A stretch of DNA of 64,000 nucleotides from Barthelona sp. PCE (lineage: Eukaryota): assembly GCA_040285745.1 (NCBI GenBank), contig JAUFOR010000003.1, forward strand, positions 434,001 to 498,000, read 5' to 3'. Position 1 is the first letter of the stretch; each line of letters starts with the position of its first letter. Below the pieces are notes generated by a model that ran no database searches, was not told the origin of the DNA, and saw only the letters and a list, made by a program, of their open reading frames with translations. The position numbers and the translations under genes are program-made. This document shows, in pieces, positions 1-64,000 of the stretch.

Positions 1-169
1 TGAGGTCCCAAGGAAGTAAATAACTTCAGACCAACTATCTTCGGTTAGAGACATCGGTATAAGTTTGTAAAATGAGTTGAAAGAGTGTTTAAATGAGATA
101 ATGCGCGTATTTTTGAAACTCACCCTTTTCTTAAGCTACATTAATTTACCCGGGCGATTTTGCTGCATA

Positions 170-1822
170 ATGGTATCGGAGCTCGATAAACTGCGTAGAG
201 CTCAAAATGAACTTGTTAGTGAACTTTTAAATTCACAGAACGAAAATATGAACATTCAGCAACAATTGGGTAGGATGCAGGAACAAATGACACAACTTGA
301 ACTGACAATAGACAACAAAGATAAGGAGATTGATAATTTGAGGGAAGAAAAAAGCAAACTAACTGAAGATCTCAAAATCCAACCTCTTGGGAAAATTGAG
401 GAGATCAATAATCTAAAGAACACAGTTGAGCGCCTTGAGTTACAAAACAGTCTTCTTGTAACTAGAATAGAGAAAGAAGAAGAATTAAATCATGATTACA
501 AAATGGAGAACAACAATCTTCGCACAAAGCTTGATGGTTTGAAAGATACAGTCACTAGAGGTGATATTGAACGTGAAACTTTGATGCAGGCTGCTGAAAA
601 CACAGAAGACCTGCTTCTTCAGTTGAAAAACACACAAATTTCTTTGGCAGACAAAGAACTCGATCTTGAAACGATGAAGATGAATCTTGATGAGTTAAGG
701 CGCAAGAACGCTGCCCTCATGCACGATTGTGATGAATACAAGAGGTCTTTTATGAATCGTGAAGAAGAAGTAACTTCATCAATGAGAAAGAACGAAAATT
801 TGTTGAAAGATAATTTCACGCTACAGGAAAAACAAAGTGTAATGGAAAAAAGTATTGCGAGTTTAAGCACAGAGATAGAGCCTTTTAAAAGGCTTAATGA
901 TGTATATTTATCTTTTATTCGAGTCAATACAAGTGTTAATTTATCTATAAATGGGAAGAACCCACCTGCAAAGATATCAGATCATGCAAACTTCGGTGAA
1001 TGGCTGAATGAAATGGTGAGATACGTACAGAAAGCAAGAGTAATCGAAGGTACTATAAAGCAAAATCAAGCATTATTGGCGAGTGCACAATCTGAGATAG
1101 AGAAGAACCGTGGGTTTGAAGAGTTAGCAAATGAATTTCAGCAGCGCAACGAAGAATTATTGAGAGAAAATGCACTTTTAGCTAAAGAAAATTCACATTT
1201 TGTGAATGAAGTTGAAAGTTTTGAATCTCGATTAATACATGAGCGTATGAAGCTTGAGGAACAGTACAAGGTCGATGACAGGAGTCATATAAGTGAGGAT
1301 CGAATTTTAGAGTTGGAAGAAGAAAAACTAAATCTTGAAGAACGTTTACGTTCATTGAATATGAGATTTGAGAACAATATAAGATCTCATGAGAAGGAGA
1401 TATTCGATAAAATTACTGATATTACTAAAGAAAACAAAAAATTAAGAACAAAGAATGCAAAGTTACTTGAGAAATTGCAGTCAGTGACTCAATCCATGAA
1501 GAACGAGAAGAAACAGTTTTTCTCAACCATAAAAATGCTTAAAAATCAGCAAAAGAGACTTACTGCACAGATGGAGAACAATAGATTGGTCTTAACAACA
1601 CTTAATTCCAAATTTTTGGAGGTTGAAGAAAATTATAATGCAGAGAAGGCTTTATTTGTTTCACAGAGGCGAGCAATGGACATTATGAAGAAGCAGCATA
1701 CTCCTAAGCTACCACTTCCTGTTGTTGAGGATGATGTTTCTCTACCTAATTTATTCCAGTCCAGTGTAACGAATCTTGACAAATTAACAGAGCCGTTTAC
1801 AACTGTACGGCTCCACTTGTAG
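170..1822 (+). CDS. Long coiled-coil protein, function unknown
   Basis: The ORF track opens at a TTG at 77. The likely ATG is at 170 (MVSELDKL). The protein is E/K/L/N-rich heptad sequence throughout. Confidence 0.8.
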   Translation: MVSELDKLRRAQNELVSELLNSQNENMNIQQQLGRMQEQMTQLELTIDNKDKEIDNLREEKSKLTEDLKIQPLGKIEEINNLKNTVERLELQNSLLVTRIEKEEELNHDYKMENNNLRTKLDGLKDTVTRGDIERETLMQAAENTEDLLLQLKNTQISLADKELDLETMKMNLDELRRKNAALMHDCDEYKRSFMNREEEVTSSMRKNENLLKDNFTLQEKQSVMEKSIASLSTEIEPFKRLNDVYLSFIRVNTSVNLSINGKNPPAKISDHANFGEWLNEMVRYVQKARVIEGTIKQNQALLASAQSEIEKNRGFEELANEFQQRNEELLRENALLAKENSHFVNEVESFESRLIHERMKLEEQYKVDDRSHISEDRILELEEEKLNLEERLRSLNMRFENNIRSHEKEIFDKITDITKENKKLRTKNAKLLEKLQSVTQSMKNEKKQFFSTIKMLKNQQKRLTAQMENNRLVLTTLNSKFLEVEENYNAEKALFVSQRRAMDIMKKQHTPKLPLPVVEDDVSLPNLFQSSVTNLDKLTEPFTTVRLHL

Positions 1823-2003
1823 TAGTTTGTTTGTTAAACTTGTGTAAATATGATTGAAATTCTCACCTGATCTATGAATTTCTTTTTGTTAATATAAAAT
1901 GCAAAAAATTCTTTATTTGTGGTAACTTATGATATTTACAGCTCAAAATAACCACCTTAACAAATGAAAAACTCGTATTAAAACAACATACCTTTTTCTT
2001 AAT

Positions 2004-2411
2004 ATGAACATCAGGTGCATTTGTATCATATCAAAGGACAACAAACCTCTGTACTTTCACAGTGTGACAGGTTCAGAATTTGAGCTAAGATTCACAGTTC
2101 ATGCAGCATTGGACGTTCTCGATGAAAAAGCAGACGCCAAAGATGTAAGCTGTTTCAAGGGGCTTTTATTCTTGACAGAGGAGTTCAAAGTATACGGATA
2201 TATTGCTAACACTCATCTGCGCTTTGTTCTCATTATCGATAATGATGACAATTTTGAGATACCAGATAGTGCTGTTCGTGGTGTATTTAACTCGATTCAT
2301 AAGGAATTGACCAAGCTATATCTGAATCCTTTTTTCACAGATTTTGATACCACAATCACTTCAAACAATTTTCAAACGAAAATCTCGGAACTCTGTTCGA
2401 ATCCAACATAG
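2004..2411 (+). CDS. TRAPPC2L: TRAPP complex subunit 2-like (sedlin/longin family)
   Basis: Motifs CIISKDNKPLY, VHAALDVLDEK, GLLFLTEEFKVYGYIANT and LYLNPF are typical of TRAPPC2L/Tca17; length 135 aa. Confidence 0.85.
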   Translation: MNIRCICIISKDNKPLYFHSVTGSEFELRFTVHAALDVLDEKADAKDVSCFKGLLFLTEEFKVYGYIANTHLRFVLIIDNDDNFEIPDSAVRGVFNSIHKELTKLYLNPFFTDFDTTITSNNFQTKISELCSNPT

Positions 2412-2432
2412 ATGTGTATAAACACACCGCAT

Positions 2433-3176
2433 TTATTGCGACAATTGGTACTTACCATCCATCTCTTCCAAGAAAGCAATGTTTAACTTGCCTTCACTCA
2501 TCTCACCGTACACGTACAACCTGCTATCAGTATCGTTGATGTCTAGATTACTGATTTTAAAAGGAATTGTGAATTCATCTTGTACACCAGTGAAGGAGAA
2601 TAATTTTAAGTTGTTTTCATTTGATACGAACATCTTCTCTTCACTATGTAACACACATAACTTCTGTAAATCACAATCCAATTCAAAAGCTTCAACAACT
2701 TCCATATCAGACTCTTTAAGCAAAAAAATCTTTGATGCACACATTAAAACAAAAGTTCCCATTGTGAACCCCACATCTAATGCAGGGACCCTCTCAAAAA
2801 CTGTTGGTTCAGTGCTTTCTGTGTTCAAATCAAAATAAAACACATGCCTACCATCAAGCATCACCAAACCATCATTGCTGACACCAATCCTCTTAACGCC
2901 CATCATTGGAACGCTAATCTCCTTCTGTTTTTGACCAGATGCATCAAAAACGTAAACAATACCAGTAATGCTCAATATATACACAGCATCTTTGTTTGGT
3001 GAGACTACTACCTGCTTCATGGGGATCTCAGGTACATCGAAATGTCCCTTGATACGTTCAAGATTGCTAACAAATAATGTACAACCCTGATCATGTGCTA
3101 CGATCGAATAAGTGTTCAGAATCGCGATGTCGTTCACGCGTAACTCGTGAAATGTGCGTTGTGTTTTCAAATGCAT
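2433..3176 (-). CDS. Hypothetical beta-propeller-like protein (247 aa)
   Basis: Clean ATG-to-TAA ORF with repeated beta-strand/turn pattern (VVVSPNKDAVYILSITGIVYVFD). Confidence 0.6.
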   Translation of the reverse strand: MHLKTQRTFHELRVNDIAILNTYSIVAHDQGCTLFVSNLERIKGHFDVPEIPMKQVVVSPNKDAVYILSITGIVYVFDASGQKQKEISVPMMGVKRIGVSNDGLVMLDGRHVFYFDLNTESTEPTVFERVPALDVGFTMGTFVLMCASKIFLLKESDMEVVEAFELDCDLQKLCVLHSEEKMFVSNENNLKLFSFTGVQDEFTIPFKISNLDINDTDSRLYVYGEMSEGKLNIAFLEEMDGKYQLSQ

Positions 3177-3237
3177 TGCGAAAAGCCAAGCGATATTTAA
3201 AGCGAGGTGTTATTCACTTTATCCACTAATTCTAACA

Positions 3238-5910
3238 ATGTTACACATACATCACACATGTAAGACAGGAGGAACAGTCTCATTTTCTTCATATGAGATT
3301 TCCTACAAAAATGGGGATTATACATTCACCAAAAGTCTTTTGGAAGATAAGACCCCTTCATACGTGGATGTCTTCACATATGACGGCTGTGAACATCTTG
3401 CAACATGTCAGGGAAAAACTTTAACTATCGAAAAAATGGTTGACAGTAATACTACTGAAATGGTTGTTGAAACCACCGTTGAAAGCGAGATCTTCTCTGC
3501 TCAGATCAACCCTGTTGTCTCCAGCATTCTCGGCCTTGGTTGCGCAGATGGTATCATTTGCTTCAACTTAGCCACTCAGCAACCTCAAATGTCATTCACA
3601 GTTGACAGTTCGATCGTTGACTTTGAATGGGGGGTCAACGGAACAATCGTATGGTGCCTCACTGCTGATAATAGAATCGTTATGTTCGATATGAGAGAAT
3701 TCGGTGATAAGGGCTTTGATACAGTATTCGATCTCCCTGAGGAATGTACTTTCAAGTCCATTGCTCTTGACAAAGAGATGATTTGGATCAGCGGTGAGAA
3801 ACATCTTGCTTGCTACGCTCCAACTATTCATAAGGATGATCTTATTCACTGTGAGCATATCGCTTGGGGTGAGAAGTTCGTTTATATGAACGTTGATGCT
3901 GATGCATGGAAGGTTGACTGCCACCGTGATGACGGTACAATTTTTGAGCATACTATTGCTCATTTTTACCCTCCTGCCAGTGTCTATAGCAACCCCACGC
4001 TGCTCAAAAAGATCATTTCAATGCGATGCACCGATACTCATAGCTCCACGTGCTTCAACGGAGATCAGATCATTGTTGTTGAAAATGGTGCAGCCCACTT
4101 TTTCCTAAAACCTAAGACCGACCTTGATGAGTGTATCGTAAATGCTATTACTGAGCCATATGCCAATATCCCTGATACCGATGAGCAAATTGTCAACGTT
4201 ATTAAGGCAAAGGTTGCAAACAAAGGAACCAACATCATACTCGAGAAGCTCGGTGTTGTCGAACCCAAGAAGGAAACTATCAGCCAGGCCAGCGCCCTTG
4301 CATTTTTCGAGACCGTTAAGGTGGAGGAGCAAAAGGTAGAGGCTTCCGCAACAGCGTTCTTCAACAAAACAGAAACTCCAGTCACAAAGAAGCGTATTCA
4401 AGACGATGATGTTTATCGCTTCGCAGCAACGGGTCAGACTAACGAGGCTTTGGATCTCCTTATGGCCCAGAACAGATGGACCGAGGGTTTGATCTTGGGT
4501 CAGATCTTAGGTTGCTTTGACAAAGTCGTTGACTCTTTCCTCGAGAACAACGACTCTCCTCTCAGTGATTTCATCAGACTTCTTATGCACAAGGCTCCTG
4601 TTAACGAAATTGTAGACCACTACGATCTTGATGACTGGCAGTATCTGTGCTCCACCATTCTCCTTCACGAGCAACCTGATAAGCGTGTGCAGAGCCTCGC
4701 CACGCTTGCTGAAAAGATGCACGAAGGCGGAATCGACACTGGTAGCATCATCAACGTGCTCACTCTTGCCAACGACGTTAAAGAAATCGAACGTTTATGG
4801 CTCAAAGCACCAACAAATCACAGTGAGCTTTTACGTGAGATCAGTAAGATTGAGATCCTCAAGAAGCTGAGAGGCAATAATGTTAAACCCACTCACACCG
4901 AGCTTGCCATTGATATTGTCAACCAATTTTCAGACTATGCCAGGTCGCTAAACCACGAAGAGCTCTCCAGAAAAATCAGAGTCGGCGTTTCAGGAAGCGT
5001 TAAGACAGTCACTATGTTCGATAAACTTCCAGCCAAGAAGGTTGTTGCTCCCAAAATTGTTCCCAAAATCCATCAGCCTAGAATGGAAGTGCCCAAGATT
5101 ACCCCCAGCAAACAGCAGCCCGTAACAGTGCCTAAGATCTCTGCACCATCGTTCACTGCTGCGCATGGAGCCCCAAAGCGTATGGTTAAGGCTGCCGTCC
5201 CATCATTCTCCACAATGCCTGAGTTAAACTGGAAACCTACTCCAGTCAAGCCTGCTGTTGAGCACACTGAGCAACCTGTTGTTGAGCGTGCTGCCGAGCC
5301 TAATTTCGATCCTGCCCTCACAAGGAAATCGGTAGAACCGCTCAAGAAGTTCAAACCTGTTGCTCGTAACCGTCCTCAAGGGAAGATGAAGTCACTCACT
5401 GAGATCCCATCCGCATCTCTTCCACGCACCGATGTTGCTCCTCAACCGTTGCACACTTCACCTCACGCCAATAACCAGCTTGTCCATAGTCAGCCCATTG
5501 GATTCAACCATGGTGCTAACACGGGAGTGATGCATCAACCAGCACCCGTTGCCGCCCCTGTTGTCCAGTATGTTGACATGTCGAAGGAAATTGAGTACAT
5601 TCGTGGAATATCAGCTCAGACAGTTGGTTCAGCTTTAGAGCCGATGATCAACAATTTTGAAACATTCTTTGTTCGCAAGTTTGAGACAACAACAGCCAAC
5701 CGCAAGAACGAATATGAGAGAGCGCTCCGTGCCTTTACTGACTTTGTGCACAACATGCGACATATGAACCAAGACGAATTTACGCTCTTCTCTGAGTTCG
5801 CTGCGTGCCTCGCCGCTGATAATATGATGGATGCCAAACAACTTTCCAAGGGTATCCGTTCCAACAACAGACAGCTCAAGAGTATTGGTCTGCTCAGCTC
5901 CCTTCGTTAA
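3238..5910 (+). CDS. SEC31: COPII outer coat protein Sec31-like (divergent)
   Basis: N-terminal WD40-like region, helical ACE1-like region (WTEGLILGQILG, LDDWQYLCSTIL), long Pro-rich linker and short C-terminal helical domain match Sec31 architecture. ATG at 3238. Confidence 0.7.
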   Translation: MLHIHHTCKTGGTVSFSSYEISYKNGDYTFTKSLLEDKTPSYVDVFTYDGCEHLATCQGKTLTIEKMVDSNTTEMVVETTVESEIFSAQINPVVSSILGLGCADGIICFNLATQQPQMSFTVDSSIVDFEWGVNGTIVWCLTADNRIVMFDMREFGDKGFDTVFDLPEECTFKSIALDKEMIWISGEKHLACYAPTIHKDDLIHCEHIAWGEKFVYMNVDADAWKVDCHRDDGTIFEHTIAHFYPPASVYSNPTLLKKIISMRCTDTHSSTCFNGDQIIVVENGAAHFFLKPKTDLDECIVNAITEPYANIPDTDEQIVNVIKAKVANKGTNIILEKLGVVEPKKETISQASALAFFETVKVEEQKVEASATAFFNKTETPVTKKRIQDDDVYRFAATGQTNEALDLLMAQNRWTEGLILGQILGCFDKVVDSFLENNDSPLSDFIRLLMHKAPVNEIVDHYDLDDWQYLCSTILLHEQPDKRVQSLATLAEKMHEGGIDTGSIINVLTLANDVKEIERLWLKAPTNHSELLREISKIEILKKLRGNNVKPTHTELAIDIVNQFSDYARSLNHEELSRKIRVGVSGSVKTVTMFDKLPAKKVVAPKIVPKIHQPRMEVPKITPSKQQPVTVPKISAPSFTAAHGAPKRMVKAAVPSFSTMPELNWKPTPVKPAVEHTEQPVVERAAEPNFDPALTRKSVEPLKKFKPVARNRPQGKMKSLTEIPSASLPRTDVAPQPLHTSPHANNQLVHSQPIGFNHGANTGVMHQPAPVAAPVVQYVDMSKEIEYIRGISAQTVGSALEPMINNFETFFVRKFETTTANRKNEYERALRAFTDFVHNMRHMNQDEFTLFSEFAACLAADNMMDAKQLSKGIRSNNRQLKSIGLLSSLR

Positions 5911-5948
5911 TGTTAATAAATTGTTTTTTGATTAAATACTATTTACTC

Positions 5949-7328
5949 CTAGTAATACCAGGCGTGAGCAACAGATTGAGGGGCAAGATACTCGCCGAAC
6001 GAGGTGTTGGGAGCAACATAATTGCTCAGAGAAGCGAGAGCAAAGGTGCTGGCAGACTTTTCAAGATGAGAGAAGAATTTCTTCTTAATAATCTGAATAA
6101 GGTTTGAGCCAATAACAGAACCGAAATCACCAATAAACAACCAGAAAGAAAGAGCAATAAGGTTATACTTCTTCTTGATTTTATCGTCAATGTGACTGAC
6201 GGCTTGAACGTAGATGGCACCATTTGCGAATGCAACGGCGAAACCAGTCCAAAGGGCAACGGAACCAACATCAGAGAAACCAGCAAGAGCACCAGACAAG
6301 GTGATGGCAAAGTACCAGAACGGGTTGAACTTCTTCCTGTTAAAGAATATTCTACGAGAAGAGAAATCACCTGTGAAGAAGAAGACATTGTAAATGGCAA
6401 TGTAAGCATTGTAAGATACATTCATCTTCCAAAGACCAAAGTTCAACTCAACAGGTGCCTTGTCGAACATATAGAGAACAATGCCAGGTGAGAAGAATGA
6501 TACGGAAAGCATGTTGAACATCATAGCAAAAGCATAAGGGAGCACAGGCCCAACCCATTGTTTGATCTCCTTGATGTAACCCCAGAAATCAGCCAACTTA
6601 ATACTCTGTGACTTGATATCAACCTTGGGGATGATGAAACCCAGAACAATGAATCCAATAACCAAGAAGAAGATAACCATGAGGTAAAAGACTTGAGGAT
6701 TCTTATCGAGTGCGGGATTCAAAGACATAGCGAGGAAACTACCAACCGTGATCAAAACAATACCCGGGGGGATAGCACTGACCGCATAATGCTTTGTTTT
6801 CTTGTTAATGGGAGTACAGATGTTGATAAGATTAGCTTCAAACGAACCTATACCCATACCACCAAGACCATACGCTAACGCAACAAGTTTGTAAGAGATA
6901 CCATTGAAAATTGCATAAGAGCTAAAGAGCACGATTTCAGCACAAAGCATTGAAGTAAAAGCTAAGTAGACACGACCACGGGGCTTAAGAAAAGCAAAGA
7001 AGAAGTTATGGCCCAAACGGAAGATCAGGTTACCCAGGTAAAGCAGGGAACAACAGGTTCCAAACAGAGGATCACTTTCATTATGATCTAAATAATCATC
7101 TTTGTTATGTAAAAGCATTAAAAGGGGTCTTTGAAGGGCAAAAAGTGATGCATAACCAGCAAACATACCAATAGTGAGGAATGCAGCGGATGGATAAGCC
7201 TTTTTGATACCTTTCTCAGCTGGAGCTGGAGTAACTTCGAGATAGCTTTCGGCTGGAGATGCTACATCATGGTAACTCTCCTCACCTTCGATCTCAATGG
7301 ATACTGGATCGTTCAATTTGCGTGACAT
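5949..7328 (-). CDS. CLN3/battenin-like MFS-fold multipass transporter
   Basis: About 11 hydrophobic segments and motifs GYASLFALQ and GLGGMGIGSFEANL. Likely start MSRKLND at 7328. Confidence 0.6.
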   Translation of the reverse strand: MSRKLNDPVSIEIEGEESYHDVASPAESYLEVTPAPAEKGIKKAYPSAAFLTIGMFAGYASLFALQRPLLMLLHNKDDYLDHNESDPLFGTCCSLLYLGNLIFRLGHNFFFAFLKPRGRVYLAFTSMLCAEIVLFSSYAIFNGISYKLVALAYGLGGMGIGSFEANLINICTPINKKTKHYAVSAIPPGIVLITVGSFLAMSLNPALDKNPQVFYLMVIFFLVIGFIVLGFIIPKVDIKSQSIKLADFWGYIKEIKQWVGPVLPYAFAMMFNMLSVSFFSPGIVLYMFDKAPVELNFGLWKMNVSYNAYIAIYNVFFFTGDFSSRRIFFNRKKFNPFWYFAITLSGALAGFSDVGSVALWTGFAVAFANGAIYVQAVSHIDDKIKKKYNLIALSFWLFIGDFGSVIGSNLIQIIKKKFFSHLEKSASTFALASLSNYVAPNTSFGEYLAPQSVAHAWYY

Positions 7329-8108
7329 GATTGTGGAAAGGATGATAAAGCAAACTATGCGCCTGTTCATTTATTTGCTTCATATTACGTGCGTGTGTCG
7401 CAAGGTGTACACAATGTCACCTCATTCTAGTTAAAGTTTTACTGATTCAGTAAGATCTATAGTAAAAATTTGGCAAAAATTAATTGAGGCTGAATAATGT
7501 TTTTACTCTAATTTGTTGATGTCATTGCGAAACATATTTATAGTCATGCTTGAAGACAGATGTACGTCACCAATTACAATTTGGTTCAATTAATTCAAAA
7601 AACAATATCAAACTGTCAAAAAGTATTCCAAAGAAATCATGCCCACTGTTTGGTTAACAAAAAATCAGCCATTGTAACAAAAAAAACTTTTAAAGGTAAT
7701 ATTTCTGAAACGCAAAAATAATACCCTCCCCCCACGCTGAAAAAAGATCGTTTCATACGTTCATCAGAAAAAAATCTTGTTCAACCTCGTGAAATGTTGA
7801 GTAAAAAAATATCCAGCAAAATTTCCTTTGATTTCGCTCCCTTGGTCTCAGAGTGGGTAGATCTTTGCTTCGTTGAACCTAAGAATCCATAAATATTCTT
7901 GAAAATTCAGCAAGTGAGTAAGATTGAATTTCGAGGAATGCTGATTTTTTATGTAGAGAATTTTTCAACCCGTATCCCATATGTACTTTAATCTATTTCT
8001 GTGCTGAACTCAGTTATCTACGCACATTACTACTTTAAGAACACTTCAAATTACATTTTACATCCTGCAAAAATTGAAACTGATCATTTAAGCTTATATT
8101 AGTCTATT

Positions 8109-9080
8109 ATGGAACCTAAATCGTCGATCACATGCACGATGAGCAGTCCTTTATCCACGCTTGTTGACAATGGCACGTTAAATCGCCTTAATCTTAGCAA
8201 CAAGAGTGCTGAAACATTTTTTAAGGAATGGGAAGGAGTCCAAGAGGTTACTAAACAGCTTACGTACGATTTTAGCATCGCTCAAGCTAATGCTGATACT
8301 TTCAGATCGCAAGAAATTGAAGGATCGCAATTGGTTGATATACCCGATCTTGCTAAGCGTACATCTGGAGAAGATGAAGCAATGAAGACTGTGAATTGCT
8401 CTGAACTACAGTTAAGCGAGAATTTTAGCGTTTATGCAACACAGGCACCGTTATATCACACCATAGATGATTTTTGGCAAACGGTTTTTACAACCGATGT
8501 AGGTGCTATTTTAAACCTTGCCCCAATCTCTAAAGGAAAAGATTTCTACGTTCCATACTTTTCACCACTTTTACCCGTTGAAACCCATTTTTTTTCAATT
8601 ACACCACTCAAAACAAAAGTATTATGTGATCAAGCTATTGTTATAACATGGCTGAAGGTCACAAACAAAGCAACAGACGAAGAAAACATCTACCGTCACA
8701 TCCTGTTCCGTTCTTGGCCTTTGGACGATATCCCCAAAACGTTTACTCATATCCATTATCTTTTAGCGTTAACCATCACCCTGTCTGAAGGTCTTTTGAT
8801 TCACTGTTCGTATGGATGCGGACGTACTGGTGTTTTTCTTACACTTTTAGCCTTTTGTTTTGCCGTTTTGTTTTTTGATAGTACAGCGGAAAATTTCAAT
8901 TTTTCACAGACCATATTGAGTTTAAGACAGCAGCGTTCTCCAAATATGCTTCGTCGATTTACACAATATTTGACAGTAAGATCTTTTGCTCGTCATTTTA
9001 AGAAAAATAGATTTTTATCCTTGTGTCAAGAAACTAAACAACATCTAAATTACGATGAAACAGAGGCTACATCCTCTTAG
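8109..9080 (+). CDS. Classical-fold protein tyrosine phosphatase
   Basis: ATQAPL..TIDDFWQ, catalytic HCSYGCGRTG (HCx5R) and LRQQR...QY motifs. Confidence 0.9.
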   Translation: MEPKSSITCTMSSPLSTLVDNGTLNRLNLSNKSAETFFKEWEGVQEVTKQLTYDFSIAQANADTFRSQEIEGSQLVDIPDLAKRTSGEDEAMKTVNCSELQLSENFSVYATQAPLYHTIDDFWQTVFTTDVGAILNLAPISKGKDFYVPYFSPLLPVETHFFSITPLKTKVLCDQAIVITWLKVTNKATDEENIYRHILFRSWPLDDIPKTFTHIHYLLALTITLSEGLLIHCSYGCGRTGVFLTLLAFCFAVLFFDSTAENFNFSQTILSLRQQRSPNMLRRFTQYLTVRSFARHFKKNRFLSLCQETKQHLNYDETEATSS

Positions 9081-9103
9081 TATTATATTAATCAGTAAAA
9101 TTA

Positions 9104-9775
9104 TTAAACATTTATAATCTCAAAGGTTCTCATTTCATTCTCAACTCCCACAATGCGAATATCTTCGTGTAGTTCCCCGTCAATAAATGAATATGAGATT
9201 AGGTTACCCTCCTTCACCATGGGTAATGGATACTGTAACCCCTTCTTAACTATGTATACCCAAACATCTTCTTTAACTTCAAGTAAATCACCAGTGTTTG
9301 ACACGATTAGATTGGGTGCAATCCATTGAATCGAATCATAGAGCATAGGAGCCCTGTACGACTCCGTACATCGTTCTTCAAAGTCCTGATAAACCATGTG
9401 CCCACCAATATATGCTTGCAAACCAGTGAAAGGGCTGATATAAATATGATCACTTCCGATCTCCTGATCCCATCTTCCATCATTAGTTGGCCCAACAATC
9501 ATTACATACTCATCACTCATGTACCATACATAACCTTGAGCTGCAATAGGGTTCTCAATACTGTATTTCTCACACATTTGAATATTTGTACCTCGTTCCT
9601 TCAGCACATTACAGTCTACGTCATATATTGTTCCATCAGAAAAATCTACAGCTCTTGATTTTAAATTCTGAACGCTTACCTTATATATTTTCCTTCTTTC
9701 GAACGAAACAAATAAACCAGGACCAAAACTTAAGTCATCGTTGGGAATATTCCCTAAGTCACTAAGTATAAACAT
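9104..9775 (-). CDS. Hypothetical beta-rich protein (223 aa), possibly a short relative of the MPRIK family
   Basis: Clean ORF whose composition and C-terminus (ELHEDIRIVGVENEMRTFEII) loosely resemble the 12.6, 23 and 26.7 kb proteins. Confidence 0.6.
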   Translation of the reverse strand: MFILSDLGNIPNDDLSFGPGLFVSFERRKIYKVSVQNLKSRAVDFSDGTIYDVDCNVLKERGTNIQMCEKYSIENPIAAQGYVWYMSDEYVMIVGPTNDGRWDQEIGSDHIYISPFTGLQAYIGGHMVYQDFEERCTESYRAPMLYDSIQWIAPNLIVSNTGDLLEVKEDVWVYIVKKGLQYPLPMVKEGNLISYSFIDGELHEDIRIVGVENEMRTFEIINV

Positions 9776-9862
9776 TATTGCAAAGTGTTAAAAGTGTAAA
9801 AAACAATATCACCCTGTTCACGACTTTTTTTAAGTATTTCCCATATTTCAATTAATGCAAAC

Positions 9863-12607
9863 ATGAAGAAACAACAGCACAGTTTCTTCAAGGCAGTCCG
9901 CAATCTTATTGCGACAGTCAAACCAAACAAACCTATACCTATGTTCAGCAAAGTGATCAAGTGCATTAATTTCGACCCATTAATGAGCGATATACTGGGC
10001 TTACTTGTTGTACACCCAACATCCAACGATGTTCCGCCTCTCATTTCACAAAAAAATGAGGTACTACGTCAAAATGATCATTTTATGCTGTGTCTTCGCC
10101 TAATTTGGCCTCAAGAGCACATACGCACATACTTAAGACTGCAAGAATTGGTAAAAAAACTGTATCAAACCAAGCTGAACTACTCACAAAACATTCTTCA
10201 CATACTTTCAGCTTTATCTTTGTTTTCACCTGCATATAGTAGGTCGACGGAGGCACGTGACCAGGTTTGGCTTGCACAAAGCGATGTAACGAAAAAATTC
10301 AAGTTGTCTCCAATCAAAGCACTAGCTCCACCGACATCTTCCATAGAATTTTCTGCTGATCAGTTACGGACATCTATCAAAGGGGCTCTGAACGGTTACA
10401 TGGACCAGCGAGTCTTTGAGGTCCGTAATGGATCGCTTTCGCTGCGTAGAAACATTACGGTGAATGGTATATGGAGCACAGTTTTGAATCGTCAATTTGA
10501 GACTGTATTTCGCGCTGTAAAGGCGCTTTTATTTTGTAAGGAGTTATGTACATCATTTGGACGAATGCAAAAAGCCTTTCTCACTTCTTTTTCTTCCAAC
10601 CTTTCTCTCATTGTCAAAACTGTCTTGCTTCAGATTAATTCATTGGAAATTGATTCGCTAATGAAATTTGCTTCAGCTGTAGAAGCACATACAGTTTTTT
10701 TCCTTAGCTTATACACAACTGCAAACATTGAAACAAAAGAATACTTTGAACTAGAGAATTATAAGTTTGCATGGAATATCCCTTCCAATGAGCTCGTGAT
10801 TGATTTCATTGCAATGTGCATTAACACAAACGAGTCAATCGTTCAAATTGCATCCCTTTATAGGTTTTTGTTTAAGGAAGTTGCTTTTGCTTTTCTTCGC
10901 AACGAATTCACAATGTTCAAGCGTGATCAGATCCCAATTCAGATGAAAGAGTATGTTTTAAAGCAAGAATTAATGCAGTGCTTTACAAAAAACGTAAAAG
11001 CTATTGGGAAACCAGAACTTTCTCTAGAAATCCAAAAATCAGTTACAAAGAATATCACAGACTATGCAGAGGAGCATGAGCGCATCAGGCAGGCCAAGAG
11101 AATCCTCAGTATCAGTAAGCAAGTTGTGCAAATGGATGTATTACAGCAACAGATTCATGATAACATCACAAAACGTAAGCTATTCGAGGATATCAATGAG
11201 GTTGAGGAGCAGCTGCACGTTGTTAAAAATGAAGTGGAGCATCTGACTTCAACTAGGAAACAATACAGGGATCGGGTGAAACGATTGATCTCTGAACTGG
11301 AGGCGCAAGACAAGGACGTATTGGAAGAATATGACATTCACATCGACGATGTACGGCGGCGTTTCAATGAGTTTGATGAAGAAGAAGAAATGGTGGATAT
11401 AACAAAGCCATCTGCAAACAGCTCACCTGTTGCATCACCAACACCACTTAAAGAACTTATCAAGACCCCATCTACACAGCTGAAAGAATCTGAAATGCGC
11501 ATCAGGAGGAAATTTAGGAAAATTGCCGTTGATCTGCCAAAGTATCACAAGTTGGCCGGATGGTATAAAGAAGTTCCCACCTTCCCTCAATTCGAGCGGG
11601 CACATATGGCTACGTTTGATGACACAGCAATTCCACTGAAGATTGCTGTGAGACATATTATGGATAACACTTATAAGATGTATGTGTGGAATCTTGCCAA
11701 GTACTATTGGATACAAGTTTTCCACTCACACTACCTTCCACAGTACTTCCAGATGGTCGAGGTACTTTTTCTGATGCATAGAGGTGACTTGTGGGCGGAA
11801 TACATCACTGCAACACGGTTTGTTAGCGATCCGAACACATCAACTTTCTTTTTACAAGAGCAACTTTCTGAACTGAACGAGAGTTTCGTAAAGGAGATTA
11901 CACAGGAGAGTGCAGTTATCTTTATGGAGCATATTCAGAACTGTGTCTTCTTCTTATTTGAAAAACCCTTGGGTTGTCTGCTGTCAATGAGTTTTCCATC
12001 GCAGCTTAGCTTTGTGTTCACACAAACTACTGTCAAGAAGCTAGGTCTCATACACTACAACCTTATGAAATTGAAGGGACTAGGTGATAAACTGCACCGC
12101 CTCTGGTATAACAATGATGGTATAATGTCTGTTGTTAAATTCAGAATAACAAACTTTTTGTTCGTGATAACCCAATTTGTGCACTCAAAGATTCTTCTCA
12201 TCCATCAGAAGTTTGTAGAATCCAGTTTTTCTATTGTATTTGAAGAAAAAACTGCTAAATCAACATGGCCTGCCGTCACACCTGCAATATTTGGTGAAAT
12301 GTACGAAGATGTTGTTGATGATATGCTCAGCTTGAGCTTGTTAATATCAGATGCTGGACAGGAGTATCACAGTCTTGATAAGAAACCAACAATTAGAAAT
12401 GTGATTAAAAACATTTTGACTTTTATTGATCAAATGATTGAATCTCAATTAAAGAACAGTGAAAAAGAGGTGGTTGATACATTTAAGATGTTTAATTCAG
12501 CAGTTGGACTGTTTTTAAATGCAGTACGATCTTTTGGACAGACCAGAATAGATGATATTACGATATTACCTGATTTATGTGATATGAATCAGTTTTACTC
12601 ACAATAA
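9863..12607 (+). CDS. Gamma-tubulin complex component (Spc97/Spc98 family, GCP5/6-like)
   Basis: GRIP2-like motifs YLPQYFQMVEVLFLMHRGDLW and QLSFVFTQTTVKKLGLIHYNLMKLK, with a central coiled-coil/acidic insertion between the GRIP-like halves. Confidence 0.7.
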   Translation: MKKQQHSFFKAVRNLIATVKPNKPIPMFSKVIKCINFDPLMSDILGLLVVHPTSNDVPPLISQKNEVLRQNDHFMLCLRLIWPQEHIRTYLRLQELVKKLYQTKLNYSQNILHILSALSLFSPAYSRSTEARDQVWLAQSDVTKKFKLSPIKALAPPTSSIEFSADQLRTSIKGALNGYMDQRVFEVRNGSLSLRRNITVNGIWSTVLNRQFETVFRAVKALLFCKELCTSFGRMQKAFLTSFSSNLSLIVKTVLLQINSLEIDSLMKFASAVEAHTVFFLSLYTTANIETKEYFELENYKFAWNIPSNELVIDFIAMCINTNESIVQIASLYRFLFKEVAFAFLRNEFTMFKRDQIPIQMKEYVLKQELMQCFTKNVKAIGKPELSLEIQKSVTKNITDYAEEHERIRQAKRILSISKQVVQMDVLQQQIHDNITKRKLFEDINEVEEQLHVVKNEVEHLTSTRKQYRDRVKRLISELEAQDKDVLEEYDIHIDDVRRRFNEFDEEEEMVDITKPSANSSPVASPTPLKELIKTPSTQLKESEMRIRRKFRKIAVDLPKYHKLAGWYKEVPTFPQFERAHMATFDDTAIPLKIAVRHIMDNTYKMYVWNLAKYYWIQVFHSHYLPQYFQMVEVLFLMHRGDLWAEYITATRFVSDPNTSTFFLQEQLSELNESFVKEITQESAVIFMEHIQNCVFFLFEKPLGCLLSMSFPSQLSFVFTQTTVKKLGLIHYNLMKLKGLGDKLHRLWYNNDGIMSVVKFRITNFLFVITQFVHSKILLIHQKFVESSFSIVFEEKTAKSTWPAVTPAIFGEMYEDVVDDMLSLSLLISDAGQEYHSLDKKPTIRNVIKNILTFIDQMIESQLKNSEKEVVDTFKMFNSAVGLFLNAVRSFGQTRIDDITILPDLCDMNQFYSQ

Positions 12608-14596
12608 ACCCGGGTCTATGTCAACCATAAGCATTTCAGCAGTCTTCATAAACTGCAATAGCTCGACTATTTCCTTTTCAATAGATATTTCAGTTCTTGT
12701 GTAATTCAATCGCTCAATCTCAAATAACTTATCGTCAACCGAGTAGGAACATGAAGCAATGCATCCTGGTGATACATTATGCTTTCGAGCACTAAAAACA
12801 TTATCACCATATAATTTCGAAAAAGAAACAATTTGGGTTTCGTAATTATAATCGGCAAGACACACATAGCTACTTTGATTATCTTCAACTATAAACAAAT
12901 CCTCCTTAACAAATGCTCTTATCATACCGGGTACTTCAACTGAAAAAACTCCAACTCCCCAAACAAATGCTTTTAGAAGCCAAACTTTCTCCCGTTGACT
13001 TTTTCTAAAAGCATAGAAGTTGACATCATCATACTTCGAATGGCAATATGCAGATAATACGTTTTGTTGGATGTCTGTGACCTCGAGACGATCTATTACA
13101 TCGGTTGGCCCCATTAGTCCATGATTTTGTACTGTTTTAATAGCAGTTAGCTTTCCTTTTTCCATAATAAAACAAACTTTCTCCTTTGGATTATTAATCG
13201 AAGTCGAAATCCGGAACGGTACATGAGTTACACCATCCGCAAGGTTGTGGATAGGGGTGGAGCCGTGGTATACTCGAAGGTCTGGTGAATATAACATGTC
13301 TCCTTGACAAAACGGTGGTCCATCAAATAATTCAATAGCACTAAAATCTCTATAGTCTTCAGTAAACTGGATTTGATAGGTCTTCCCTCTACTATAACAC
13401 CCAAACATCTTTTCACCTTGTAGTGGATACATAAAAGCTCCAGTATCATCTTTTGGAGGTGCTAAACACAAAATCCTTTTCCAAACTACATCAAACAATA
13501 AAACCTTCTGACCGGATGGATATACAATACCAAATTCCGCGAAACCACACTTTCTTAGATCGTATATTGTGAAAAGAGACTCTGAAACATCACAAAAACT
13601 TACCTGCTCGATAGAATTAGACTTTAAACCAAAGAATTGGGTCATGTCTGCTTCAAAATATTCGTTTTCGTCTAGCATAATGTGTGAAATAACTCGACAA
13701 ACCAAGCTATCATAAGGAAATCGAATATTGTAGCTTGAGCACTGACCATTAACAATATGCAGGAACACATATTTGATAAATATACCAAATTCAATCAAGT
13801 CGGGTTCCTTTCGTAAAAGAACTACAGAATTAATTTTTTGATTTGTAATCTTCGAACAGTTCTCAATCGAAAAAGATATTAGATTAGTTCCATCGTAAAT
13901 ATATGCATCGTTCTTTATGTCAACCATAAGCATCCATGGAACGTTACAAAATGGATAATGATGCCAGTTTGATGTGTGCATTCCTTCTAATAATGTAGAC
14001 TCTATGTACACATCAATCTCTGAAGTGCACAGTTTAGATATATATCGTTTACCATTCATAGTTGAAATAAAAAAAGAGCCATTAACAACTGGTCGAATAT
14101 GATGATTCTGCTGATTAATAATTGAATTAGTGGAAAAATCTATCACTGAGACACGCCATTGTAAGTTATCGCTGTGTCCTACAATGAGAACATGATGCTC
14201 TGAAACTGCATAAACGCTTGTGAACTTGAACCACTTTTCTCCTGATGTAAATGTCACTTCTGATTCTTCAATAACACTAAAATTACCAGAAATAAGATTC
14301 ATTCTGACCCGTTTACCAACAATAGTGACTTTATCCTCCAGTAATGTGGCGTAATAAACTACAAAATGACGTGGATTCACAACAAATACTACATCACCAG
14401 TTAGATCGGTCAATGAACATTCCCAAGGTTTTCCCTGAATAAAAAATGATCCTTCACCTAACATTGATGCACTTGATACTCTAACACTGTCTGATACAGC
14501 TAATGATGTATTGTTAGCGTTAAATGATATCACATGATCGCCATATGCACCATATCCCATGGGCATTCCCTCTTCAAACGGTTTGATTCTTGGCAT
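12599..14596 (-). CDS. MPRIK-family beta-rich (putative propeller) protein, 665 aa
   Basis: Long clean ORF starting MPRIKPF. Shares N-terminus, size and C-terminal pattern with 22986..24911. Confidence 0.75.
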   Translation of the reverse strand: MPRIKPFEEGMPMGYGAYGDHVISFNANNTSLAVSDSVRVSSASMLGEGSFFIQGKPWECSLTDLTGDVVFVVNPRHFVVYYATLLEDKVTIVGKRVRMNLISGNFSVIEESEVTFTSGEKWFKFTSVYAVSEHHVLIVGHSDNLQWRVSVIDFSTNSIINQQNHHIRPVVNGSFFISTMNGKRYISKLCTSEIDVYIESTLLEGMHTSNWHHYPFCNVPWMLMVDIKNDAYIYDGTNLISFSIENCSKITNQKINSVVLLRKEPDLIEFGIFIKYVFLHIVNGQCSSYNIRFPYDSLVCRVISHIMLDENEYFEADMTQFFGLKSNSIEQVSFCDVSESLFTIYDLRKCGFAEFGIVYPSGQKVLLFDVVWKRILCLAPPKDDTGAFMYPLQGEKMFGCYSRGKTYQIQFTEDYRDFSAIELFDGPPFCQGDMLYSPDLRVYHGSTPIHNLADGVTHVPFRISTSINNPKEKVCFIMEKGKLTAIKTVQNHGLMGPTDVIDRLEVTDIQQNVLSAYCHSKYDDVNFYAFRKSQREKVWLLKAFVWGVGVFSVEVPGMIRAFVKEDLFIVEDNQSSYVCLADYNYETQIVSFSKLYGDNVFSARKHNVSPGCIASCSYSVDDKLFEIERLNYTRTEISIEKEIVELLQFMKTAEMLMVDIDPGLL

Positions 14597-14873
14597 TCAC
14601 TTAAAAATAAGAAGTTAAAAATGCAAAACGATAACCATTACTGTTCTTACTTATTATTCGTGATGATTATAGTGATTCAGTTCATTTAGTTGGAATTTTC
14701 ACCATGATATTACCGAATATTAGAGGCTTCTCTAACCTGCATTTCTTCAAAGAAACATTAAGATTTTCAGTTTTCACATATTCTGGGCACTTTTCTGCTG
14801 TGTCAATGTATACAATCACATGAATCAATTGGTGCTAACACCAGTCTGTCTTCTTTTTTTTTCTCTTTTTCTT

Positions 14874-17786
14874 ATGTCTTCACCTTCAAATAGGGCATCT
14901 GGGAAGCACCGCTCTTCTTTCAGAACGTCTAACAAGCATTATTCTTCGAATAGTATATCAGGAATTAGTAAGTCACCAAATAGGGACATTAATCCGTCTA
15001 GAGTCCTTGTAAGTGATCTCAGCAACATAATTAAGATCACTAAGAAGCCATACTCCTTGTCTTTTGCAACACATAAGAACAAACAGTATTTATTCCATGA
15101 TTACAGTAGTGAAAACGCTACTCATGGTATTAATGTTCGTATTTTAGATCTTGCAAAGATCAGCAAAACCAACTCTGCATTTATGGATGTCGTACACAGT
15201 GTTGTTGGTCCTTCAGGAGATACTATCGGTTTTTTGACTGATTATTCAAGCTCAGACAACCGTACTTCACGTAACCTGAACAGGCAGGCGCCCAATGTAC
15301 AAACTTTACACGATTATATGCGTTCAAAGAATTTTTCACACAGTTGTATCAGGGAAAAAATTGCATTTTGCCAACGATTAGTCAGTTCTTGTGAGTTTCT
15401 TTTGGCAAAGAGATTACGCCCATTTTTGACTTCGAAAACTATATTCATTAATGATAGAAAACCTGTTGTGGGTGTCATTAGTTTTCCTGGAATTTTTGAC
15501 ACTACTCAGGATAATTTGGAACAAACTATAGTCCGTTCATGTTCTCTTGTGTGCATACATGTACTAACAGGCTCCATCCCTCAACCAACATCAAACAGCT
15601 ATGATTTCCCTAACTCATTGAGTACTTCGCTAAAACGTCTTCTCATCAAGTCAACAGGATCAACTGTCCACCGCCCACCGCTGACAGAGCTGTCTGATGG
15701 TCTCACGGATGAGCTCCTCCAACTTCCGCTCGAGTCAGTGAGTAGCGTAAGCCGTCGATTGAGTACAACTGTAACGTTAGACATTGACCCGTCATGCAAA
15801 ACCCCACCTATTTTCGACGTTCTCTCGTTGGATGACCTTGATAGGCCACCAGAAGGGGGTGGGAGTCCCAAAAAAGATAAATCTAGTGCTCGATGGGTTT
15901 TATTCTTCGTTATTATTCTTTTTATAAGCAATACGACAGTTAACTATCCAAATTCAATTGTAGGGTTTCTTATAGTACTGAGTATCATTCTGTTGTACTT
16001 TATTCTCTTTATAGTTTTTAAGAAAAAATTTTTCATTGGTGTGGCATTGTTTACATTTCATATTTCGATGCTTGTGCAACATTGTGAAATTGATGGTCTT
16101 ACGACACAGCGTTTATTTATCTTCATACTTCTTCTGATATTGGCGTTCTTGTTCAACAATACAATTTTGTTTGTGAAATCAAAGAATTTTCACCATGCTT
16201 TAAGTGCAGTCCAACAGCTTACACTTATTGTTGAGTCGATAGTAATGCTTGTTCTTAACGAAAATCTCACAAAGGATATTCAACTGTTTGCCACTGTTCT
16301 TATTGGTTTGAACTCTTCAAGTGAACTTGAATTCTTCGGGCACATATATCAAAAAGCACTCATAATGTCACTTCCATTCGCGATTAATCTTAGCACACAT
16401 ATGAAAGTAACTTTCACCGTGTTATTGGTTTTAAGCCTTGGATATTCGCTGTTTGTTCTTAAGGATATGTATACAAATGCAAGAAGAGGTGTACAACCAC
16501 GATTCCTGCTTGTACTCAAGCAGTACAGAGCAGCATTCAAATCTAACGTGAGATCCAACCTTTTCATTGAAATTATTCGTACCTATGCTATAGTTAAACA
16601 AGTTTTGTTGGTCCAAGAAGGTACTTACTTTAATCCATACTTTTCTCTTTTTGCAACATTCATGATTTTCTTTTTCTTTGTCACCACAACAACTGTATTT
16701 CAGTGTCTAAACCTAATTGCATTCTTAGTGACAGCATTGTGCATACGATATGCAATATATCTTTCTGTTGCTACATACATTGGTGGATTTGTGATCCTCA
16801 CGTTTTTTTGTATTTTAATTATAACGGTCAGGCTGCCATATACAAAACCTGCTTTTGTTTTAATAACACTGCTCAATATTCTGATGTACGGTTGCATTAT
16901 TCTAACATTTTTTTCTCAAGGAGTGTACAGCATTCGAAAGTTTATTTTCTATGTTTTTATGGTTGGAACATTGGTTCTCGCTACCTTACAGATGTCTATT
17001 CATACGATTATTTTCCTTACAATGTTCTTTATACACCTATTCATTATCAACTCTGTCAACCTCCCAGATCACTATCTTTGGATTTTTATTAGCGCCTTTT
17101 CTATCATTTTAGCAACTGTGATACCGCTTGTTGTGAACAGAAAAACGCTTTCAAAGCTGAACCTTGCAAAGAGCCGTACCTACTTTTTCTCATTCGGTTT
17201 CACATTGTGTTTGTTCATCATATGCAATGTATTGTTGTTCTTAAGCAACGAGCACACGTTCGACACGGTTGTGTTGATTGCCATGCCAATCATTTTTGTT
17301 TTAATGTGGATTTTTGGAGGTAGAATTTATGCAGCTGACAAGACATTACTTGAAAATGCAGTCAGTATTTTGGTTTCGATTGCGTTTGTGTGCTCTTACC
17401 TGCTTAACATCAACAAAGCTGCCCATGAATTTACATTTAAACTGCTTATTGTCATTTCTAGTTGTTTATGCTGGATAGCTTTTACTTTCTCTGTCATAAA
17501 GAAGGTGTTTTCAAACGAAAACTCAAACAATCGACTCAAGATATGGGCAATAATGATGAGCATAATTGTTCTTTTGCTCCAAACATCGTTTGTATTTTTC
17601 CTTTTAAGTGTTGATATTAAAATAACCAAAGATTTTTTTGACAGAACACCAGTGAAACGATCATTTGCTTTGTTTTATCCCCTAATTCTTTTCTATCTTG
17701 TTAGTTTAAAATCTGATATTGGAACTGATTCTTTTTACTTGTCCTTCTGCATCTGCAATTTCTTCTTCAGCTTCATGTTGTTCTAG
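14874..17786 (+). CDS. Degenerate kinase-like domain fused to a large polytopic membrane domain
   Basis: Kinase-subdomain-like remnants in the N-terminal third, then roughly 18-20 hydrophobic segments. Likely ATG at 14874 after a T-tract. Confidence 0.65.
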   Translation: MSSPSNRASGKHRSSFRTSNKHYSSNSISGISKSPNRDINPSRVLVSDLSNIIKITKKPYSLSFATHKNKQYLFHDYSSENATHGINVRILDLAKISKTNSAFMDVVHSVVGPSGDTIGFLTDYSSSDNRTSRNLNRQAPNVQTLHDYMRSKNFSHSCIREKIAFCQRLVSSCEFLLAKRLRPFLTSKTIFINDRKPVVGVISFPGIFDTTQDNLEQTIVRSCSLVCIHVLTGSIPQPTSNSYDFPNSLSTSLKRLLIKSTGSTVHRPPLTELSDGLTDELLQLPLESVSSVSRRLSTTVTLDIDPSCKTPPIFDVLSLDDLDRPPEGGGSPKKDKSSARWVLFFVIILFISNTTVNYPNSIVGFLIVLSIILLYFILFIVFKKKFFIGVALFTFHISMLVQHCEIDGLTTQRLFIFILLLILAFLFNNTILFVKSKNFHHALSAVQQLTLIVESIVMLVLNENLTKDIQLFATVLIGLNSSSELEFFGHIYQKALIMSLPFAINLSTHMKVTFTVLLVLSLGYSLFVLKDMYTNARRGVQPRFLLVLKQYRAAFKSNVRSNLFIEIIRTYAIVKQVLLVQEGTYFNPYFSLFATFMIFFFFVTTTTVFQCLNLIAFLVTALCIRYAIYLSVATYIGGFVILTFFCILIITVRLPYTKPAFVLITLLNILMYGCIILTFFSQGVYSIRKFIFYVFMVGTLVLATLQMSIHTIIFLTMFFIHLFIINSVNLPDHYLWIFISAFSIILATVIPLVVNRKTLSKLNLAKSRTYFFSFGFTLCLFIICNVLLFLSNEHTFDTVVLIAMPIIFVLMWIFGGRIYAADKTLLENAVSILVSIAFVCSYLLNINKAAHEFTFKLLIVISSCLCWIAFTFSVIKKVFSNENSNNRLKIWAIMMSIIVLLLQTSFVFFLLSVDIKITKDFFDRTPVKRSFALFYPLILFYLVSLKSDIGTDSFYLSFCICNFFFSFMLF

Positions 17787-17787
17787 T

Positions 17788-18897
17788 TTACAAATACTTT
17801 TGCCTGACATCTTCAAGATTAAAGGGTACACCTGGTTCTCTGACTATCAATTGAATTACTTCAATGGTTGATTCTTTGATTTGTGTATCTCCACAGTACG
17901 ACATTAAGGCTAGTTGAGGTAGTAACGGTTCAAAACTGCTTCTATACGCTTTGTGATCACATAAACATGCGATGAAACGTAGTAAACAAGTTGTACATAA
18001 GTTATGATTGTAAGTCAAAATAGAACCAGCAACCTCAACCAACTTGACAACGTCAATGTGCTTAAATACATCGATTTTGGTCAGTTGGTACACCGTCATA
18101 GACATCAATAGCTTAAGAATATGACCTACTTCATGAGTATTTCCCTCAAATGCTCTAATGTGATCAAGTAGTGCTGGAAGTATATTTAAACTATGGATTG
18201 CCTTCTTTCCAGCAAGTGTTTGAGAAACACCATATAAAGTATTACATACTGGTACCAAAAACTTCTGACGAGAGAAAAGTTCTTGACAGCGGCTAAGTGT
18301 ACCAATAACACTTGAGATTCCTTCCTCAGAAACACACATACGTGCCATAATGTCTAGCGTCTGAACAATAACGTTCTCATCCATTGGATAAGTGAGACCA
18401 TTCTCACAAAATTCAAAGTGTTCAACAAAATAGGGAACAACCGACCTATCCAAAACCAGTATTTGAATGAGTTCGTATGATTTGATAGCTATATCGGGGA
18501 TCTCTGAGTTGGTGGTATCCTTAAGAAGTTGATTAAAATTCTCAAACTCAATGAGATTGCGACGTCCTGTAGGAACTCTAGCTATGTTACAATAAATGCT
18601 AATAATACGGGGTACCAAGTCTGGCGAGAGGGACATACATTCGTAAAGCCCCTTTAAAGCTCCAGAATGCAAGGCACTAATAACATTTTCAGATATATTG
18701 GTTGACTCTTTTAATGCATAACTTGCTTCGTTTCTAAGACCCTCAAAGTCATCTGTAAGCTTATTTACCAGATTGGGAATATCCATATTACCGTAACATC
18801 TTCTAAGTTTCATAAGATCTACTTTGGGTGGGTTTGGTCTTGCTGTATGCATGACAATGTGTCGCGAGTTTCCCATAAACCGTTCGTGAGGTAACAT
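17788..18897 (-). CDS. RSPH14: Radial spoke head 14 (ARM-repeat) homolog
   Basis: N-terminal PPKVDLMKLRRCYGNMDIPNLVNKL resembles the RSPH14/RTDR1 'AYG..ALPKL..EL' motif and is followed by armadillo-like repeats. Start taken at MLPHERF. Confidence 0.65.
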   Translation of the reverse strand: MLPHERFMGNSRHIVMHTARPNPPKVDLMKLRRCYGNMDIPNLVNKLTDDFEGLRNEASYALKESTNISENVISALHSGALKGLYECMSLSPDLVPRIISIYCNIARVPTGRRNLIEFENFNQLLKDTTNSEIPDIAIKSYELIQILVLDRSVVPYFVEHFEFCENGLTYPMDENVIVQTLDIMARMCVSEEGISSVIGTLSRCQELFSRQKFLVPVCNTLYGVSQTLAGKKAIHSLNILPALLDHIRAFEGNTHEVGHILKLLMSMTVYQLTKIDVFKHIDVVKLVEVAGSILTYNHNLCTTCLLRFIACLCDHKAYRSSFEPLLPQLALMSYCGDTQIKESTIEVIQLIVREPGVPFNLEDVRQKYL

Positions 18898-19134
18898 TTT
18901 GCAACCGAAAAATGATAAGGGATTGTGAAATGAAAACAAACATCTGCATTTTTCAAACCTAAGACCTATTGAAAGTGTCGAAAATGATGCAGCTACGTTA
19001 TTGTAGAAGACAAACGACTGAAAGCTTTCAACAACGCAAAGAAGTTTGCTATGACAATTTTTCGTCTTAACTTTAGCTTTCACTTTTTTCTTCTTTTTCT
19101 CACTTTTTTTACCTTTTGGGACACTATACAAGCG

Positions 19135-19776
19135 ATGGAATACAAAATTTATGGATGCCCCCCACTTGACGCCAACTGTGCTGTTGTTTGGGATCCTGAG
19201 ACCAAAGAAGCTTTTATTAGCGATCCTGGATCATTCTACAAGCCAGTTCGCGACTGTATTGAGAAGGAAGGACTCACTCTCAAATACATTGTTGCCACAC
19301 ACGGACATTTTGATCACGTAGGTGGCTTTGCTGAATTTGCAGCAGAGTTTTCTGAAGCGCAGATTGTTGTACATGAGGATGACGCTGATCTGTATGCTAA
19401 GGCCAACACACAACCAACTTTATTCGGCATGGCACCCACTGAGGCACTTCCTGAACCTCATATGATTGTCAATGAGGAACATGAAATCACACTGGGTAAC
19501 CTCACCTTCTCATTTATCCACACCCCTGGTCATTCACCTGGTTCCATGTGTATCTATAATGAAGAACATGCTTTGCTGATTGCTGGTGATACTCTTTTCC
19601 GTGGAAGTGTTGGTAGGACAGACCTTTGGGGCGGAAGTCCCAAGCAGCAACGTGCTTCCATTGCTAAACTGATGGAATTGCCTGGTGAAGTTGTAGTCGT
19701 TACAGGTCACGGTCCTAAGACAGATATCGCTACTGAGAAGCGCATTAACCCACTTGCTCCTTCACGTTCATTCTAA
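19135..19776 (+). CDS. Metallo-beta-lactamase-fold hydrolase (glyoxalase II/YcbL-like)
   Basis: THGHFDH, HTPGHSPG, GDTLFRGSVGRTD and GHG motifs. Start MEYKIYG. Confidence 0.92.
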   Translation: MEYKIYGCPPLDANCAVVWDPETKEAFISDPGSFYKPVRDCIEKEGLTLKYIVATHGHFDHVGGFAEFAAEFSEAQIVVHEDDADLYAKANTQPTLFGMAPTEALPEPHMIVNEEHEITLGNLTFSFIHTPGHSPGSMCIYNEEHALLIAGDTLFRGSVGRTDLWGGSPKQQRASIAKLMELPGEVVVVTGHGPKTDIATEKRINPLAPSRSF

Positions 19777-19839
19777 ATTTAAGTAATAAAATCAATATTT
19801 TTTGCTATGAAGCAGCATCAAATTTTTCTTCTCATTTCT

Positions 19840-20211
19840 ATGACAAATAACAAAGAATCTACTCGTGGTTTCGTTATTTGGTTCTCATCGTTTGTAGGGT
19901 TTGCAGTTTGGGTCATCCTTTCCTTTCTACCTGATGAAGTTTTACACAATCTCAACATTTTTCGTCATCCCAGCAAATATTGGCTATTCACAACACCGCT
20001 ACTCTTCCCAATCCTCTTTGCAATTGTTCCATTTATCTTTATTTTTAAAACTATGGTTGATACACCAGCACCCGACTCATACATGACATACACTGATAAT
20101 TATAGCGCAAAGGGACCTCCCACTATTGATACGATTGCGAGAGCAACTGATATAGATCAAAAATTTCTTACAAAAGTCTTTATGAAACGAGTAAGACAAG
20201 AAAAAAATTAA
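19840..20211 (+). CDS. PIGP: GPI-GlcNAc transferase subunit P
   Basis: GFVIWFSS...SFLPDEVLHNL.I...PSKYW with two TM helices is the PIG-P pattern. Confidence 0.85.
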   Translation: MTNNKESTRGFVIWFSSFVGFAVWVILSFLPDEVLHNLNIFRHPSKYWLFTTPLLFPILFAIVPFIFIFKTMVDTPAPDSYMTYTDNYSAKGPPTIDTIARATDIDQKFLTKVFMKRVRQEKN

Positions 20212-20213
20212 AT

Positions 20214-22052
20214 TTAATCAGCCTCCAGTCTGATCCACATACCATTTTCATTCTTGAGATATGCGTTTTCATGCTGATCAAGACCGAGAGTTTCGCTTAC
20301 GAGACGAAGTTCAACGTGATTATTATCAGCGTCTTTTTGGTTTGACACATTTCCTTCAGATGTCGTCTGATTACCTTTTGGAGTAAACTTGTTCTGATTA
20401 CCTTTTGGAGTAAACTTGTTCTGATTTCCCTTTGGAGTAAACTTTGACATATTAGATGGTGGTGTTGACAATGACGGGATATTCACAGTTATCTCATTCT
20501 TCTTCTTTTGATGTGTCTTCCGCGTAAACTTACGCTCGTAACCACCTAAATTCCTCTTGGGTCGTATGCGATCCCTATCACGGTCTTTATCACGTTTAGA
20601 ACTCAAATAACTCGTTGCAGGTCTTTGTTGTTTGTTCATAAGATGTATGGGGTCATTTGAACCTTGTTGGAAGATTAACTTAGCCTTTGCAAGTTTTCTA
20701 TTCCTCTGAATCTCCTCAATGGATAGCTTCTTTGCATTCTCTCCCTTCTTCTTCTTGCTTCGCTTCATTAAAAACTCAGCGCTGGAACCATTAGAATGTA
20801 AGAAATGTGCAAAAGAATCAGATACGCGTGGTGACATCTCAACCAACGATATATTCAGTGACTGACTGGATGATGTTGACATTAGCGCAGTATGGGGACG
20901 ATCTTCCTCGATAATCCACTCATCCAATTGAAGTTCACTTACATCAGCATCATTGATGTATAACTCTTCTTCTTCGTCTTCTTCTTCGTCTTCTGGTTCT
21001 TTACGCCACATTTGTACTGTCTTTGGGCTGTGACTCACAATAGATAATGCATCCTCATTTTGAACTGTTTTCGTACGATTAACAACCGGTTTCAATGGAG
21101 TTCGTACTTTTCCTGGGAAGTCCTCTGCTTTTGGAAGAGTGGGAATATTGGGTGATCCTGTCAAGAAACTCTCAATATTAACAAGCGGTTTGTGATCATC
21201 AAAGTCCGTTCTCCGCACCCTTTCACGTTTCGGTGTGAATGTGGGCCTGGGACCATGTGTAATGTTATTTTCACTTTTTGGATGATGCATATACCTCGGA
21301 AAATTTGTTGATGAAGTTGAGATTCGCGATTTCAAATTTGGCGGTGTGAAGTTGTGTGGCACACTTGGTGTTATAGGGGGCCGTTTCGTTACACCAAAGT
21401 CATTTATCAATGTTGGTTTTGAGAAATTAGCATCAGGTGCCTTAATAAACATGTTTTGATGTTCGACTGATGACGGAAAAGCATATTCGTTCATTAAAAA
21501 CTGACTTAAGTCAATCTTCTCATTCGGGTCGTACATAATCGTGCTGGTCCCTGTTCTTTTGAAAGCAACAACATTTCTTATGCGACACTTCCTTGATATT
21601 GTTATGCTTTTCATATTTCTTATCTGCCACCTAGCATAAAATCGATTTATGAAGCTGTTTATGTCGATTACCATGTTTAACCAACGGTTTCGAATGAAAT
21701 TTATCGGTACAGAAACACTTAGCGACCCACACTGAACTTCTGTGATTGTCGATGATGCTTGTATCGTTACACGGTGTGAAAATCCTGATATATCAAGGAA
21801 TATAAATTCAATTTTAAACTTTTGCGTCGGAATTGGTAAATAAACCTGGAATAAAACGTAATCAGCTTTAATTGCGCTATGCGCCGATTGTTCCCGTGGA
21901 TACATGATCTCCCCTGTATCGAGAGTGACCTCGTTACCTTGTGTAGTGCTGTTATATCCTACTATATTACGTCTTTTGGTCTGCCATGCATCTAAAACAT
22001 GCATAGGCTGCCCCTTCGAGTGTAAAAGCACTGTACTCTTTAGTGTGCTCAT
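20214..22052 (-). CDS. CFAP20DC: CFAP20-domain-containing protein (C3orf67-like)
   Basis: N-terminal CFAP20-like domain (YVLFQVYLP..KFKIEFIFLD, NRWLNMVIDI, ITISRKCRIRNV), long disordered region and short C-terminal beta motif. Start MSTLKS. Confidence 0.7.
   Translation of the reverse strand: MSTLKSTVLLHSKGQPMHVLDAWQTKRRNIVGYNSTTQGNEVTLDTGEIMYPREQSAHSAIKADYVLFQVYLPIPTQKFKIEFIFLDISGFSHRVTIQASSTITEVQCGSLSVSVPINFIRNRWLNMVIDINSFINRFYARWQIRNMKSITISRKCRIRNVVAFKRTGTSTIMYDPNEKIDLSQFLMNEYAFPSSVEHQNMFIKAPDANFSKPTLINDFGVTKRPPITPSVPHNFTPPNLKSRISTSSTNFPRYMHHPKSENNITHGPRPTFTPKRERVRRTDFDDHKPLVNIESFLTGSPNIPTLPKAEDFPGKVRTPLKPVVNRTKTVQNEDALSIVSHSPKTVQMWRKEPEDEEEDEEEELYINDADVSELQLDEWIIEEDRPHTALMSTSSSQSLNISLVEMSPRVSDSFAHFLHSNGSSAEFLMKRSKKKKGENAKKLSIEEIQRNRKLAKAKLIFQQGSNDPIHLMNKQQRPATSYLSSKRDKDRDRDRIRPKRNLGGYERKFTRKTHQKKKNEITVNIPSLSTPPSNMSKFTPKGNQNKFTPKGNQNKFTPKGNQTTSEGNVSNQKDADNNHVELRLVSETLGLDQHENAYLKNENGMWIRLEAD
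20367..20444. repeat. 27-nt coding tandem repeat, about 3 copies (KFTPKGNQN)
   Basis: ctgattaccttttggagtaaacttgtt occurs twice, followed by ctgatttccctttggagtaaactt. Confidence 0.95.
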
Positions 22053-22660
22053 TTTGAGCTTCCTTTTCGATAAATCGAGGGAAAATGAGATGAAGATGAT
22101 AAAACAAGAAGAAAGTATTAATGTATCTCTTAAGCTACAATTCAATGCTCTTTGAATCGTAAACTTTTCATTTTGAAATGTTACTTCAGCAAATTGGCGA
22201 ATTTTCCTACGTATACAATGATAAAATTTTCCAGGTTGGCATCTCACTGGAAAATGGTGGTTTTTGCAAATGCAGGGCTTTCTTATGTAAGTAATTATCT
22301 TCATTTTTACATAATATATCCACATTTATCTCTCCAGACTGATGAAAGAAGTATTAGACCTACAAAGGTAGAATTTGATGATTTAAACAGTTTTAATGAA
22401 ATATACATCCATATTTATGTTATATTTCAGCATACAAAAACTATAATATACATTAAAAAAAAATATTTGCATTTCTCGTTATTAAATCATTATTTATGGA
22501 TTATAATTTGTTCTGTGTGCTTATTGAACCATAAAATAACAGTGCTGTTGAATTACTATGATGTATTTGCAGAAGTTATAAGGTTATATTCAAATACAAT
22601 ATTTACTGTTACTTTTTAGATAGCAAAGTGGGTAAACATGTGTAATAGGCTTTAAATACA

Positions 22661-22822
22661 TAATTAAAGCTTCATAGTTAAGAAAAAGTTTATCAGAAAG
22701 CTTTAATTAATATAATGCTTTTATTTTTTCATTTTTGAGTGCACTAATGCTGTTTTGTTTCTTAAAATATGTTTATATAACTTTGAACTAAGTTACTATC
22801 ATATCAAGGCTTTAATTAAAGC
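22661..22822. repeat. TAATTAAAGC(TT) inverted repeat pair and palindrome
   Basis: taattaaagctt (22661-72) and aagctttaatta (22698-709) form an inverted pair; gctttaattaaagc (22809-22) is a perfect palindrome. Confidence 0.7.
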
Positions 22823-22985
22823 TTTAAATAACATAATAATGCAAGCAGGTATATCAAGTACCATCACTTTTCAGCGTTCATCCACAGCAAAAGTGATAGT
22901 TGTATGCATAAATACAAGCGAGTATCGCTTAACTCAGTATGCAAGCAGGGGATCTACTTTCTTCTTTAACTCTTTTATAAGTGAT

Positions 22986-24911
22986 ATGCCGAGAATTAAA
23001 CCAGTTGTAGGGGATACATTTATTATGGAAAGGGGCTCTTTTCACGCAAAGTTTTTTGCCCCTTCGCAGGAAGGCAAGAAGCAGAATAATTTTCTGCTTT
23101 CATCTTCCCTCCTTAATTCTGAAGAAGTTGAAGATTCAACACGTGGGTTTATCAAAGGAACATATTCCAACACATTCAGCTACTTAGACGAAAAAGAAAT
23201 AGCATATATTTTCAAAATTGAGGATGGTTGTGTTAAGTTAGATCGAAAAGTAGATCTTATGCAATTTGGTTATGCCGAGCATGTGTGGTTAGCCGACAGA
23301 TATCTTGCTGTATTTAATGATCCAGATGCTATACTAAATATACATGATATGAGCACTGAGAATTATGATATAGTAGCTTCATTTGATCATACATATTGCA
23401 TGAGAGATATGAATGTGGGAACGTTGTTTTATGTAGACTCACAAGACTCGTTTAAAGTATGCATTATAGATGAAGAAGGTGAATTCAAAATGTTGGAAGC
23501 ACCAGTAATTTCGCATACAGTCAGTCCATTTTGTGTCGCAGTGTCTGAACCGACCATAGGTTATTTTGTGGACGGTGATCTTGTACTTATTTCATTGCGT
23601 GAAAATGAGATTGTAACTGAAGTGAAAAAAGGTTATGGTGTTAATTACGAACCTGCTCCTGATGATGCTTTCTTTTTTGGTGACACAGCATTTTATTCAT
23701 CAGGAGAACACTCAGTGGTTGCAGTAGATTCCAATCTCAATCAATTGCAAGAAGTCTCAGGGATTGAATTGGATTTTGTCATGTATCAAGACGGTTCTAT
23801 TTTCGCTGCTGTTAATGATAGGTTTGTGCAATTACAATATGAGCAAACAGATGCAATGTTCGGCATCGCAAAGAATGGAGACGTTAAAATGGTTGAGTTT
23901 GGATCTACTCCTTATCCTACTTTTTTTACACCCTCGCAGATATGTGTTTTTGATATTTCAGGACCGATAAAGCGCATGGTTGTATTCTCCGACCACAAAT
24001 CAGAATCAGAAAGCATTCTTGAAGAAATTTGTTCGTACAGATACAGTGACATATTTAAATTTTATTATATTTTGGAGAGTAAGGATTCACACTTGACAGC
24101 GCATAGCATTTCTGAAGGTCCACTTCCTAATTTAATTTCTCCAAGTATGATGGAGCACTACACAGAATCAGCAGAAATTGTCTTGAATGATTCGTTTGCA
24201 GCAATGGTATCACCTGAGAGTGAATTGATAGTTATTGGGGATGACTTTATTCGTAGACTTGAAAGTGTACCTAGTACCCCATGTGTGATTGCTGGTAATT
24301 ATTGTTGGGTTGCTGGAATGTGGTTTGTAAGCATTTTTCAGGTGAATCCAACCACAAAACAAGTTGAACAGCACATTGATGAAATTTTCGCATTTGAAAT
24401 AGTGCCCGAAGATATCACTGTCAATTCATTTAACCCTCAACAGAGTTGTATCTGTACTGTGGAAGGATGCTATTTGCTGATTTATTCTTCTGAGACAAAC
24501 TCAATTGAGAAGTATCAAATCCCCAATACAGCACCAGATGACGAAGATATATACAATGAAGATATGTTGGATGAAATATTATTTATTGATGATAATACCT
24601 TTATTTGTGCGAAACGTTTTTTCCGTTTTGATAATGTGAAAAAGGAAGTAATTATGTGTGAATGTGCATGGGATGTTGATTACTTAAGTTTTTATCATGT
24701 TTCATGCTCGCGTCGTTTAGAAATTATCGTTTACAATGAATGGTTGGACGTTTTTGATATTGTCATGAATGTAACAAAGTTGTCGGCAGATCTTATGGAG
24801 TTTAGGACCGAGGAGCGTCACATTAATATTTTAGAGCTAAATGAACTAGAATCAATAACTGCTGTTACAGGATTTAAAGCAATTTCTGAAGGATTAATTT
24901 ATTTTGGTTAA
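22986..24911 (+). CDS. MPRIK-family beta-rich (putative propeller) protein, 641 aa
   Basis: ATG at 22986 gives MPRIKPV, matching the start of 12599..14596. Confidence 0.75.
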   Translation: MPRIKPVVGDTFIMERGSFHAKFFAPSQEGKKQNNFLLSSSLLNSEEVEDSTRGFIKGTYSNTFSYLDEKEIAYIFKIEDGCVKLDRKVDLMQFGYAEHVWLADRYLAVFNDPDAILNIHDMSTENYDIVASFDHTYCMRDMNVGTLFYVDSQDSFKVCIIDEEGEFKMLEAPVISHTVSPFCVAVSEPTIGYFVDGDLVLISLRENEIVTEVKKGYGVNYEPAPDDAFFFGDTAFYSSGEHSVVAVDSNLNQLQEVSGIELDFVMYQDGSIFAAVNDRFVQLQYEQTDAMFGIAKNGDVKMVEFGSTPYPTFFTPSQICVFDISGPIKRMVVFSDHKSESESILEEICSYRYSDIFKFYYILESKDSHLTAHSISEGPLPNLISPSMMEHYTESAEIVLNDSFAAMVSPESELIVIGDDFIRRLESVPSTPCVIAGNYCWVAGMWFVSIFQVNPTTKQVEQHIDEIFAFEIVPEDITVNSFNPQQSCICTVEGCYLLIYSSETNSIEKYQIPNTAPDDEDIYNEDMLDEILFIDDNTFICAKRFFRFDNVKKEVIMCECAWDVDYLSFYHVSCSRRLEIIVYNEWLDVFDIVMNVTKLSADLMEFRTEERHINILELNELESITAVTGFKAISEGLIYFG

Positions 24912-24991
24912 ACATTGAAAATATACTGAAAAAAAACTTTATTGGTTAGGGGTTAATACAAAAGGGCGAAATAAATGAAAGAATAAATAAA

Positions 24992-25882
24992 TTAAACATA
25001 AGTTTGAAGTTTGTTTGCGACAACAGTAACACGTTCTGTTGAGGCTGACTCTTCAGCGACAGCCTCTGTCAGATTCTTCTTGCTTTTCTTAGCGACAGCA
25101 AGGGCACGGTCAAGTTCAGATTGTGTAATTCTCTGAATAGGGACTACCGATTCCCAATTGGTCTCTTCAATCATCTTACTGAGAGGGAATGCCTTGTCCC
25201 ACTTGTTAATAAGACCCCAAAGAGATGATATTGTTGCCTTGAATGAAACAAGTGTGAATATTAAAAACGTCATGTTATCGGATTTTTGACTGAGACGAAC
25301 TGCAAGGGTTGAAGAACCGACACCCGAGCACGTGTATGATGTGTAAGATATAGCTCCCATGACCATACCCTTATAGAAGGAATAAATGAGAGCTGTAAGT
25401 GCGTTCAGCGCGATATAAACAACACGGAAAACAATTGTGCGCTTATCGTTCTTAACAATAATGTCATCCATGAAGAGTTTAAGACGAATGTTTTTTTCCT
25501 TGATGATTACCCATAATGAATAACCAAAGACCATGGCTGTGAGTAAAAGAACGATGATTAGCATGGTGACATCGCTGCCAATCTGATCACTGACTATAGG
25601 ACTGATAGCGTTCATATCAGTGACAAAGGTACCTTCAACTGCGGAACAACTATTATCCCAAAGCATGCTTGAACAGCTTTGATAGCCGTCATCTTCGCTA
25701 TAGCCACAATATGCGATGAATGGCTTTGCCTTAGACTTAATAATGTCCATAAACTGCGAATATACCCAAAGTAAAATCGGAAGAAAATCAAGAACATGAC
25801 TAATAATCGTGTTGGTTACAGTTACCTTGCGTTTAGCATCACGCCACGTGCGGAAATTGTTTTGGAAGCTACTGTTGCTCAT
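24992..25882 (-). CDS. Hypothetical membrane protein (about 4 TM, Cys-containing luminal loops)
   Basis: Clean ORF with alternating hydrophobic segments. Likely start MSNSSFQ. Confidence 0.7.
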   Translation of the reverse strand: MSNSSFQNNFRTWRDAKRKVTVTNTIISHVLDFLPILLWVYSQFMDIIKSKAKPFIAYCGYSEDDGYQSCSSMLWDNSCSAVEGTFVTDMNAISPIVSDQIGSDVTMLIIVLLLTAMVFGYSLWVIIKEKNIRLKLFMDDIIVKNDKRTIVFRVVYIALNALTALIYSFYKGMVMGAISYTSYTCSGVGSSTLAVRLSQKSDNMTFLIFTLVSFKATISSLWGLINKWDKAFPLSKMIEETNWESVVPIQRITQSELDRALAVAKKSKKNLTEAVAEESASTERVTVVANKLQTYV

Positions 25883-26084
25883 TTCGTATGAAAGAGAGTG
25901 TTTTTGTAATTGCAGAGTTTGGCAGCATTTCAAGTGTGCCTTACCTTTCCGTATGGAAGAAAGAGGATAATGCAGTTATGAATATTGCATCATAGCGAGT
26001 TTTGAGATTCACTGATATTTTTTCTTGAATGATATGGATTCAGTTATTAGTAATGTGTTGTAGGTTTATTGACAATTGTATTGA

Positions 26085-26444
26085 TCAGATATGTCTGAAC
26101 ATTGCATCTATAAAGCGATCTGATAGAGCCTGCTCAATCTTTCTGGAAATAAGATGCTTTTTAGTAAAAAATATGTGCTTATATATGGGTATAAAGATTA
26201 AATCAGGCCACTGATATGCTAAAAATCTGCTAATAAGTTGATTGACATTATCAGTAGATCTGACCATTGGTCCATCTTCATCCAAGCACCTTAACTGATT
26301 GAAAAGCTGAACAATAAGATCTTGAAGAGGTCTGGATATCCACATATTGGATGTTGTAAGCTTTTCCATGAGGTTTGTGCAACTGTACTTCTCAGCTGCA
26401 CCTTGCACTAGCTGGAGATATGAGCTACTCTTAACGATGCCCAT
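26085..26444 (-). CDS. Small hypothetical protein (about 119 aa)
   Basis: ATG at 26444 (MGIVKSS) fills an otherwise empty gap. No recognisable motif. Confidence 0.35.
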   Translation of the reverse strand: MGIVKSSSYLQLVQGAAEKYSCTNLMEKLTTSNMWISRPLQDLIVQLFNQLRCLDEDGPMVRSTDNVNQLISRFLAYQWPDLIFIPIYKHIFFTKKHLISRKIEQALSDRFIDAMFRHI

Positions 26445-26645
26445 GTGGAGTTTTGTATTAATGAAAAAGGGAGGATGTTGTGGAAGAAGGTATGATTGAA
26501 TTCTTTTATTGGTAATTAAAGTTAAATCTTTGCAACACGTACAAGCTGGACTCCTACACTTGGTAAACTTAAATCTAATTTTCAATAATGGTTCAACTTA
26601 TCACACCCTTTCGACAGGATAATTTTAAGGTAATTTTGGAGAATC

Positions 26646-28734
26646 ATGCCGCGCGCAGCAAATACTACCTTTTACATTGGTGAAAAAGAAAATTTTTTGA
26701 GGTCTTTGTTGTAGTTTTCTCAAAAAAGGGTTTAAAATTGTTCGAGGTGATCAAGATTCAGTGAGAAACCCGGACATTAAGCAAGGGATAATCGTTGATG
26801 TAGAATTATCCCAAGAAATAACAAGAATGAAAAGTGGAGATTTTTTAAAGTCTTTTGAGACAGCATACGAGTGCATTTGGGATAAAAGGTGCTATTACAT
26901 GCCGTTGTATCATGCAAAAGCAGTTAAATATGCGATTTTTAACGTTACTAATGAAAGTTTGTTGGAGTTTGATAGAATTGTCCAACTTAACATCAAATGC
27001 AACCAATATTTTTTGTTAAACAGAACAACAATCCACATTGACAACAATAGAAAGCACTCAATTTATATTTTTAATGAAAATGATTGTCAACCAACGTTGT
27101 TGCATGAATTTACTCAAAATCTTGACCACCTATTTTTTCTCAATGATTTCGCAATTTATGAGAGGAGACGCAAAATGTATGGCCTGCATTACACGGAGGA
27201 AAATATACGACAGGGTATTTTTGAGGAAATTGAAGTTTTTGACAAGCATGATATTCCAGTTGTTTCACGTAGAACTCATTCAGTTGTTTTCTTTTTTAAT
27301 ACACTGTTTGGGAATCCTAGAACGATGGTTTTTTATATTGAAGATGGTATGATTAAGAAATTTGATTTAGCAGAGATATTTCCACAACTTTTACAGATTG
27401 AGCACACTAATTACTTTGATATTTGGCATTTATCTGTTGAAACACGTAGTATCATCATAGAAGCAAAGATTAATGGCATGTTTTGCATTATTACAATTCA
27501 GAATCAAGAATTGACAATTTGTTACATGGATTTGGATTGTGGATTCAGCATAAGAAAGCCGTTTTCACTTGAATTTGATCATACAAGTGACTTAACTCGC
27601 TTGTACAGTGTTAGCAATAACCGTGTTTTACTGAACAAAGAATTCTTTCCAAGAGATCATGTACTTTTTACGCTTATGAAATATAATTTTGCATTTTCTC
27701 TTTCATTTGGAGCTGTATTTTCATCTGAACACCATCTAGTGGTGCTTAATTTCGATGATAATGTTACTCATTTTAGTAATTACTCATTTATGTTGGAAAA
27801 AATTCACCGTGCTGAGTACAGAGTTGGTTTTTCCAGCAATGTAATCGGGCTCAACATCGACAGGTGGAGCAAGTATAGAGGTCACTGTTTGTACGATTGT
27901 TCCATGTTCGATGTATTAGATTGTATCCCACATTTTCAAACAATGCTGGAAGCTGATGGTGATGTTCATGCTGTGCTAGAAAACGGAAATTTGTTCTTTT
28001 CATTTGTTGATGTTAATAATAGACGTAGAGTGTTTGCTTATTGTAATTCCAAGGGAGAGGATGTAAGAGAAGAGTTCCAGCTTGAATGTGAACGTGGTGT
28101 TTTGCAGTATTTTGATGAAGATAATTTTATATATAAAGCACGGTTTTTTGGTGATTACGATGGTTTAGGTGTTATTCATTATGAACGAGTTAATGGTGAA
28201 TGGAAGTGTTCAAGTTTTAACCAAGGCGCTGCTGGTGTCAGTTTGGGAGGTGTCGTTATCCCAACGTCAGAGAAAAGTGCTGGTGCATTCTTTTCACTTT
28301 TAACCAATAATGTTGCATTGTTTCAGTATGGAATCTATCGTGTAAGCAACACAGAAGCCCCCCAAGTTCTTGTATGTTTCAAGGAAGAAGGTTTTGATGA
28401 ACTGATTAATTTGGATTTGGTTGGTTTTATACAGAAGCACTTTCATTTTATGGACAGTGTTTTGAGTTTTTTTATTATTGATTGTGAGAAACACCGTTTT
28501 GTTAGAAGAAGATTTCATATCGGAATTGATAGAGTACTTGACAGAGAAGTGTTAGATGTTTCAATCATTGATTATTTTATGTCTGCCAGAATAATTGATG
28601 TAACTGAAAAGGTGAAGCGTCCTGAGGATATTTTTGAACAAAAAAGAGAAAACAATGAACTTTTTGGAGCTTTAGCTTTTGGAGCAGCACCACAAGCAAA
28701 TAATCGTTTTGGAGCAGGTTTTGGAGCTAGATAA
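26646..28734 (+). CDS. MPR-family beta-rich protein, probably with a short first intron
   Basis: ATG at 26646 encodes MPRAANTTFYIG in a different frame. A GT at 26680 spliced to AG at 26701 or 26728 joins it in frame to the 657-aa ORF. The C-terminus resembles the paralogs. Confidence 0.6.
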
Positions 28735-28822
28735 TGGTTGTCAAGACATTCTTCGTTCAATACAGAATGAAGGATACAGAAATGTAAGCTTCAACAAACT
28801 ATATCACATAATAAATGACAGT

Positions 28823-29137
28823 TTATCTCCTAGGGCGTGGGCAAATTCGAATGAACAGTATTGTCACAAAGAAAATGACACATCCCATTACAAACAGACC
28901 AGATTGGGAGAACATACGTCTGAAAACTGAGTCATTTAACTCGCGCAGATTCTTCTCTTCATCCTCAGTTTTTCCAATATTTTGCCTTGTAGCCTCTGAC
29001 ACCTCCTTTAATACAGAACTCTCTTTCATTAAAAGATCTTGAATGATAATGGCGTTCCCCTTCAATTCCTTTGCAAGAACCCCGATACTCTCAGCCAGCT
29101 CATCTTGTTGATCCTTGAGCGTGTCAAGGTAATCCAT
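28823..29137 (-). CDS. USE1: ER Qc-SNARE Use1 (SNARE helix plus TM only)
   Basis: QQDELAESIGVLAKELKGNA...ESSVL...NIGKTEDEEKNL, then a TM ending FIRICP, matches the Use1 C-terminal pattern. Confidence 0.75.
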   Translation of the reverse strand: MDYLDTLKDQQDELAESIGVLAKELKGNAIIIQDLLMKESSVLKEVSEATRQNIGKTEDEEKNLRELNDSVFRRMFSQSGLFVMGCVIFFVTILFIRICPRPRR

Positions 29138-29321
29138 CAGAAGAACGTAGAAAAGGTAGAAAAGCAGAAAATGAGTTTTTTCAGCATCAGTAAGGATGAA
29201 GGCAGATAACGATGAATTTTGGTTGGAAAATTTTGTTTTATGTGATTATTGACAGCAAAGTTTTGTTTTTGGATTTTCATCCCGTTTTCTTTTCACTTTT
29301 TATTTGGGTTTACTGCATTTC

Positions 29322-30308
29322 ATGTCTTTGTCTGAAATTATCATCACATTCCCTCTTTCCGAGAACGAATATTATAAGGATGTTTCACCAAGTCCTGTTC
29401 CTGTGCAGGAACTAAGCATTTCTCAGATTCGTCTTTCACCCGAATTTTCAGACATGATGTCATATATGCGAGGTTTATTAAGAGATAACGAAAGATCTAA
29501 TCGAACGCTTAGTCTTGCTGTTGAGATTGTCAAATTTGTACCTACTTTATATATGGTATGGGGTGTTATCCGCGACTGTATCGTGGAAATGGATCTACCT
29601 AGCAAAGATTTCTTACTTTTGGTTGATAAATTAACAATGAAAAAACAGAAGGTGTATCAGCTTTGGACAATGCGCACATTCTTGATTGAAAGAGAATTTG
29701 TTCGCCTTTCAGAACAGTATAGCGGTGAGGAGTATACTACGAGACTTAGCACATTACTTAATAGTGAATTGTCAATTATCAATTATTGTCTTAAATCTGA
29801 TACAAAATCGTATCATGCATGGAGTTATCGCATCAAGTTTATTGACATGTCTCTCGCCGTTCTCAATGACAAGAAAATCACTTTCCTTGAAGAACAATTA
29901 TCATACAGTGAAAATTTAATTGTTGGTGATTTCCACAATAATTCAGCTTGGTCATTTAGACAAACGCTCATCAAGCGTTTATCTGAGTTTCAAGATATAT
30001 ATTCCAATGAGATTAAATGGTTATGCAAAATTTTAACTGAAAGTGGTATCTGTAACGAAAGCGCTGCTAGTTATTTATTCTGGTTGCTCGAGACCCTAGA
30101 AATAGCACTAAACGAGATATCTTTCTTCGATTTGATTGAATCATATGTATGTGCTGATGGATTGCACAATATGGGTTTGAAATGTCAGTTTGTAGAGTAT
30201 TGCAGTGATAATAACGTGCTTCCTGAGCTTATGGTGCGTGTTTTAGATAACCTAATTGAATTCGATGAACCACGAAAAAGTTATTGGTTGACTTTTAAAG
30301 ACACTTAA
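29322..30308 (+). CDS. FNTA: Farnesyl/geranylgeranyl transferase type-1 alpha subunit
   Basis: YKDVSPSPV..IRLSPEFSDMMSYMRGLL.DNERSNR plus PPTA repeats (KVYQLWTMR, KSYHAWSYR, NNSAWSFR). Confidence 0.88.
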   Translation: MSLSEIIITFPLSENEYYKDVSPSPVPVQELSISQIRLSPEFSDMMSYMRGLLRDNERSNRTLSLAVEIVKFVPTLYMVWGVIRDCIVEMDLPSKDFLLLVDKLTMKKQKVYQLWTMRTFLIEREFVRLSEQYSGEEYTTRLSTLLNSELSIINYCLKSDTKSYHAWSYRIKFIDMSLAVLNDKKITFLEEQLSYSENLIVGDFHNNSAWSFRQTLIKRLSEFQDIYSNEIKWLCKILTESGICNESAASYLFWLLETLEIALNEISFFDLIESYVCADGLHNMGLKCQFVEYCSDNNVLPELMVRVLDNLIEFDEPRKSYWLTFKDT

Positions 30309-30324
30309 TTAAATTATATTCTTT

Positions 30325-32253
30325 TTACAATAGATCATCCAGCATATCCTCAAGATCAAAGGGATCACTGGATTTCTTGCCCTTACCGTTATCAGTGCTT
30401 AGTAAATCATCTAAAGGATCAAAATTCTCAGTTTGCTTGTTAGGCTTACCCGATGCGAGAATATCATCCAATCCTTCATTTAACTGCTTTTTAACCGGCA
30501 CAACGTCAGGTTTCGCAGGTTTCTTAGATTCAAAACCACCAAAATCTAAATCATCTAAATCTAAATCATCCAAATCCGTCAAAGAAAAATCTTTCTTCTT
30601 TGGCTTTGTCACTGGTTCAGCAGCAACAACGGGAGGTGTTATTGGGTCAGGATCACCTCCACCAACCAAATCATCAAGTAGATCTAATGTATCCATGTTA
30701 TTCTTATTACCACTAATTAAATAATCATTTTCAGGTTCTTTGGGCTTTGGCATCTCAACAATCTGTGGAGGCACAACCTTCTGTGGCGACACCTCCTTCT
30801 CTACGATTGGCATAATCTCTTCTTCTTCCTCACTATCTACCGTAACTTTAGTATTTGTTGACGTTCTTACGGGTTCTCTGATGGGCTTATGCATCTTGCG
30901 TTTTGATGGAGATCTCTTTGGTGATTTGCTGTTCTCATTTCGTTTGGTTGATCTACTTGTCTCCATACGAATTTTGGAAGGTGATCGTATTAGATCTTTA
31001 TGGTTGTCTGTTTTGGGTCCTCTATAGTGCATAATCTGCTGCCTTGCCGTCTCCAACTCCTTCTCCAGATCTTCAGCAAGTGATTTATAGTGTGATATCT
31101 CTCTTTCCAAGTTACGTTCACCTGATAACCTTGCATTTTGCACAATTTCTACACGCTTTTGCTCCTTATCCAACTGCTTATCCATATGGTTGATCTTATC
31201 ATTAAGATGCTTAATATGTTTGACAAGTTCTGCTGCCTTCTTACCATCACCCTTACTCAGTCGAGAAATTGAAAGCTCCTGTTGTTCGATCTTCTGACGA
31301 TATGCGTTAATTGTGTTTCGCATACTCGCGCACTCACGCGTCATCTTCCTACGCTCCTCTTGCATAACGCGGATTTGTTCCATTGCTTGTGTTGTTTCAA
31401 CACTACCACGTTTCGGTTTGAGTAACTCCTTCTCTTGCTGTCTCATAATTCGCTTGAGAGTCTTTGTCTCAGTGACAAGTTCACTGATTTCTTTGTCTTT
31501 CTCCTTGATAATTGTTTCGTAATCGTTGATTCGTTCGATACTGAACGAATATGAATCGAGCTTGTTGTGCAGGCTCTCGTTCTCCTTCTGGTAGATCTTC
31601 AATTGCTTCAGGACATTGCGCATCTCAGCGTCTTTAATAGATACAGGAGGACGTGAACTTCTGGTCCGACTTGTTCTTGAAGAGTTTCGTCTTGACTTCT
31701 GTCTTTCTGACTTGAGGCGTCTATTAACCGGTTTTGAGGACGGTCTTGACCGCTCCTTCGTTGTCCGTGACCGCCTACTATCGTATATTTTATCACGAGC
31801 TGGTACTGGATCGTCATCAGAAAAATCAAGATCATATTTACGCTTCTGGGGCTCACTACTCTTTAAACTGTTCGTGATCAATACGCTGGGTTCCGGTGAG
31901 ATGGCATGCATGACTGAAGAACGCCTTTCTTCAACATTCATAACTGGAGGGGAAGGCTTCATTGAGTTATTGTTGTTGTTCAGCGAGCCACCCGACGCTG
32001 AGGGTTTAAGGGTGATGGTTGTACGTTTTTCAGATGCCGAGTTAGGTTTAGAACGAACTACCTTTTCTGCGATCGGTTTGCTTTGTTGTGAATGTGAATT
32101 TTCTGTGATAAACCCGCTCACTAGATCGTCTAAAAGATCATCGTCTAGCGTGGTTGACTTTTTTGGAGCCTCATTCGTATTTTTGGAATTTGTTGAAACA
32201 ACAGGTTCGAATGTTTCGAAATCGTCGTCAAAATCAAAGTCGTCAAAGTCCAT
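30325..32253 (-). CDS. Lebercilin-like coiled-coil protein with acidic low-complexity termini
   Basis: Central coiled coil with ELVTETKTLKRIMRQQEKEL, similar to the lebercilin 'ENk.LKrlq.RQEKAL' motif. Confidence 0.5.
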   Translation of the reverse strand: MDFDDFDFDDDFETFEPVVSTNSKNTNEAPKKSTTLDDDLLDDLVSGFITENSHSQQSKPIAEKVVRSKPNSASEKRTTITLKPSASGGSLNNNNNSMKPSPPVMNVEERRSSVMHAISPEPSVLITNSLKSSEPQKRKYDLDFSDDDPVPARDKIYDSRRSRTTKERSRPSSKPVNRRLKSERQKSRRNSSRTSRTRSSRPPVSIKDAEMRNVLKQLKIYQKENESLHNKLDSYSFSIERINDYETIIKEKDKEISELVTETKTLKRIMRQQEKELLKPKRGSVETTQAMEQIRVMQEERRKMTRECASMRNTINAYRQKIEQQELSISRLSKGDGKKAAELVKHIKHLNDKINHMDKQLDKEQKRVEIVQNARLSGERNLEREISHYKSLAEDLEKELETARQQIMHYRGPKTDNHKDLIRSPSKIRMETSRSTKRNENSKSPKRSPSKRKMHKPIREPVRTSTNTKVTVDSEEEEEIMPIVEKEVSPQKVVPPQIVEMPKPKEPENDYLISGNKNNMDTLDLLDDLVGGGDPDPITPPVVAAEPVTKPKKKDFSLTDLDDLDLDDLDFGGFESKKPAKPDVVPVKKQLNEGLDDILASGKPNKQTENFDPLDDLLSTDNGKGKKSSDPFDLEDMLDDLL

Positions 32254-32443
32254 TGAAACCCCTTAACCAAAAAGTTACCAATTGACTGGTGCAAAGTGTA
32301 CAAAAAAATAAAACATCGTTTAGGTCCTGATGTGAGAATTTTAATGTGACTCATCTGTAATAAGTGGTGCATACTTGTCCAGCAGACAATGGGAATATGT
32401 ATAATCGAAGGGATACTATCAAAAAAGAATAGAACTGATAAAT

Positions 32444-34642
32444 TTATTTTTTGTTAGACTTTGCAAGCATCTGAACGGTGCTGCTAATCTTTTCAGACTC
32501 TTCCAATCGTGTTTTAAGTCTTACTATCTCTCGATTAAGATTTTCTACACGGATGTTAAGGTTTCGATTTTGTTCAATAATATCCTTATGTTTTTCTTTC
32601 CATTTCAGATAACGAGACAGGATATTACCAATTAGAAAATCTCTTGAGTGAATGGTTCGAAGGGCTGATTGATGAAAGATTCTCATCTGAACAGAAGTAC
32701 TTTCCCCATCAATAACATCCTCTTCATCCTTGTTACGGATATTACGCAATTGTTCAGTCATTGATGGTTGAATTTCGAACTCATTTTCCTCATGTCCTTG
32801 ACTTTTCAAGAATTTTTCAACCTTTCGCTTTATCTTTGGATTCTTTACGTATTGATTCCCAGGAGATTCTTGGCGAATAGTTGATAAAGTGGGAATAAAA
32901 GTAGTTTGCGGGATCGGTGAAGCACCAAAAATACTGGATGAGCTCGGATTCGAATTGAAACTATGACCACTATTGTTAGCACTACTCCCAGGTAGCGATA
33001 TGATGCCTGCATTACGCTGGGTTGACAACTCCATAACAAGTGAATCATCATGAGAAAAGAAGTTCTGTGGTGAGTGACTGAATGTACCGGGTGAAGTTGG
33101 TGGTGACTGGATGCTAGGTGGATGCAATGACTTCCTGCGCTCGATTATACTTCGTCCAGTGAGACTATTGGATCGAGAACGTTCTAGATCTCGATCAATA
33201 GGTTTTAATCCGCCTTTATCTTCAATGACACTGCAAAATTGTACACCAATATCAAGTTTTTCAACTGGTTTCCTGCTCTCCTTCTCACAGACTGGCAGTT
33301 CTTGTTTGGGACTTAACGGCTTTAATCTGTTTGCAATAGTCTCGCTTTTGCGTATGTTTGCAAACATATCGGTAAATCTTTCCTCCATAATTTTGTAGTT
33401 TTGCAATAGATCCTTATTAGTACGTTGTATAGCCTTCATCTTTTCTTTGAGTACGGTATTTTCATCATGAAACTTCTTGCTTTCAACCATGAGTGTGTTT
33501 CTATCTTTGATGTAGCTGATGTGGCAGCTCGGTGGGATATACTTATCGTTTAATCCTTCAAGGAAGTTGACAATCATACTGACACTGAATCGCACATGTT
33601 TTGACTGCTTCTTACCCTTTGACAAACCAAAACTATCGAAGCAAACAAAAAGCTCGTTGTTCAGATACTGTACTGGGTTAAGAATACCAGGGTGTAACTT
33701 TGAATTGTTGAGAAGATCATAGAAACAGTTGAGATTTTCCTTGATTGTGAAATGATCGTTCTGTCTACTCTGCTGCATTGAAGTTTGGAAGTTATGGAGG
33801 AACTTGAGTACCTTTAATGGATAACAACCGTAAAAGAAAACAAAAAATTTGTTTAACAAACTTCTTGAAAAATTTCTCTTTAGCAAAATTTCTAAAATCC
33901 TGAACAAAAAGTCGTTGTTCGGGTCATTATTAACGTTATATTCGTGTATTTGAAATAAATAATGTAATAATAAATCATATAATAAATTTAAAACTTTTTC
34001 AAAAAACGTTATGTTGATTCGATTAAATGATTCAAAAATGTTATCATTCGTAAAGAAAAAAAGTACTATTCTCATTGGTATTGTATATGTTATATCCTGA
34101 AGCATTAGATAGTAAAACTTTAAAATATTTTCTCGTAATGTTATGACGCGAGATGCACTACTGATTTCAAACCAGGAGTCAAATAGGATCTGAATCACGT
34201 TCTTTGAGATTTGCCCTTCGCATAAAAGTGGAATAAATCGCTCGAAAACTTCACTTACAATAGAACCTTGGAGGAACAACTGCAATACGTTCTCGAACAC
34301 CTCTGGTTGGTACTTGGCATAGTCTATGCACAAGTCTACTGTTAGTTTGCGGATGACAACGTTCTTTCTTGCTATAAAGATGAGTAATGCTCTACGCCAT
34401 GCGTCAAATTCGGTGTGTAATCCAATTGCGTCTACCATATCTCGAAGATATTGTAGAACGCATAAAAGAATGTTATCTGATGATGTGTCATCTATAATAG
34501 CGCAACAACTTTGGAAAAAGCTTCGATAAAGTTCCTTGTCTTGTTTACCCACCCCACTGACGAGAGAAGAGTCATATGTTGGCTCCTGTGCTACCAATTT
34601 CTTATTTATGGAGTTGATTAAGGCTGTATGTCTTGAATTCAT
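32444..34642 (-). CDS. TSC1: Hamartin-like protein
   Basis: Helical N-domain with FYGCYPLKVLKFL and KLHPGIL (compare hamartin LYGMYPCNF.SFL and RIHP.L), then a Ser-rich linker and coiled coils. Confidence 0.6.
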   Translation of the reverse strand: MNSRHTALINSINKKLVAQEPTYDSSLVSGVGKQDKELYRSFFQSCCAIIDDTSSDNILLCVLQYLRDMVDAIGLHTEFDAWRRALLIFIARKNVVIRKLTVDLCIDYAKYQPEVFENVLQLFLQGSIVSEVFERFIPLLCEGQISKNVIQILFDSWFEISSASRVITLRENILKFYYLMLQDITYTIPMRIVLFFFTNDNIFESFNRINITFFEKVLNLLYDLLLHYLFQIHEYNVNNDPNNDFLFRILEILLKRNFSRSLLNKFFVFFYGCYPLKVLKFLHNFQTSMQQSRQNDHFTIKENLNCFYDLLNNSKLHPGILNPVQYLNNELFVCFDSFGLSKGKKQSKHVRFSVSMIVNFLEGLNDKYIPPSCHISYIKDRNTLMVESKKFHDENTVLKEKMKAIQRTNKDLLQNYKIMEERFTDMFANIRKSETIANRLKPLSPKQELPVCEKESRKPVEKLDIGVQFCSVIEDKGGLKPIDRDLERSRSNSLTGRSIIERRKSLHPPSIQSPPTSPGTFSHSPQNFFSHDDSLVMELSTQRNAGIISLPGSSANNSGHSFNSNPSSSSIFGASPIPQTTFIPTLSTIRQESPGNQYVKNPKIKRKVEKFLKSQGHEENEFEIQPSMTEQLRNIRNKDEEDVIDGESTSVQMRIFHQSALRTIHSRDFLIGNILSRYLKWKEKHKDIIEQNRNLNIRVENLNREIVRLKTRLEESEKISSTVQMLAKSNKK

Positions 34643-35885
34643 GAAATGCGATGTTTAGTGTGAAAAATGATTACTTGTTCATTGGTGCGATACGGTGTAA
34701 AATTGATAACTGGCCACTTCTAGATGGAAATAGATATGTGTGACTTGAAATTGGGTTAATAACTTATAAACGTTTTATTGTTGTTTTTCTTTTGTAAAAA
34801 GGGATTACTGAGGAGAATTAACGTCACTTAAAGGATTTAAAGGGTGTGTTTATAGTATTGGTGTTTTAACAAAAATTTCGGTATTTTCAAAGGTTTATGG
34901 CTCAATATTTACCATTTGAGGTTTATGTAGACTTGATATTGCATTGTACTGTAATATTTTAATATTTTTGATAATACTGTACATGTCTGATTCTTTCCTC
35001 TTTAGCTTCTGTAAAAACGTAAAATTGATTTGCAAATGCATGATGCGGTGTATTGCAACCGATCCTCAAGATCCCAGATTGATGAACAATTAGAGAATGG
35101 AACACGAAGCAGGGTTGAATTTGCTTAGTTCACTTATATCAAGGTTTCCTATTTTCTTTTGTATATTTTATACCTATTTATTAGTATCGAGAGTCGGATT
35201 TGTGGACTTCCGCACACCGACCTCGGTGACCCCTTCGTGGCACCATACCCAAACTTAGATCTCTGTAAATCATCAAAGTTTCAGGCTTTACTACCGCTGC
35301 ATCTAAGGGAAGGAACTATGGTGAATCAAAAGAATAATTGAAGAATCTCAGTTGTTGAAGGTTAAATAAAATATGTATCATTTTGACACTACAGCAATAA
35401 TTTTTAACTAACTTACATGTAAAAAAGCGTATTGATTAGAAAACAGATTTCCGATGGTAGTGCACGTAAGGAGAAACCAAACATGTGAGCTTCTACATAG
35501 TGCGTTTTAGTAACCATAAGGTTGACTGTGAATGTTAATATAAACTAATTCTCTGTACTTGATGAGAAAAAACTTCATGATTTTTCTCTATGCTTCAACA
35601 AAAAAGAACAAAGAAGCGTATTTCAACAGTGTGCAGTCACACTTGCTCATAAAAATTGCATCAGATACCCAAACAATAAGCCAATGGCTGAAATTCACCA
35701 ACTTTTTTCTTAGCGCAGTTAAAACTTTCAACACATATACAAAAATTTTGGATTCTAAAGAGGGAGCGCAATGCAATCTTAAGGCCTTATCAACGATCAT
35801 AAAGCTTCAATAACATGTTCTTTGTTTTGAATTTTTTATCCTTTTCACAAGCATTTTGTAACGTAGTTGGGGTTAAAAAGTAATA

Positions 35886-38800
35886 ATGACCGATCCACAC
35901 ACACAAGGCATGGCGATAGAATCGCAAGACCAGCACACAACACAATTTCCCACTGTAACTTCTCAATTACAACGGGTAAATCTTACAGACAACGAAGGAC
36001 GCTTCATGGTCGATCCGTCGAAGGTTATGAAGCCTGGCATCCACACGTTTGAGTCACTGCGGTCTCTTCACCATAAGAAGGAAAAGCAACGCACTGAACG
36101 TGAGTATCAGAAGGCATGTACGTCTATTGACAACATGCGTAAGATCCTGGAGTCCGAGCGCGTGTATTGGAAGGAACTTATTGAGAATTCTCGACTGGAG
36201 ATGAGAGAGCTCATCACTTCGCGCATGGGTTTTGTTAACGTGGGCAAGATGGACGATACAACAACACAGCTCATCGAGAGAAACACACACCTTGAGACGG
36301 AGGTGGCGGAACAACGCGCTATTGTAAGCGAGTTCAAGAAGCAGTTGCTTAACAAAGAAATGGACATGGTCGATATGCGCCGTTTACTTGACAGGCAGGA
36401 GACCCGTATCCGCATGAAGCAGGACCCAGAAGTGTTCAAACAGCTTGACGATGTGATGCGTGAGAACGAAGTTCTGAAGAAGGAGAACGCTGCGTTGCTG
36501 AAGGATATGAGTCTTGCTACGAATATCGTTGAGGAGTACAAAAAGGAAAACTCCATGAGCACAGAAGCGAAGCAGGAGGTTTCACGTATGAAACAGCAGT
36601 TTGGTGAGATGAGGACTTTTGTTGAACGCAACAAGAATCTTGTTGAAGAGCTGACAGCTGAACTCAATGAAAAGGACGAGGAGCTGCTTGCAATGAAACA
36701 ATTGTACAGACAAGCGCAAGAGACTAACCACCAGCTTGATTTGGTCAACGAGGATCTTAAGGAAGACAATGAAGCTATTGAGGAGAACTACAAGGAGATC
36801 CGCAAGGAGCACTTTGAGCTGCTAAAGCAACACAATAGGAACAAGAGCCTCGTTGGAGATAAGGATGATCAGATCAACGCTCTGAAATCCAATTTGATAC
36901 AGGCGAATAGCGAGGTGCAGCGCATGCGTAGCATTGCCACTGAACGCGTTCCCGTCAAGAGCGTTCCTATTAAGTTGGAGAGCGACAAAAGCGAGGAGAC
37001 CATCGTTGCACTTGAAGATGAGCTCAAGACCGCAAGGGCAGAGCTCGTTAAGATGGAGTCGGATAATGAGGAGCGTATTCAGGGCATTGCGACTGAGATG
37101 GATAAATTAGCAACGCTGTTAGAGTCTAAGGATGATGAGATGGAAAAGATGGAGAAGGATCACCGAATCCAGTTGGCAAAGAAGGTGCAGGTACAGGACC
37201 GTTTGACCAAGCAAATGTCCAAGCTCAAGGCAACCATTAAGAAGCTATCAATGCGCCTGCAGCAGGTTAAGAACAACAACAACCAGTTGCAAAGCGAGAT
37301 GGAGACAATGTCGATGACGATGGTAGAAACCGCTGATGAGGAAGTGCAAACAGAGCCAGTAGACTTCAGGGCTGACGTTACGACTGAGGAGATCGGTGTT
37401 ACAGCTGCAGTTGAAGTTGCTGATAAGAATGAATCGAACGTGAGGGACTACGTAACACGCGGTGTAGGTGAAAGCAATGAGCTTAAAATCCAGGGTGTCC
37501 AAGCAGATTTTGATGATATCCTTGAAGAACTTGAGACCAGCGAACCAATTCGCAGACATGATTCTAACTTCCATCTCATTAATAGAGGAACAGCGCTTTC
37601 GTCTCTTGCACCTCAGGACTTGCGACTCATCCACGAGAACCCGTCGCTATCGTTACGTCTGAACCGTCTTGAAGATATTATTGATAAGGAAGAGGAGAAC
37701 GTACGTGAACGTACGAACCTTGTGAAGGAGGCCGAGCTTGAGCTCAAGCGTCTTGATAAGGAGCGTACCTTACAGAAAGAGGAGATCAACGAACTGAACA
37801 AGCGCATAAGTGAGCTTATTGAGGAGAAACAGCGCGAAAACCTTGTGTTAGACGAGATTAAGAGTGAAAAGAAGGTCAATGAACAGAGCATGAACGAGTT
37901 TAAGATTCAAAAAGCTTCTTTGCAGCGTGACATTGAGTCCTCCATGGTTGAACACTCACGTTTGAAGTCTGCAGTCGATAACATCGGTCTTGAAGCAGTG
38001 GGTCTACTCATGGCGAAAAAGAACGGTCAGATAGGATTGCTTGATGAGCAGATCAAATCTAAGAACTCAATAATTCAGGAACTCGAGCGCCATGCCGAGG
38101 AGAAACGGGAGATGATCAAACAGCGTTATGATGACAGAGAAAACATGTTTTCACAGCGCATCAGCGAGCTGGAGGATAAGAAGGACGATCTCGAAAGTGA
38201 TTTGGGTATTATGCGTGTCGAAAAGGCTCGATTAAAGACAGAAATCAGTGTTATGCATGATGACATTCAGCGCATGACCGATGATCTTTCAGCTCTGCGT
38301 CGTGCAGAACGTGAGCTTGTCACCAAGATGGAGAGCGTGCCCACCATGCCAACTCATGATGTTGCCGCACCACCAGTCACTTTCAACCGTGAAACACAAT
38401 ACACATTCGTTAAGGATGTGAAGGAGACTGAAATGCAAACAGATATTGTCTCAGCACCACCACAAGCACCGGATGAGACCGTGCAGGCATCAAATGAGAG
38501 AGAACTGATCATGAAATATATGGATATAGTCAAGAAGATGAAGCTTTTGTTGAAGGATCGCGACAGTAAGTTAAAGTTGCTTCAAGCTGAGCTGAACCGT
38601 TTGGTACCAATGATGTCCACACTGCACCATCGTATTTCACATTCTGACAACCAGGCAAGTCACATCACCTCTGTCGTGCGTCATCTCAAGCGTAGTTTTG
38701 ATATCAATTGTGATGAAACAGCTCTCATCCTTAAGGAAATGGCAACCAAGAACGCAGGTCTAAGTGTATCAATGGAGCAGACAAAGGACAGTGATCTGAT

Positions 38801-39254
38801 GAAGCGTCAAGAACGCTTGTTGCACCGTATTCGAGTTCTTATTGAGGAGAAAAAGCAAATGACGGAAAATGTTGAAAGACTGGAAACAGAGTTAATGATG
38901 CAGGAGAAGAGGTTTGCTGAGTTAAAACCAGCAGATCTGGATATCTCAATTGAAGAAGTTCTTGAGCTGAAACGTCAGTTACATCAGGTATCAAATGCAC
39001 TCACACGTAGTGAGAAAGTGAGGCAACAAAGTGTTAAGTTGTGCAGACAGAAAGATATTGAGATTAAGCGGTTACGTCAGTTTACACCCTCCACACCGCT
39101 CTCGATGACTGATGATATTACTACACCACTCACAAATTATCAGCCTGACTCCCCAATGATTGGTTCTGGAACAGCACGCGAACCTCGTGTTTCAACCATT
39201 ACAACAGCTAGAAAAATACCTTCGACCTTTTATAAACGCAGTGTGCGTCTCTGA
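35886..39254 (+). CDS. Large coiled-coil protein (1122 aa), possibly centriolar or cytoskeletal
   Basis: Long clean ORF with continuous heptads and short 'E.QT.' repeats. No specific family recognised. Confidence 0.8.
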   Translation: MTDPHTQGMAIESQDQHTTQFPTVTSQLQRVNLTDNEGRFMVDPSKVMKPGIHTFESLRSLHHKKEKQRTEREYQKACTSIDNMRKILESERVYWKELIENSRLEMRELITSRMGFVNVGKMDDTTTQLIERNTHLETEVAEQRAIVSEFKKQLLNKEMDMVDMRRLLDRQETRIRMKQDPEVFKQLDDVMRENEVLKKENAALLKDMSLATNIVEEYKKENSMSTEAKQEVSRMKQQFGEMRTFVERNKNLVEELTAELNEKDEELLAMKQLYRQAQETNHQLDLVNEDLKEDNEAIEENYKEIRKEHFELLKQHNRNKSLVGDKDDQINALKSNLIQANSEVQRMRSIATERVPVKSVPIKLESDKSEETIVALEDELKTARAELVKMESDNEERIQGIATEMDKLATLLESKDDEMEKMEKDHRIQLAKKVQVQDRLTKQMSKLKATIKKLSMRLQQVKNNNNQLQSEMETMSMTMVETADEEVQTEPVDFRADVTTEEIGVTAAVEVADKNESNVRDYVTRGVGESNELKIQGVQADFDDILEELETSEPIRRHDSNFHLINRGTALSSLAPQDLRLIHENPSLSLRLNRLEDIIDKEEENVRERTNLVKEAELELKRLDKERTLQKEEINELNKRISELIEEKQRENLVLDEIKSEKKVNEQSMNEFKIQKASLQRDIESSMVEHSRLKSAVDNIGLEAVGLLMAKKNGQIGLLDEQIKSKNSIIQELERHAEEKREMIKQRYDDRENMFSQRISELEDKKDDLESDLGIMRVEKARLKTEISVMHDDIQRMTDDLSALRRAERELVTKMESVPTMPTHDVAAPPVTFNRETQYTFVKDVKETEMQTDIVSAPPQAPDETVQASNERELIMKYMDIVKKMKLLLKDRDSKLKLLQAELNRLVPMMSTLHHRISHSDNQASHITSVVRHLKRSFDINCDETALILKEMATKNAGLSVSMEQTKDSDLMKRQERLLHRIRVLIEEKKQMTENVERLETELMMQEKRFAELKPADLDISIEEVLELKRQLHQVSNALTRSEKVRQQSVKLCRQKDIEIKRLRQFTPSTPLSMTDDITTPLTNYQPDSPMIGSGTAREPRVSTITTARKIPSTFYKRSVRL

Positions 39255-39294
39255 GTAAAGTAAGTAAGAAAAAATAAATCAATGAATTTACACT

Positions 39295-41937
39295 TTACAG
39301 ATCGAGTAATTGTTGAGCATCGGGAATACGGGTAAGACTCTTATGAACGTCTGTAAGCGTGACGCGATACTCCTGGTTGAGTAACTCTATCACAGATTCC
39401 TTACCTGAAAGCAACGATACACTACGGCGCAACATACCTCTGGCTCTTTGTGCCTTGGCCTCCTGCTGCTGGATTTCCATGTTGATGTTGTGAAGACGGT
39501 GCTCAGCGCTCTTGATGGTCTCGTTCAGCTGTTCAGTTTGTGTGCTTAACTGAATCTTTGTCTCGTCCTGGAAGGCAAGTTCATGAGAAAGCTCTTGCTT
39601 TGTACGGGATAACTCTGTGAGCCTATTCTCAAGACGCTCAATCTCCTGACGCAAGGCTTCTTCTGTTGACTTTTCGACATCAGTGGCCGTCTTCAGAGCA
39701 TTATTTGAATCTCTAATTGATTGTAAGATTTTCTCACCCTCCATGATTTGTTGAGTGAGAGTAAGAATACGCTCATGATACTCGTCACCTTGGACCTGCA
39801 GCTTTTGACGTTCAGCAGCATGCTCAAAGACTTCGACATTCTTCGACAGTTTGGATTCTTCAGTAGCGAATTTCTCTTCGAGTGTGCGTGCTCTCTTCTT
39901 CAGATCGCTGCAGTCAAGCGACTTGGCCTGAATGGACACATTCATAAGCTTAATCTGCTCCTTCTGATGACCCAAATGAGACAAAATTTGAATTCTCTTC
40001 TCACTAATGATTAATTCCAGCTCGTTAATACGGTTCTTCAGGTCAAAGATGATGGAGTTCGTCTCCTCCACCTCCTCCTGGAGCTGATTGATCTTTAGCG
40101 CTGTGCTGTCACGCTGAATCAGAAGATTCTCAACTTCACTCTTGATCTTCTTCATATCGCTAGTGATAAATTTAATCTGTAGCTCTGTGTTGTTCCTGAT
40201 ACCCTCAAGCTTCTCAATCTCAATCTCACGCATGGACAGTGTCTTCTTGGATGACTGAACTTCGTCAACAACCTTGTTGAGTTGTTGTTTAAGGAACTTG
40301 TTCTTTTTGTTCAGATCTGCGTGTTCGTTTGACAGTTCCGCAATCACGGCATTGAGCTTCTCTCGCTCTTCACGAGAACGCACACCACGTGCTCGTGCAA
40401 TTTTTCTTTGCAAACTGGCAATCTGGAATTCGTATTGATATAAAAGCTCCTCTTGCTTGTTGCTCTGCTGTTCAAGTGATGTGATTTGGTCCTCAATGTT
40501 CTGACGCTGGATCTCACTACTCGAAACCAAGTTCTCAAGGCGCTCGCTCTCCTGTTTCAATGCGAATAAGTCTGAGCTCTTTGTGAATAACTTCTTGGAA
40601 AGAGCTTCACGTGATTTAATGAGCTGATTCAACTGTACTTCCTTTGCAACAAGCTCATCATTAAGCTTACTGGCTTCAGCATCACTCATCTGATTTTCGT
40701 TCTTCATCTTGTACAAAATTTCGTTCTTTTCCTTCAACTTCTGCTCCTGCTTCTCGCTACTCTTCTGAACATTGGTAATGTTAGATTCAAGGACTTGCAG
40801 AGAACCCATTATATCAGAAAGAGCTTTATCGATAGACAACTCTCCGTTCTTTAGAACACCAAGATAATGCTTCAGATCGTCAACATCTGTCTTGATATTC
40901 TGTAATTGAATAGAATCGTTTGCCTTCTGTGTCATGGCATGTTCGATTTTCTTATCAATCTTCAACAAAGCCTTGCGCTCAGTCTCCAAAATCTTCAGTC
41001 GTCCTTCAAGGAAGCGCTTCTTCTCCATCAAGGTGTTCTTGTTCTCCAAGAACAGATCACGACGGTTACCAATCTGAGCATCAAGATTCACGATCTTTTC
41101 AACAACGTCCTTCCATGCAGCCAGCGTCTTCAGGCGCTCATCGTACAGGTTCTTGAATTGTTGGGTGAGAGCTGCAATCTCTTGTTCTTTAATTCTACTC
41201 AAGCTCACTTCCTCTTTAATCTTCTTGTCGACTTCGACGATTGCCTCCAAAAGCTTGGAAATGCGCATCATATGGTCGCGGGCTACACCGGAATCACGCT
41301 TTAGATTGGCATTCAACTGTGTCACATCAGAGATTTTAATCTGGAAAAGGTTAAAGTATCTCTCCAAGTTATTCTCTGCTCCAATGATTTCTCCCTTAGC
41401 TTTCACTAACATATCCTCCTGCTTCGTTCTGTATTCGCTGAGGTTAACAGCCCTATTCTCTTCGTCTTCAATGGAACGATGGTAACGCTTAATGTCATCC
41501 TTAAGTTTAGCCTCATTTCTCTGTAAAATAGCTTTACGGTCGCTGATGTTCTGGAGTGTGGATGTTTCTTCAGCCATGATATTCTGTAACGTGTCTATTT
41601 CTTGAGAAACATCTTTTTGATGGCGCTTCAAGTTTGAGAGACGCTCTTGACGCTCTTCAATGAGTGCGTCCGTGTTTGAGACTTCTTGGTTCAAACTGTT
41701 CAGCTAAATATTAGAATTTGCAAAGAAAAAAATGATTAATCATACCATATCCTGCAGGTTCTTCACGTCTTGGCTTACCCATGAAGGGAGTGTTGATGCT
41801 GGTTTCTCACCGAAATGAGCGGTTAAAGCCATGGATGGCTCGTTATCCTCAACGTACTCCACTTCCTCTTCGGATTCCTCTTTAAAAGGTTGATCAATAG
41901 GCTCTTCCAACCCCGAGTGCTCCTCTGAACTGTCCAT
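39295..41937 (-). CDS. CCDC39: CCDC39/FAP59 axonemal 96-nm ruler, two exons (41937-41746, 41703-39295)
   Basis: ERLKTLAAWKDVV and QEELLYQYEFQIASLQRKIARARG match CCDC39. The 64-codon first exon joins in frame across a 42-nt intron. Confidence 0.85.
41704..41745 (-). other. 42-nt spliceosomal intron
   Basis: GTATGA...TTCTAATATTTAG on the minus strand. It contains an in-frame stop, and its removal fuses the two ORFs. Confidence 0.88.
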
Positions 41938-42130
41938 TTGTGAAAAAAACGATCAGAGTGTTATGAAAAGGATACAAAAAACTATAACGTTATACTATTG
42001 AATTACAACATATTTATCCAAACATTTGAAATGAATTCTGCAATTGCACAATGTTTTGACACAATACTTTCAATGCAAAAGACTGCAAAAATGTGTTTTC
42101 TATTCTATCCCCTTTCTCCTTAAGCATACG

Positions 42131-43312
42131 ATGGAAGAGCCTCTTTATGACGAAGAAATGGGGCCCGTTATTGGCAAGTTAGACCCGGATAACCTCTCCG
42201 ACTTCTCTGACACAGAGCTTATTCCGAAAATTGAGAACGTAGTCTCATCCATGGTTGGAATATACAGAACCAAGTGCCACGAGCTACAAACCGTACCGAT
42301 TTCGGTATTCCTTGACCAGATGAATGAGCCAATCATCAATCTGAAACACTATGGTCTCAACGCACTAGATGTGGAGGCATTAACTCACGTGTTGAGTTCA
42401 GTCGAGCACATCAGCCAGATTTTCCTGGACGGAAACCATATTGGAAAGAAAGGTGCAGATTGTGTAGCTAATTTAATCCAAACTCACCCTAATCTGAATC
42501 TCATCTCCCTCTCACAATGTAACCTCCTCGATTCGGATGAGATGTCACTGAACCATACATGGCACGGTGAGCTTTCCATGCAAGAAATCATCGGGAAAGA
42601 TGGTAAAGTCAGGAAGAAGCGTCAACCCAAGCCCCTCGATAACTCATTGCTCAGGACCATTGCGACCGACACGAACCTGCAGACTGTGTGTATGAGCAGC
42701 AACGATATCACAGATCGTTTAGGGGCGTTCTTCTTCAAGAGTGCTTCTGAGAATCGATCTATCAAAGTACTTGAAATGAGCAACAATAAGTTAAGTTTCT
42801 ATACAGCTGCAGCGCTCATGGAATTCCTGGCAACAAACACATCATTGAACACACTGAATTTGCACGGGAACAATTTTGGCATTATGAATTCCATGGAGCA
42901 CATTGGAACAGGTCTGTCGAATAATTCTACCATTGAATATCTCGATTTGAGCGAAAATAACATTAAGGACGAACATGTTGTGCGCCTATTCCATCATTTG
43001 AACGGTTCAGGTACGCTTCGTGTTCTTAACTTAACTGGTAACAAATTGAAAATGGCTGATTGGAGGCCGTACGAGAACTATTTTGCCAATGGATGTCGTC
43101 TCGAAGAGTTGCAACTCAGGTACAACGAATTGTCATCACAGTCTATCAGCAACCTCATGTGTGCACTTGTGAAACACCCGGACCTCCGCCTCACTTTACT
43201 TGACCTCCGCAATGCATGCGTAGTGGGTGCAAAACTAACTGAACCTGGCCGAGAAGCGTACGATGAACTGTCTCAACTCTTTAAGATCTTGGTGGATGAC
43301 AGCATTCTTTAA
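42131..43312 (+). CDS. RNI-like leucine-rich repeat protein (LRRC74-like)
   Basis: INLKHYGLNALDVEAL and repeated L.L..N.I/L motifs. Start MEEPLY. Confidence 0.75.
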   Translation: MEEPLYDEEMGPVIGKLDPDNLSDFSDTELIPKIENVVSSMVGIYRTKCHELQTVPISVFLDQMNEPIINLKHYGLNALDVEALTHVLSSVEHISQIFLDGNHIGKKGADCVANLIQTHPNLNLISLSQCNLLDSDEMSLNHTWHGELSMQEIIGKDGKVRKKRQPKPLDNSLLRTIATDTNLQTVCMSSNDITDRLGAFFFKSASENRSIKVLEMSNNKLSFYTAAALMEFLATNTSLNTLNLHGNNFGIMNSMEHIGTGLSNNSTIEYLDLSENNIKDEHVVRLFHHLNGSGTLRVLNLTGNKLKMADWRPYENYFANGCRLEELQLRYNELSSQSISNLMCALVKHPDLRLTLLDLRNACVVGAKLTEPGREAYDELSQLFKILVDDSIL

Positions 43313-43321
43313 AAAAATAGA

Positions 43322-43333
43322 TGTAAATTTACA
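43322..43333. terminator. Palindromic TGTAAATTTACA, candidate shared poly(A) signal between convergent genes
   Basis: Perfect 12-bp palindrome centred in the 32-nt gap between the LRR and dynein stop codons, giving TGTAAA on both strands. Confidence 0.45.
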
Positions 43334-43344
43334 ACATTATAGAT

Positions 43345-46300
43345 TTATGATGTGTTGAGCACAAGAGCTACACTCTGTAGAATCCAGAATGACTCATGCT
43401 CCTGCGTAGGCAGATAAGCTTCGAAGACAAGACCCTCACCCATAGCGTTACGACGGTCACTTGTGAAGTAAACAGGGGTGTGGAAACTATTAGTAATCTC
43501 GAGACGGGCACGGTGTGCCTCAATCGGCACAATATGCACAATAGGAATCTCAGTAATGAGTTCCTTATGCTCTTGAGGGCGAAGCTGGTGTGTGTCCATG
43601 TCCCAGCCTGCTCCTTCAAGATACAGTCCAGTGATATAACATCCATCAGCAGGACGCTGGTGAATTGTTGAGGGATCTCTGACATCGAGGATACGAGATA
43701 CGAGAGTTGTGTGATCAAGGGCCCACTCATTGCGACGACAGGTTGTCTGAACGAGCGCAGTGAGATATGACTCGGGAACGTGAAGTCCAGAGAGCCACAT
43801 GACAATGGGCTCCTCCTCGATCCACTCAATGTATTGCTTGTGTCTACGATGGAAGTGCTGGATCCAACCACCAAGAGCCTTTCTGGTGGGTGGTGCCTGC
43901 TTCTTCCAAAGTTCTGGAATCTGACCAGCTTCAAGCGCACGAAGAATGCTGTCGAGCTCTATTGACATACCGACCTCACCACGCATGGCACGGAGAAGTT
44001 CATTAAGAGATTTATCGATTAAAGTACACAGCACGTTGAAGCGCTCGAGTTCCTGGAGCAGCACAATCTGCGTAGGAGTTGGTACATCATCGATGTTCTC
44101 CTTCCTGATGAGAGGAATATCGAACGGATCAGGTAGAGCCTTGAGGATATCTGTGATGATACGCATGGCGTAATCGAGAGAATCTCCCTTGCCCTTTGAC
44201 ACTTCACGCGGCTGTAACTCGATCATGTTAAGGAACAGTGAGCGTGTACAGTCCTTGTTATACTGGATTTCAGCATTAGGGTGAAGACCCAAGAGGGCAG
44301 GTTTGTCGAAGAGAGGCAGTTTCTCAACGAAGCCAATGTAATCCTTCTGCTTTTCGGCTTCAGGAAGAACATAGGCAAAGTCATCGTCCTTATAGAAGTG
44401 GAACGTCTGGAAATCGTCAAAGAGGAACTCACCCATATACTCCTTGAGATAACAATTGAGGATTCGACGATCCCAGTCGTCGGATACACGACCACCGTAC
44501 ATAGCCTCACCGATGAGGTAACGGAGTGTGGACCATGGAATCTCTCCATCGTTATCTTGCTGTGCCAGGTTGAGGTAAGTGGCGAGCAGTGTGAGTGACA
44601 CCATAAAGTCAGACTCGGTGAACTCGTATGATACGTTCCATCCAATCTTACCGTACTTCTTACGTTCCTGAATAACAGAGTGGAAGAATGCAACGGTGTA
44701 AATAAGATCGTGATAGCGACCGTGATCTGAAAGATCATAAGTCTCATCGGAAACACGGGCATAGTTGTTAAGGATGTTGGGCATGAGACCGTTTGGTGGC
44801 TCTGTAACAACCTTGACTGAGCGTTGGAGGATACCGAGAGGGAAATCCTTGATGGGAGAAGTGGTGAGGAAGAGACGGAACTCCTTATGAACACCACCCT
44901 TCTTATCATCACCGCCTTCAACCAAGACATCCTCTAGCAATTTCTCAAAGCGCTTGAGCCAGCTACGGAGCAAGTGACAGTTCTGAAGAAGAATCCAATG
45001 ACCACGTTGGGCACCAGTGCGCACCATTTGTTCTGCAATGACGTCTTGTCCCTGACCAAGTGAGAGGGACTTGTAACGTCCAGACTGGATAAGACCAGCC
45101 TTGAATGCTAGTTTCTCGACCTCAGACGCGGGGTCAGCACCGGGGGAAAGGATGAAGACAACAGGTGAGATTGAGTCACTGGCGTTCAGAACCCTTTGGT
45201 AAGTCAGAACAGGTGGGTTGACGAAACGCTCACCCATCTTGCTCATGATATAAAGAGATACTGCCTGTGTGATACGGTCGTGACGGACGCATCTCAACAA
45301 ACAGAGCTTCTCAAAACCTTCAAGCTCGCTGTAGGTACCAGGAGCGGGAATACGTTCAGGTTCCTGAAGCTTAGACCACTCCAAGAACTCCTCAGAGCGA
45401 ACAATAACCTGCAGATCAATAAAGACAGGGCTGAGTGTGGTGAGGAGTGTGATGTCCTTCCATTGTTGTGTGGTGTAACCAAGCTCAACAATGTCGTTGG
45501 GCACATCAATTTCTGATAGTGACAGGTTACCCTTGAGGAAGAAACTTAAAAGATTCGGGTCAATCTCCTCCTTAAAGATCTGAACGCACATTGAGAAAGC
45601 AAACAGAAGTTTGTGAGTTGTAAAGAGACCAAGGCAAGCATACTCAAATATGAGGTATGTAACGGTTTCCTGAATGGCTTCAAGTCTCTCAAGAACACTC
45701 AGACCAACAGCAGGTGCATCGGTGAACGACTGCTTGAAAACCTGAAGGAAAGATGCCAATGAGTACTCGTACATATTAGAAATAAGGTTGAGGTTGAATA
45801 GGGCGAAGAAAAGAATCGTACCACGGCGGGATACTGGCTCATAAACCATACGCGCCTTCTCAATAGATTCTCTAGTCTTGTCGGCGGTCTTGAGTGACTC
45901 AGTGACCTCTCTGACGTTCTTCTTGATACCTCTAAGTGTCTCAATAAGTTCGTAGTTCTTGAGCAAGTTGCCGCTTGCGTTGTTAAGCAAACGAAGAATC
46001 ATAATTTCAAAATCATGAAGGGATTGCTTATTCTTCGAGATAGTCTGGATAAGCTTCAGACGCTCCTCCTCAAGGAAGCGCTTCTCATGCTGGATAGTTA
46101 CGTTCAGCAACTGTTCATTGAGACCGTCCTGAGACAGGTTGAAGTTAACGAGCTGAAGTTTCGTCTGGATATCACTGGAGAAGTTTGGATTGGCAATCTT
46201 ACAAGAGAAGAAGATGCGGAAGTTGACATCAAGTGTGATCACCTTATCGTTGAACACGATATCATTAGAATTCTTGGACTGTGAGTCAAAGACACTCATG

Positions 46301-49300
46301 AGAAGGGGATCGAGCCACTCATCGATGTTCTCAAAAAGGAACGGAATACCAAAGGACATTGCGTTCTCCAGATCACGCTGCCACTTGGGATTCTCAAAGG
46401 AAGAAATCTTGAGACCATCAGCTCCGAAATATGACTTCAGGAACTTGGACGCCTGCAAGTGGGGATCAATGAGACCGATACCAAGCTTAGGTGATTTAAG
46501 GGTGATGATTGCGTTCTGCACGTTGAATGTATCATTGGGTAGACCTTGGGCGACCCAGTTCGATACTTCAATGTCACTACTCTCAAATGCTTCGATTCTC
46601 CAATCCGAATTAGTATTCGTCTTGGTGCCAGGGCGTGAGAACGGAATGCCTCTACGGATGAGATCATCAACACATCCCTTCATGAGCTTGGCTCTGTATT
46701 GTAAATCAAAGGGAGCAAGGTACGACATGAAGAGAGAAATAAGCAGTGCGTTACCAGGAATCTCCGATGTCTGAACCAACAGTTGCTCCTTCTTCTCTGC
46801 CCAACGAACTTCTTCGTCGCCGAGACCACCAAGTAGTTCTTCAGCAGCCTCGAGCTGAGCTTCTTGATCAGCAACGATCTTTGCCAGCTCCTTCTCTTCC
46901 TTCTTCTTGATTGTGAACTCAGCATTGAGACGTTCAGTGGTCTCCTTTAGCTCGCGGATCTCGTTCTTGATGAGATCAAGATCAGACTGGAGCTTTGATA
47001 GACGCTTTTCAGCCTCACGGACTGCTCGCTGTTTAGGCTCGACGGTTCTGAATGTGAGGTAGAAATGTACGTTACCACTGACGAACTTCCACAGCTTGAG
47101 CGCGGCACGTGAGACCGTCTTGAGACGAGCCTCGTTAATGTCTGCCTTTTTCAAAATTTTCTGGATCTGCTTGATATTATCGTGTCTGAACCTTGTCTGA
47201 TCAATGTTTTCGAGCTCAAGCTTCAAGTTTGCGTTAGCAAGAATACTCTGAATGGATGACCATGATGTATCACGGTGACCCATTAGGAGAGCAACTGTTG
47301 CAAGAACTGCACGAACCTGCTCTGTGGGTGCCTTAAGAGCACGTGCTTCCATAATCTCCTGACGAGAAAGACCTGCAAGAGTATCCTTAGCAGCCTCAAG
47401 GGCAGGGAGGGCGGCGTTAAGAGCAGCCTCAGCCTCAGCCTTGTCGATAGAAATACGCTCATGCTCAATGTGTAACTCCTTTTCTTTTTCTTGGGCAATT
47501 TCCTGCTTCTCAGCAGTGATACCCTGCATTTCTTTAATCTGTTTAAGAAGTTCTTCATTTTCACCCTGTTTCTGCACAATTTGCTTATGCTTTTCAACAA
47601 GAGCTTCCGACATGATACCGACTTCATTACGAGCTGACGAGATCTTAGAAAGACCTTCATCAAGACGCTCAATTGAACGCTTATATTCGCTCTCAAGAGA
47701 TGCACACTTTGAAATGTAAAGATGCAAGAAATCGAGGAAATTGCTGGGTGAAACAAATACAGAACGCTTCTGACTCACAAAGATATCTTGAGCCTTGGCA
47801 CAGACTTCCTCATGCAAATGACAGATTTCGTCAGTGATATCGATCAAGTACTTCTGATCGATATCAATGGATTGCAACTGTGCAGATGCAACACTGAAAA
47901 GTGCCTCCTTTGACCAAGAGTCGTACCAATCAATGACTGTGTTCGACAAAAGACCTGGGAATGACTGACAGCGATGACGCAGCACCTCCTTATTGAAAGA
48001 GAAACACAGCACAATGTGTAAGTTATCACGACACTTGTTCACAAAGTAGTTCCAACAGTTCTCCTTGGTGTCGATCAAACCAAGGTTCTTCACCTCAGAA
48101 CGGACACCATCAATGATCTTCAGCTTTTCTTCCGGTGGGAAGAGTGCTGGAACCATACCAGTTGTCAAGAGGTTGTTAATAAACTCAAGGAATGATTCAT
48201 CAACAACATGTGCATCAGTAAAGAGGAAGACAATCTTCTTATTCTCAAGACCAAGACGCAAAAACATAGCTGCAAGATCTTCTCTGAACTGCAGTTCATC
48301 ATAATTCTTACTGAGTGTAATCTCAAAAAGTTCCATACGCGCAATATAAGCTGCGAAACGAGTTAGTGTCTTCTTTCCAGAACCACCAACACCCATCAGC
48401 AACGCGTTACCACGTGGCATCTGAATGATACGGAGCAGTGATGCGAGGTGACGGAGACACTCATCGAAAAGAATGATGGGCAGCTTGTGTGCCTTGTTCT
48501 TCATGTTATGTGTCTCCAAGTATTGTGCAGCAACGGTCTTAAGCTCGTCAAATGAGTCGACGGGCTCATACAAATCAGGCATCATACGCTCGCCCATCTC
48601 ATCGATGGACATAAAATCGCAGTAAAGAAGCTCCTTATTGCGAATAACGCTTTCAATATCAATGCGGTGCTGGTTGTCGCCCTTCTTATAGATGAACGAA
48701 TCAAAGTTACTGCTGACGTACTCCTTAATCTTTGTTTCAATATTCTTGCGTTCAGATTCCTCAATGAGCTTATCGTGGAAAATACGCATGGCTTCGTGCA
48801 TCCACAACTGTAAAAGACCTTCAGGCTTACCGAACTTTTCGGGTGTAGACAGTAAAAGACCTTCAAATACACGTGAAATATCACGGAGATTAAAAGTGTA
48901 GTGGAATTTAGCAGGGGTGGGACTGAGCGAAGTGACAACGTAATCATAAAGATCAAGTTGCGTCTGAACGATACCCTTCGTCAAAGTCTGGAATTCATCA
49001 GGGAATGCGTCCAAGTGATGAGAGAGGATGCTATCATAAATGTGACGAAGTGAGTCACCAGTGGAGGAGAGCACATTGATGAAACAGAAGTGTGAAACAA
49101 AACGCTCATCAACGTTGTTACGACCACCTTTAGGTGATGTCATGGCAGAAATGAAACGCAAATCTTTGAGTGTCATCCATGAGCGGGACTCAACGCGCTG
49201 GTACATACCTGAGTATTCGAGGATCTGTTTGAGTAGCGCAATGGGTTGCTGAGTACCGTAAATATCAATTCGGGGCATGTTGACGTCATCCAAGAATACA

Positions 49301-52300
49301 TTCAGAACCTTACCATAAGGAGGACCATAAATATTTGATGATCTTGAATCAATGTTCTCTTCTAGCGTACGTTGGATATCAAGAGATGTAGTACGTGCAG
49401 AGAAATTAAATTGTAACAACTGTGTCTTATCCGGATCGTTGAGGGCTGGATCCATCAGGAATTTCTGGATGGTGACGGTTTTTGCTGTACCTGAATCACC
49501 AATAACCAAGAAAGGACTGTTTGGTGACATTGTCTGAATGAGATATGAAAGACAAACCGTCTCCTTGTTGGGTACAAGGATCTCAGAGAATTTACCGCTC
49601 TTTGGAGGAACGTATTCACTGACCTTGTTGTTCCAATGTGTCCAGTAGCATTCGTTAACGTTAAGTGGATCGAAAACAAACACAAAATCAAACAGTGTAT
49701 CTGCATCACTGTGAGGGAGATCACCGACGCTAACACGACCTCCTGCGGCCTTGATAAGTGAACGACCGGAGAGAGCCTTGATATGCTGATCCAACTGACC
49801 GCGGTAGTCTGGCTCGAGGAGAGCACCAATAGACCAAACGAGACAGAAGAGGAAGATGGACTCGACAACGTCGCTTTCCAAGCTTACCTTCTCATCCAAG
49901 TTCTCGGTAGCAGCCAAAAACTGATCGAAGAAGGTATCAAACATAATTGTAAGCTGCTTGATGAGATTAACATCGGTTGAAGGGATGGCAGTCTTGGGGA
50001 CCTCGCTGTACACACCGTTCCAAACACCTGTAAACATCCACTCGATAAGCTTACGTACATAACGAACGAAGAGATCAAAGACCATTGGCCTGTAATCTTC
50101 AGGAAGATGTGAAAGCCATGTTTGGAAGAAGGGTTCGTAACGAAGATCCTTGGGATCAACCCACACCATACCACAACGTGAAACAGTAGCGGGAGATGCG
50201 TAGTTAAGGTTGGAAACTTCAAAGAGAAGTGAACAATATTGTTTGAGGTTGATAGACTCATTGTTAGGCAACGTTAAGAGTCTATTGTCGTCCATGACAG
50301 AGTTCATTGACTCAATCCAAATGGTATCGACATCACCATCAAATACAATATAACGACGCTCGTTCTTACCCTCAGGTAGAGGCTGGTTGATAACACGGAA
50401 AATGTTGGATAGAAGACCATCGGTCCAGTCACGTGTGGCAGGATCCAGAACACCATACAGCTCGTGTACTTCTTGAGCCTTGGGGTTGAGAACATAAAGT
50501 CTTGTGGGTAGTCCCATCGAAGTCTGGGCCTTTGAAAGCGTGTTGATAACGACAGATTTACCACCACATGTAGGTCCTACAACCATAGTCGCGTGACGGG
50601 TCATCATTGTCTCATATAGCTGGACGATCTTATCAACCTGTTTCTCAAGAACTTGATAGTTACTCTTGGTGAGTTGTTCTTCAACTGCAGCAACGAAATC
50701 AGGATAACGCTGCTGAGGAATACGAACGTTGGGGAAAAGATCATTAACGAGACCAAGGAAAAGAGGTACATCGTCATAGATGAACTTGGGAAGGTTAGCA
50801 TCACGAAGCGCTCTCATTAATAGGAGTTCTTCAGGCAGATTATCCGGGTTGTTACGTTTAAACTTACCAGCCATAACAAGAACTGACTTAAGAGCACGAA
50901 GACCGAAATCATAGTGCTTCTGCTTTGAAAGCTGCTCCTTTGAGAGTTTATACAAAACAACCATCTTCCTCGAAAGAAGTTTGGCTGTCTGGAAACCCTC
51001 AGAGTAAAGCATAATCTCACAGATAAGATCGAGATCAGGAACAACCATGACTACCGGACGGAACTGAGCCTTCAGGTTATCAGGCAGTTCTGTACGACCG
51101 GCGTAACCGGGGTTCATGGTAATAAAGATACCAACAGTGTTTCTGAGTTTAATCTCAACGTTCTCGAATTGGAAAGAATCAACACGATTACGAAGAGCAC
51201 GCTGGATAGTTCTGATCTGCGTTGATACGACGGAAAGAACTTCAGGCTTGATACGGTTGAACTCATCGAAACAACCAAATGCACCGACTGAACAAAGACC
51301 GGAGAAAGTTCGGCCAAGCGCAGTGGTATCAAGACCATCAGAAGCGTTGATGACACGGAAAGGACGCCAAAGACTCTTTGCAAGATCCTTGACAGTCTCT
51401 GTCTTACCAGTACCGGCAGGACCAGCGGGGGAACCACCAAGGCAAAGCTCAAGAGCCTGTGTGAGTGTCATGTAACAACGATCAGTAAGTGGTGTGATGA
51501 CCAAACGAGATGGGATGCCCATGTACTCATAGTCAAAGGGGAGAACACCATTACATTGACGCGCTTCAACAATCTTTGTGCTATTATTGAAATAGAATCT
51601 TAATTGACTCTCCCAAGCGAAATCGTTGACTTCAATGATGGAATCTCTAATGAAATTCTCGAGGATACCCTTGGAGTGAACCTTAAGGATAGTAAGAGTG
51701 TTGAGCTTCTTACGTAACTGTTTGTTCTTTGTCGTAGACATAGTGTCAACAACATAAGTAAGTTCAGCTGCGAGGGAGTTGTTGAGATCCTTCATAACAT
51801 TCTTGTTACCCTGCTTGAACTGTTCGAAACAATCCTCAATCAGGAAAGTGAAGTAAATCTCAGACACAGAGCAGATGACCTGACCAAGTGTCTTCTCGTA
51901 CCACTTAATCACCTTCTTCTGATCATCGTTTGTGGAAAGATAATCCCAAAGTGAGACAGCAGTCTGTCTCTTGAGAGATTGACGCATCATCTTCACGACG
52001 CTAGTGAACCAAATCTCAACAGAAGTGTTGTCTTGCAATAGAATAGGCTCTTCAAAGAGGAGCTCTTCCTTTTGAGAAGACATGAGACCCTGGATCTTCT
52101 TAACACCCTGTGGAACAATCAAATGATCAGCACCCTGACAAATCTTGATGACGTGGTGCTGAATATCACTAATCTCGCTTGTACCGAGCATGGAAAGAAG
52201 TTCATCATCTGAGATGAAATAGAAACGGGGGAAAAGCTGACGCTTGGAGTTCAGGTAATTAGTCAATGACTTCTGACACTCTTCAAGTGATTTAAGTAAC

Positions 52301-55300
52301 TTGGTGAGTACTTCAAGACGCTCAGGCTTAAGACAGTTCTTCAGAACATTAGGTTCCTTCTCAGCTTCGAGCATAACTTGCTTGAAAGTCTGATCAACAG
52401 TCTCAAAAACTTTGGTTTCCTTTGGCAATTGAGAACGGATATCCTCCGAATCAAGATAAATTGCCTCCAGATAAATCCATTTCATTTGAACCTTGAGCCA
52501 GATGTCAACCAATTGATCGATGCTACTGAGATAGCGTTCCCATTTCTGCACATCATTCAAGAAATTTGAAATATACTTGGAGCCCTGCAATGACTGGAGA
52601 ACACCAAGGTTATCTTCAAGAATCTCTTGGATTTGATCGATATCCTTAAGTACACTTCCCTTGATCTGATCGTTCTTTGTGTAAATACTGAATTTAAAAT
52701 CGAGGATACTCCAATGATCATTGATATCACGGAGTGAGATTTCAATTTGCAGTTCACGGTTAGCAAGAATGGAAATATCACTAATCTCCTTCTCGTACTT
52801 GAAAAGAGAGAGGGAGTAGATTGCCTGTAATGTGAGCTCATCTTCATCGAAAGTAGACTTGGTGAGGTCACTGAGCATCTTAAAGTGACGAGGACGCAGT
52901 GAAGGTGACTTGAGAATCTCAAGAATAGGTATGAGCTTCTGGTAATCCTTGAACATGGTTGAGAATAAACGGAAATTCTTGAAGTTGGTGAAATTCTTCT
53001 TCTTAGCTTCAACCTTAAAGACCTTAAAGTTACGATCGAGGAAATCACTGAAGACTTCAACACTGAGTTCCTTAAAGGTTAACGATTGGTAACCCTCTAG
53101 TTCGCGTTGGAACTTCTCGAAGAACTCAAAGAGATGATTGAGTAGATTCATATTTTTGTTGATATATGAAAGATCCTCGAATGATTTAAGAGGGAGACTG
53201 AAAAGTCTGATTGAATAAATCAAATCTTCTCTTGTTTCATTGAGAGTGATGAGATCAGACTTGAATGCCAAATAGACCTTATAGTTCTGAAAGATATCGT
53301 TGTGGATATCAGGACCTTTTGTCATGAAGAATTCACGTTCGCTCTTCAACTGAACAACGAAATCATCAATGCGACGCTCTGTCTCATTGGTGAATTTAGC
53401 CTTCAGCTCACTCAGTGAACGTTCGACAGTCTTACCGAGATCGAGCAATGATTCCCATGTAGCCTGAAGCGTTTGAACATGATTCAATTCTTCATCAGCA
53501 ATTCCAAAGTTATAATACTTCAAAAGATGGAAATATTCCTCAATCTCCTTAATTAATTCCTCGACAATGAGGTTCTCCTTAGACAAAGAGTCAAGGGTCT
53601 TGAGTAAACTCTTGAGACTAGCAATATTGTCAACAGGATTTTCGATCTTGGTCTTGTACATGGTGTGCTTACCGAGCACCTTGTTGAGTTGCTCCTGTGC
53701 GTGTTCGTGGATAATACCGCAGATGGTCATCTTAATATCTTTGCTCAACTGGGATATAACATCCTTAATAGCTGAGCAGTCGATGAGTAAGAACTGACAA
53801 CGAATGAAATCATGCATGGAAAGAACTTCTGCCTCTGCCTTCACATATGTGTTTAAGATGTGATAAAGAGCCTGGAAGTTAACTTCACGCTCAATTCTGT
53901 TCTTGAGTGAAGTTGAAATATCGGTCGAGTTGAACGACCAAACACGCTCATAACGATACCATTGACGCTCAAACTTCTTGAGTTTGAGAAGAACACCATC
54001 AAGACGAACGTTAAACATTTCAGTAAACTGCTTGACGATGGGGGTTTTCACAATATCAGTGTAGAAGGAGTACTTAAAGTAGCCTTCTTCTTCATTCTCA
54101 AATACCCTGACTGGAGAGCATGAATTTCTCATCCAACGAGGAATGCATCTGAAGCAATCAAAGAGAACCTGAAGAACACGTCCACTGTACTTGATGAAAT
54201 CACTCCAGTTGGGGGAGAAAATAACATCAGGAGGTTGGAACACTGTGGAGATCTTGAAGCTAGGCCTCTTTGCGAGGAAGATCTTATCTAAGTTCTTGAG
54301 TGAGACCTTGAGACACTTGACCAGGGCATCAAACACCTTCTTCTCACTATAGCTGTACAATTTGAGAAGTGCACTGTTTGATCCTGATGTGATACCAAAC
54401 AGGAGGTTTTCTATCTTGACGAGACACTCACTTATTTGGTTGTAATATGGGAGAATCTTGTTGAGGTTTTCAACTGATTCGAATTGTAATTGTTCGGCAA
54501 ACTCTTGAATATCAATGAGATTGCCAAAGTAATCACGTGTATAAGTAAAATTACTGTTCTCTGCTGTTGCATCAACGGATCTGCTGCTGAGCAATGCGAT
54601 TCCCTCAATATTTGTTAGTGAAACATCAATGTCAGTGAGGAAGCGCTTGAGAGAAGTAATAACAGACTGGAAGTTCTTAACGTCCTCCCTTAAATCCTTG
54701 AGTAATGAATATACCGAAAGTGAGTTCCAGTTTGTCTCTGACTGGTAAAAACGACTGAACTTCTTATCGAGAACTTTAAGACGATTGGCGACGAGAGTTA
54801 GTTCAAGCTCCGAGAGTGAATCAATGAGCGTGTCATAACCTGCAAGGAACTGTTCCATTTCATTCTTAAGACTGATGTACTTCGAATGCTGAAGACAACA
54901 ATTGGATACAGTCTCGTTGATGGGATAGGGTACCTTTGCGTCGAGCATCTTTCCTTCCTCAATGATAAGCTGCAATTCTTTGCTGAAAACAACTTCATAT
55001 TTGGACACAGAAAGTTCGTCTGTCACTTGATGGATGACGCGCTTAACAATAGGTTGTTTCAGTAAAGAGAGAGCCTTGAGAGCTGAAGAAGAGTTCCATT
55101 CTTCGAAACGACGAATTTCTTCGTCTCTAATAAGCTTAGCAACCTCAAAATAACGATGTTTGACTTCAACACCGACTGTCTCACTCTCCAAATTAGGGAA
55201 ATGCTTCTTGAAGACAAGGAAAGGTTTTTTCAGCTTCTGGAAAAGTGAACGTTCCCATTGCAAGAAGCCTGCCAATGGAGGGAAACGTTTTGGGATCGGA

Positions 55301-56574
55301 GGATTTTCTAAGTTACTGATAAATTCTTCTTCGATCTTGTTGGTCTTAATAATAAATTGTTTCAGGATAGTTTCAAACTTCTCATTAAGGTTTTGTTCGA
55401 ATTTCTCACTCAAATTCTCATTATTACGGAAATTCTTTAAGAACTTAAATATCTTCTCAGGTTGTTCGAAATCAATTTGATTAAATATCTCATTCAACAA
55501 TTTAAGAGAGATTTTCTCTAATTCCAATAATTGTGAATTAAAATTCTCAAAAAGATTAAAGAATATTTTAATTGAATCATCACGAATGATGATATTCTTA
55601 AAAGGATTAATGCTAGAATCTAGACTCTTAATGAGATCGATGAGATTCTTCTCGTAGTTCTCATCTGAACTAATCTCCAACTTCTTCAATTCAATTAAAA
55701 GTTCCTTATGAGTGAGATAAACATTCAAAATATTTAGACTTTTCTCAAAAATCTTCTCGAGGTTCTCTAACACATTTTTGGATGTTGGGATGAGTTTACG
55801 GATCTCATTAAAGTTTGTTATAACTCGTTCCCCATCTGTATTAACACTAATAATATTACCAGTATTCAAAAAATTCTGAAAATAGGTGAGAATCTCCAAA
55901 CTAATTTTGAAGAACTCCTTTTCAAACTTATAGTTCTTTTTAAGGATCTTAATAAAGAATCTACTGATTAAATTAATTAAATCTTCATAAATCTTGATGA
56001 AAATCTTGTTCTTCTTAAACAAGCTGAAAATTAACTTAAGATTGGTGAATAGGTTGGTTAATGATTCTTCTATGACGTATAAGTCTTCATTTTCAAGAAT
56101 CTTAAACGATCTTTCCAACAAAAAGAGGAATTTTGAAATTTCTGTGAAATTGTTCTTCAAATTGTTTAAATATAAGAGGAATGAATCGTTCTCCTTGAAA
56201 ATGGGGGACTTTTGTGCTAAATCATAGAAATATGTAAACCTTAAACTACGTTGACGATGATAATCAAGAAAACTCAACAAATCTCCAACGAACTTCTTTT
56301 CTAACTCCTTCTCGACCTCGTATCGAAGCCAAGTTCCAAACTCCTCCTTATCTACGACTGACATATCAAAACCAAGACTAGATTGTGCTTGTTCGGTTTG
56401 ACGCACGAAACGGCGAATATCAACATCGGGACAGAGATGTAAGAATACTGTAAGAAGCTGGGAAAGACTACGGAGCGAAAACGAACCTTCTAAGCCCGAA
56501 ATACTAACTGAGGTAGCTCCTGAGATTGTACCTGTACCTGTTATGCCTGCTGAGGCTGGGTTAAGACCATTCAT
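43345..56574 (-). CDS. DNAH10: Axonemal inner-arm dynein heavy chain (I1/f alpha type), intronless 4409 aa
   Basis: P-loops GPAGTGKT, GPTCGGKS, GDSGTAKT and GVGGSGKK; CFDEFNR; C-terminal RRNAMGEGLVFEA...WILQ characteristic of DNAH10. Confidence 0.92.
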   Translation of the reverse strand: MNGLNPASAGITGTGTISGATSVSISGLEGSFSLRSLSQLLTVFLHLCPDVDIRRFVRQTEQAQSSLGFDMSVVDKEEFGTWLRYEVEKELEKKFVGDLLSFLDYHRQRSLRFTYFYDLAQKSPIFKENDSFLLYLNNLKNNFTEISKFLFLLERSFKILENEDLYVIEESLTNLFTNLKLIFSLFKKNKIFIKIYEDLINLISRFFIKILKKNYKFEKEFFKISLEILTYFQNFLNTGNIISVNTDGERVITNFNEIRKLIPTSKNVLENLEKIFEKSLNILNVYLTHKELLIELKKLEISSDENYEKNLIDLIKSLDSSINPFKNIIIRDDSIKIFFNLFENFNSQLLELEKISLKLLNEIFNQIDFEQPEKIFKFLKNFRNNENLSEKFEQNLNEKFETILKQFIIKTNKIEEEFISNLENPPIPKRFPPLAGFLQWERSLFQKLKKPFLVFKKHFPNLESETVGVEVKHRYFEVAKLIRDEEIRRFEEWNSSSALKALSLLKQPIVKRVIHQVTDELSVSKYEVVFSKELQLIIEEGKMLDAKVPYPINETVSNCCLQHSKYISLKNEMEQFLAGYDTLIDSLSELELTLVANRLKVLDKKFSRFYQSETNWNSLSVYSLLKDLREDVKNFQSVITSLKRFLTDIDVSLTNIEGIALLSSRSVDATAENSNFTYTRDYFGNLIDIQEFAEQLQFESVENLNKILPYYNQISECLVKIENLLFGITSGSNSALLKLYSYSEKKVFDALVKCLKVSLKNLDKIFLAKRPSFKISTVFQPPDVIFSPNWSDFIKYSGRVLQVLFDCFRCIPRWMRNSCSPVRVFENEEEGYFKYSFYTDIVKTPIVKQFTEMFNVRLDGVLLKLKKFERQWYRYERVWSFNSTDISTSLKNRIEREVNFQALYHILNTYVKAEAEVLSMHDFIRCQFLLIDCSAIKDVISQLSKDIKMTICGIIHEHAQEQLNKVLGKHTMYKTKIENPVDNIASLKSLLKTLDSLSKENLIVEELIKEIEEYFHLLKYYNFGIADEELNHVQTLQATWESLLDLGKTVERSLSELKAKFTNETERRIDDFVVQLKSEREFFMTKGPDIHNDIFQNYKVYLAFKSDLITLNETREDLIYSIRLFSLPLKSFEDLSYINKNMNLLNHLFEFFEKFQRELEGYQSLTFKELSVEVFSDFLDRNFKVFKVEAKKKNFTNFKNFRLFSTMFKDYQKLIPILEILKSPSLRPRHFKMLSDLTKSTFDEDELTLQAIYSLSLFKYEKEISDISILANRELQIEISLRDINDHWSILDFKFSIYTKNDQIKGSVLKDIDQIQEILEDNLGVLQSLQGSKYISNFLNDVQKWERYLSSIDQLVDIWLKVQMKWIYLEAIYLDSEDIRSQLPKETKVFETVDQTFKQVMLEAEKEPNVLKNCLKPERLEVLTKLLKSLEECQKSLTNYLNSKRQLFPRFYFISDDELLSMLGTSEISDIQHHVIKICQGADHLIVPQGVKKIQGLMSSQKEELLFEEPILLQDNTSVEIWFTSVVKMMRQSLKRQTAVSLWDYLSTNDDQKKVIKWYEKTLGQVICSVSEIYFTFLIEDCFEQFKQGNKNVMKDLNNSLAAELTYVVDTMSTTKNKQLRKKLNTLTILKVHSKGILENFIRDSIIEVNDFAWESQLRFYFNNSTKIVEARQCNGVLPFDYEYMGIPSRLVITPLTDRCYMTLTQALELCLGGSPAGPAGTGKTETVKDLAKSLWRPFRVINASDGLDTTALGRTFSGLCSVGAFGCFDEFNRIKPEVLSVVSTQIRTIQRALRNRVDSFQFENVEIKLRNTVGIFITMNPGYAGRTELPDNLKAQFRPVVMVVPDLDLICEIMLYSEGFQTAKLLSRKMVVLYKLSKEQLSKQKHYDFGLRALKSVLVMAGKFKRNNPDNLPEELLLMRALRDANLPKFIYDDVPLFLGLVNDLFPNVRIPQQRYPDFVAAVEEQLTKSNYQVLEKQVDKIVQLYETMMTRHATMVVGPTCGGKSVVINTLSKAQTSMGLPTRLYVLNPKAQEVHELYGVLDPATRDWTDGLLSNIFRVINQPLPEGKNERRYIVFDGDVDTIWIESMNSVMDDNRLLTLPNNESINLKQYCSLLFEVSNLNYASPATVSRCGMVWVDPKDLRYEPFFQTWLSHLPEDYRPMVFDLFVRYVRKLIEWMFTGVWNGVYSEVPKTAIPSTDVNLIKQLTIMFDTFFDQFLAATENLDEKVSLESDVVESIFLFCLVWSIGALLEPDYRGQLDQHIKALSGRSLIKAAGGRVSVGDLPHSDADTLFDFVFVFDPLNVNECYWTHWNNKVSEYVPPKSGKFSEILVPNKETVCLSYLIQTMSPNSPFLVIGDSGTAKTVTIQKFLMDPALNDPDKTQLLQFNFSARTTSLDIQRTLEENIDSRSSNIYGPPYGKVLNVFLDDVNMPRIDIYGTQQPIALLKQILEYSGMYQRVESRSWMTLKDLRFISAMTSPKGGRNNVDERFVSHFCFINVLSSTGDSLRHIYDSILSHHLDAFPDEFQTLTKGIVQTQLDLYDYVVTSLSPTPAKFHYTFNLRDISRVFEGLLLSTPEKFGKPEGLLQLWMHEAMRIFHDKLIEESERKNIETKIKEYVSSNFDSFIYKKGDNQHRIDIESVIRNKELLYCDFMSIDEMGERMMPDLYEPVDSFDELKTVAAQYLETHNMKNKAHKLPIILFDECLRHLASLLRIIQMPRGNALLMGVGGSGKKTLTRFAAYIARMELFEITLSKNYDELQFREDLAAMFLRLGLENKKIVFLFTDAHVVDESFLEFINNLLTTGMVPALFPPEEKLKIIDGVRSEVKNLGLIDTKENCWNYFVNKCRDNLHIVLCFSFNKEVLRHRCQSFPGLLSNTVIDWYDSWSKEALFSVASAQLQSIDIDQKYLIDITDEICHLHEEVCAKAQDIFVSQKRSVFVSPSNFLDFLHLYISKCASLESEYKRSIERLDEGLSKISSARNEVGIMSEALVEKHKQIVQKQGENEELLKQIKEMQGITAEKQEIAQEKEKELHIEHERISIDKAEAEAALNAALPALEAAKDTLAGLSRQEIMEARALKAPTEQVRAVLATVALLMGHRDTSWSSIQSILANANLKLELENIDQTRFRHDNIKQIQKILKKADINEARLKTVSRAALKLWKFVSGNVHFYLTFRTVEPKQRAVREAEKRLSKLQSDLDLIKNEIRELKETTERLNAEFTIKKKEEKELAKIVADQEAQLEAAEELLGGLGDEEVRWAEKKEQLLVQTSEIPGNALLISLFMSYLAPFDLQYRAKLMKGCVDDLIRRGIPFSRPGTKTNTNSDWRIEAFESSDIEVSNWVAQGLPNDTFNVQNAIITLKSPKLGIGLIDPHLQASKFLKSYFGADGLKISSFENPKWQRDLENAMSFGIPFLFENIDEWLDPLLMSVFDSQSKNSNDIVFNDKVITLDVNFRIFFSCKIANPNFSSDIQTKLQLVNFNLSQDGLNEQLLNVTIQHEKRFLEEERLKLIQTISKNKQSLHDFEIMILRLLNNASGNLLKNYELIETLRGIKKNVREVTESLKTADKTRESIEKARMVYEPVSRRGTILFFALFNLNLISNMYEYSLASFLQVFKQSFTDAPAVGLSVLERLEAIQETVTYLIFEYACLGLFTTHKLLFAFSMCVQIFKEEIDPNLLSFFLKGNLSLSEIDVPNDIVELGYTTQQWKDITLLTTLSPVFIDLQVIVRSEEFLEWSKLQEPERIPAPGTYSELEGFEKLCLLRCVRHDRITQAVSLYIMSKMGERFVNPPVLTYQRVLNASDSISPVVFILSPGADPASEVEKLAFKAGLIQSGRYKSLSLGQGQDVIAEQMVRTGAQRGHWILLQNCHLLRSWLKRFEKLLEDVLVEGGDDKKGGVHKEFRLFLTTSPIKDFPLGILQRSVKVVTEPPNGLMPNILNNYARVSDETYDLSDHGRYHDLIYTVAFFHSVIQERKKYGKIGWNVSYEFTESDFMVSLTLLATYLNLAQQDNDGEIPWSTLRYLIGEAMYGGRVSDDWDRRILNCYLKEYMGEFLFDDFQTFHFYKDDDFAYVLPEAEKQKDYIGFVEKLPLFDKPALLGLHPNAEIQYNKDCTRSLFLNMIELQPREVSKGKGDSLDYAMRIITDILKALPDPFDIPLIRKENIDDVPTPTQIVLLQELERFNVLCTLIDKSLNELLRAMRGEVGMSIELDSILRALEAGQIPELWKKQAPPTRKALGGWIQHFHRRHKQYIEWIEEEPIVMWLSGLHVPESYLTALVQTTCRRNEWALDHTTLVSRILDVRDPSTIHQRPADGCYITGLYLEGAGWDMDTHQLRPQEHKELITEIPIVHIVPIEAHRARLEITNSFHTPVYFTSDRRNAMGEGLVFEAYLPTQEHESFWILQSVALVLNTS

Positions 56575-56803
56575 ATCCTTGTGTATATGCTCTAACTAAA
56601 TGTACAAACTAAGAGAAGGATGCAAAGGGTAAAACATTTGTTTAAACTAAGCTTGTTATCCCCGAACGCCAACACCTGGTGCATTGGTATTTAATCCCGA
56701 TTTGAAGGTCTCGCATACTCAAGAACCTCGAAAACTCGTATTTTTCTTTATTTCTTTCTTTGATTTTATTCGTGGCTTTTTGTGTTTTTGAAAGCATATA
56801 AAA

Positions 56804-57442
56804 ATGACGGAAACCCCAGAGGAGCAAAGTGAAATTGTCGTTGAGGAACATAGTCCCACAGAAGAAATTATTGTGGTTATTTCGGACAATGAGAGCAGTG
56901 TTACAGATGAACAGGGAGCATACAGTCCGGAAAACGGCCCAGACGTTCATCAGCCGATGGTGAGTATGCATACTCCAGTGGGACCCAGAATTGCTGTTCG
57001 TGCAGTAACTCCTGAGCAGGATGAAATCAATGAAAATGTCCTTAACACACCTCCCCTTGCGAAAAACGTCGAGTTTGAGTTCGATAAGGAAGAGTTTGAA
57101 GACCAAGTTGTATCTGAGTTAAATGAACATATTCTTGCAGATTTTATGGGATGTATTCGACCTGATAACAACTATGAGCACCTAATTAAACAACAGAATG
57201 GGGTAATGCGCCGATTAGCAGAAACTAATGTTCTTATTCCAAATTTAAACGAGATGCTCAGTGAGTTTAATGAAGATATGAAGGGCACACTGAAGGAATC
57301 CACTCAACTTTGCAAAACACTTTCAACTGAATTGAGAAACGTGTATGAGAAACTTCAGGATGTAAGAATTACTATTGAGGAGAAGTATCCACACTTCTTT
57401 GCTGAATACGAACGTATCAAGGCTAATAAGGGTCTTGTGTAG
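56804..57442 (+). CDS. KXD1: KxDL-domain protein (BORC subunit KXD1-like) with acidic N-terminal extension
   Basis: QQNGVMRRLAETNVLIPNLNE...TQLCKTLSTELRNVYEKLQDVRITIEEKYPHFF aligns by eye with the KxDL domain. Confidence 0.65.
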   Translation: MTETPEEQSEIVVEEHSPTEEIIVVISDNESSVTDEQGAYSPENGPDVHQPMVSMHTPVGPRIAVRAVTPEQDEINENVLNTPPLAKNVEFEFDKEEFEDQVVSELNEHILADFMGCIRPDNNYEHLIKQQNGVMRRLAETNVLIPNLNEMLSEFNEDMKGTLKESTQLCKTLSTELRNVYEKLQDVRITIEEKYPHFFAEYERIKANKGLV

Positions 57443-57604
57443 ATGATTTAGTCCAGAATCATTATCTTTTGTGGATTCAATATCTTAAAATAATCAAACG
57501 AGGATTATGTTGTAGAACGGCTGTAATTAGCCCATAGAATGAAACACGATCGTCTCTTTTCTGTAAATTTTATTGACACAAAGTCAATTCATCATGTATT
57601 ACAT

Positions 57605-59338
57605 ATGTTTACTTTCAACAAAAGCAAGCTTCCTCCATCTTCAACTTCTAGGGCAAGTTCCAGTGGGTCTGCCTCTCCAGCAAGTACACCTAGAGGTCAT
57701 TCAACACGTAAACGTTCTCGCAGCAAAACTAGAGGGCTAACCTTCTCTCCAAGTAATCCTTCGCTTCTGGAATCTATTCCAAAGACGAAAATCAAAACGC
57801 TGTGGGACATTGTTGATCGATTTCCTTCACATAAACTTTCTGAAAATTTCGATTTTCCAGTAACTGACTATATCATTCACTTAAATATCACATATCAGGA
57901 AAGTGAGATGCTTTCTAGTGACCCCATTATGTCATTCTTTTATCCAAGTCGTGATACGTCATTTACCATCCCTGAATCCGCTTTTCCCAACAAACTATTC
58001 GTATACACATTTGAATATACACGATTAAGTCAGTATGGTTATAACCTAGACGTTGGGTTGGAGGATGAGGCTATTTTCGTGGAGCAGTTTTTTGAAAATG
58101 TGAAAAAAATTGTTGAGTTCAGACATTCTGCTGTCTCTTCAGTTCTGGACGTTATTATCGACTGCCAGGGTGAGAAGATTATAGTTAAGGTTCTTGGTCT
58201 AAGTCTACGATTCGGTTCAGAACTTACTGTATTAAGCGATTTTAACAATTGGGAAGTGGATTATGGTTGTCATGTACTAAAAGAATTGCAACATGAAGTT
58301 AGTACAGCTAATATTTCTATTGAATTTCCATCAAACTTTATATTCACAAGAGGTATCAAAACTTTAGTAGCTTTCCGCACTACTTTTGAAACAGATTCTA
58401 TTTTTACATATCAAGAACAGCAACAAACACATGTAATTCTCCAGTTTCAGTTGTGGTTTTTCTGTGAACTCAACAATAGTATGCCGGATATTATTAGGAT
58501 TCCATGTGAGAAATTCAACATACTAAGTTTTTTTAAATCTAAAGTTGGTTTCATGAACAGAACAAAACGAATATTAAAACCTGATACCAGTTTCTTCAAT
58601 AATATATCAAGCGTTATCGGTGCTACAAGTCAGAGCATGCCTTCTTTGATTGTTGAACGACAACAAGCTGCACGTAACCCTCACACGCAAAAAGTCTTTA
58701 GGTACTTTGATTCATATGCCAAGTACTGTGGGGCTCAGTTTTCTGTTGTTTCATCAAATGAGTGGTATTGTGAAATTCTCTTTGATACTACTAATATGTT
58801 CCCTTTGCGAATTGTGCAAATTGGCTTTATAATTCACTTAATCCACTCAACTGTTCAAGGTATCACCTTAGAAGAGAACCAGTACATCCCCCCAGTGCGC
58901 GGTGACGAAGTGGGTAACCATGGTGTGTTTATAATTGAAGAAAATAACGATAGGAGGCATAGATTGATGGGTAATCTCAACGGTTTAAGTGATTACACTG
59001 CAATAGTTGTACGTATTCTGACATATCTTCGAGTGGCGACTGTTGACGGTTCGAAATTATATTCATTAGATTATGATGAGGAGAATCAACAATTTAGACT
59101 TCGCATACATTCATCAAAACAACTCATTGTGAAGAAAAAGCGTTGTTACAGAGCATCTCCGTGTTTTATTGGAACTTTTGACGTGTCAAAGAATAATATG
59201 AAATTATTTGCGTGTTTGTATTACACATTATTAGAACATGATTTCTATATTAGTTTTTGTAACCATCATTGTTCAAATACAAATGTTCTATACATCAAAG
59301 ATCTAACAACGTTTCTTTATTCTTCTGATTCTGATTGA
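57605..59338 (+). CDS. Hypothetical protein with Ser/Arg-rich N-terminus
   Basis: Long clean ORF (ATG at 57539 or 57605). No family recognised. Confidence 0.7.
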   Translation: MFTFNKSKLPPSSTSRASSSGSASPASTPRGHSTRKRSRSKTRGLTFSPSNPSLLESIPKTKIKTLWDIVDRFPSHKLSENFDFPVTDYIIHLNITYQESEMLSSDPIMSFFYPSRDTSFTIPESAFPNKLFVYTFEYTRLSQYGYNLDVGLEDEAIFVEQFFENVKKIVEFRHSAVSSVLDVIIDCQGEKIIVKVLGLSLRFGSELTVLSDFNNWEVDYGCHVLKELQHEVSTANISIEFPSNFIFTRGIKTLVAFRTTFETDSIFTYQEQQQTHVILQFQLWFFCELNNSMPDIIRIPCEKFNILSFFKSKVGFMNRTKRILKPDTSFFNNISSVIGATSQSMPSLIVERQQAARNPHTQKVFRYFDSYAKYCGAQFSVVSSNEWYCEILFDTTNMFPLRIVQIGFIIHLIHSTVQGITLEENQYIPPVRGDEVGNHGVFIIEENNDRRHRLMGNLNGLSDYTAIVVRILTYLRVATVDGSKLYSLDYDEENQQFRLRIHSSKQLIVKKKRCYRASPCFIGTFDVSKNNMKLFACLYYTLLEHDFYISFCNHHCSNTNVLYIKDLTTFLYSSDSD

Positions 59339-60084
59339 TTAGCGTTTAATACTTCAAATATCAAAGTTAAATACTTATGTCTCAAATTCCAATCTTCTGA
59401 GTTAATTTTTTCTAATACTTCACCAATAATCTCTTCATCAAGAGATGTCAATACCCTTCTTAACTCTTTTTCAGTTCTGATAGTTTTATCCTTATTGCTA
59501 AACATGAAAAATCCTTCTAATATAATTACAGCACGATCGTACACTGCTTCTTTGTTATCTGCATTCCTAACAAGTTCTTCACCAACAATACGAGGAAGTT
59601 CATCGCTTAGTACATCAAAAATATGATATGTGCATCCTTTAGCTTTGGGCTTTTCGAACAAGAAATCCTGATATGTCTTCACAAAGACCATGGGATCAAC
59701 ACTGGTACTGAAAATAAAACGTAGCGTAGCACTAAATACCCGACGCATCAAACTAAGGAATTTATCAAGTGTGAATTTATCATATAAGTGCCATTCCTTG
59801 GTGATTAGCTCCCAGAAAGCAGACAGATAGACAGGAAGGACAAAAGGAGAAAGTTTGTCAACAACTTCCAATACAATATCTGCAGTTTTTAACTGATTAT
59901 CGGTTTTATCAACAAGACAGAAGCCTACAAAAAAGCCCTTCCAGAGACGAAGCATCTGTAAACGATCTGCATCGTCATATGTCTCAAAAAATTTTGTGAG
60001 TTGCAAAAACGCACTCTCTCGTTGCTCTACTTCATTGGATGCGAGCATACGCGCCATATCCACATAAGAAACTGTGTCAGACAT
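59317..60084 (-). CDS. RRP1: Ribosomal RNA processing protein Rrp1/Nop52
   Basis: LASNE...R, LRLWKGFF...DK and EWH.YDKF.LDKFLSLMRR are Nop52-family motifs. Confidence 0.88.
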   Translation of the reverse strand: MSDTVSYVDMARMLASNEVEQRESAFLQLTKFFETYDDADRLQMLRLWKGFFVGFCLVDKTDNQLKTADIVLEVVDKLSPFVLPVYLSAFWELITKEWHLYDKFTLDKFLSLMRRVFSATLRFIFSTSVDPMVFVKTYQDFLFEKPKAKGCTYHIFDVLSDELPRIVGEELVRNADNKEAVYDRAVIILEGFFMFSNKDKTIRTEKELRRVLTSLDEEIIGEVLEKINSEDWNLRHKYLTLIFEVLNANQSESEE

Positions 60085-60176
60085 TCTTGAAAAGGTTAGA
60101 AAAAGTACTTTGCGAAGACTTTGATTCCACTTCTTTAACTTTTTTTGTGTAAGTTCTTGGGGCATACTATTACACA

Positions 60177-60635
60177 ATGAACCAATCTGGGACTAAAAAG
60201 CAGAGGACGGAGGAGAAATATGATGAAAGCTGTGTTTTTAATGAGTTCTCAAAATTAATCGGTGATGCGGGAAGTGAAAAGCCTCGTTCAAGAGGAAAAT
60301 CCAAAAAATCCAAGGGATCGTCCACAATTGTACAAAAACCACTTTCAAATGATGCAGGTTACATTCCTGTCGAATGCAAGAAGCCTAAAATTAAAATTTT
60401 GACTTTTCCTGAGGGTCCAAGAGTCACAGAATATCAGCTAACAGTGCTTGCCAATAAGCTTATTGATGGGGAGCATAAGCAGCATCGTGTTAAAGATTTT
60501 ATTCCAAACAATGATGTTCTAAGTCTACGTTTACAAAATCCTGTAAGCATTCCAGGCCGAAATAGAGAGACTTTGCAAAGAAAAGAGGCTCCAAAGCTGA
60601 TTAGAAGGAATGATACAAAAACAGAATTAACTTGA
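60177..60635 (+). CDS. Basic hypothetical protein (152 aa)
   Basis: ATG-initiated ORF filling the gap between RRP1 and the CRC gene. Confidence 0.55.
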   Translation: MNQSGTKKQRTEEKYDESCVFNEFSKLIGDAGSEKPRSRGKSKKSKGSSTIVQKPLSNDAGYIPVECKKPKIKILTFPEGPRVTEYQLTVLANKLIDGEHKQHRVKDFIPNNDVLSLRLQNPVSIPGRNRETLQRKEAPKLIRRNDTKTELT

Positions 60636-61487
60636 TTTTTTTATTCTTGTTTCAATCATTTGCAGTGCTAAAAGGCCGTTTTTCATAATTTCCTCTTTGT
60701 TTTCATTTGTTTCTATGTTTGTTACATGTAATAGATTGGCCAAATCTTGAATAATCTCATTTCGAAACCCAAAATTAATTCGGTCATTAACAGTAAAATT
60801 ATCTTCTTCATTTGGAATATTCATCTGAGTCTTCTTTGTTGACTGATTGTTGATTGTTAATAGTGACTTTTGAGGTGAAAAATGTGAACCTTCACTCAAG
60901 ATCTGTCGATTTTTAGCGCTTATTGGATCTAACACCACTTCTGGTTCTTCCTCCTTTGCATTCTGTACATTTGCCTCACTTTCAACCGATTCTTCTGTTT
61001 CTACTTCCACAACAGAATTACTACGCTTGTTACGTTTCTTTTTTTGCTTTGTTTTTTGGTTTTTAGTCTTCTTCTTTCGAGCTTTTCTCTCTCTCACCCG
61101 CTCCAACTCTTTTGATCCCTTGAAATTTTGACAATTTTGACATGAACAACCTTTTTCACAGAAAAGACCCGACTGAAAGCAACAACAATAATTCTTGAGA
61201 CATCTTGAAGACTTACAGTTACAGTGCGGCCTGTGATCTCCTGTTTTTGGATCAAATGCGTGTGGTTTACGAGACAAAATTGATCGAATTTGTCGTTCAC
61301 GGTCTGCTTCGTGTTTAGGTACATTTCGACAATCGCGACATGTGCATCTTTCGTGACAATATTGGTTATGTGCAAAGCAAACACAATAAAGCTTTAGGCA
61401 ATGACATTTTGTGCAGGAACAAACATAATTAGAATCTGTTGATGCTGGCCCAAGTGTCCCCTGACCTTCTGCCTTCTCACCGGCCAT
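60627..61487 (-). CDS. Tesmin/TSO1/LIN54-like CRC (CXC) DNA-binding protein
   Basis: Two CXC domains (CSCTKCHCLKLYCVCF...C.C.DC.N and CNCKSSRCLKNYCCCF...C.C.NC.N) joined by an R.P.AF.PK linker, plus an NLS-like Lys tract. Confidence 0.9.
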   Translation of the reverse strand: MAGEKAEGQGTLGPASTDSNYVCSCTKCHCLKLYCVCFAHNQYCHERCTCRDCRNVPKHEADRERQIRSILSRKPHAFDPKTGDHRPHCNCKSSRCLKNYCCCFQSGLFCEKGCSCQNCQNFKGSKELERVRERKARKKKTKNQKTKQKKKRNKRSNSVVEVETEESVESEANVQNAKEEEPEVVLDPISAKNRQILSEGSHFSPQKSLLTINNQSTKKTQMNIPNEEDNFTVNDRINFGFRNEIIQDLANLLHVTNIETNENKEEIMKNGLLALQMIETRIKKSS

Positions 61488-61565
61488 ATTAAGCAGCGCA
61501 GAAGGGATGAAATGGGTTAGACAAAAAAAACAACTGAAAATAAGATTTACATGTATAGACAAAGA

Positions 61566-63998
61566 CTATGACTCGTTGATCTTCTTCAAAAGAATCTGAC
61601 ATTCACGCAATGAACTGACAGTTTCCTTAAGCTTATCACGGTGTTGCTTAACTTGAGGATCTTCGGCCAAAATCTCATCAATGAGTCTCTGATCGTAGAT
61701 ACGAGCCATGAGATCACGCTCAATAGCTCTCTTGACAGGGTTAACCATCTTAAGCATCACTGCCTTGGGTAATTGCAAAGAAATGTGGTTGCGAACGTTC
61801 TCGAGATAGGATGTGACAACACGACGAACAAGATCAATATCATTCTCTTCATCCTGTTCGTGACCTCTTGTAGCTCTCTTAAGCGCTTCAATCCAGCTAG
61901 CGTAATCCTCGGGTGTCTCACCACGTACTTCAAACAAACAACGATCGTGGATAATAGCCTTTCCACTGTTGTGAGAAAGACGCATATAAAATTCACCAAA
62001 TGTTTCTTCAGCGTTCTTGATTAACTCTTCACGTTCCTGTTCGTACATGACTTGCCTTCTCTCGTCCCAATCTTCGACATCAGGAATAGGAAGACCTTCA
62101 AGAGCAACCTCAGCTGAAGAACGAAGATCAAGGTCTTCTAAAGGAATCATACCCAAAGGAGCAGTGCTCTCAGGGTTCTGGAAATAAAACAAGGTACGTG
62201 CCTTGAGGACAAACCATCGACGTTCCCATTTGTTTGATTTGCGACCGAAACGTGATGACCACTTGCCTCCAGACTTCTTCAAGAGAAAACCTTCAAAGAG
62301 AATGGCTTCAGGGTTTGCCTGATTAACCTTGGATTGTTTGTTGGTTTTAAGCTTACCCAGGGTGATGTAGGAAAGCTCCATCTCGACGAGCTCACGGGCG
62401 AAATCCTTGGCAGAAGGAAGTAAATCAGAAATGATCTCTAGAGATGTAGATTTCATACGTTGCTTAAGGGCGGGGAAAAGAGCAAGTTCTTTGATACGCT
62501 CAGAAGTGTCGTCGACAAGAGCAACAAGCTGTTGATTAACTTCATCAACACACTCCAAAACTGGATTGATTAATTGAGAAATACCAACCTTAATTGGAGC
62601 CTCGAATGTTTCCTGAGGAATATTGAAGTTCGATTGTGTACCTGTTGTGTTCTGGATATACTTACGAATTTGGTCATCATCTAAGCGCATTGATATATCA
62701 GCTAATTTAATAGATTCTTCAAGTTTCTGGGTAAGTAAGTGCTTAATCTTAGCACCAACAAGGATCTGGGCCTCGAGCTCGTGAGGTCCATCCTGCACGC
62801 GCTCAAGATCATCTGATGAAGCACCATCAACAATGTTACAATACAGACGTGAGAATGACTGAAGAATACCAAAAGCAAGACGCTTACGACCGTCATCACT
62901 ATCATCGTCACCAATTGCTGAGAGCTCGCGTTCGCTCTCGTTAAGCTTTGTGCTGATCTGACGACGCAAATCAGGAAGACAAGCCTTAATATGGTTAATC
63001 AATGCGGTGTTAAGAACCTTAGCAAGGTACCCAGTACCTGCACGGTGTGCGACAGCGTGGTAAGCTTCATGGTGTTGGAAGTACTGTTCTTCAGCAAAAG
63101 CTGCCGAGTTCAAATCCTGACCCTGGTCAGTTTGCTTCTTGGAACGGTTAACAACGGGGATCATCTTCATACCCTCGTACATTTGTCCGTTAAGCACACG
63201 CATAGCATCGGTACCCTCATCCATGAGATCAAGTTTTGTGAGGACACTGATCGTACGTAGATGCTGGGGATCGTACTTCTCAGCCATAGCAAGAGCTTCA
63301 GAGTTTGCGATATCGGTGTTTGCTGGGGAAACAGCAAGAATAATTGTGTTATCATTGGCAGCAAAACGTTCAACCATTGCATGAATTAACTCAACAATAT
63401 TCTTCTGCTGACCATCAACAGCAACCTTTGTAAGACCAGGAAGATCGACGAGCGTAAGGTTGACTGCGCCTGCAACTGAAAGCTTCAAGTTGATAGGCAC
63501 AGCGGAGATCTGATTTGGACCACAAACACGATCTGTCTCACGAACAATTTCGTTACGAATTTCTTCAAGGTCATAGAACTTACGTTCCGCCATGTGTGCG
63601 AACTGGCCCACTGGGGTTGTGGCATCAGCATCGTGCATGAGCTGAAGAACGAGAGGTCTACGTGTACACATGTTACTGTTACGTGGTAAGACATCACCAA
63701 CAGACAACAATCTCTCAAGAACTGAACTCTTACCTGCACTCTGGGCACCGACAACAGCAATCTGAGGAAGAGAAATTACCGAAGTTAAACCAGAAACGGC
63801 AAGAATATCTTGCATCTGGTTAACAATATCAATAAGATATTCCATGTTGCCTGTGGGCTTTAAAAGACCAGAAATACCTGATTCATCCTCCTCAAAAGTT
63901 TTTGTTCCTGATTGCATCTGAGGTTTTGGCTTTGGTTGAGCCATCGTTCCAGGAGTTGGGCGGGATGCCATAGTACCTGGGACGGGGCGTGCTGCCAT
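61566..63998 (-). CDS. Dynamin-family GTPase with PH domain; N-terminus may extend beyond the window
   Basis: LPQIAVVGAQSAGKSSVLE, CTRRPL, DLPG and TKLD, then middle domain, PH (EGFLLKK...WERRWFVL) and GED (LPKAVMLKMVN). Confidence 0.92.
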   Translation of the reverse strand: MAARPVPGTMASRPTPGTMAQPKPKPQMQSGTKTFEEDESGISGLLKPTGNMEYLIDIVNQMQDILAVSGLTSVISLPQIAVVGAQSAGKSSVLERLLSVGDVLPRNSNMCTRRPLVLQLMHDADATTPVGQFAHMAERKFYDLEEIRNEIVRETDRVCGPNQISAVPINLKLSVAGAVNLTLVDLPGLTKVAVDGQQKNIVELIHAMVERFAANDNTIILAVSPANTDIANSEALAMAEKYDPQHLRTISVLTKLDLMDEGTDAMRVLNGQMYEGMKMIPVVNRSKKQTDQGQDLNSAAFAEEQYFQHHEAYHAVAHRAGTGYLAKVLNTALINHIKACLPDLRRQISTKLNESERELSAIGDDDSDDGRKRLAFGILQSFSRLYCNIVDGASSDDLERVQDGPHELEAQILVGAKIKHLLTQKLEESIKLADISMRLDDDQIRKYIQNTTGTQSNFNIPQETFEAPIKVGISQLINPVLECVDEVNQQLVALVDDTSERIKELALFPALKQRMKSTSLEIISDLLPSAKDFARELVEMELSYITLGKLKTNKQSKVNQANPEAILFEGFLLKKSGGKWSSRFGRKSNKWERRWFVLKARTLFYFQNPESTAPLGMIPLEDLDLRSSAEVALEGLPIPDVEDWDERRQVMYEQEREELIKNAEETFGEFYMRLSHNSGKAIIHDRCLFEVRGETPEDYASWIEALKRATRGHEQDEENDIDLVRRVVTSYLENVRNHISLQLPKAVMLKMVNPVKRAIERDLMARIYDQRLIDEILAEDPQVKQHRDKLKETVSSLRECQILLKKINES

Positions 63999-64000
63999 CG

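What the first reader, a model, noticed from the sequence alone, without database searches (positions are those of the whole stretch)
61870..62310. Dynamin with a PH domain in an apparently metamonad-like protist
Seen: between the stalk and GED lies a clear PH domain (EGFLLKKSGG...KWERRWFVLKARTLFYF...PLGMIPLEDL...WIEALKRA) with an internal acidic helical insertion of about 45 aa. Known: PH-containing dynamins are mainly described from animals/holozoans and plant DRP2, and most protist DRPs have an unstructured insert here. Inference: this PH looks more like the basic beta1-beta2 phosphoinositide-binding type (cytohesin/DRP2-like) than the animal dynamin PH. That implies either independent PH capture or an older origin of PH-dynamins.
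Basis: partly seen in the sequence, partly recalled or inferred. Interest (0 to 1): 0.7.

Follow-up and report, generated by a model that had tools for sequence, protein, structure and literature searches.

The report
Animal-style PH dynamin in metamonad protists
This protist makes a membrane-cutting dynamin with a lipid-binding PH domain, a design usually credited only to animals and plants; free-living relatives from three main metamonad branches share it, so it is old in this group and may cut endocytic vesicles rather than divide reduced mitochondria as was proposed.

Summary
The gene (minus strand, 860 aa, starting 148 nt past the window end) is a class A dynamin: GTPase, stalk, PH (Pfam E 1.8e-12), GED, and no proline-rich tail. 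The PH has a long basic beta1-beta2 loop and an acidic helical insert. Orthologues with the same PH occur in Barthelona, Skoliomonas, Anaeramoeba and Trimastix and form one clade without PH columns (100/100), so the form dates to the metamonad ancestor. [quoted passage not shown] The Paratrimastix orthologue does not co-fractionate with MRO markers, and Skoliomonas litria, which may lack an MRO, keeps the gene. Endocytic or endosomal scission is the likelier role (about 0.6). Origin is open. Metamonad, animal and a stramenopile-like PH-dynamin clade group at 95/97, but AU tests reject no alternative and the PH tree does not join animal and metamonad domains. Other protist PH-dynamins exist, so the 'animals and plants only' premise is too narrow. 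New variant of a known kind.

The parts
61566..64000 (-). Dynamin gene, one uninterrupted frame, 860 aa; start codon lies 148 nt past the window end (G000:C3:498148)
63849..64000 (-). In-window part of the roughly 100-aa low-complexity N-terminal extension (13% Pro, no PxxP); pLDDT under 50 over residues 24-99
63231..63761 (-). Dynamin GTPase domain (Dynamin_N); G1, switch I Thr, DLPG and TKLD motifs present
63672..63680 (-). Switch I with Asn157 and Asn159 where the four other BaSk copies and animal dynamin have Gly
62361..63203 (-). Stalk (Dynamin_M)
61869..62297 (-). PH domain
62226..62279 (-). Long basic beta1-beta2 loop (18 aa, 7 K/R, no D/E, with Trp and Phe), at the place of dynamin VL1; long in BaSk and Trimastix copies, short in Anaeramoeba
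61989..62117 (-). Acidic helical insert between beta5 and beta6, at the place of dynamin VL4; present in all 9 metamonad PH rows (30-89 aa) and both DRP2 rows (24, 43 aa)
61938..61970 (-). Long beta6-beta7 loop that aligns with animal dynamin VL3 nearly without gaps; also long in DRP2
61581..61850 (-). GED; the protein ends 4 residues later, with no proline-rich tail

Best explanation
A class A dynamin paralogue that already carried a PH domain in the last common ancestor of Metamonada (about 0.9). It most likely works like classical dynamin (about 0.6 overall). The PH at the stalk foot binds anionic lipid through K624, R644 and the long basic, aromatic beta1-beta2 loop. Stalks polymerise around a vesicle neck, GTPase domains pair across rungs, and hydrolysis cuts plasma-membrane or endosomal vesicles. 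With no proline-rich tail, recruitment would rest on lipid and N-terminal modules, not SH3 partners. The acidic helix replaces the membrane-touching VL4 and is more likely a regulatory or partner-binding element. Shown: architecture, fold, orthology, catalytic motifs. Inferred: lipid binding, polymerisation, site of action, role of the insert.
For: Domain order as in dynamin-1, 7e-105 over residues 51-808. PH over the Pfam cut-off in the window protein and in Barthelona PAP020, two Skoliomonas, Anaeramoeba flamelloides, one A. ignava copy, Trimastix and one unnamed metagenome protein; a second A. ignava copy scores 24, just under 25.1. The 8 metamonad rows form one clade at 100/100 with PH columns removed; their PH domains (9 rows) form one clade at SH-aLRT 95 among 121 rows. 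G000 has two further class A dynamins without PH that branch elsewhere, and clathrin heavy chain. The Paratrimastix orthologue PaPyr3413 has 16-18% of its signal in MRO fractions 2-3, against 59-66% for Cpn60 and 53-60% for Miro; r = -0.38 and -0.44 with these and +0.42 with clathrin heavy chain (5 proteins compared). Skoliomonas litria keeps the gene (P0004) though no MRO protein could be confidently identified in it (PMC11316075).
Against: No localisation or binding data exist for the window's protein. The middle basic site of the headgroup motif is Glu or Gln in 8 of 9 metamonad rows, and the A. flamelloides row lacks the beta2 Arg. Fractionation shows a largely light-fraction protein, which a transiently recruited organelle-fission dynamin would also give; the clathrin correlation is modest. 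I did not see the PaPyr3413 sequence, so its PH is inferred from orthology and its 834-aa length. A published orthogroup holding PAPYR_3413 has no oxymonad member and includes a Trichomonas DRP, which fits an MRO role. The window copy has a fast GTPase branch (1.28 against 0.28 for its closest relative) and two switch I Gly-to-Asn changes, so its catalysis may be altered.
Confidence: 0.6

Rival explanations
1. Function rival: the protein divides the mitochondrion-related organelle, as proposed for the Trimastix and Paratrimastix orthologues; the PH would bind the MRO outer membrane or a receptor there.
For: PMC6759080 notes a second trimastigid class A DRP absent from amitochondriate Monocercomonoides and speculates on MRO fission. 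PMC10703272 names Trimastix_PCT|268 (the transcript id of P0286) and PAPYR_3413 as these proteins. Their orthogroup has no oxymonad member and includes one Trichomonas DRP; a Trichomonas DRP contributes to hydrogenosome fission (cited).
Against: PaPyr3413 does not follow MRO markers and is not named in that paper's main text, which holds the 31-protein MRO table. The gene is kept in Skoliomonas litria. That orthogroup has no fornicate member although fornicates have MROs. Its best database hits were vertebrate dynamin-1-like and dynamin-2.
Confidence: 0.2
2. Origin rival A: independent capture. A metamonad stem DRP gained its own PH, as did holozoan dynamin, plant DRP2 and one or more other protist lineages, because the stalk foot faces the membrane.
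For: The PH tree does not join animal and metamonad domains, and the 5 stramenopile-like PHs fall in two places. The PH N-half is much closer to cytohesin than to animal dynamin. The stalk+GED tree separates Holozoa from the metamonad clade. One further PH-dynamin (P0250) sits among PH-less DRPs. AU tests did not reject Holozoa+Vps1 (p 0.386), metamonad PH + own PH-less paralogues (p 0.304) or a joint lineage-by-lineage tree (p 0.055).
Against: Three PH-bearing clades group without PH columns (95/97; 285 of 300 bootstrap trees) and in the GTPase-only tree (84). In the first two constrained trees the PH clades stay adjacent. The joint tree is 23.9 log units worse, though its search had not stopped. 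A long beta6-beta7 loop is shared by metamonad, animal and DRP2 PH.
Confidence: 0.5
3. Origin rival B: single old origin. A PH-bearing vesicle dynamin existed at or near the last eukaryotic common ancestor, survived in Holozoa, Metamonada, some stramenopiles and perhaps green-plant DRP2, and lost its PH or was lost elsewhere.
For: Core tree 95/97 for metamonad + holozoan + stramenopile-like PH-dynamins; SH-aLRT 87 in the quick tree of the same rows; 84 from the GTPase alone. The long beta6-beta7 loop is in all 18 metamonad, animal and DRP2 rows, while 13 of the 14 background rows printed (of 97) have 7-8 gaps there. Metamonad and DRP2 PH share the beta5-beta6 insert site and are weak sisters (73).
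Against: Bootstrap had not converged. With 12 more rows the grouping had only 68-72. All three stems are long. The set lacks identified plant DRP1/DRP3, intact animal Drp1, Giardia, Trichomonas and ciliate DRPs and was picked by similarity to the query. Stramenopile-like PHs lack the long loop, while cytohesin also has an insertion there. DRP2 cores could not be placed (branch over 3.6). It needs many losses.
Confidence: 0.35
4. Artefact or contamination: a chimeric gene model or a foreign (animal-like) contig.
For: None found.
Against: One uninterrupted frame on a 1.59-Mb contig; orthologues with the same PH in independent assemblies, branching as the species do for BaSk.
Confidence: 0.01

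Closest known systems
Classical holozoan dynamin (DNM1-3)
   Same: GTPase-stalk-PH-GED order; catalytic motifs; long VL3-type loop; best PDB match, 7e-105; weak sister in the core tree (72/29).
   Different: No proline-rich tail; about 100-aa N-terminal extension; basic 18-aa beta1-beta2 loop; helical acidic insert in place of VL4; PH N-half of the canonical type.
Plant and green-algal DRP2
   Same: PH between stalk and GED; similar beta1-beta2 pattern; insert after beta5; long beta6-beta7 loop; nearest PH in the PH tree (73).
   Different: DRP2 core is extremely divergent and has a C-terminal tail; the metamonad core is a typical class A dynamin with no tail.
Trimastigid second DRP (Trimastix_PCT|268, PAPYR_3413)
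   Same: Orthologue: same clade at 100/100 and same PH type.
   Different: Published as a candidate MRO-division protein with no mention of PH in the passages seen; the Trimastix model also carries an N-terminal FERM domain.
Cytohesin (Grp1/ARNO) PH domain
   Same: Best sequence (E 2.6e-9) and structure (Z 14.6) match of the isolated domain; beta1 Lys and beta2 Arg kept.
   Different: Middle basic residue is Glu; match limited to beta1-beta5; many PH domains lie within 2 Z units, dynamin PH at 12.4-12.5.
Dnm1/Drp1/Vps1-type DRPs without PH, including the two paralogues in G000
   Same: Same GTPase, stalk and GED.
   Different: No PH hit; separate branch.

Membership tests
Class A dynamin superfamily | Dynamin_N, Dynamin_M and GED in order | tested here: met
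Class A dynamin superfamily | G1-G4 catalytic motifs | tested here: met
   two switch I glycines are Asn in this copy
Class A dynamin superfamily | Assembly-stimulated GTPase and membrane constriction | not testable with these tools
   needs purified protein
Classical dynamin (Holozoa) | PH domain between stalk and GED | tested here: met
Classical dynamin (Holozoa) | C-terminal proline-rich domain with PxxP motifs | tested here: not met
   protein ends after GED; no PxxP in the N-terminal extension against 11-13 in three animal tails
Classical dynamin (Holozoa) | Nesting within the holozoan dynamin clade | tested here: not met
   Holozoan rows form their own clade, 100/100
Classical dynamin (Holozoa) | Shared PH-bearing ancestor (deep orthology) | tested here: inconclusive
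Plant DRP2 | PH of DRP2 type | tested here: inconclusive
   sister at SH-aLRT 73 with only 2 partial DRP2 rows
Plant DRP2 | Divergent DRP2 core and C-terminal tail | tested here: not met
High-affinity phosphoinositide PH domains (cytohesin type) | K-Xn-(K/R)-X-R motif (definition recalled) | tested here: not met
   K624 and R644 present, E642 at the middle site
High-affinity phosphoinositide PH domains (cytohesin type) | Measured headgroup binding | not testable with these tools
   needs liposome or calorimetry assays
MRO-division DRP (published hypothesis) | Co-fractionation with the MRO | tested here: not met
   Paratrimastix orthologue, published data re-read; transient recruitment is not excluded

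The most novel reading that the evidence does not exclude
PH-bearing dynamin is not a holozoan invention. It is an ancient vesicle-scission paralogue from at or near the last eukaryotic common ancestor, kept by free-living metamonads, animals, some stramenopiles and possibly plant DRP2. The metamonad form, with a canonical lipid pocket and no proline-rich tail, would show the state before SH3-based recruitment evolved, and the supposed MRO-division dynamin of trimastigids would be this endocytic protein.
Probability: 0.3. Interest if true: 0.82.

Novelty: new variant of a known kind. Interest (0 to 1): 0.62.

Why it matters
Papers from 2005, 2016 and 2025 treat the dynamin PH domain as confined to Holozoa and plant DRP2 and as a late step in the evolution of clathrin-mediated endocytosis. 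A PH-dynamin in the metamonad ancestor is either a further independent capture at the same site or a sign that the design is much older. It also puts a published idea to the test: the trimastigid orthologue was taken as the MRO-division dynamin whose loss went with loss of mitochondria in oxymonads. Paratrimastix has spatial proteomics data, so localisation can settle this.

Tried and rejected
Metagenome contig scan with the stalk-PH-GED alignment: 43 loci of 130 pattern matches, all weak matches of PH type (E 6e-8 or worse), no orthologue. RNA runs: none was listed. Earlier scan notes: nothing shown. The 48-aa C-terminal half of the PH against PDB: 6 weak hits, no dynamin, too short to inform. 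N-terminal 40 aa: no Pfam family, no usable Atlas hit, no second match in G000. Atlas search of stalk end-PH-GED: chordate dynamin 0.95, a chlorophyte-rich PH-DRP cluster 0.89; leads only. A 151-row FastTree was set aside because PH columns were not removed. From the 57-row set, 12 rows were dropped for the careful tree: three doubled-domain or fused models, one long branch, two DRP2, two partial metamonad rows and four redundant rows. Cytohesin as PH donor was rejected as unshown. An N-terminal proline-rich domain was rejected (0-1 PxxP in 7 metamonad extensions). Purkanti and Thattai 2015 was not held and the PMC6759080 supplement was unreadable; both may bear on novelty. No quantitative test of whether the long beta6-beta7 loop is specific to dynamin PH domains was completed, so that character rests on the printed alignment rows.

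Full report
What is in the sequence. The minus-strand frame ending at 61566 has no stop up to the window end and continues 148 nt into the neighbouring DNA to an ATG, giving 860 aa in one uninterrupted frame. Pfam finds Dynamin_N, Dynamin_M, PH (E 1.8e-12; 48.1 bits against a cut-off of 25.1; window 61869-62297) and GED in that order. The best solved relative is dynamin-1 (7e-105). An AlphaFold2 model of the domain (mean pLDDT 87) matches PH domains: cytohesin-3 Z 14.6, dynamin PH Z 12.4-12.5, with 590 of 998 chains at Z 8 or more. The protein ends four residues after the GED, so there is no proline-rich tail. It has instead about 100 low-complexity N-terminal residues without PxxP. G000 holds two more class A dynamins without PH and one more distant Dynamin_N protein, and a clathrin heavy chain.

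Anatomy of the PH. Loop names follow PMC10089193 (passages). The beta1-beta2 loop (VL1 site) is 18 aa with 7 K/R, no acidic residue, and a Trp and a Phe. The beta5-beta6 segment (VL4 site) is 43 aa with 14 D/E and 4 K/R, against 10 aa in animal dynamin, and is modelled as a helix. The beta6-beta7 loop aligns with animal VL3 nearly without gaps. Of the headgroup motif K-Xn-(K/R)-X-R (definition recalled; PMC4735990 passages mention the motif without spelling it), K624 and R644 are present and the middle site is E642. This suggests anionic-lipid binding of modest specificity (inference).

Who else has it. Homologue searches returned PH-bearing orthologues from Barthelona sp. PAP020, Eukaryota sp. 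TZLM1-RC and GEM-RC1, Anaeramoeba flamelloides, A. ignava and Trimastix PCT, plus a truncated model from TZLM3-RCL. PMC11603281 (passages) identifies TZLM1-RC as Skoliomonas litria and the other two as Skoliomonas isolates; PMC11316075 (passages) places barthelonids and skoliomonads as sister to Fornicata and Anaeramoeba as distant kin of parabasalids. A profile of stalk end-PH-GED over 1.84 billion representatives gave 3600 hits at E 0.001. Of the 150 listed, five matched along the whole profile at 264-438 bits and one fragment at 159; five are named metamonad or window proteins and one is an unnamed metagenome protein 69% identical to the Trimastix copy. Clustering at 50% can hide members, so absence from fornicates, parabasalids and oxymonads is not shown by this. 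The same searches found other non-animal, non-plant PH-dynamins: Cantina marsupialis and unnamed P0189, P0281, P0282 and P0250 over the PH cut-off, P0287 under it. I call the Cantina clade stramenopile-like from that one name (its classification is recalled).

Trees. With PH and insert columns removed (569 columns), the careful tree of 45 rows gives metamonad PH-dynamins 100/100, holozoan dynamins 100/100 and the stramenopile-like clade 100/98. The three group at 95/97, metamonad plus holozoan at 72/29; the bootstrap had not converged. The triple split is in 285 of 300 bootstrap trees read (of 1000). With all 57 rows, quick support for these joins was 68-72. The GTPase alone keeps the triple split at 84; stalk+GED joins metamonad and stramenopile-like rows at 85 and puts Holozoa elsewhere. 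AU tests did not reject Holozoa+Vps1 (p 0.386) or metamonad PH plus the PH-less G000 paralogues (p 0.304), but the PH clades stay adjacent in both trees. A joint lineage-by-lineage constraint cost 23.9 log units, p-AU 0.055, from a search that had not stopped and so may overstate the cost. In a PH tree (24 dynamin rows, 97 background rows kept of 131; 112 columns) metamonad PHs form a clade (95) with DRP2 as weak sister (73); animal PHs lie apart on a long stem and stramenopile-like PHs in two places. The long beta6-beta7 loop is in all 18 metamonad, animal and DRP2 rows; 13 of the 14 background rows printed, from five proteins, have 7-8 gaps there. Cytohesin also has an insertion at this site. 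Conclusion: metamonad orthology is firm; deeper origin is unresolved, about 0.5 for independent capture and 0.35 for a single old origin.

How it most likely works. From established dynamin mechanism (recalled, and PMC10089193 passages), stalks polymerise, the domain at the stalk foot contacts the membrane, and GTPase pairing drives constriction. The catalytic motifs are intact, though this copy has two switch I Gly-to-Asn changes and a GTPase branch of 1.28 against 0.28 for its closest relative, while stalk+GED branches are equal (0.36 and 0.37). I infer lipid-directed scission at the surface or endosomes, recruited without SH3 partners. The published rival is MRO division. PMC6759080 (passages; figure and supplement not seen) speculated that a second trimastigid DRP divides the MRO. 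PMC10703272 and its preprint (passages) name it as Trimastix_PCT|268 and PAPYR_3413; the first id is that of P0286. Its supplements (rows; part 1 of 24 of the tree file as text) give vertebrate dynamins as best hits, list the pair between vertebrate dynamins and Trichomonas DRPs (topology cannot be read from the text), and show an orthogroup with Trichomonas and Histomonas members but no oxymonad or fornicate member. In PMC9746703 (passages and supplement rows) MROs are mainly in fractions 2-3. PaPyr3413 has 16-18% of its signal there and 43-45% in fractions 8-10; Cpn60 has 59-66% and Miro 53-60% in fractions 2-3 (five proteins compared, its classification row was not in the stored part). Skoliomonas litria may lack an MRO yet keeps the gene. 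These points favour the endocytic reading (0.6) over MRO division (0.2) without excluding transient recruitment.

What is known. PMC1277907 (passages) calls classical dynamins exclusive to Metazoa except Arabidopsis DRP2. PMC4824007 (passages and section 15) finds DNM only in holozoans and PH-less DRPs elsewhere. [quoted passage not shown] PMC10280142 (passages) has no occurrence of 'pleckstrin' or 'metamonad'. The Giardia ARF preprint and PMC7058353 (passages) add nothing on a PH-dynamin. Seven searches on the distribution listed no paper describing a metamonad dynamin PH; none of the 20 papers listed (of 37) contained 'PH domain'. Subscription papers are not covered, Purkanti and Thattai 2015 was not held, and public database entries already carry the Pfam PH hit.

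Verdict. Real, conserved across three main metamonad branches and, within my searches, undescribed. It works like a classical dynamin by architecture but is not a member: no proline-rich tail, and it lies outside the holozoan clade. New variant of a known kind. Interest 0.62, because it overturns a repeated distribution claim and makes two questions testable (MRO division, age of PH-dynamin), tempered by other protist PH-dynamins and an unresolved origin.

Noticed in passing
L005:4059-4148 (just past the window end; protein residues 1-30): All five BaSk copies begin with a P-x-W-K-x-x-L-x-x-[KR]-R motif, modelled as a helix. It recalls the actin-bundling repeats of espin (recalled, untested); Pfam and Atlas gave no hit.
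   Followed up: partly
P0286 (Trimastix), residues 1-310: An N-terminal FERM domain precedes the dynamin (FERM_M E 4.2e-12). The Paratrimastix orthologue is only 834 aa, so this is a lineage-specific fusion or a chimeric transcript.
   Followed up: partly
window 63231-63761: The GTPase domain of this copy evolves about 4.5 times faster than that of its closest relative while stalk+GED does not; switch I has two Gly-to-Asn changes.
   Followed up: partly
P0028, P0287, P0189, P0281, P0282, P0250: Further PH-bearing dynamins outside animals and plants: a clade with Cantina marsupialis (100/98) and one unnamed protein that branches among PH-less DRPs.
   Followed up: partly
L006:2300-4417 and L007:2588-4576: Two PH-less class A dynamins of G000 are long-branched sisters (99/99); candidates for organelle division or Vps1-like roles.
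   Followed up: partly
window 60627-61565 (-): Tesmin/TSO1-like CXC protein (two TCR matches, E 4.7e-18); its frame abuts the dynamin stop codon.
   Followed up: no
window 59317-60192 (-) and 43345-56574 (-): Nop52-family protein (E 1.3e-29) and a 4409-aa uninterrupted frame that reads as a dynein heavy chain (by eye).
   Followed up: no
L006:3-1142: A 380-aa open frame near the C2 dynamin with residues suggestive of a tyrosine recombinase (by eye); possible mobile element.
   Followed up: no
L006:4551-6299: A bacterial-type FAD-dependent oxidoreductase with a C-terminal rhodanese-like region next to the C2 dynamin (by eye); possible lateral transfer.
   Followed up: no
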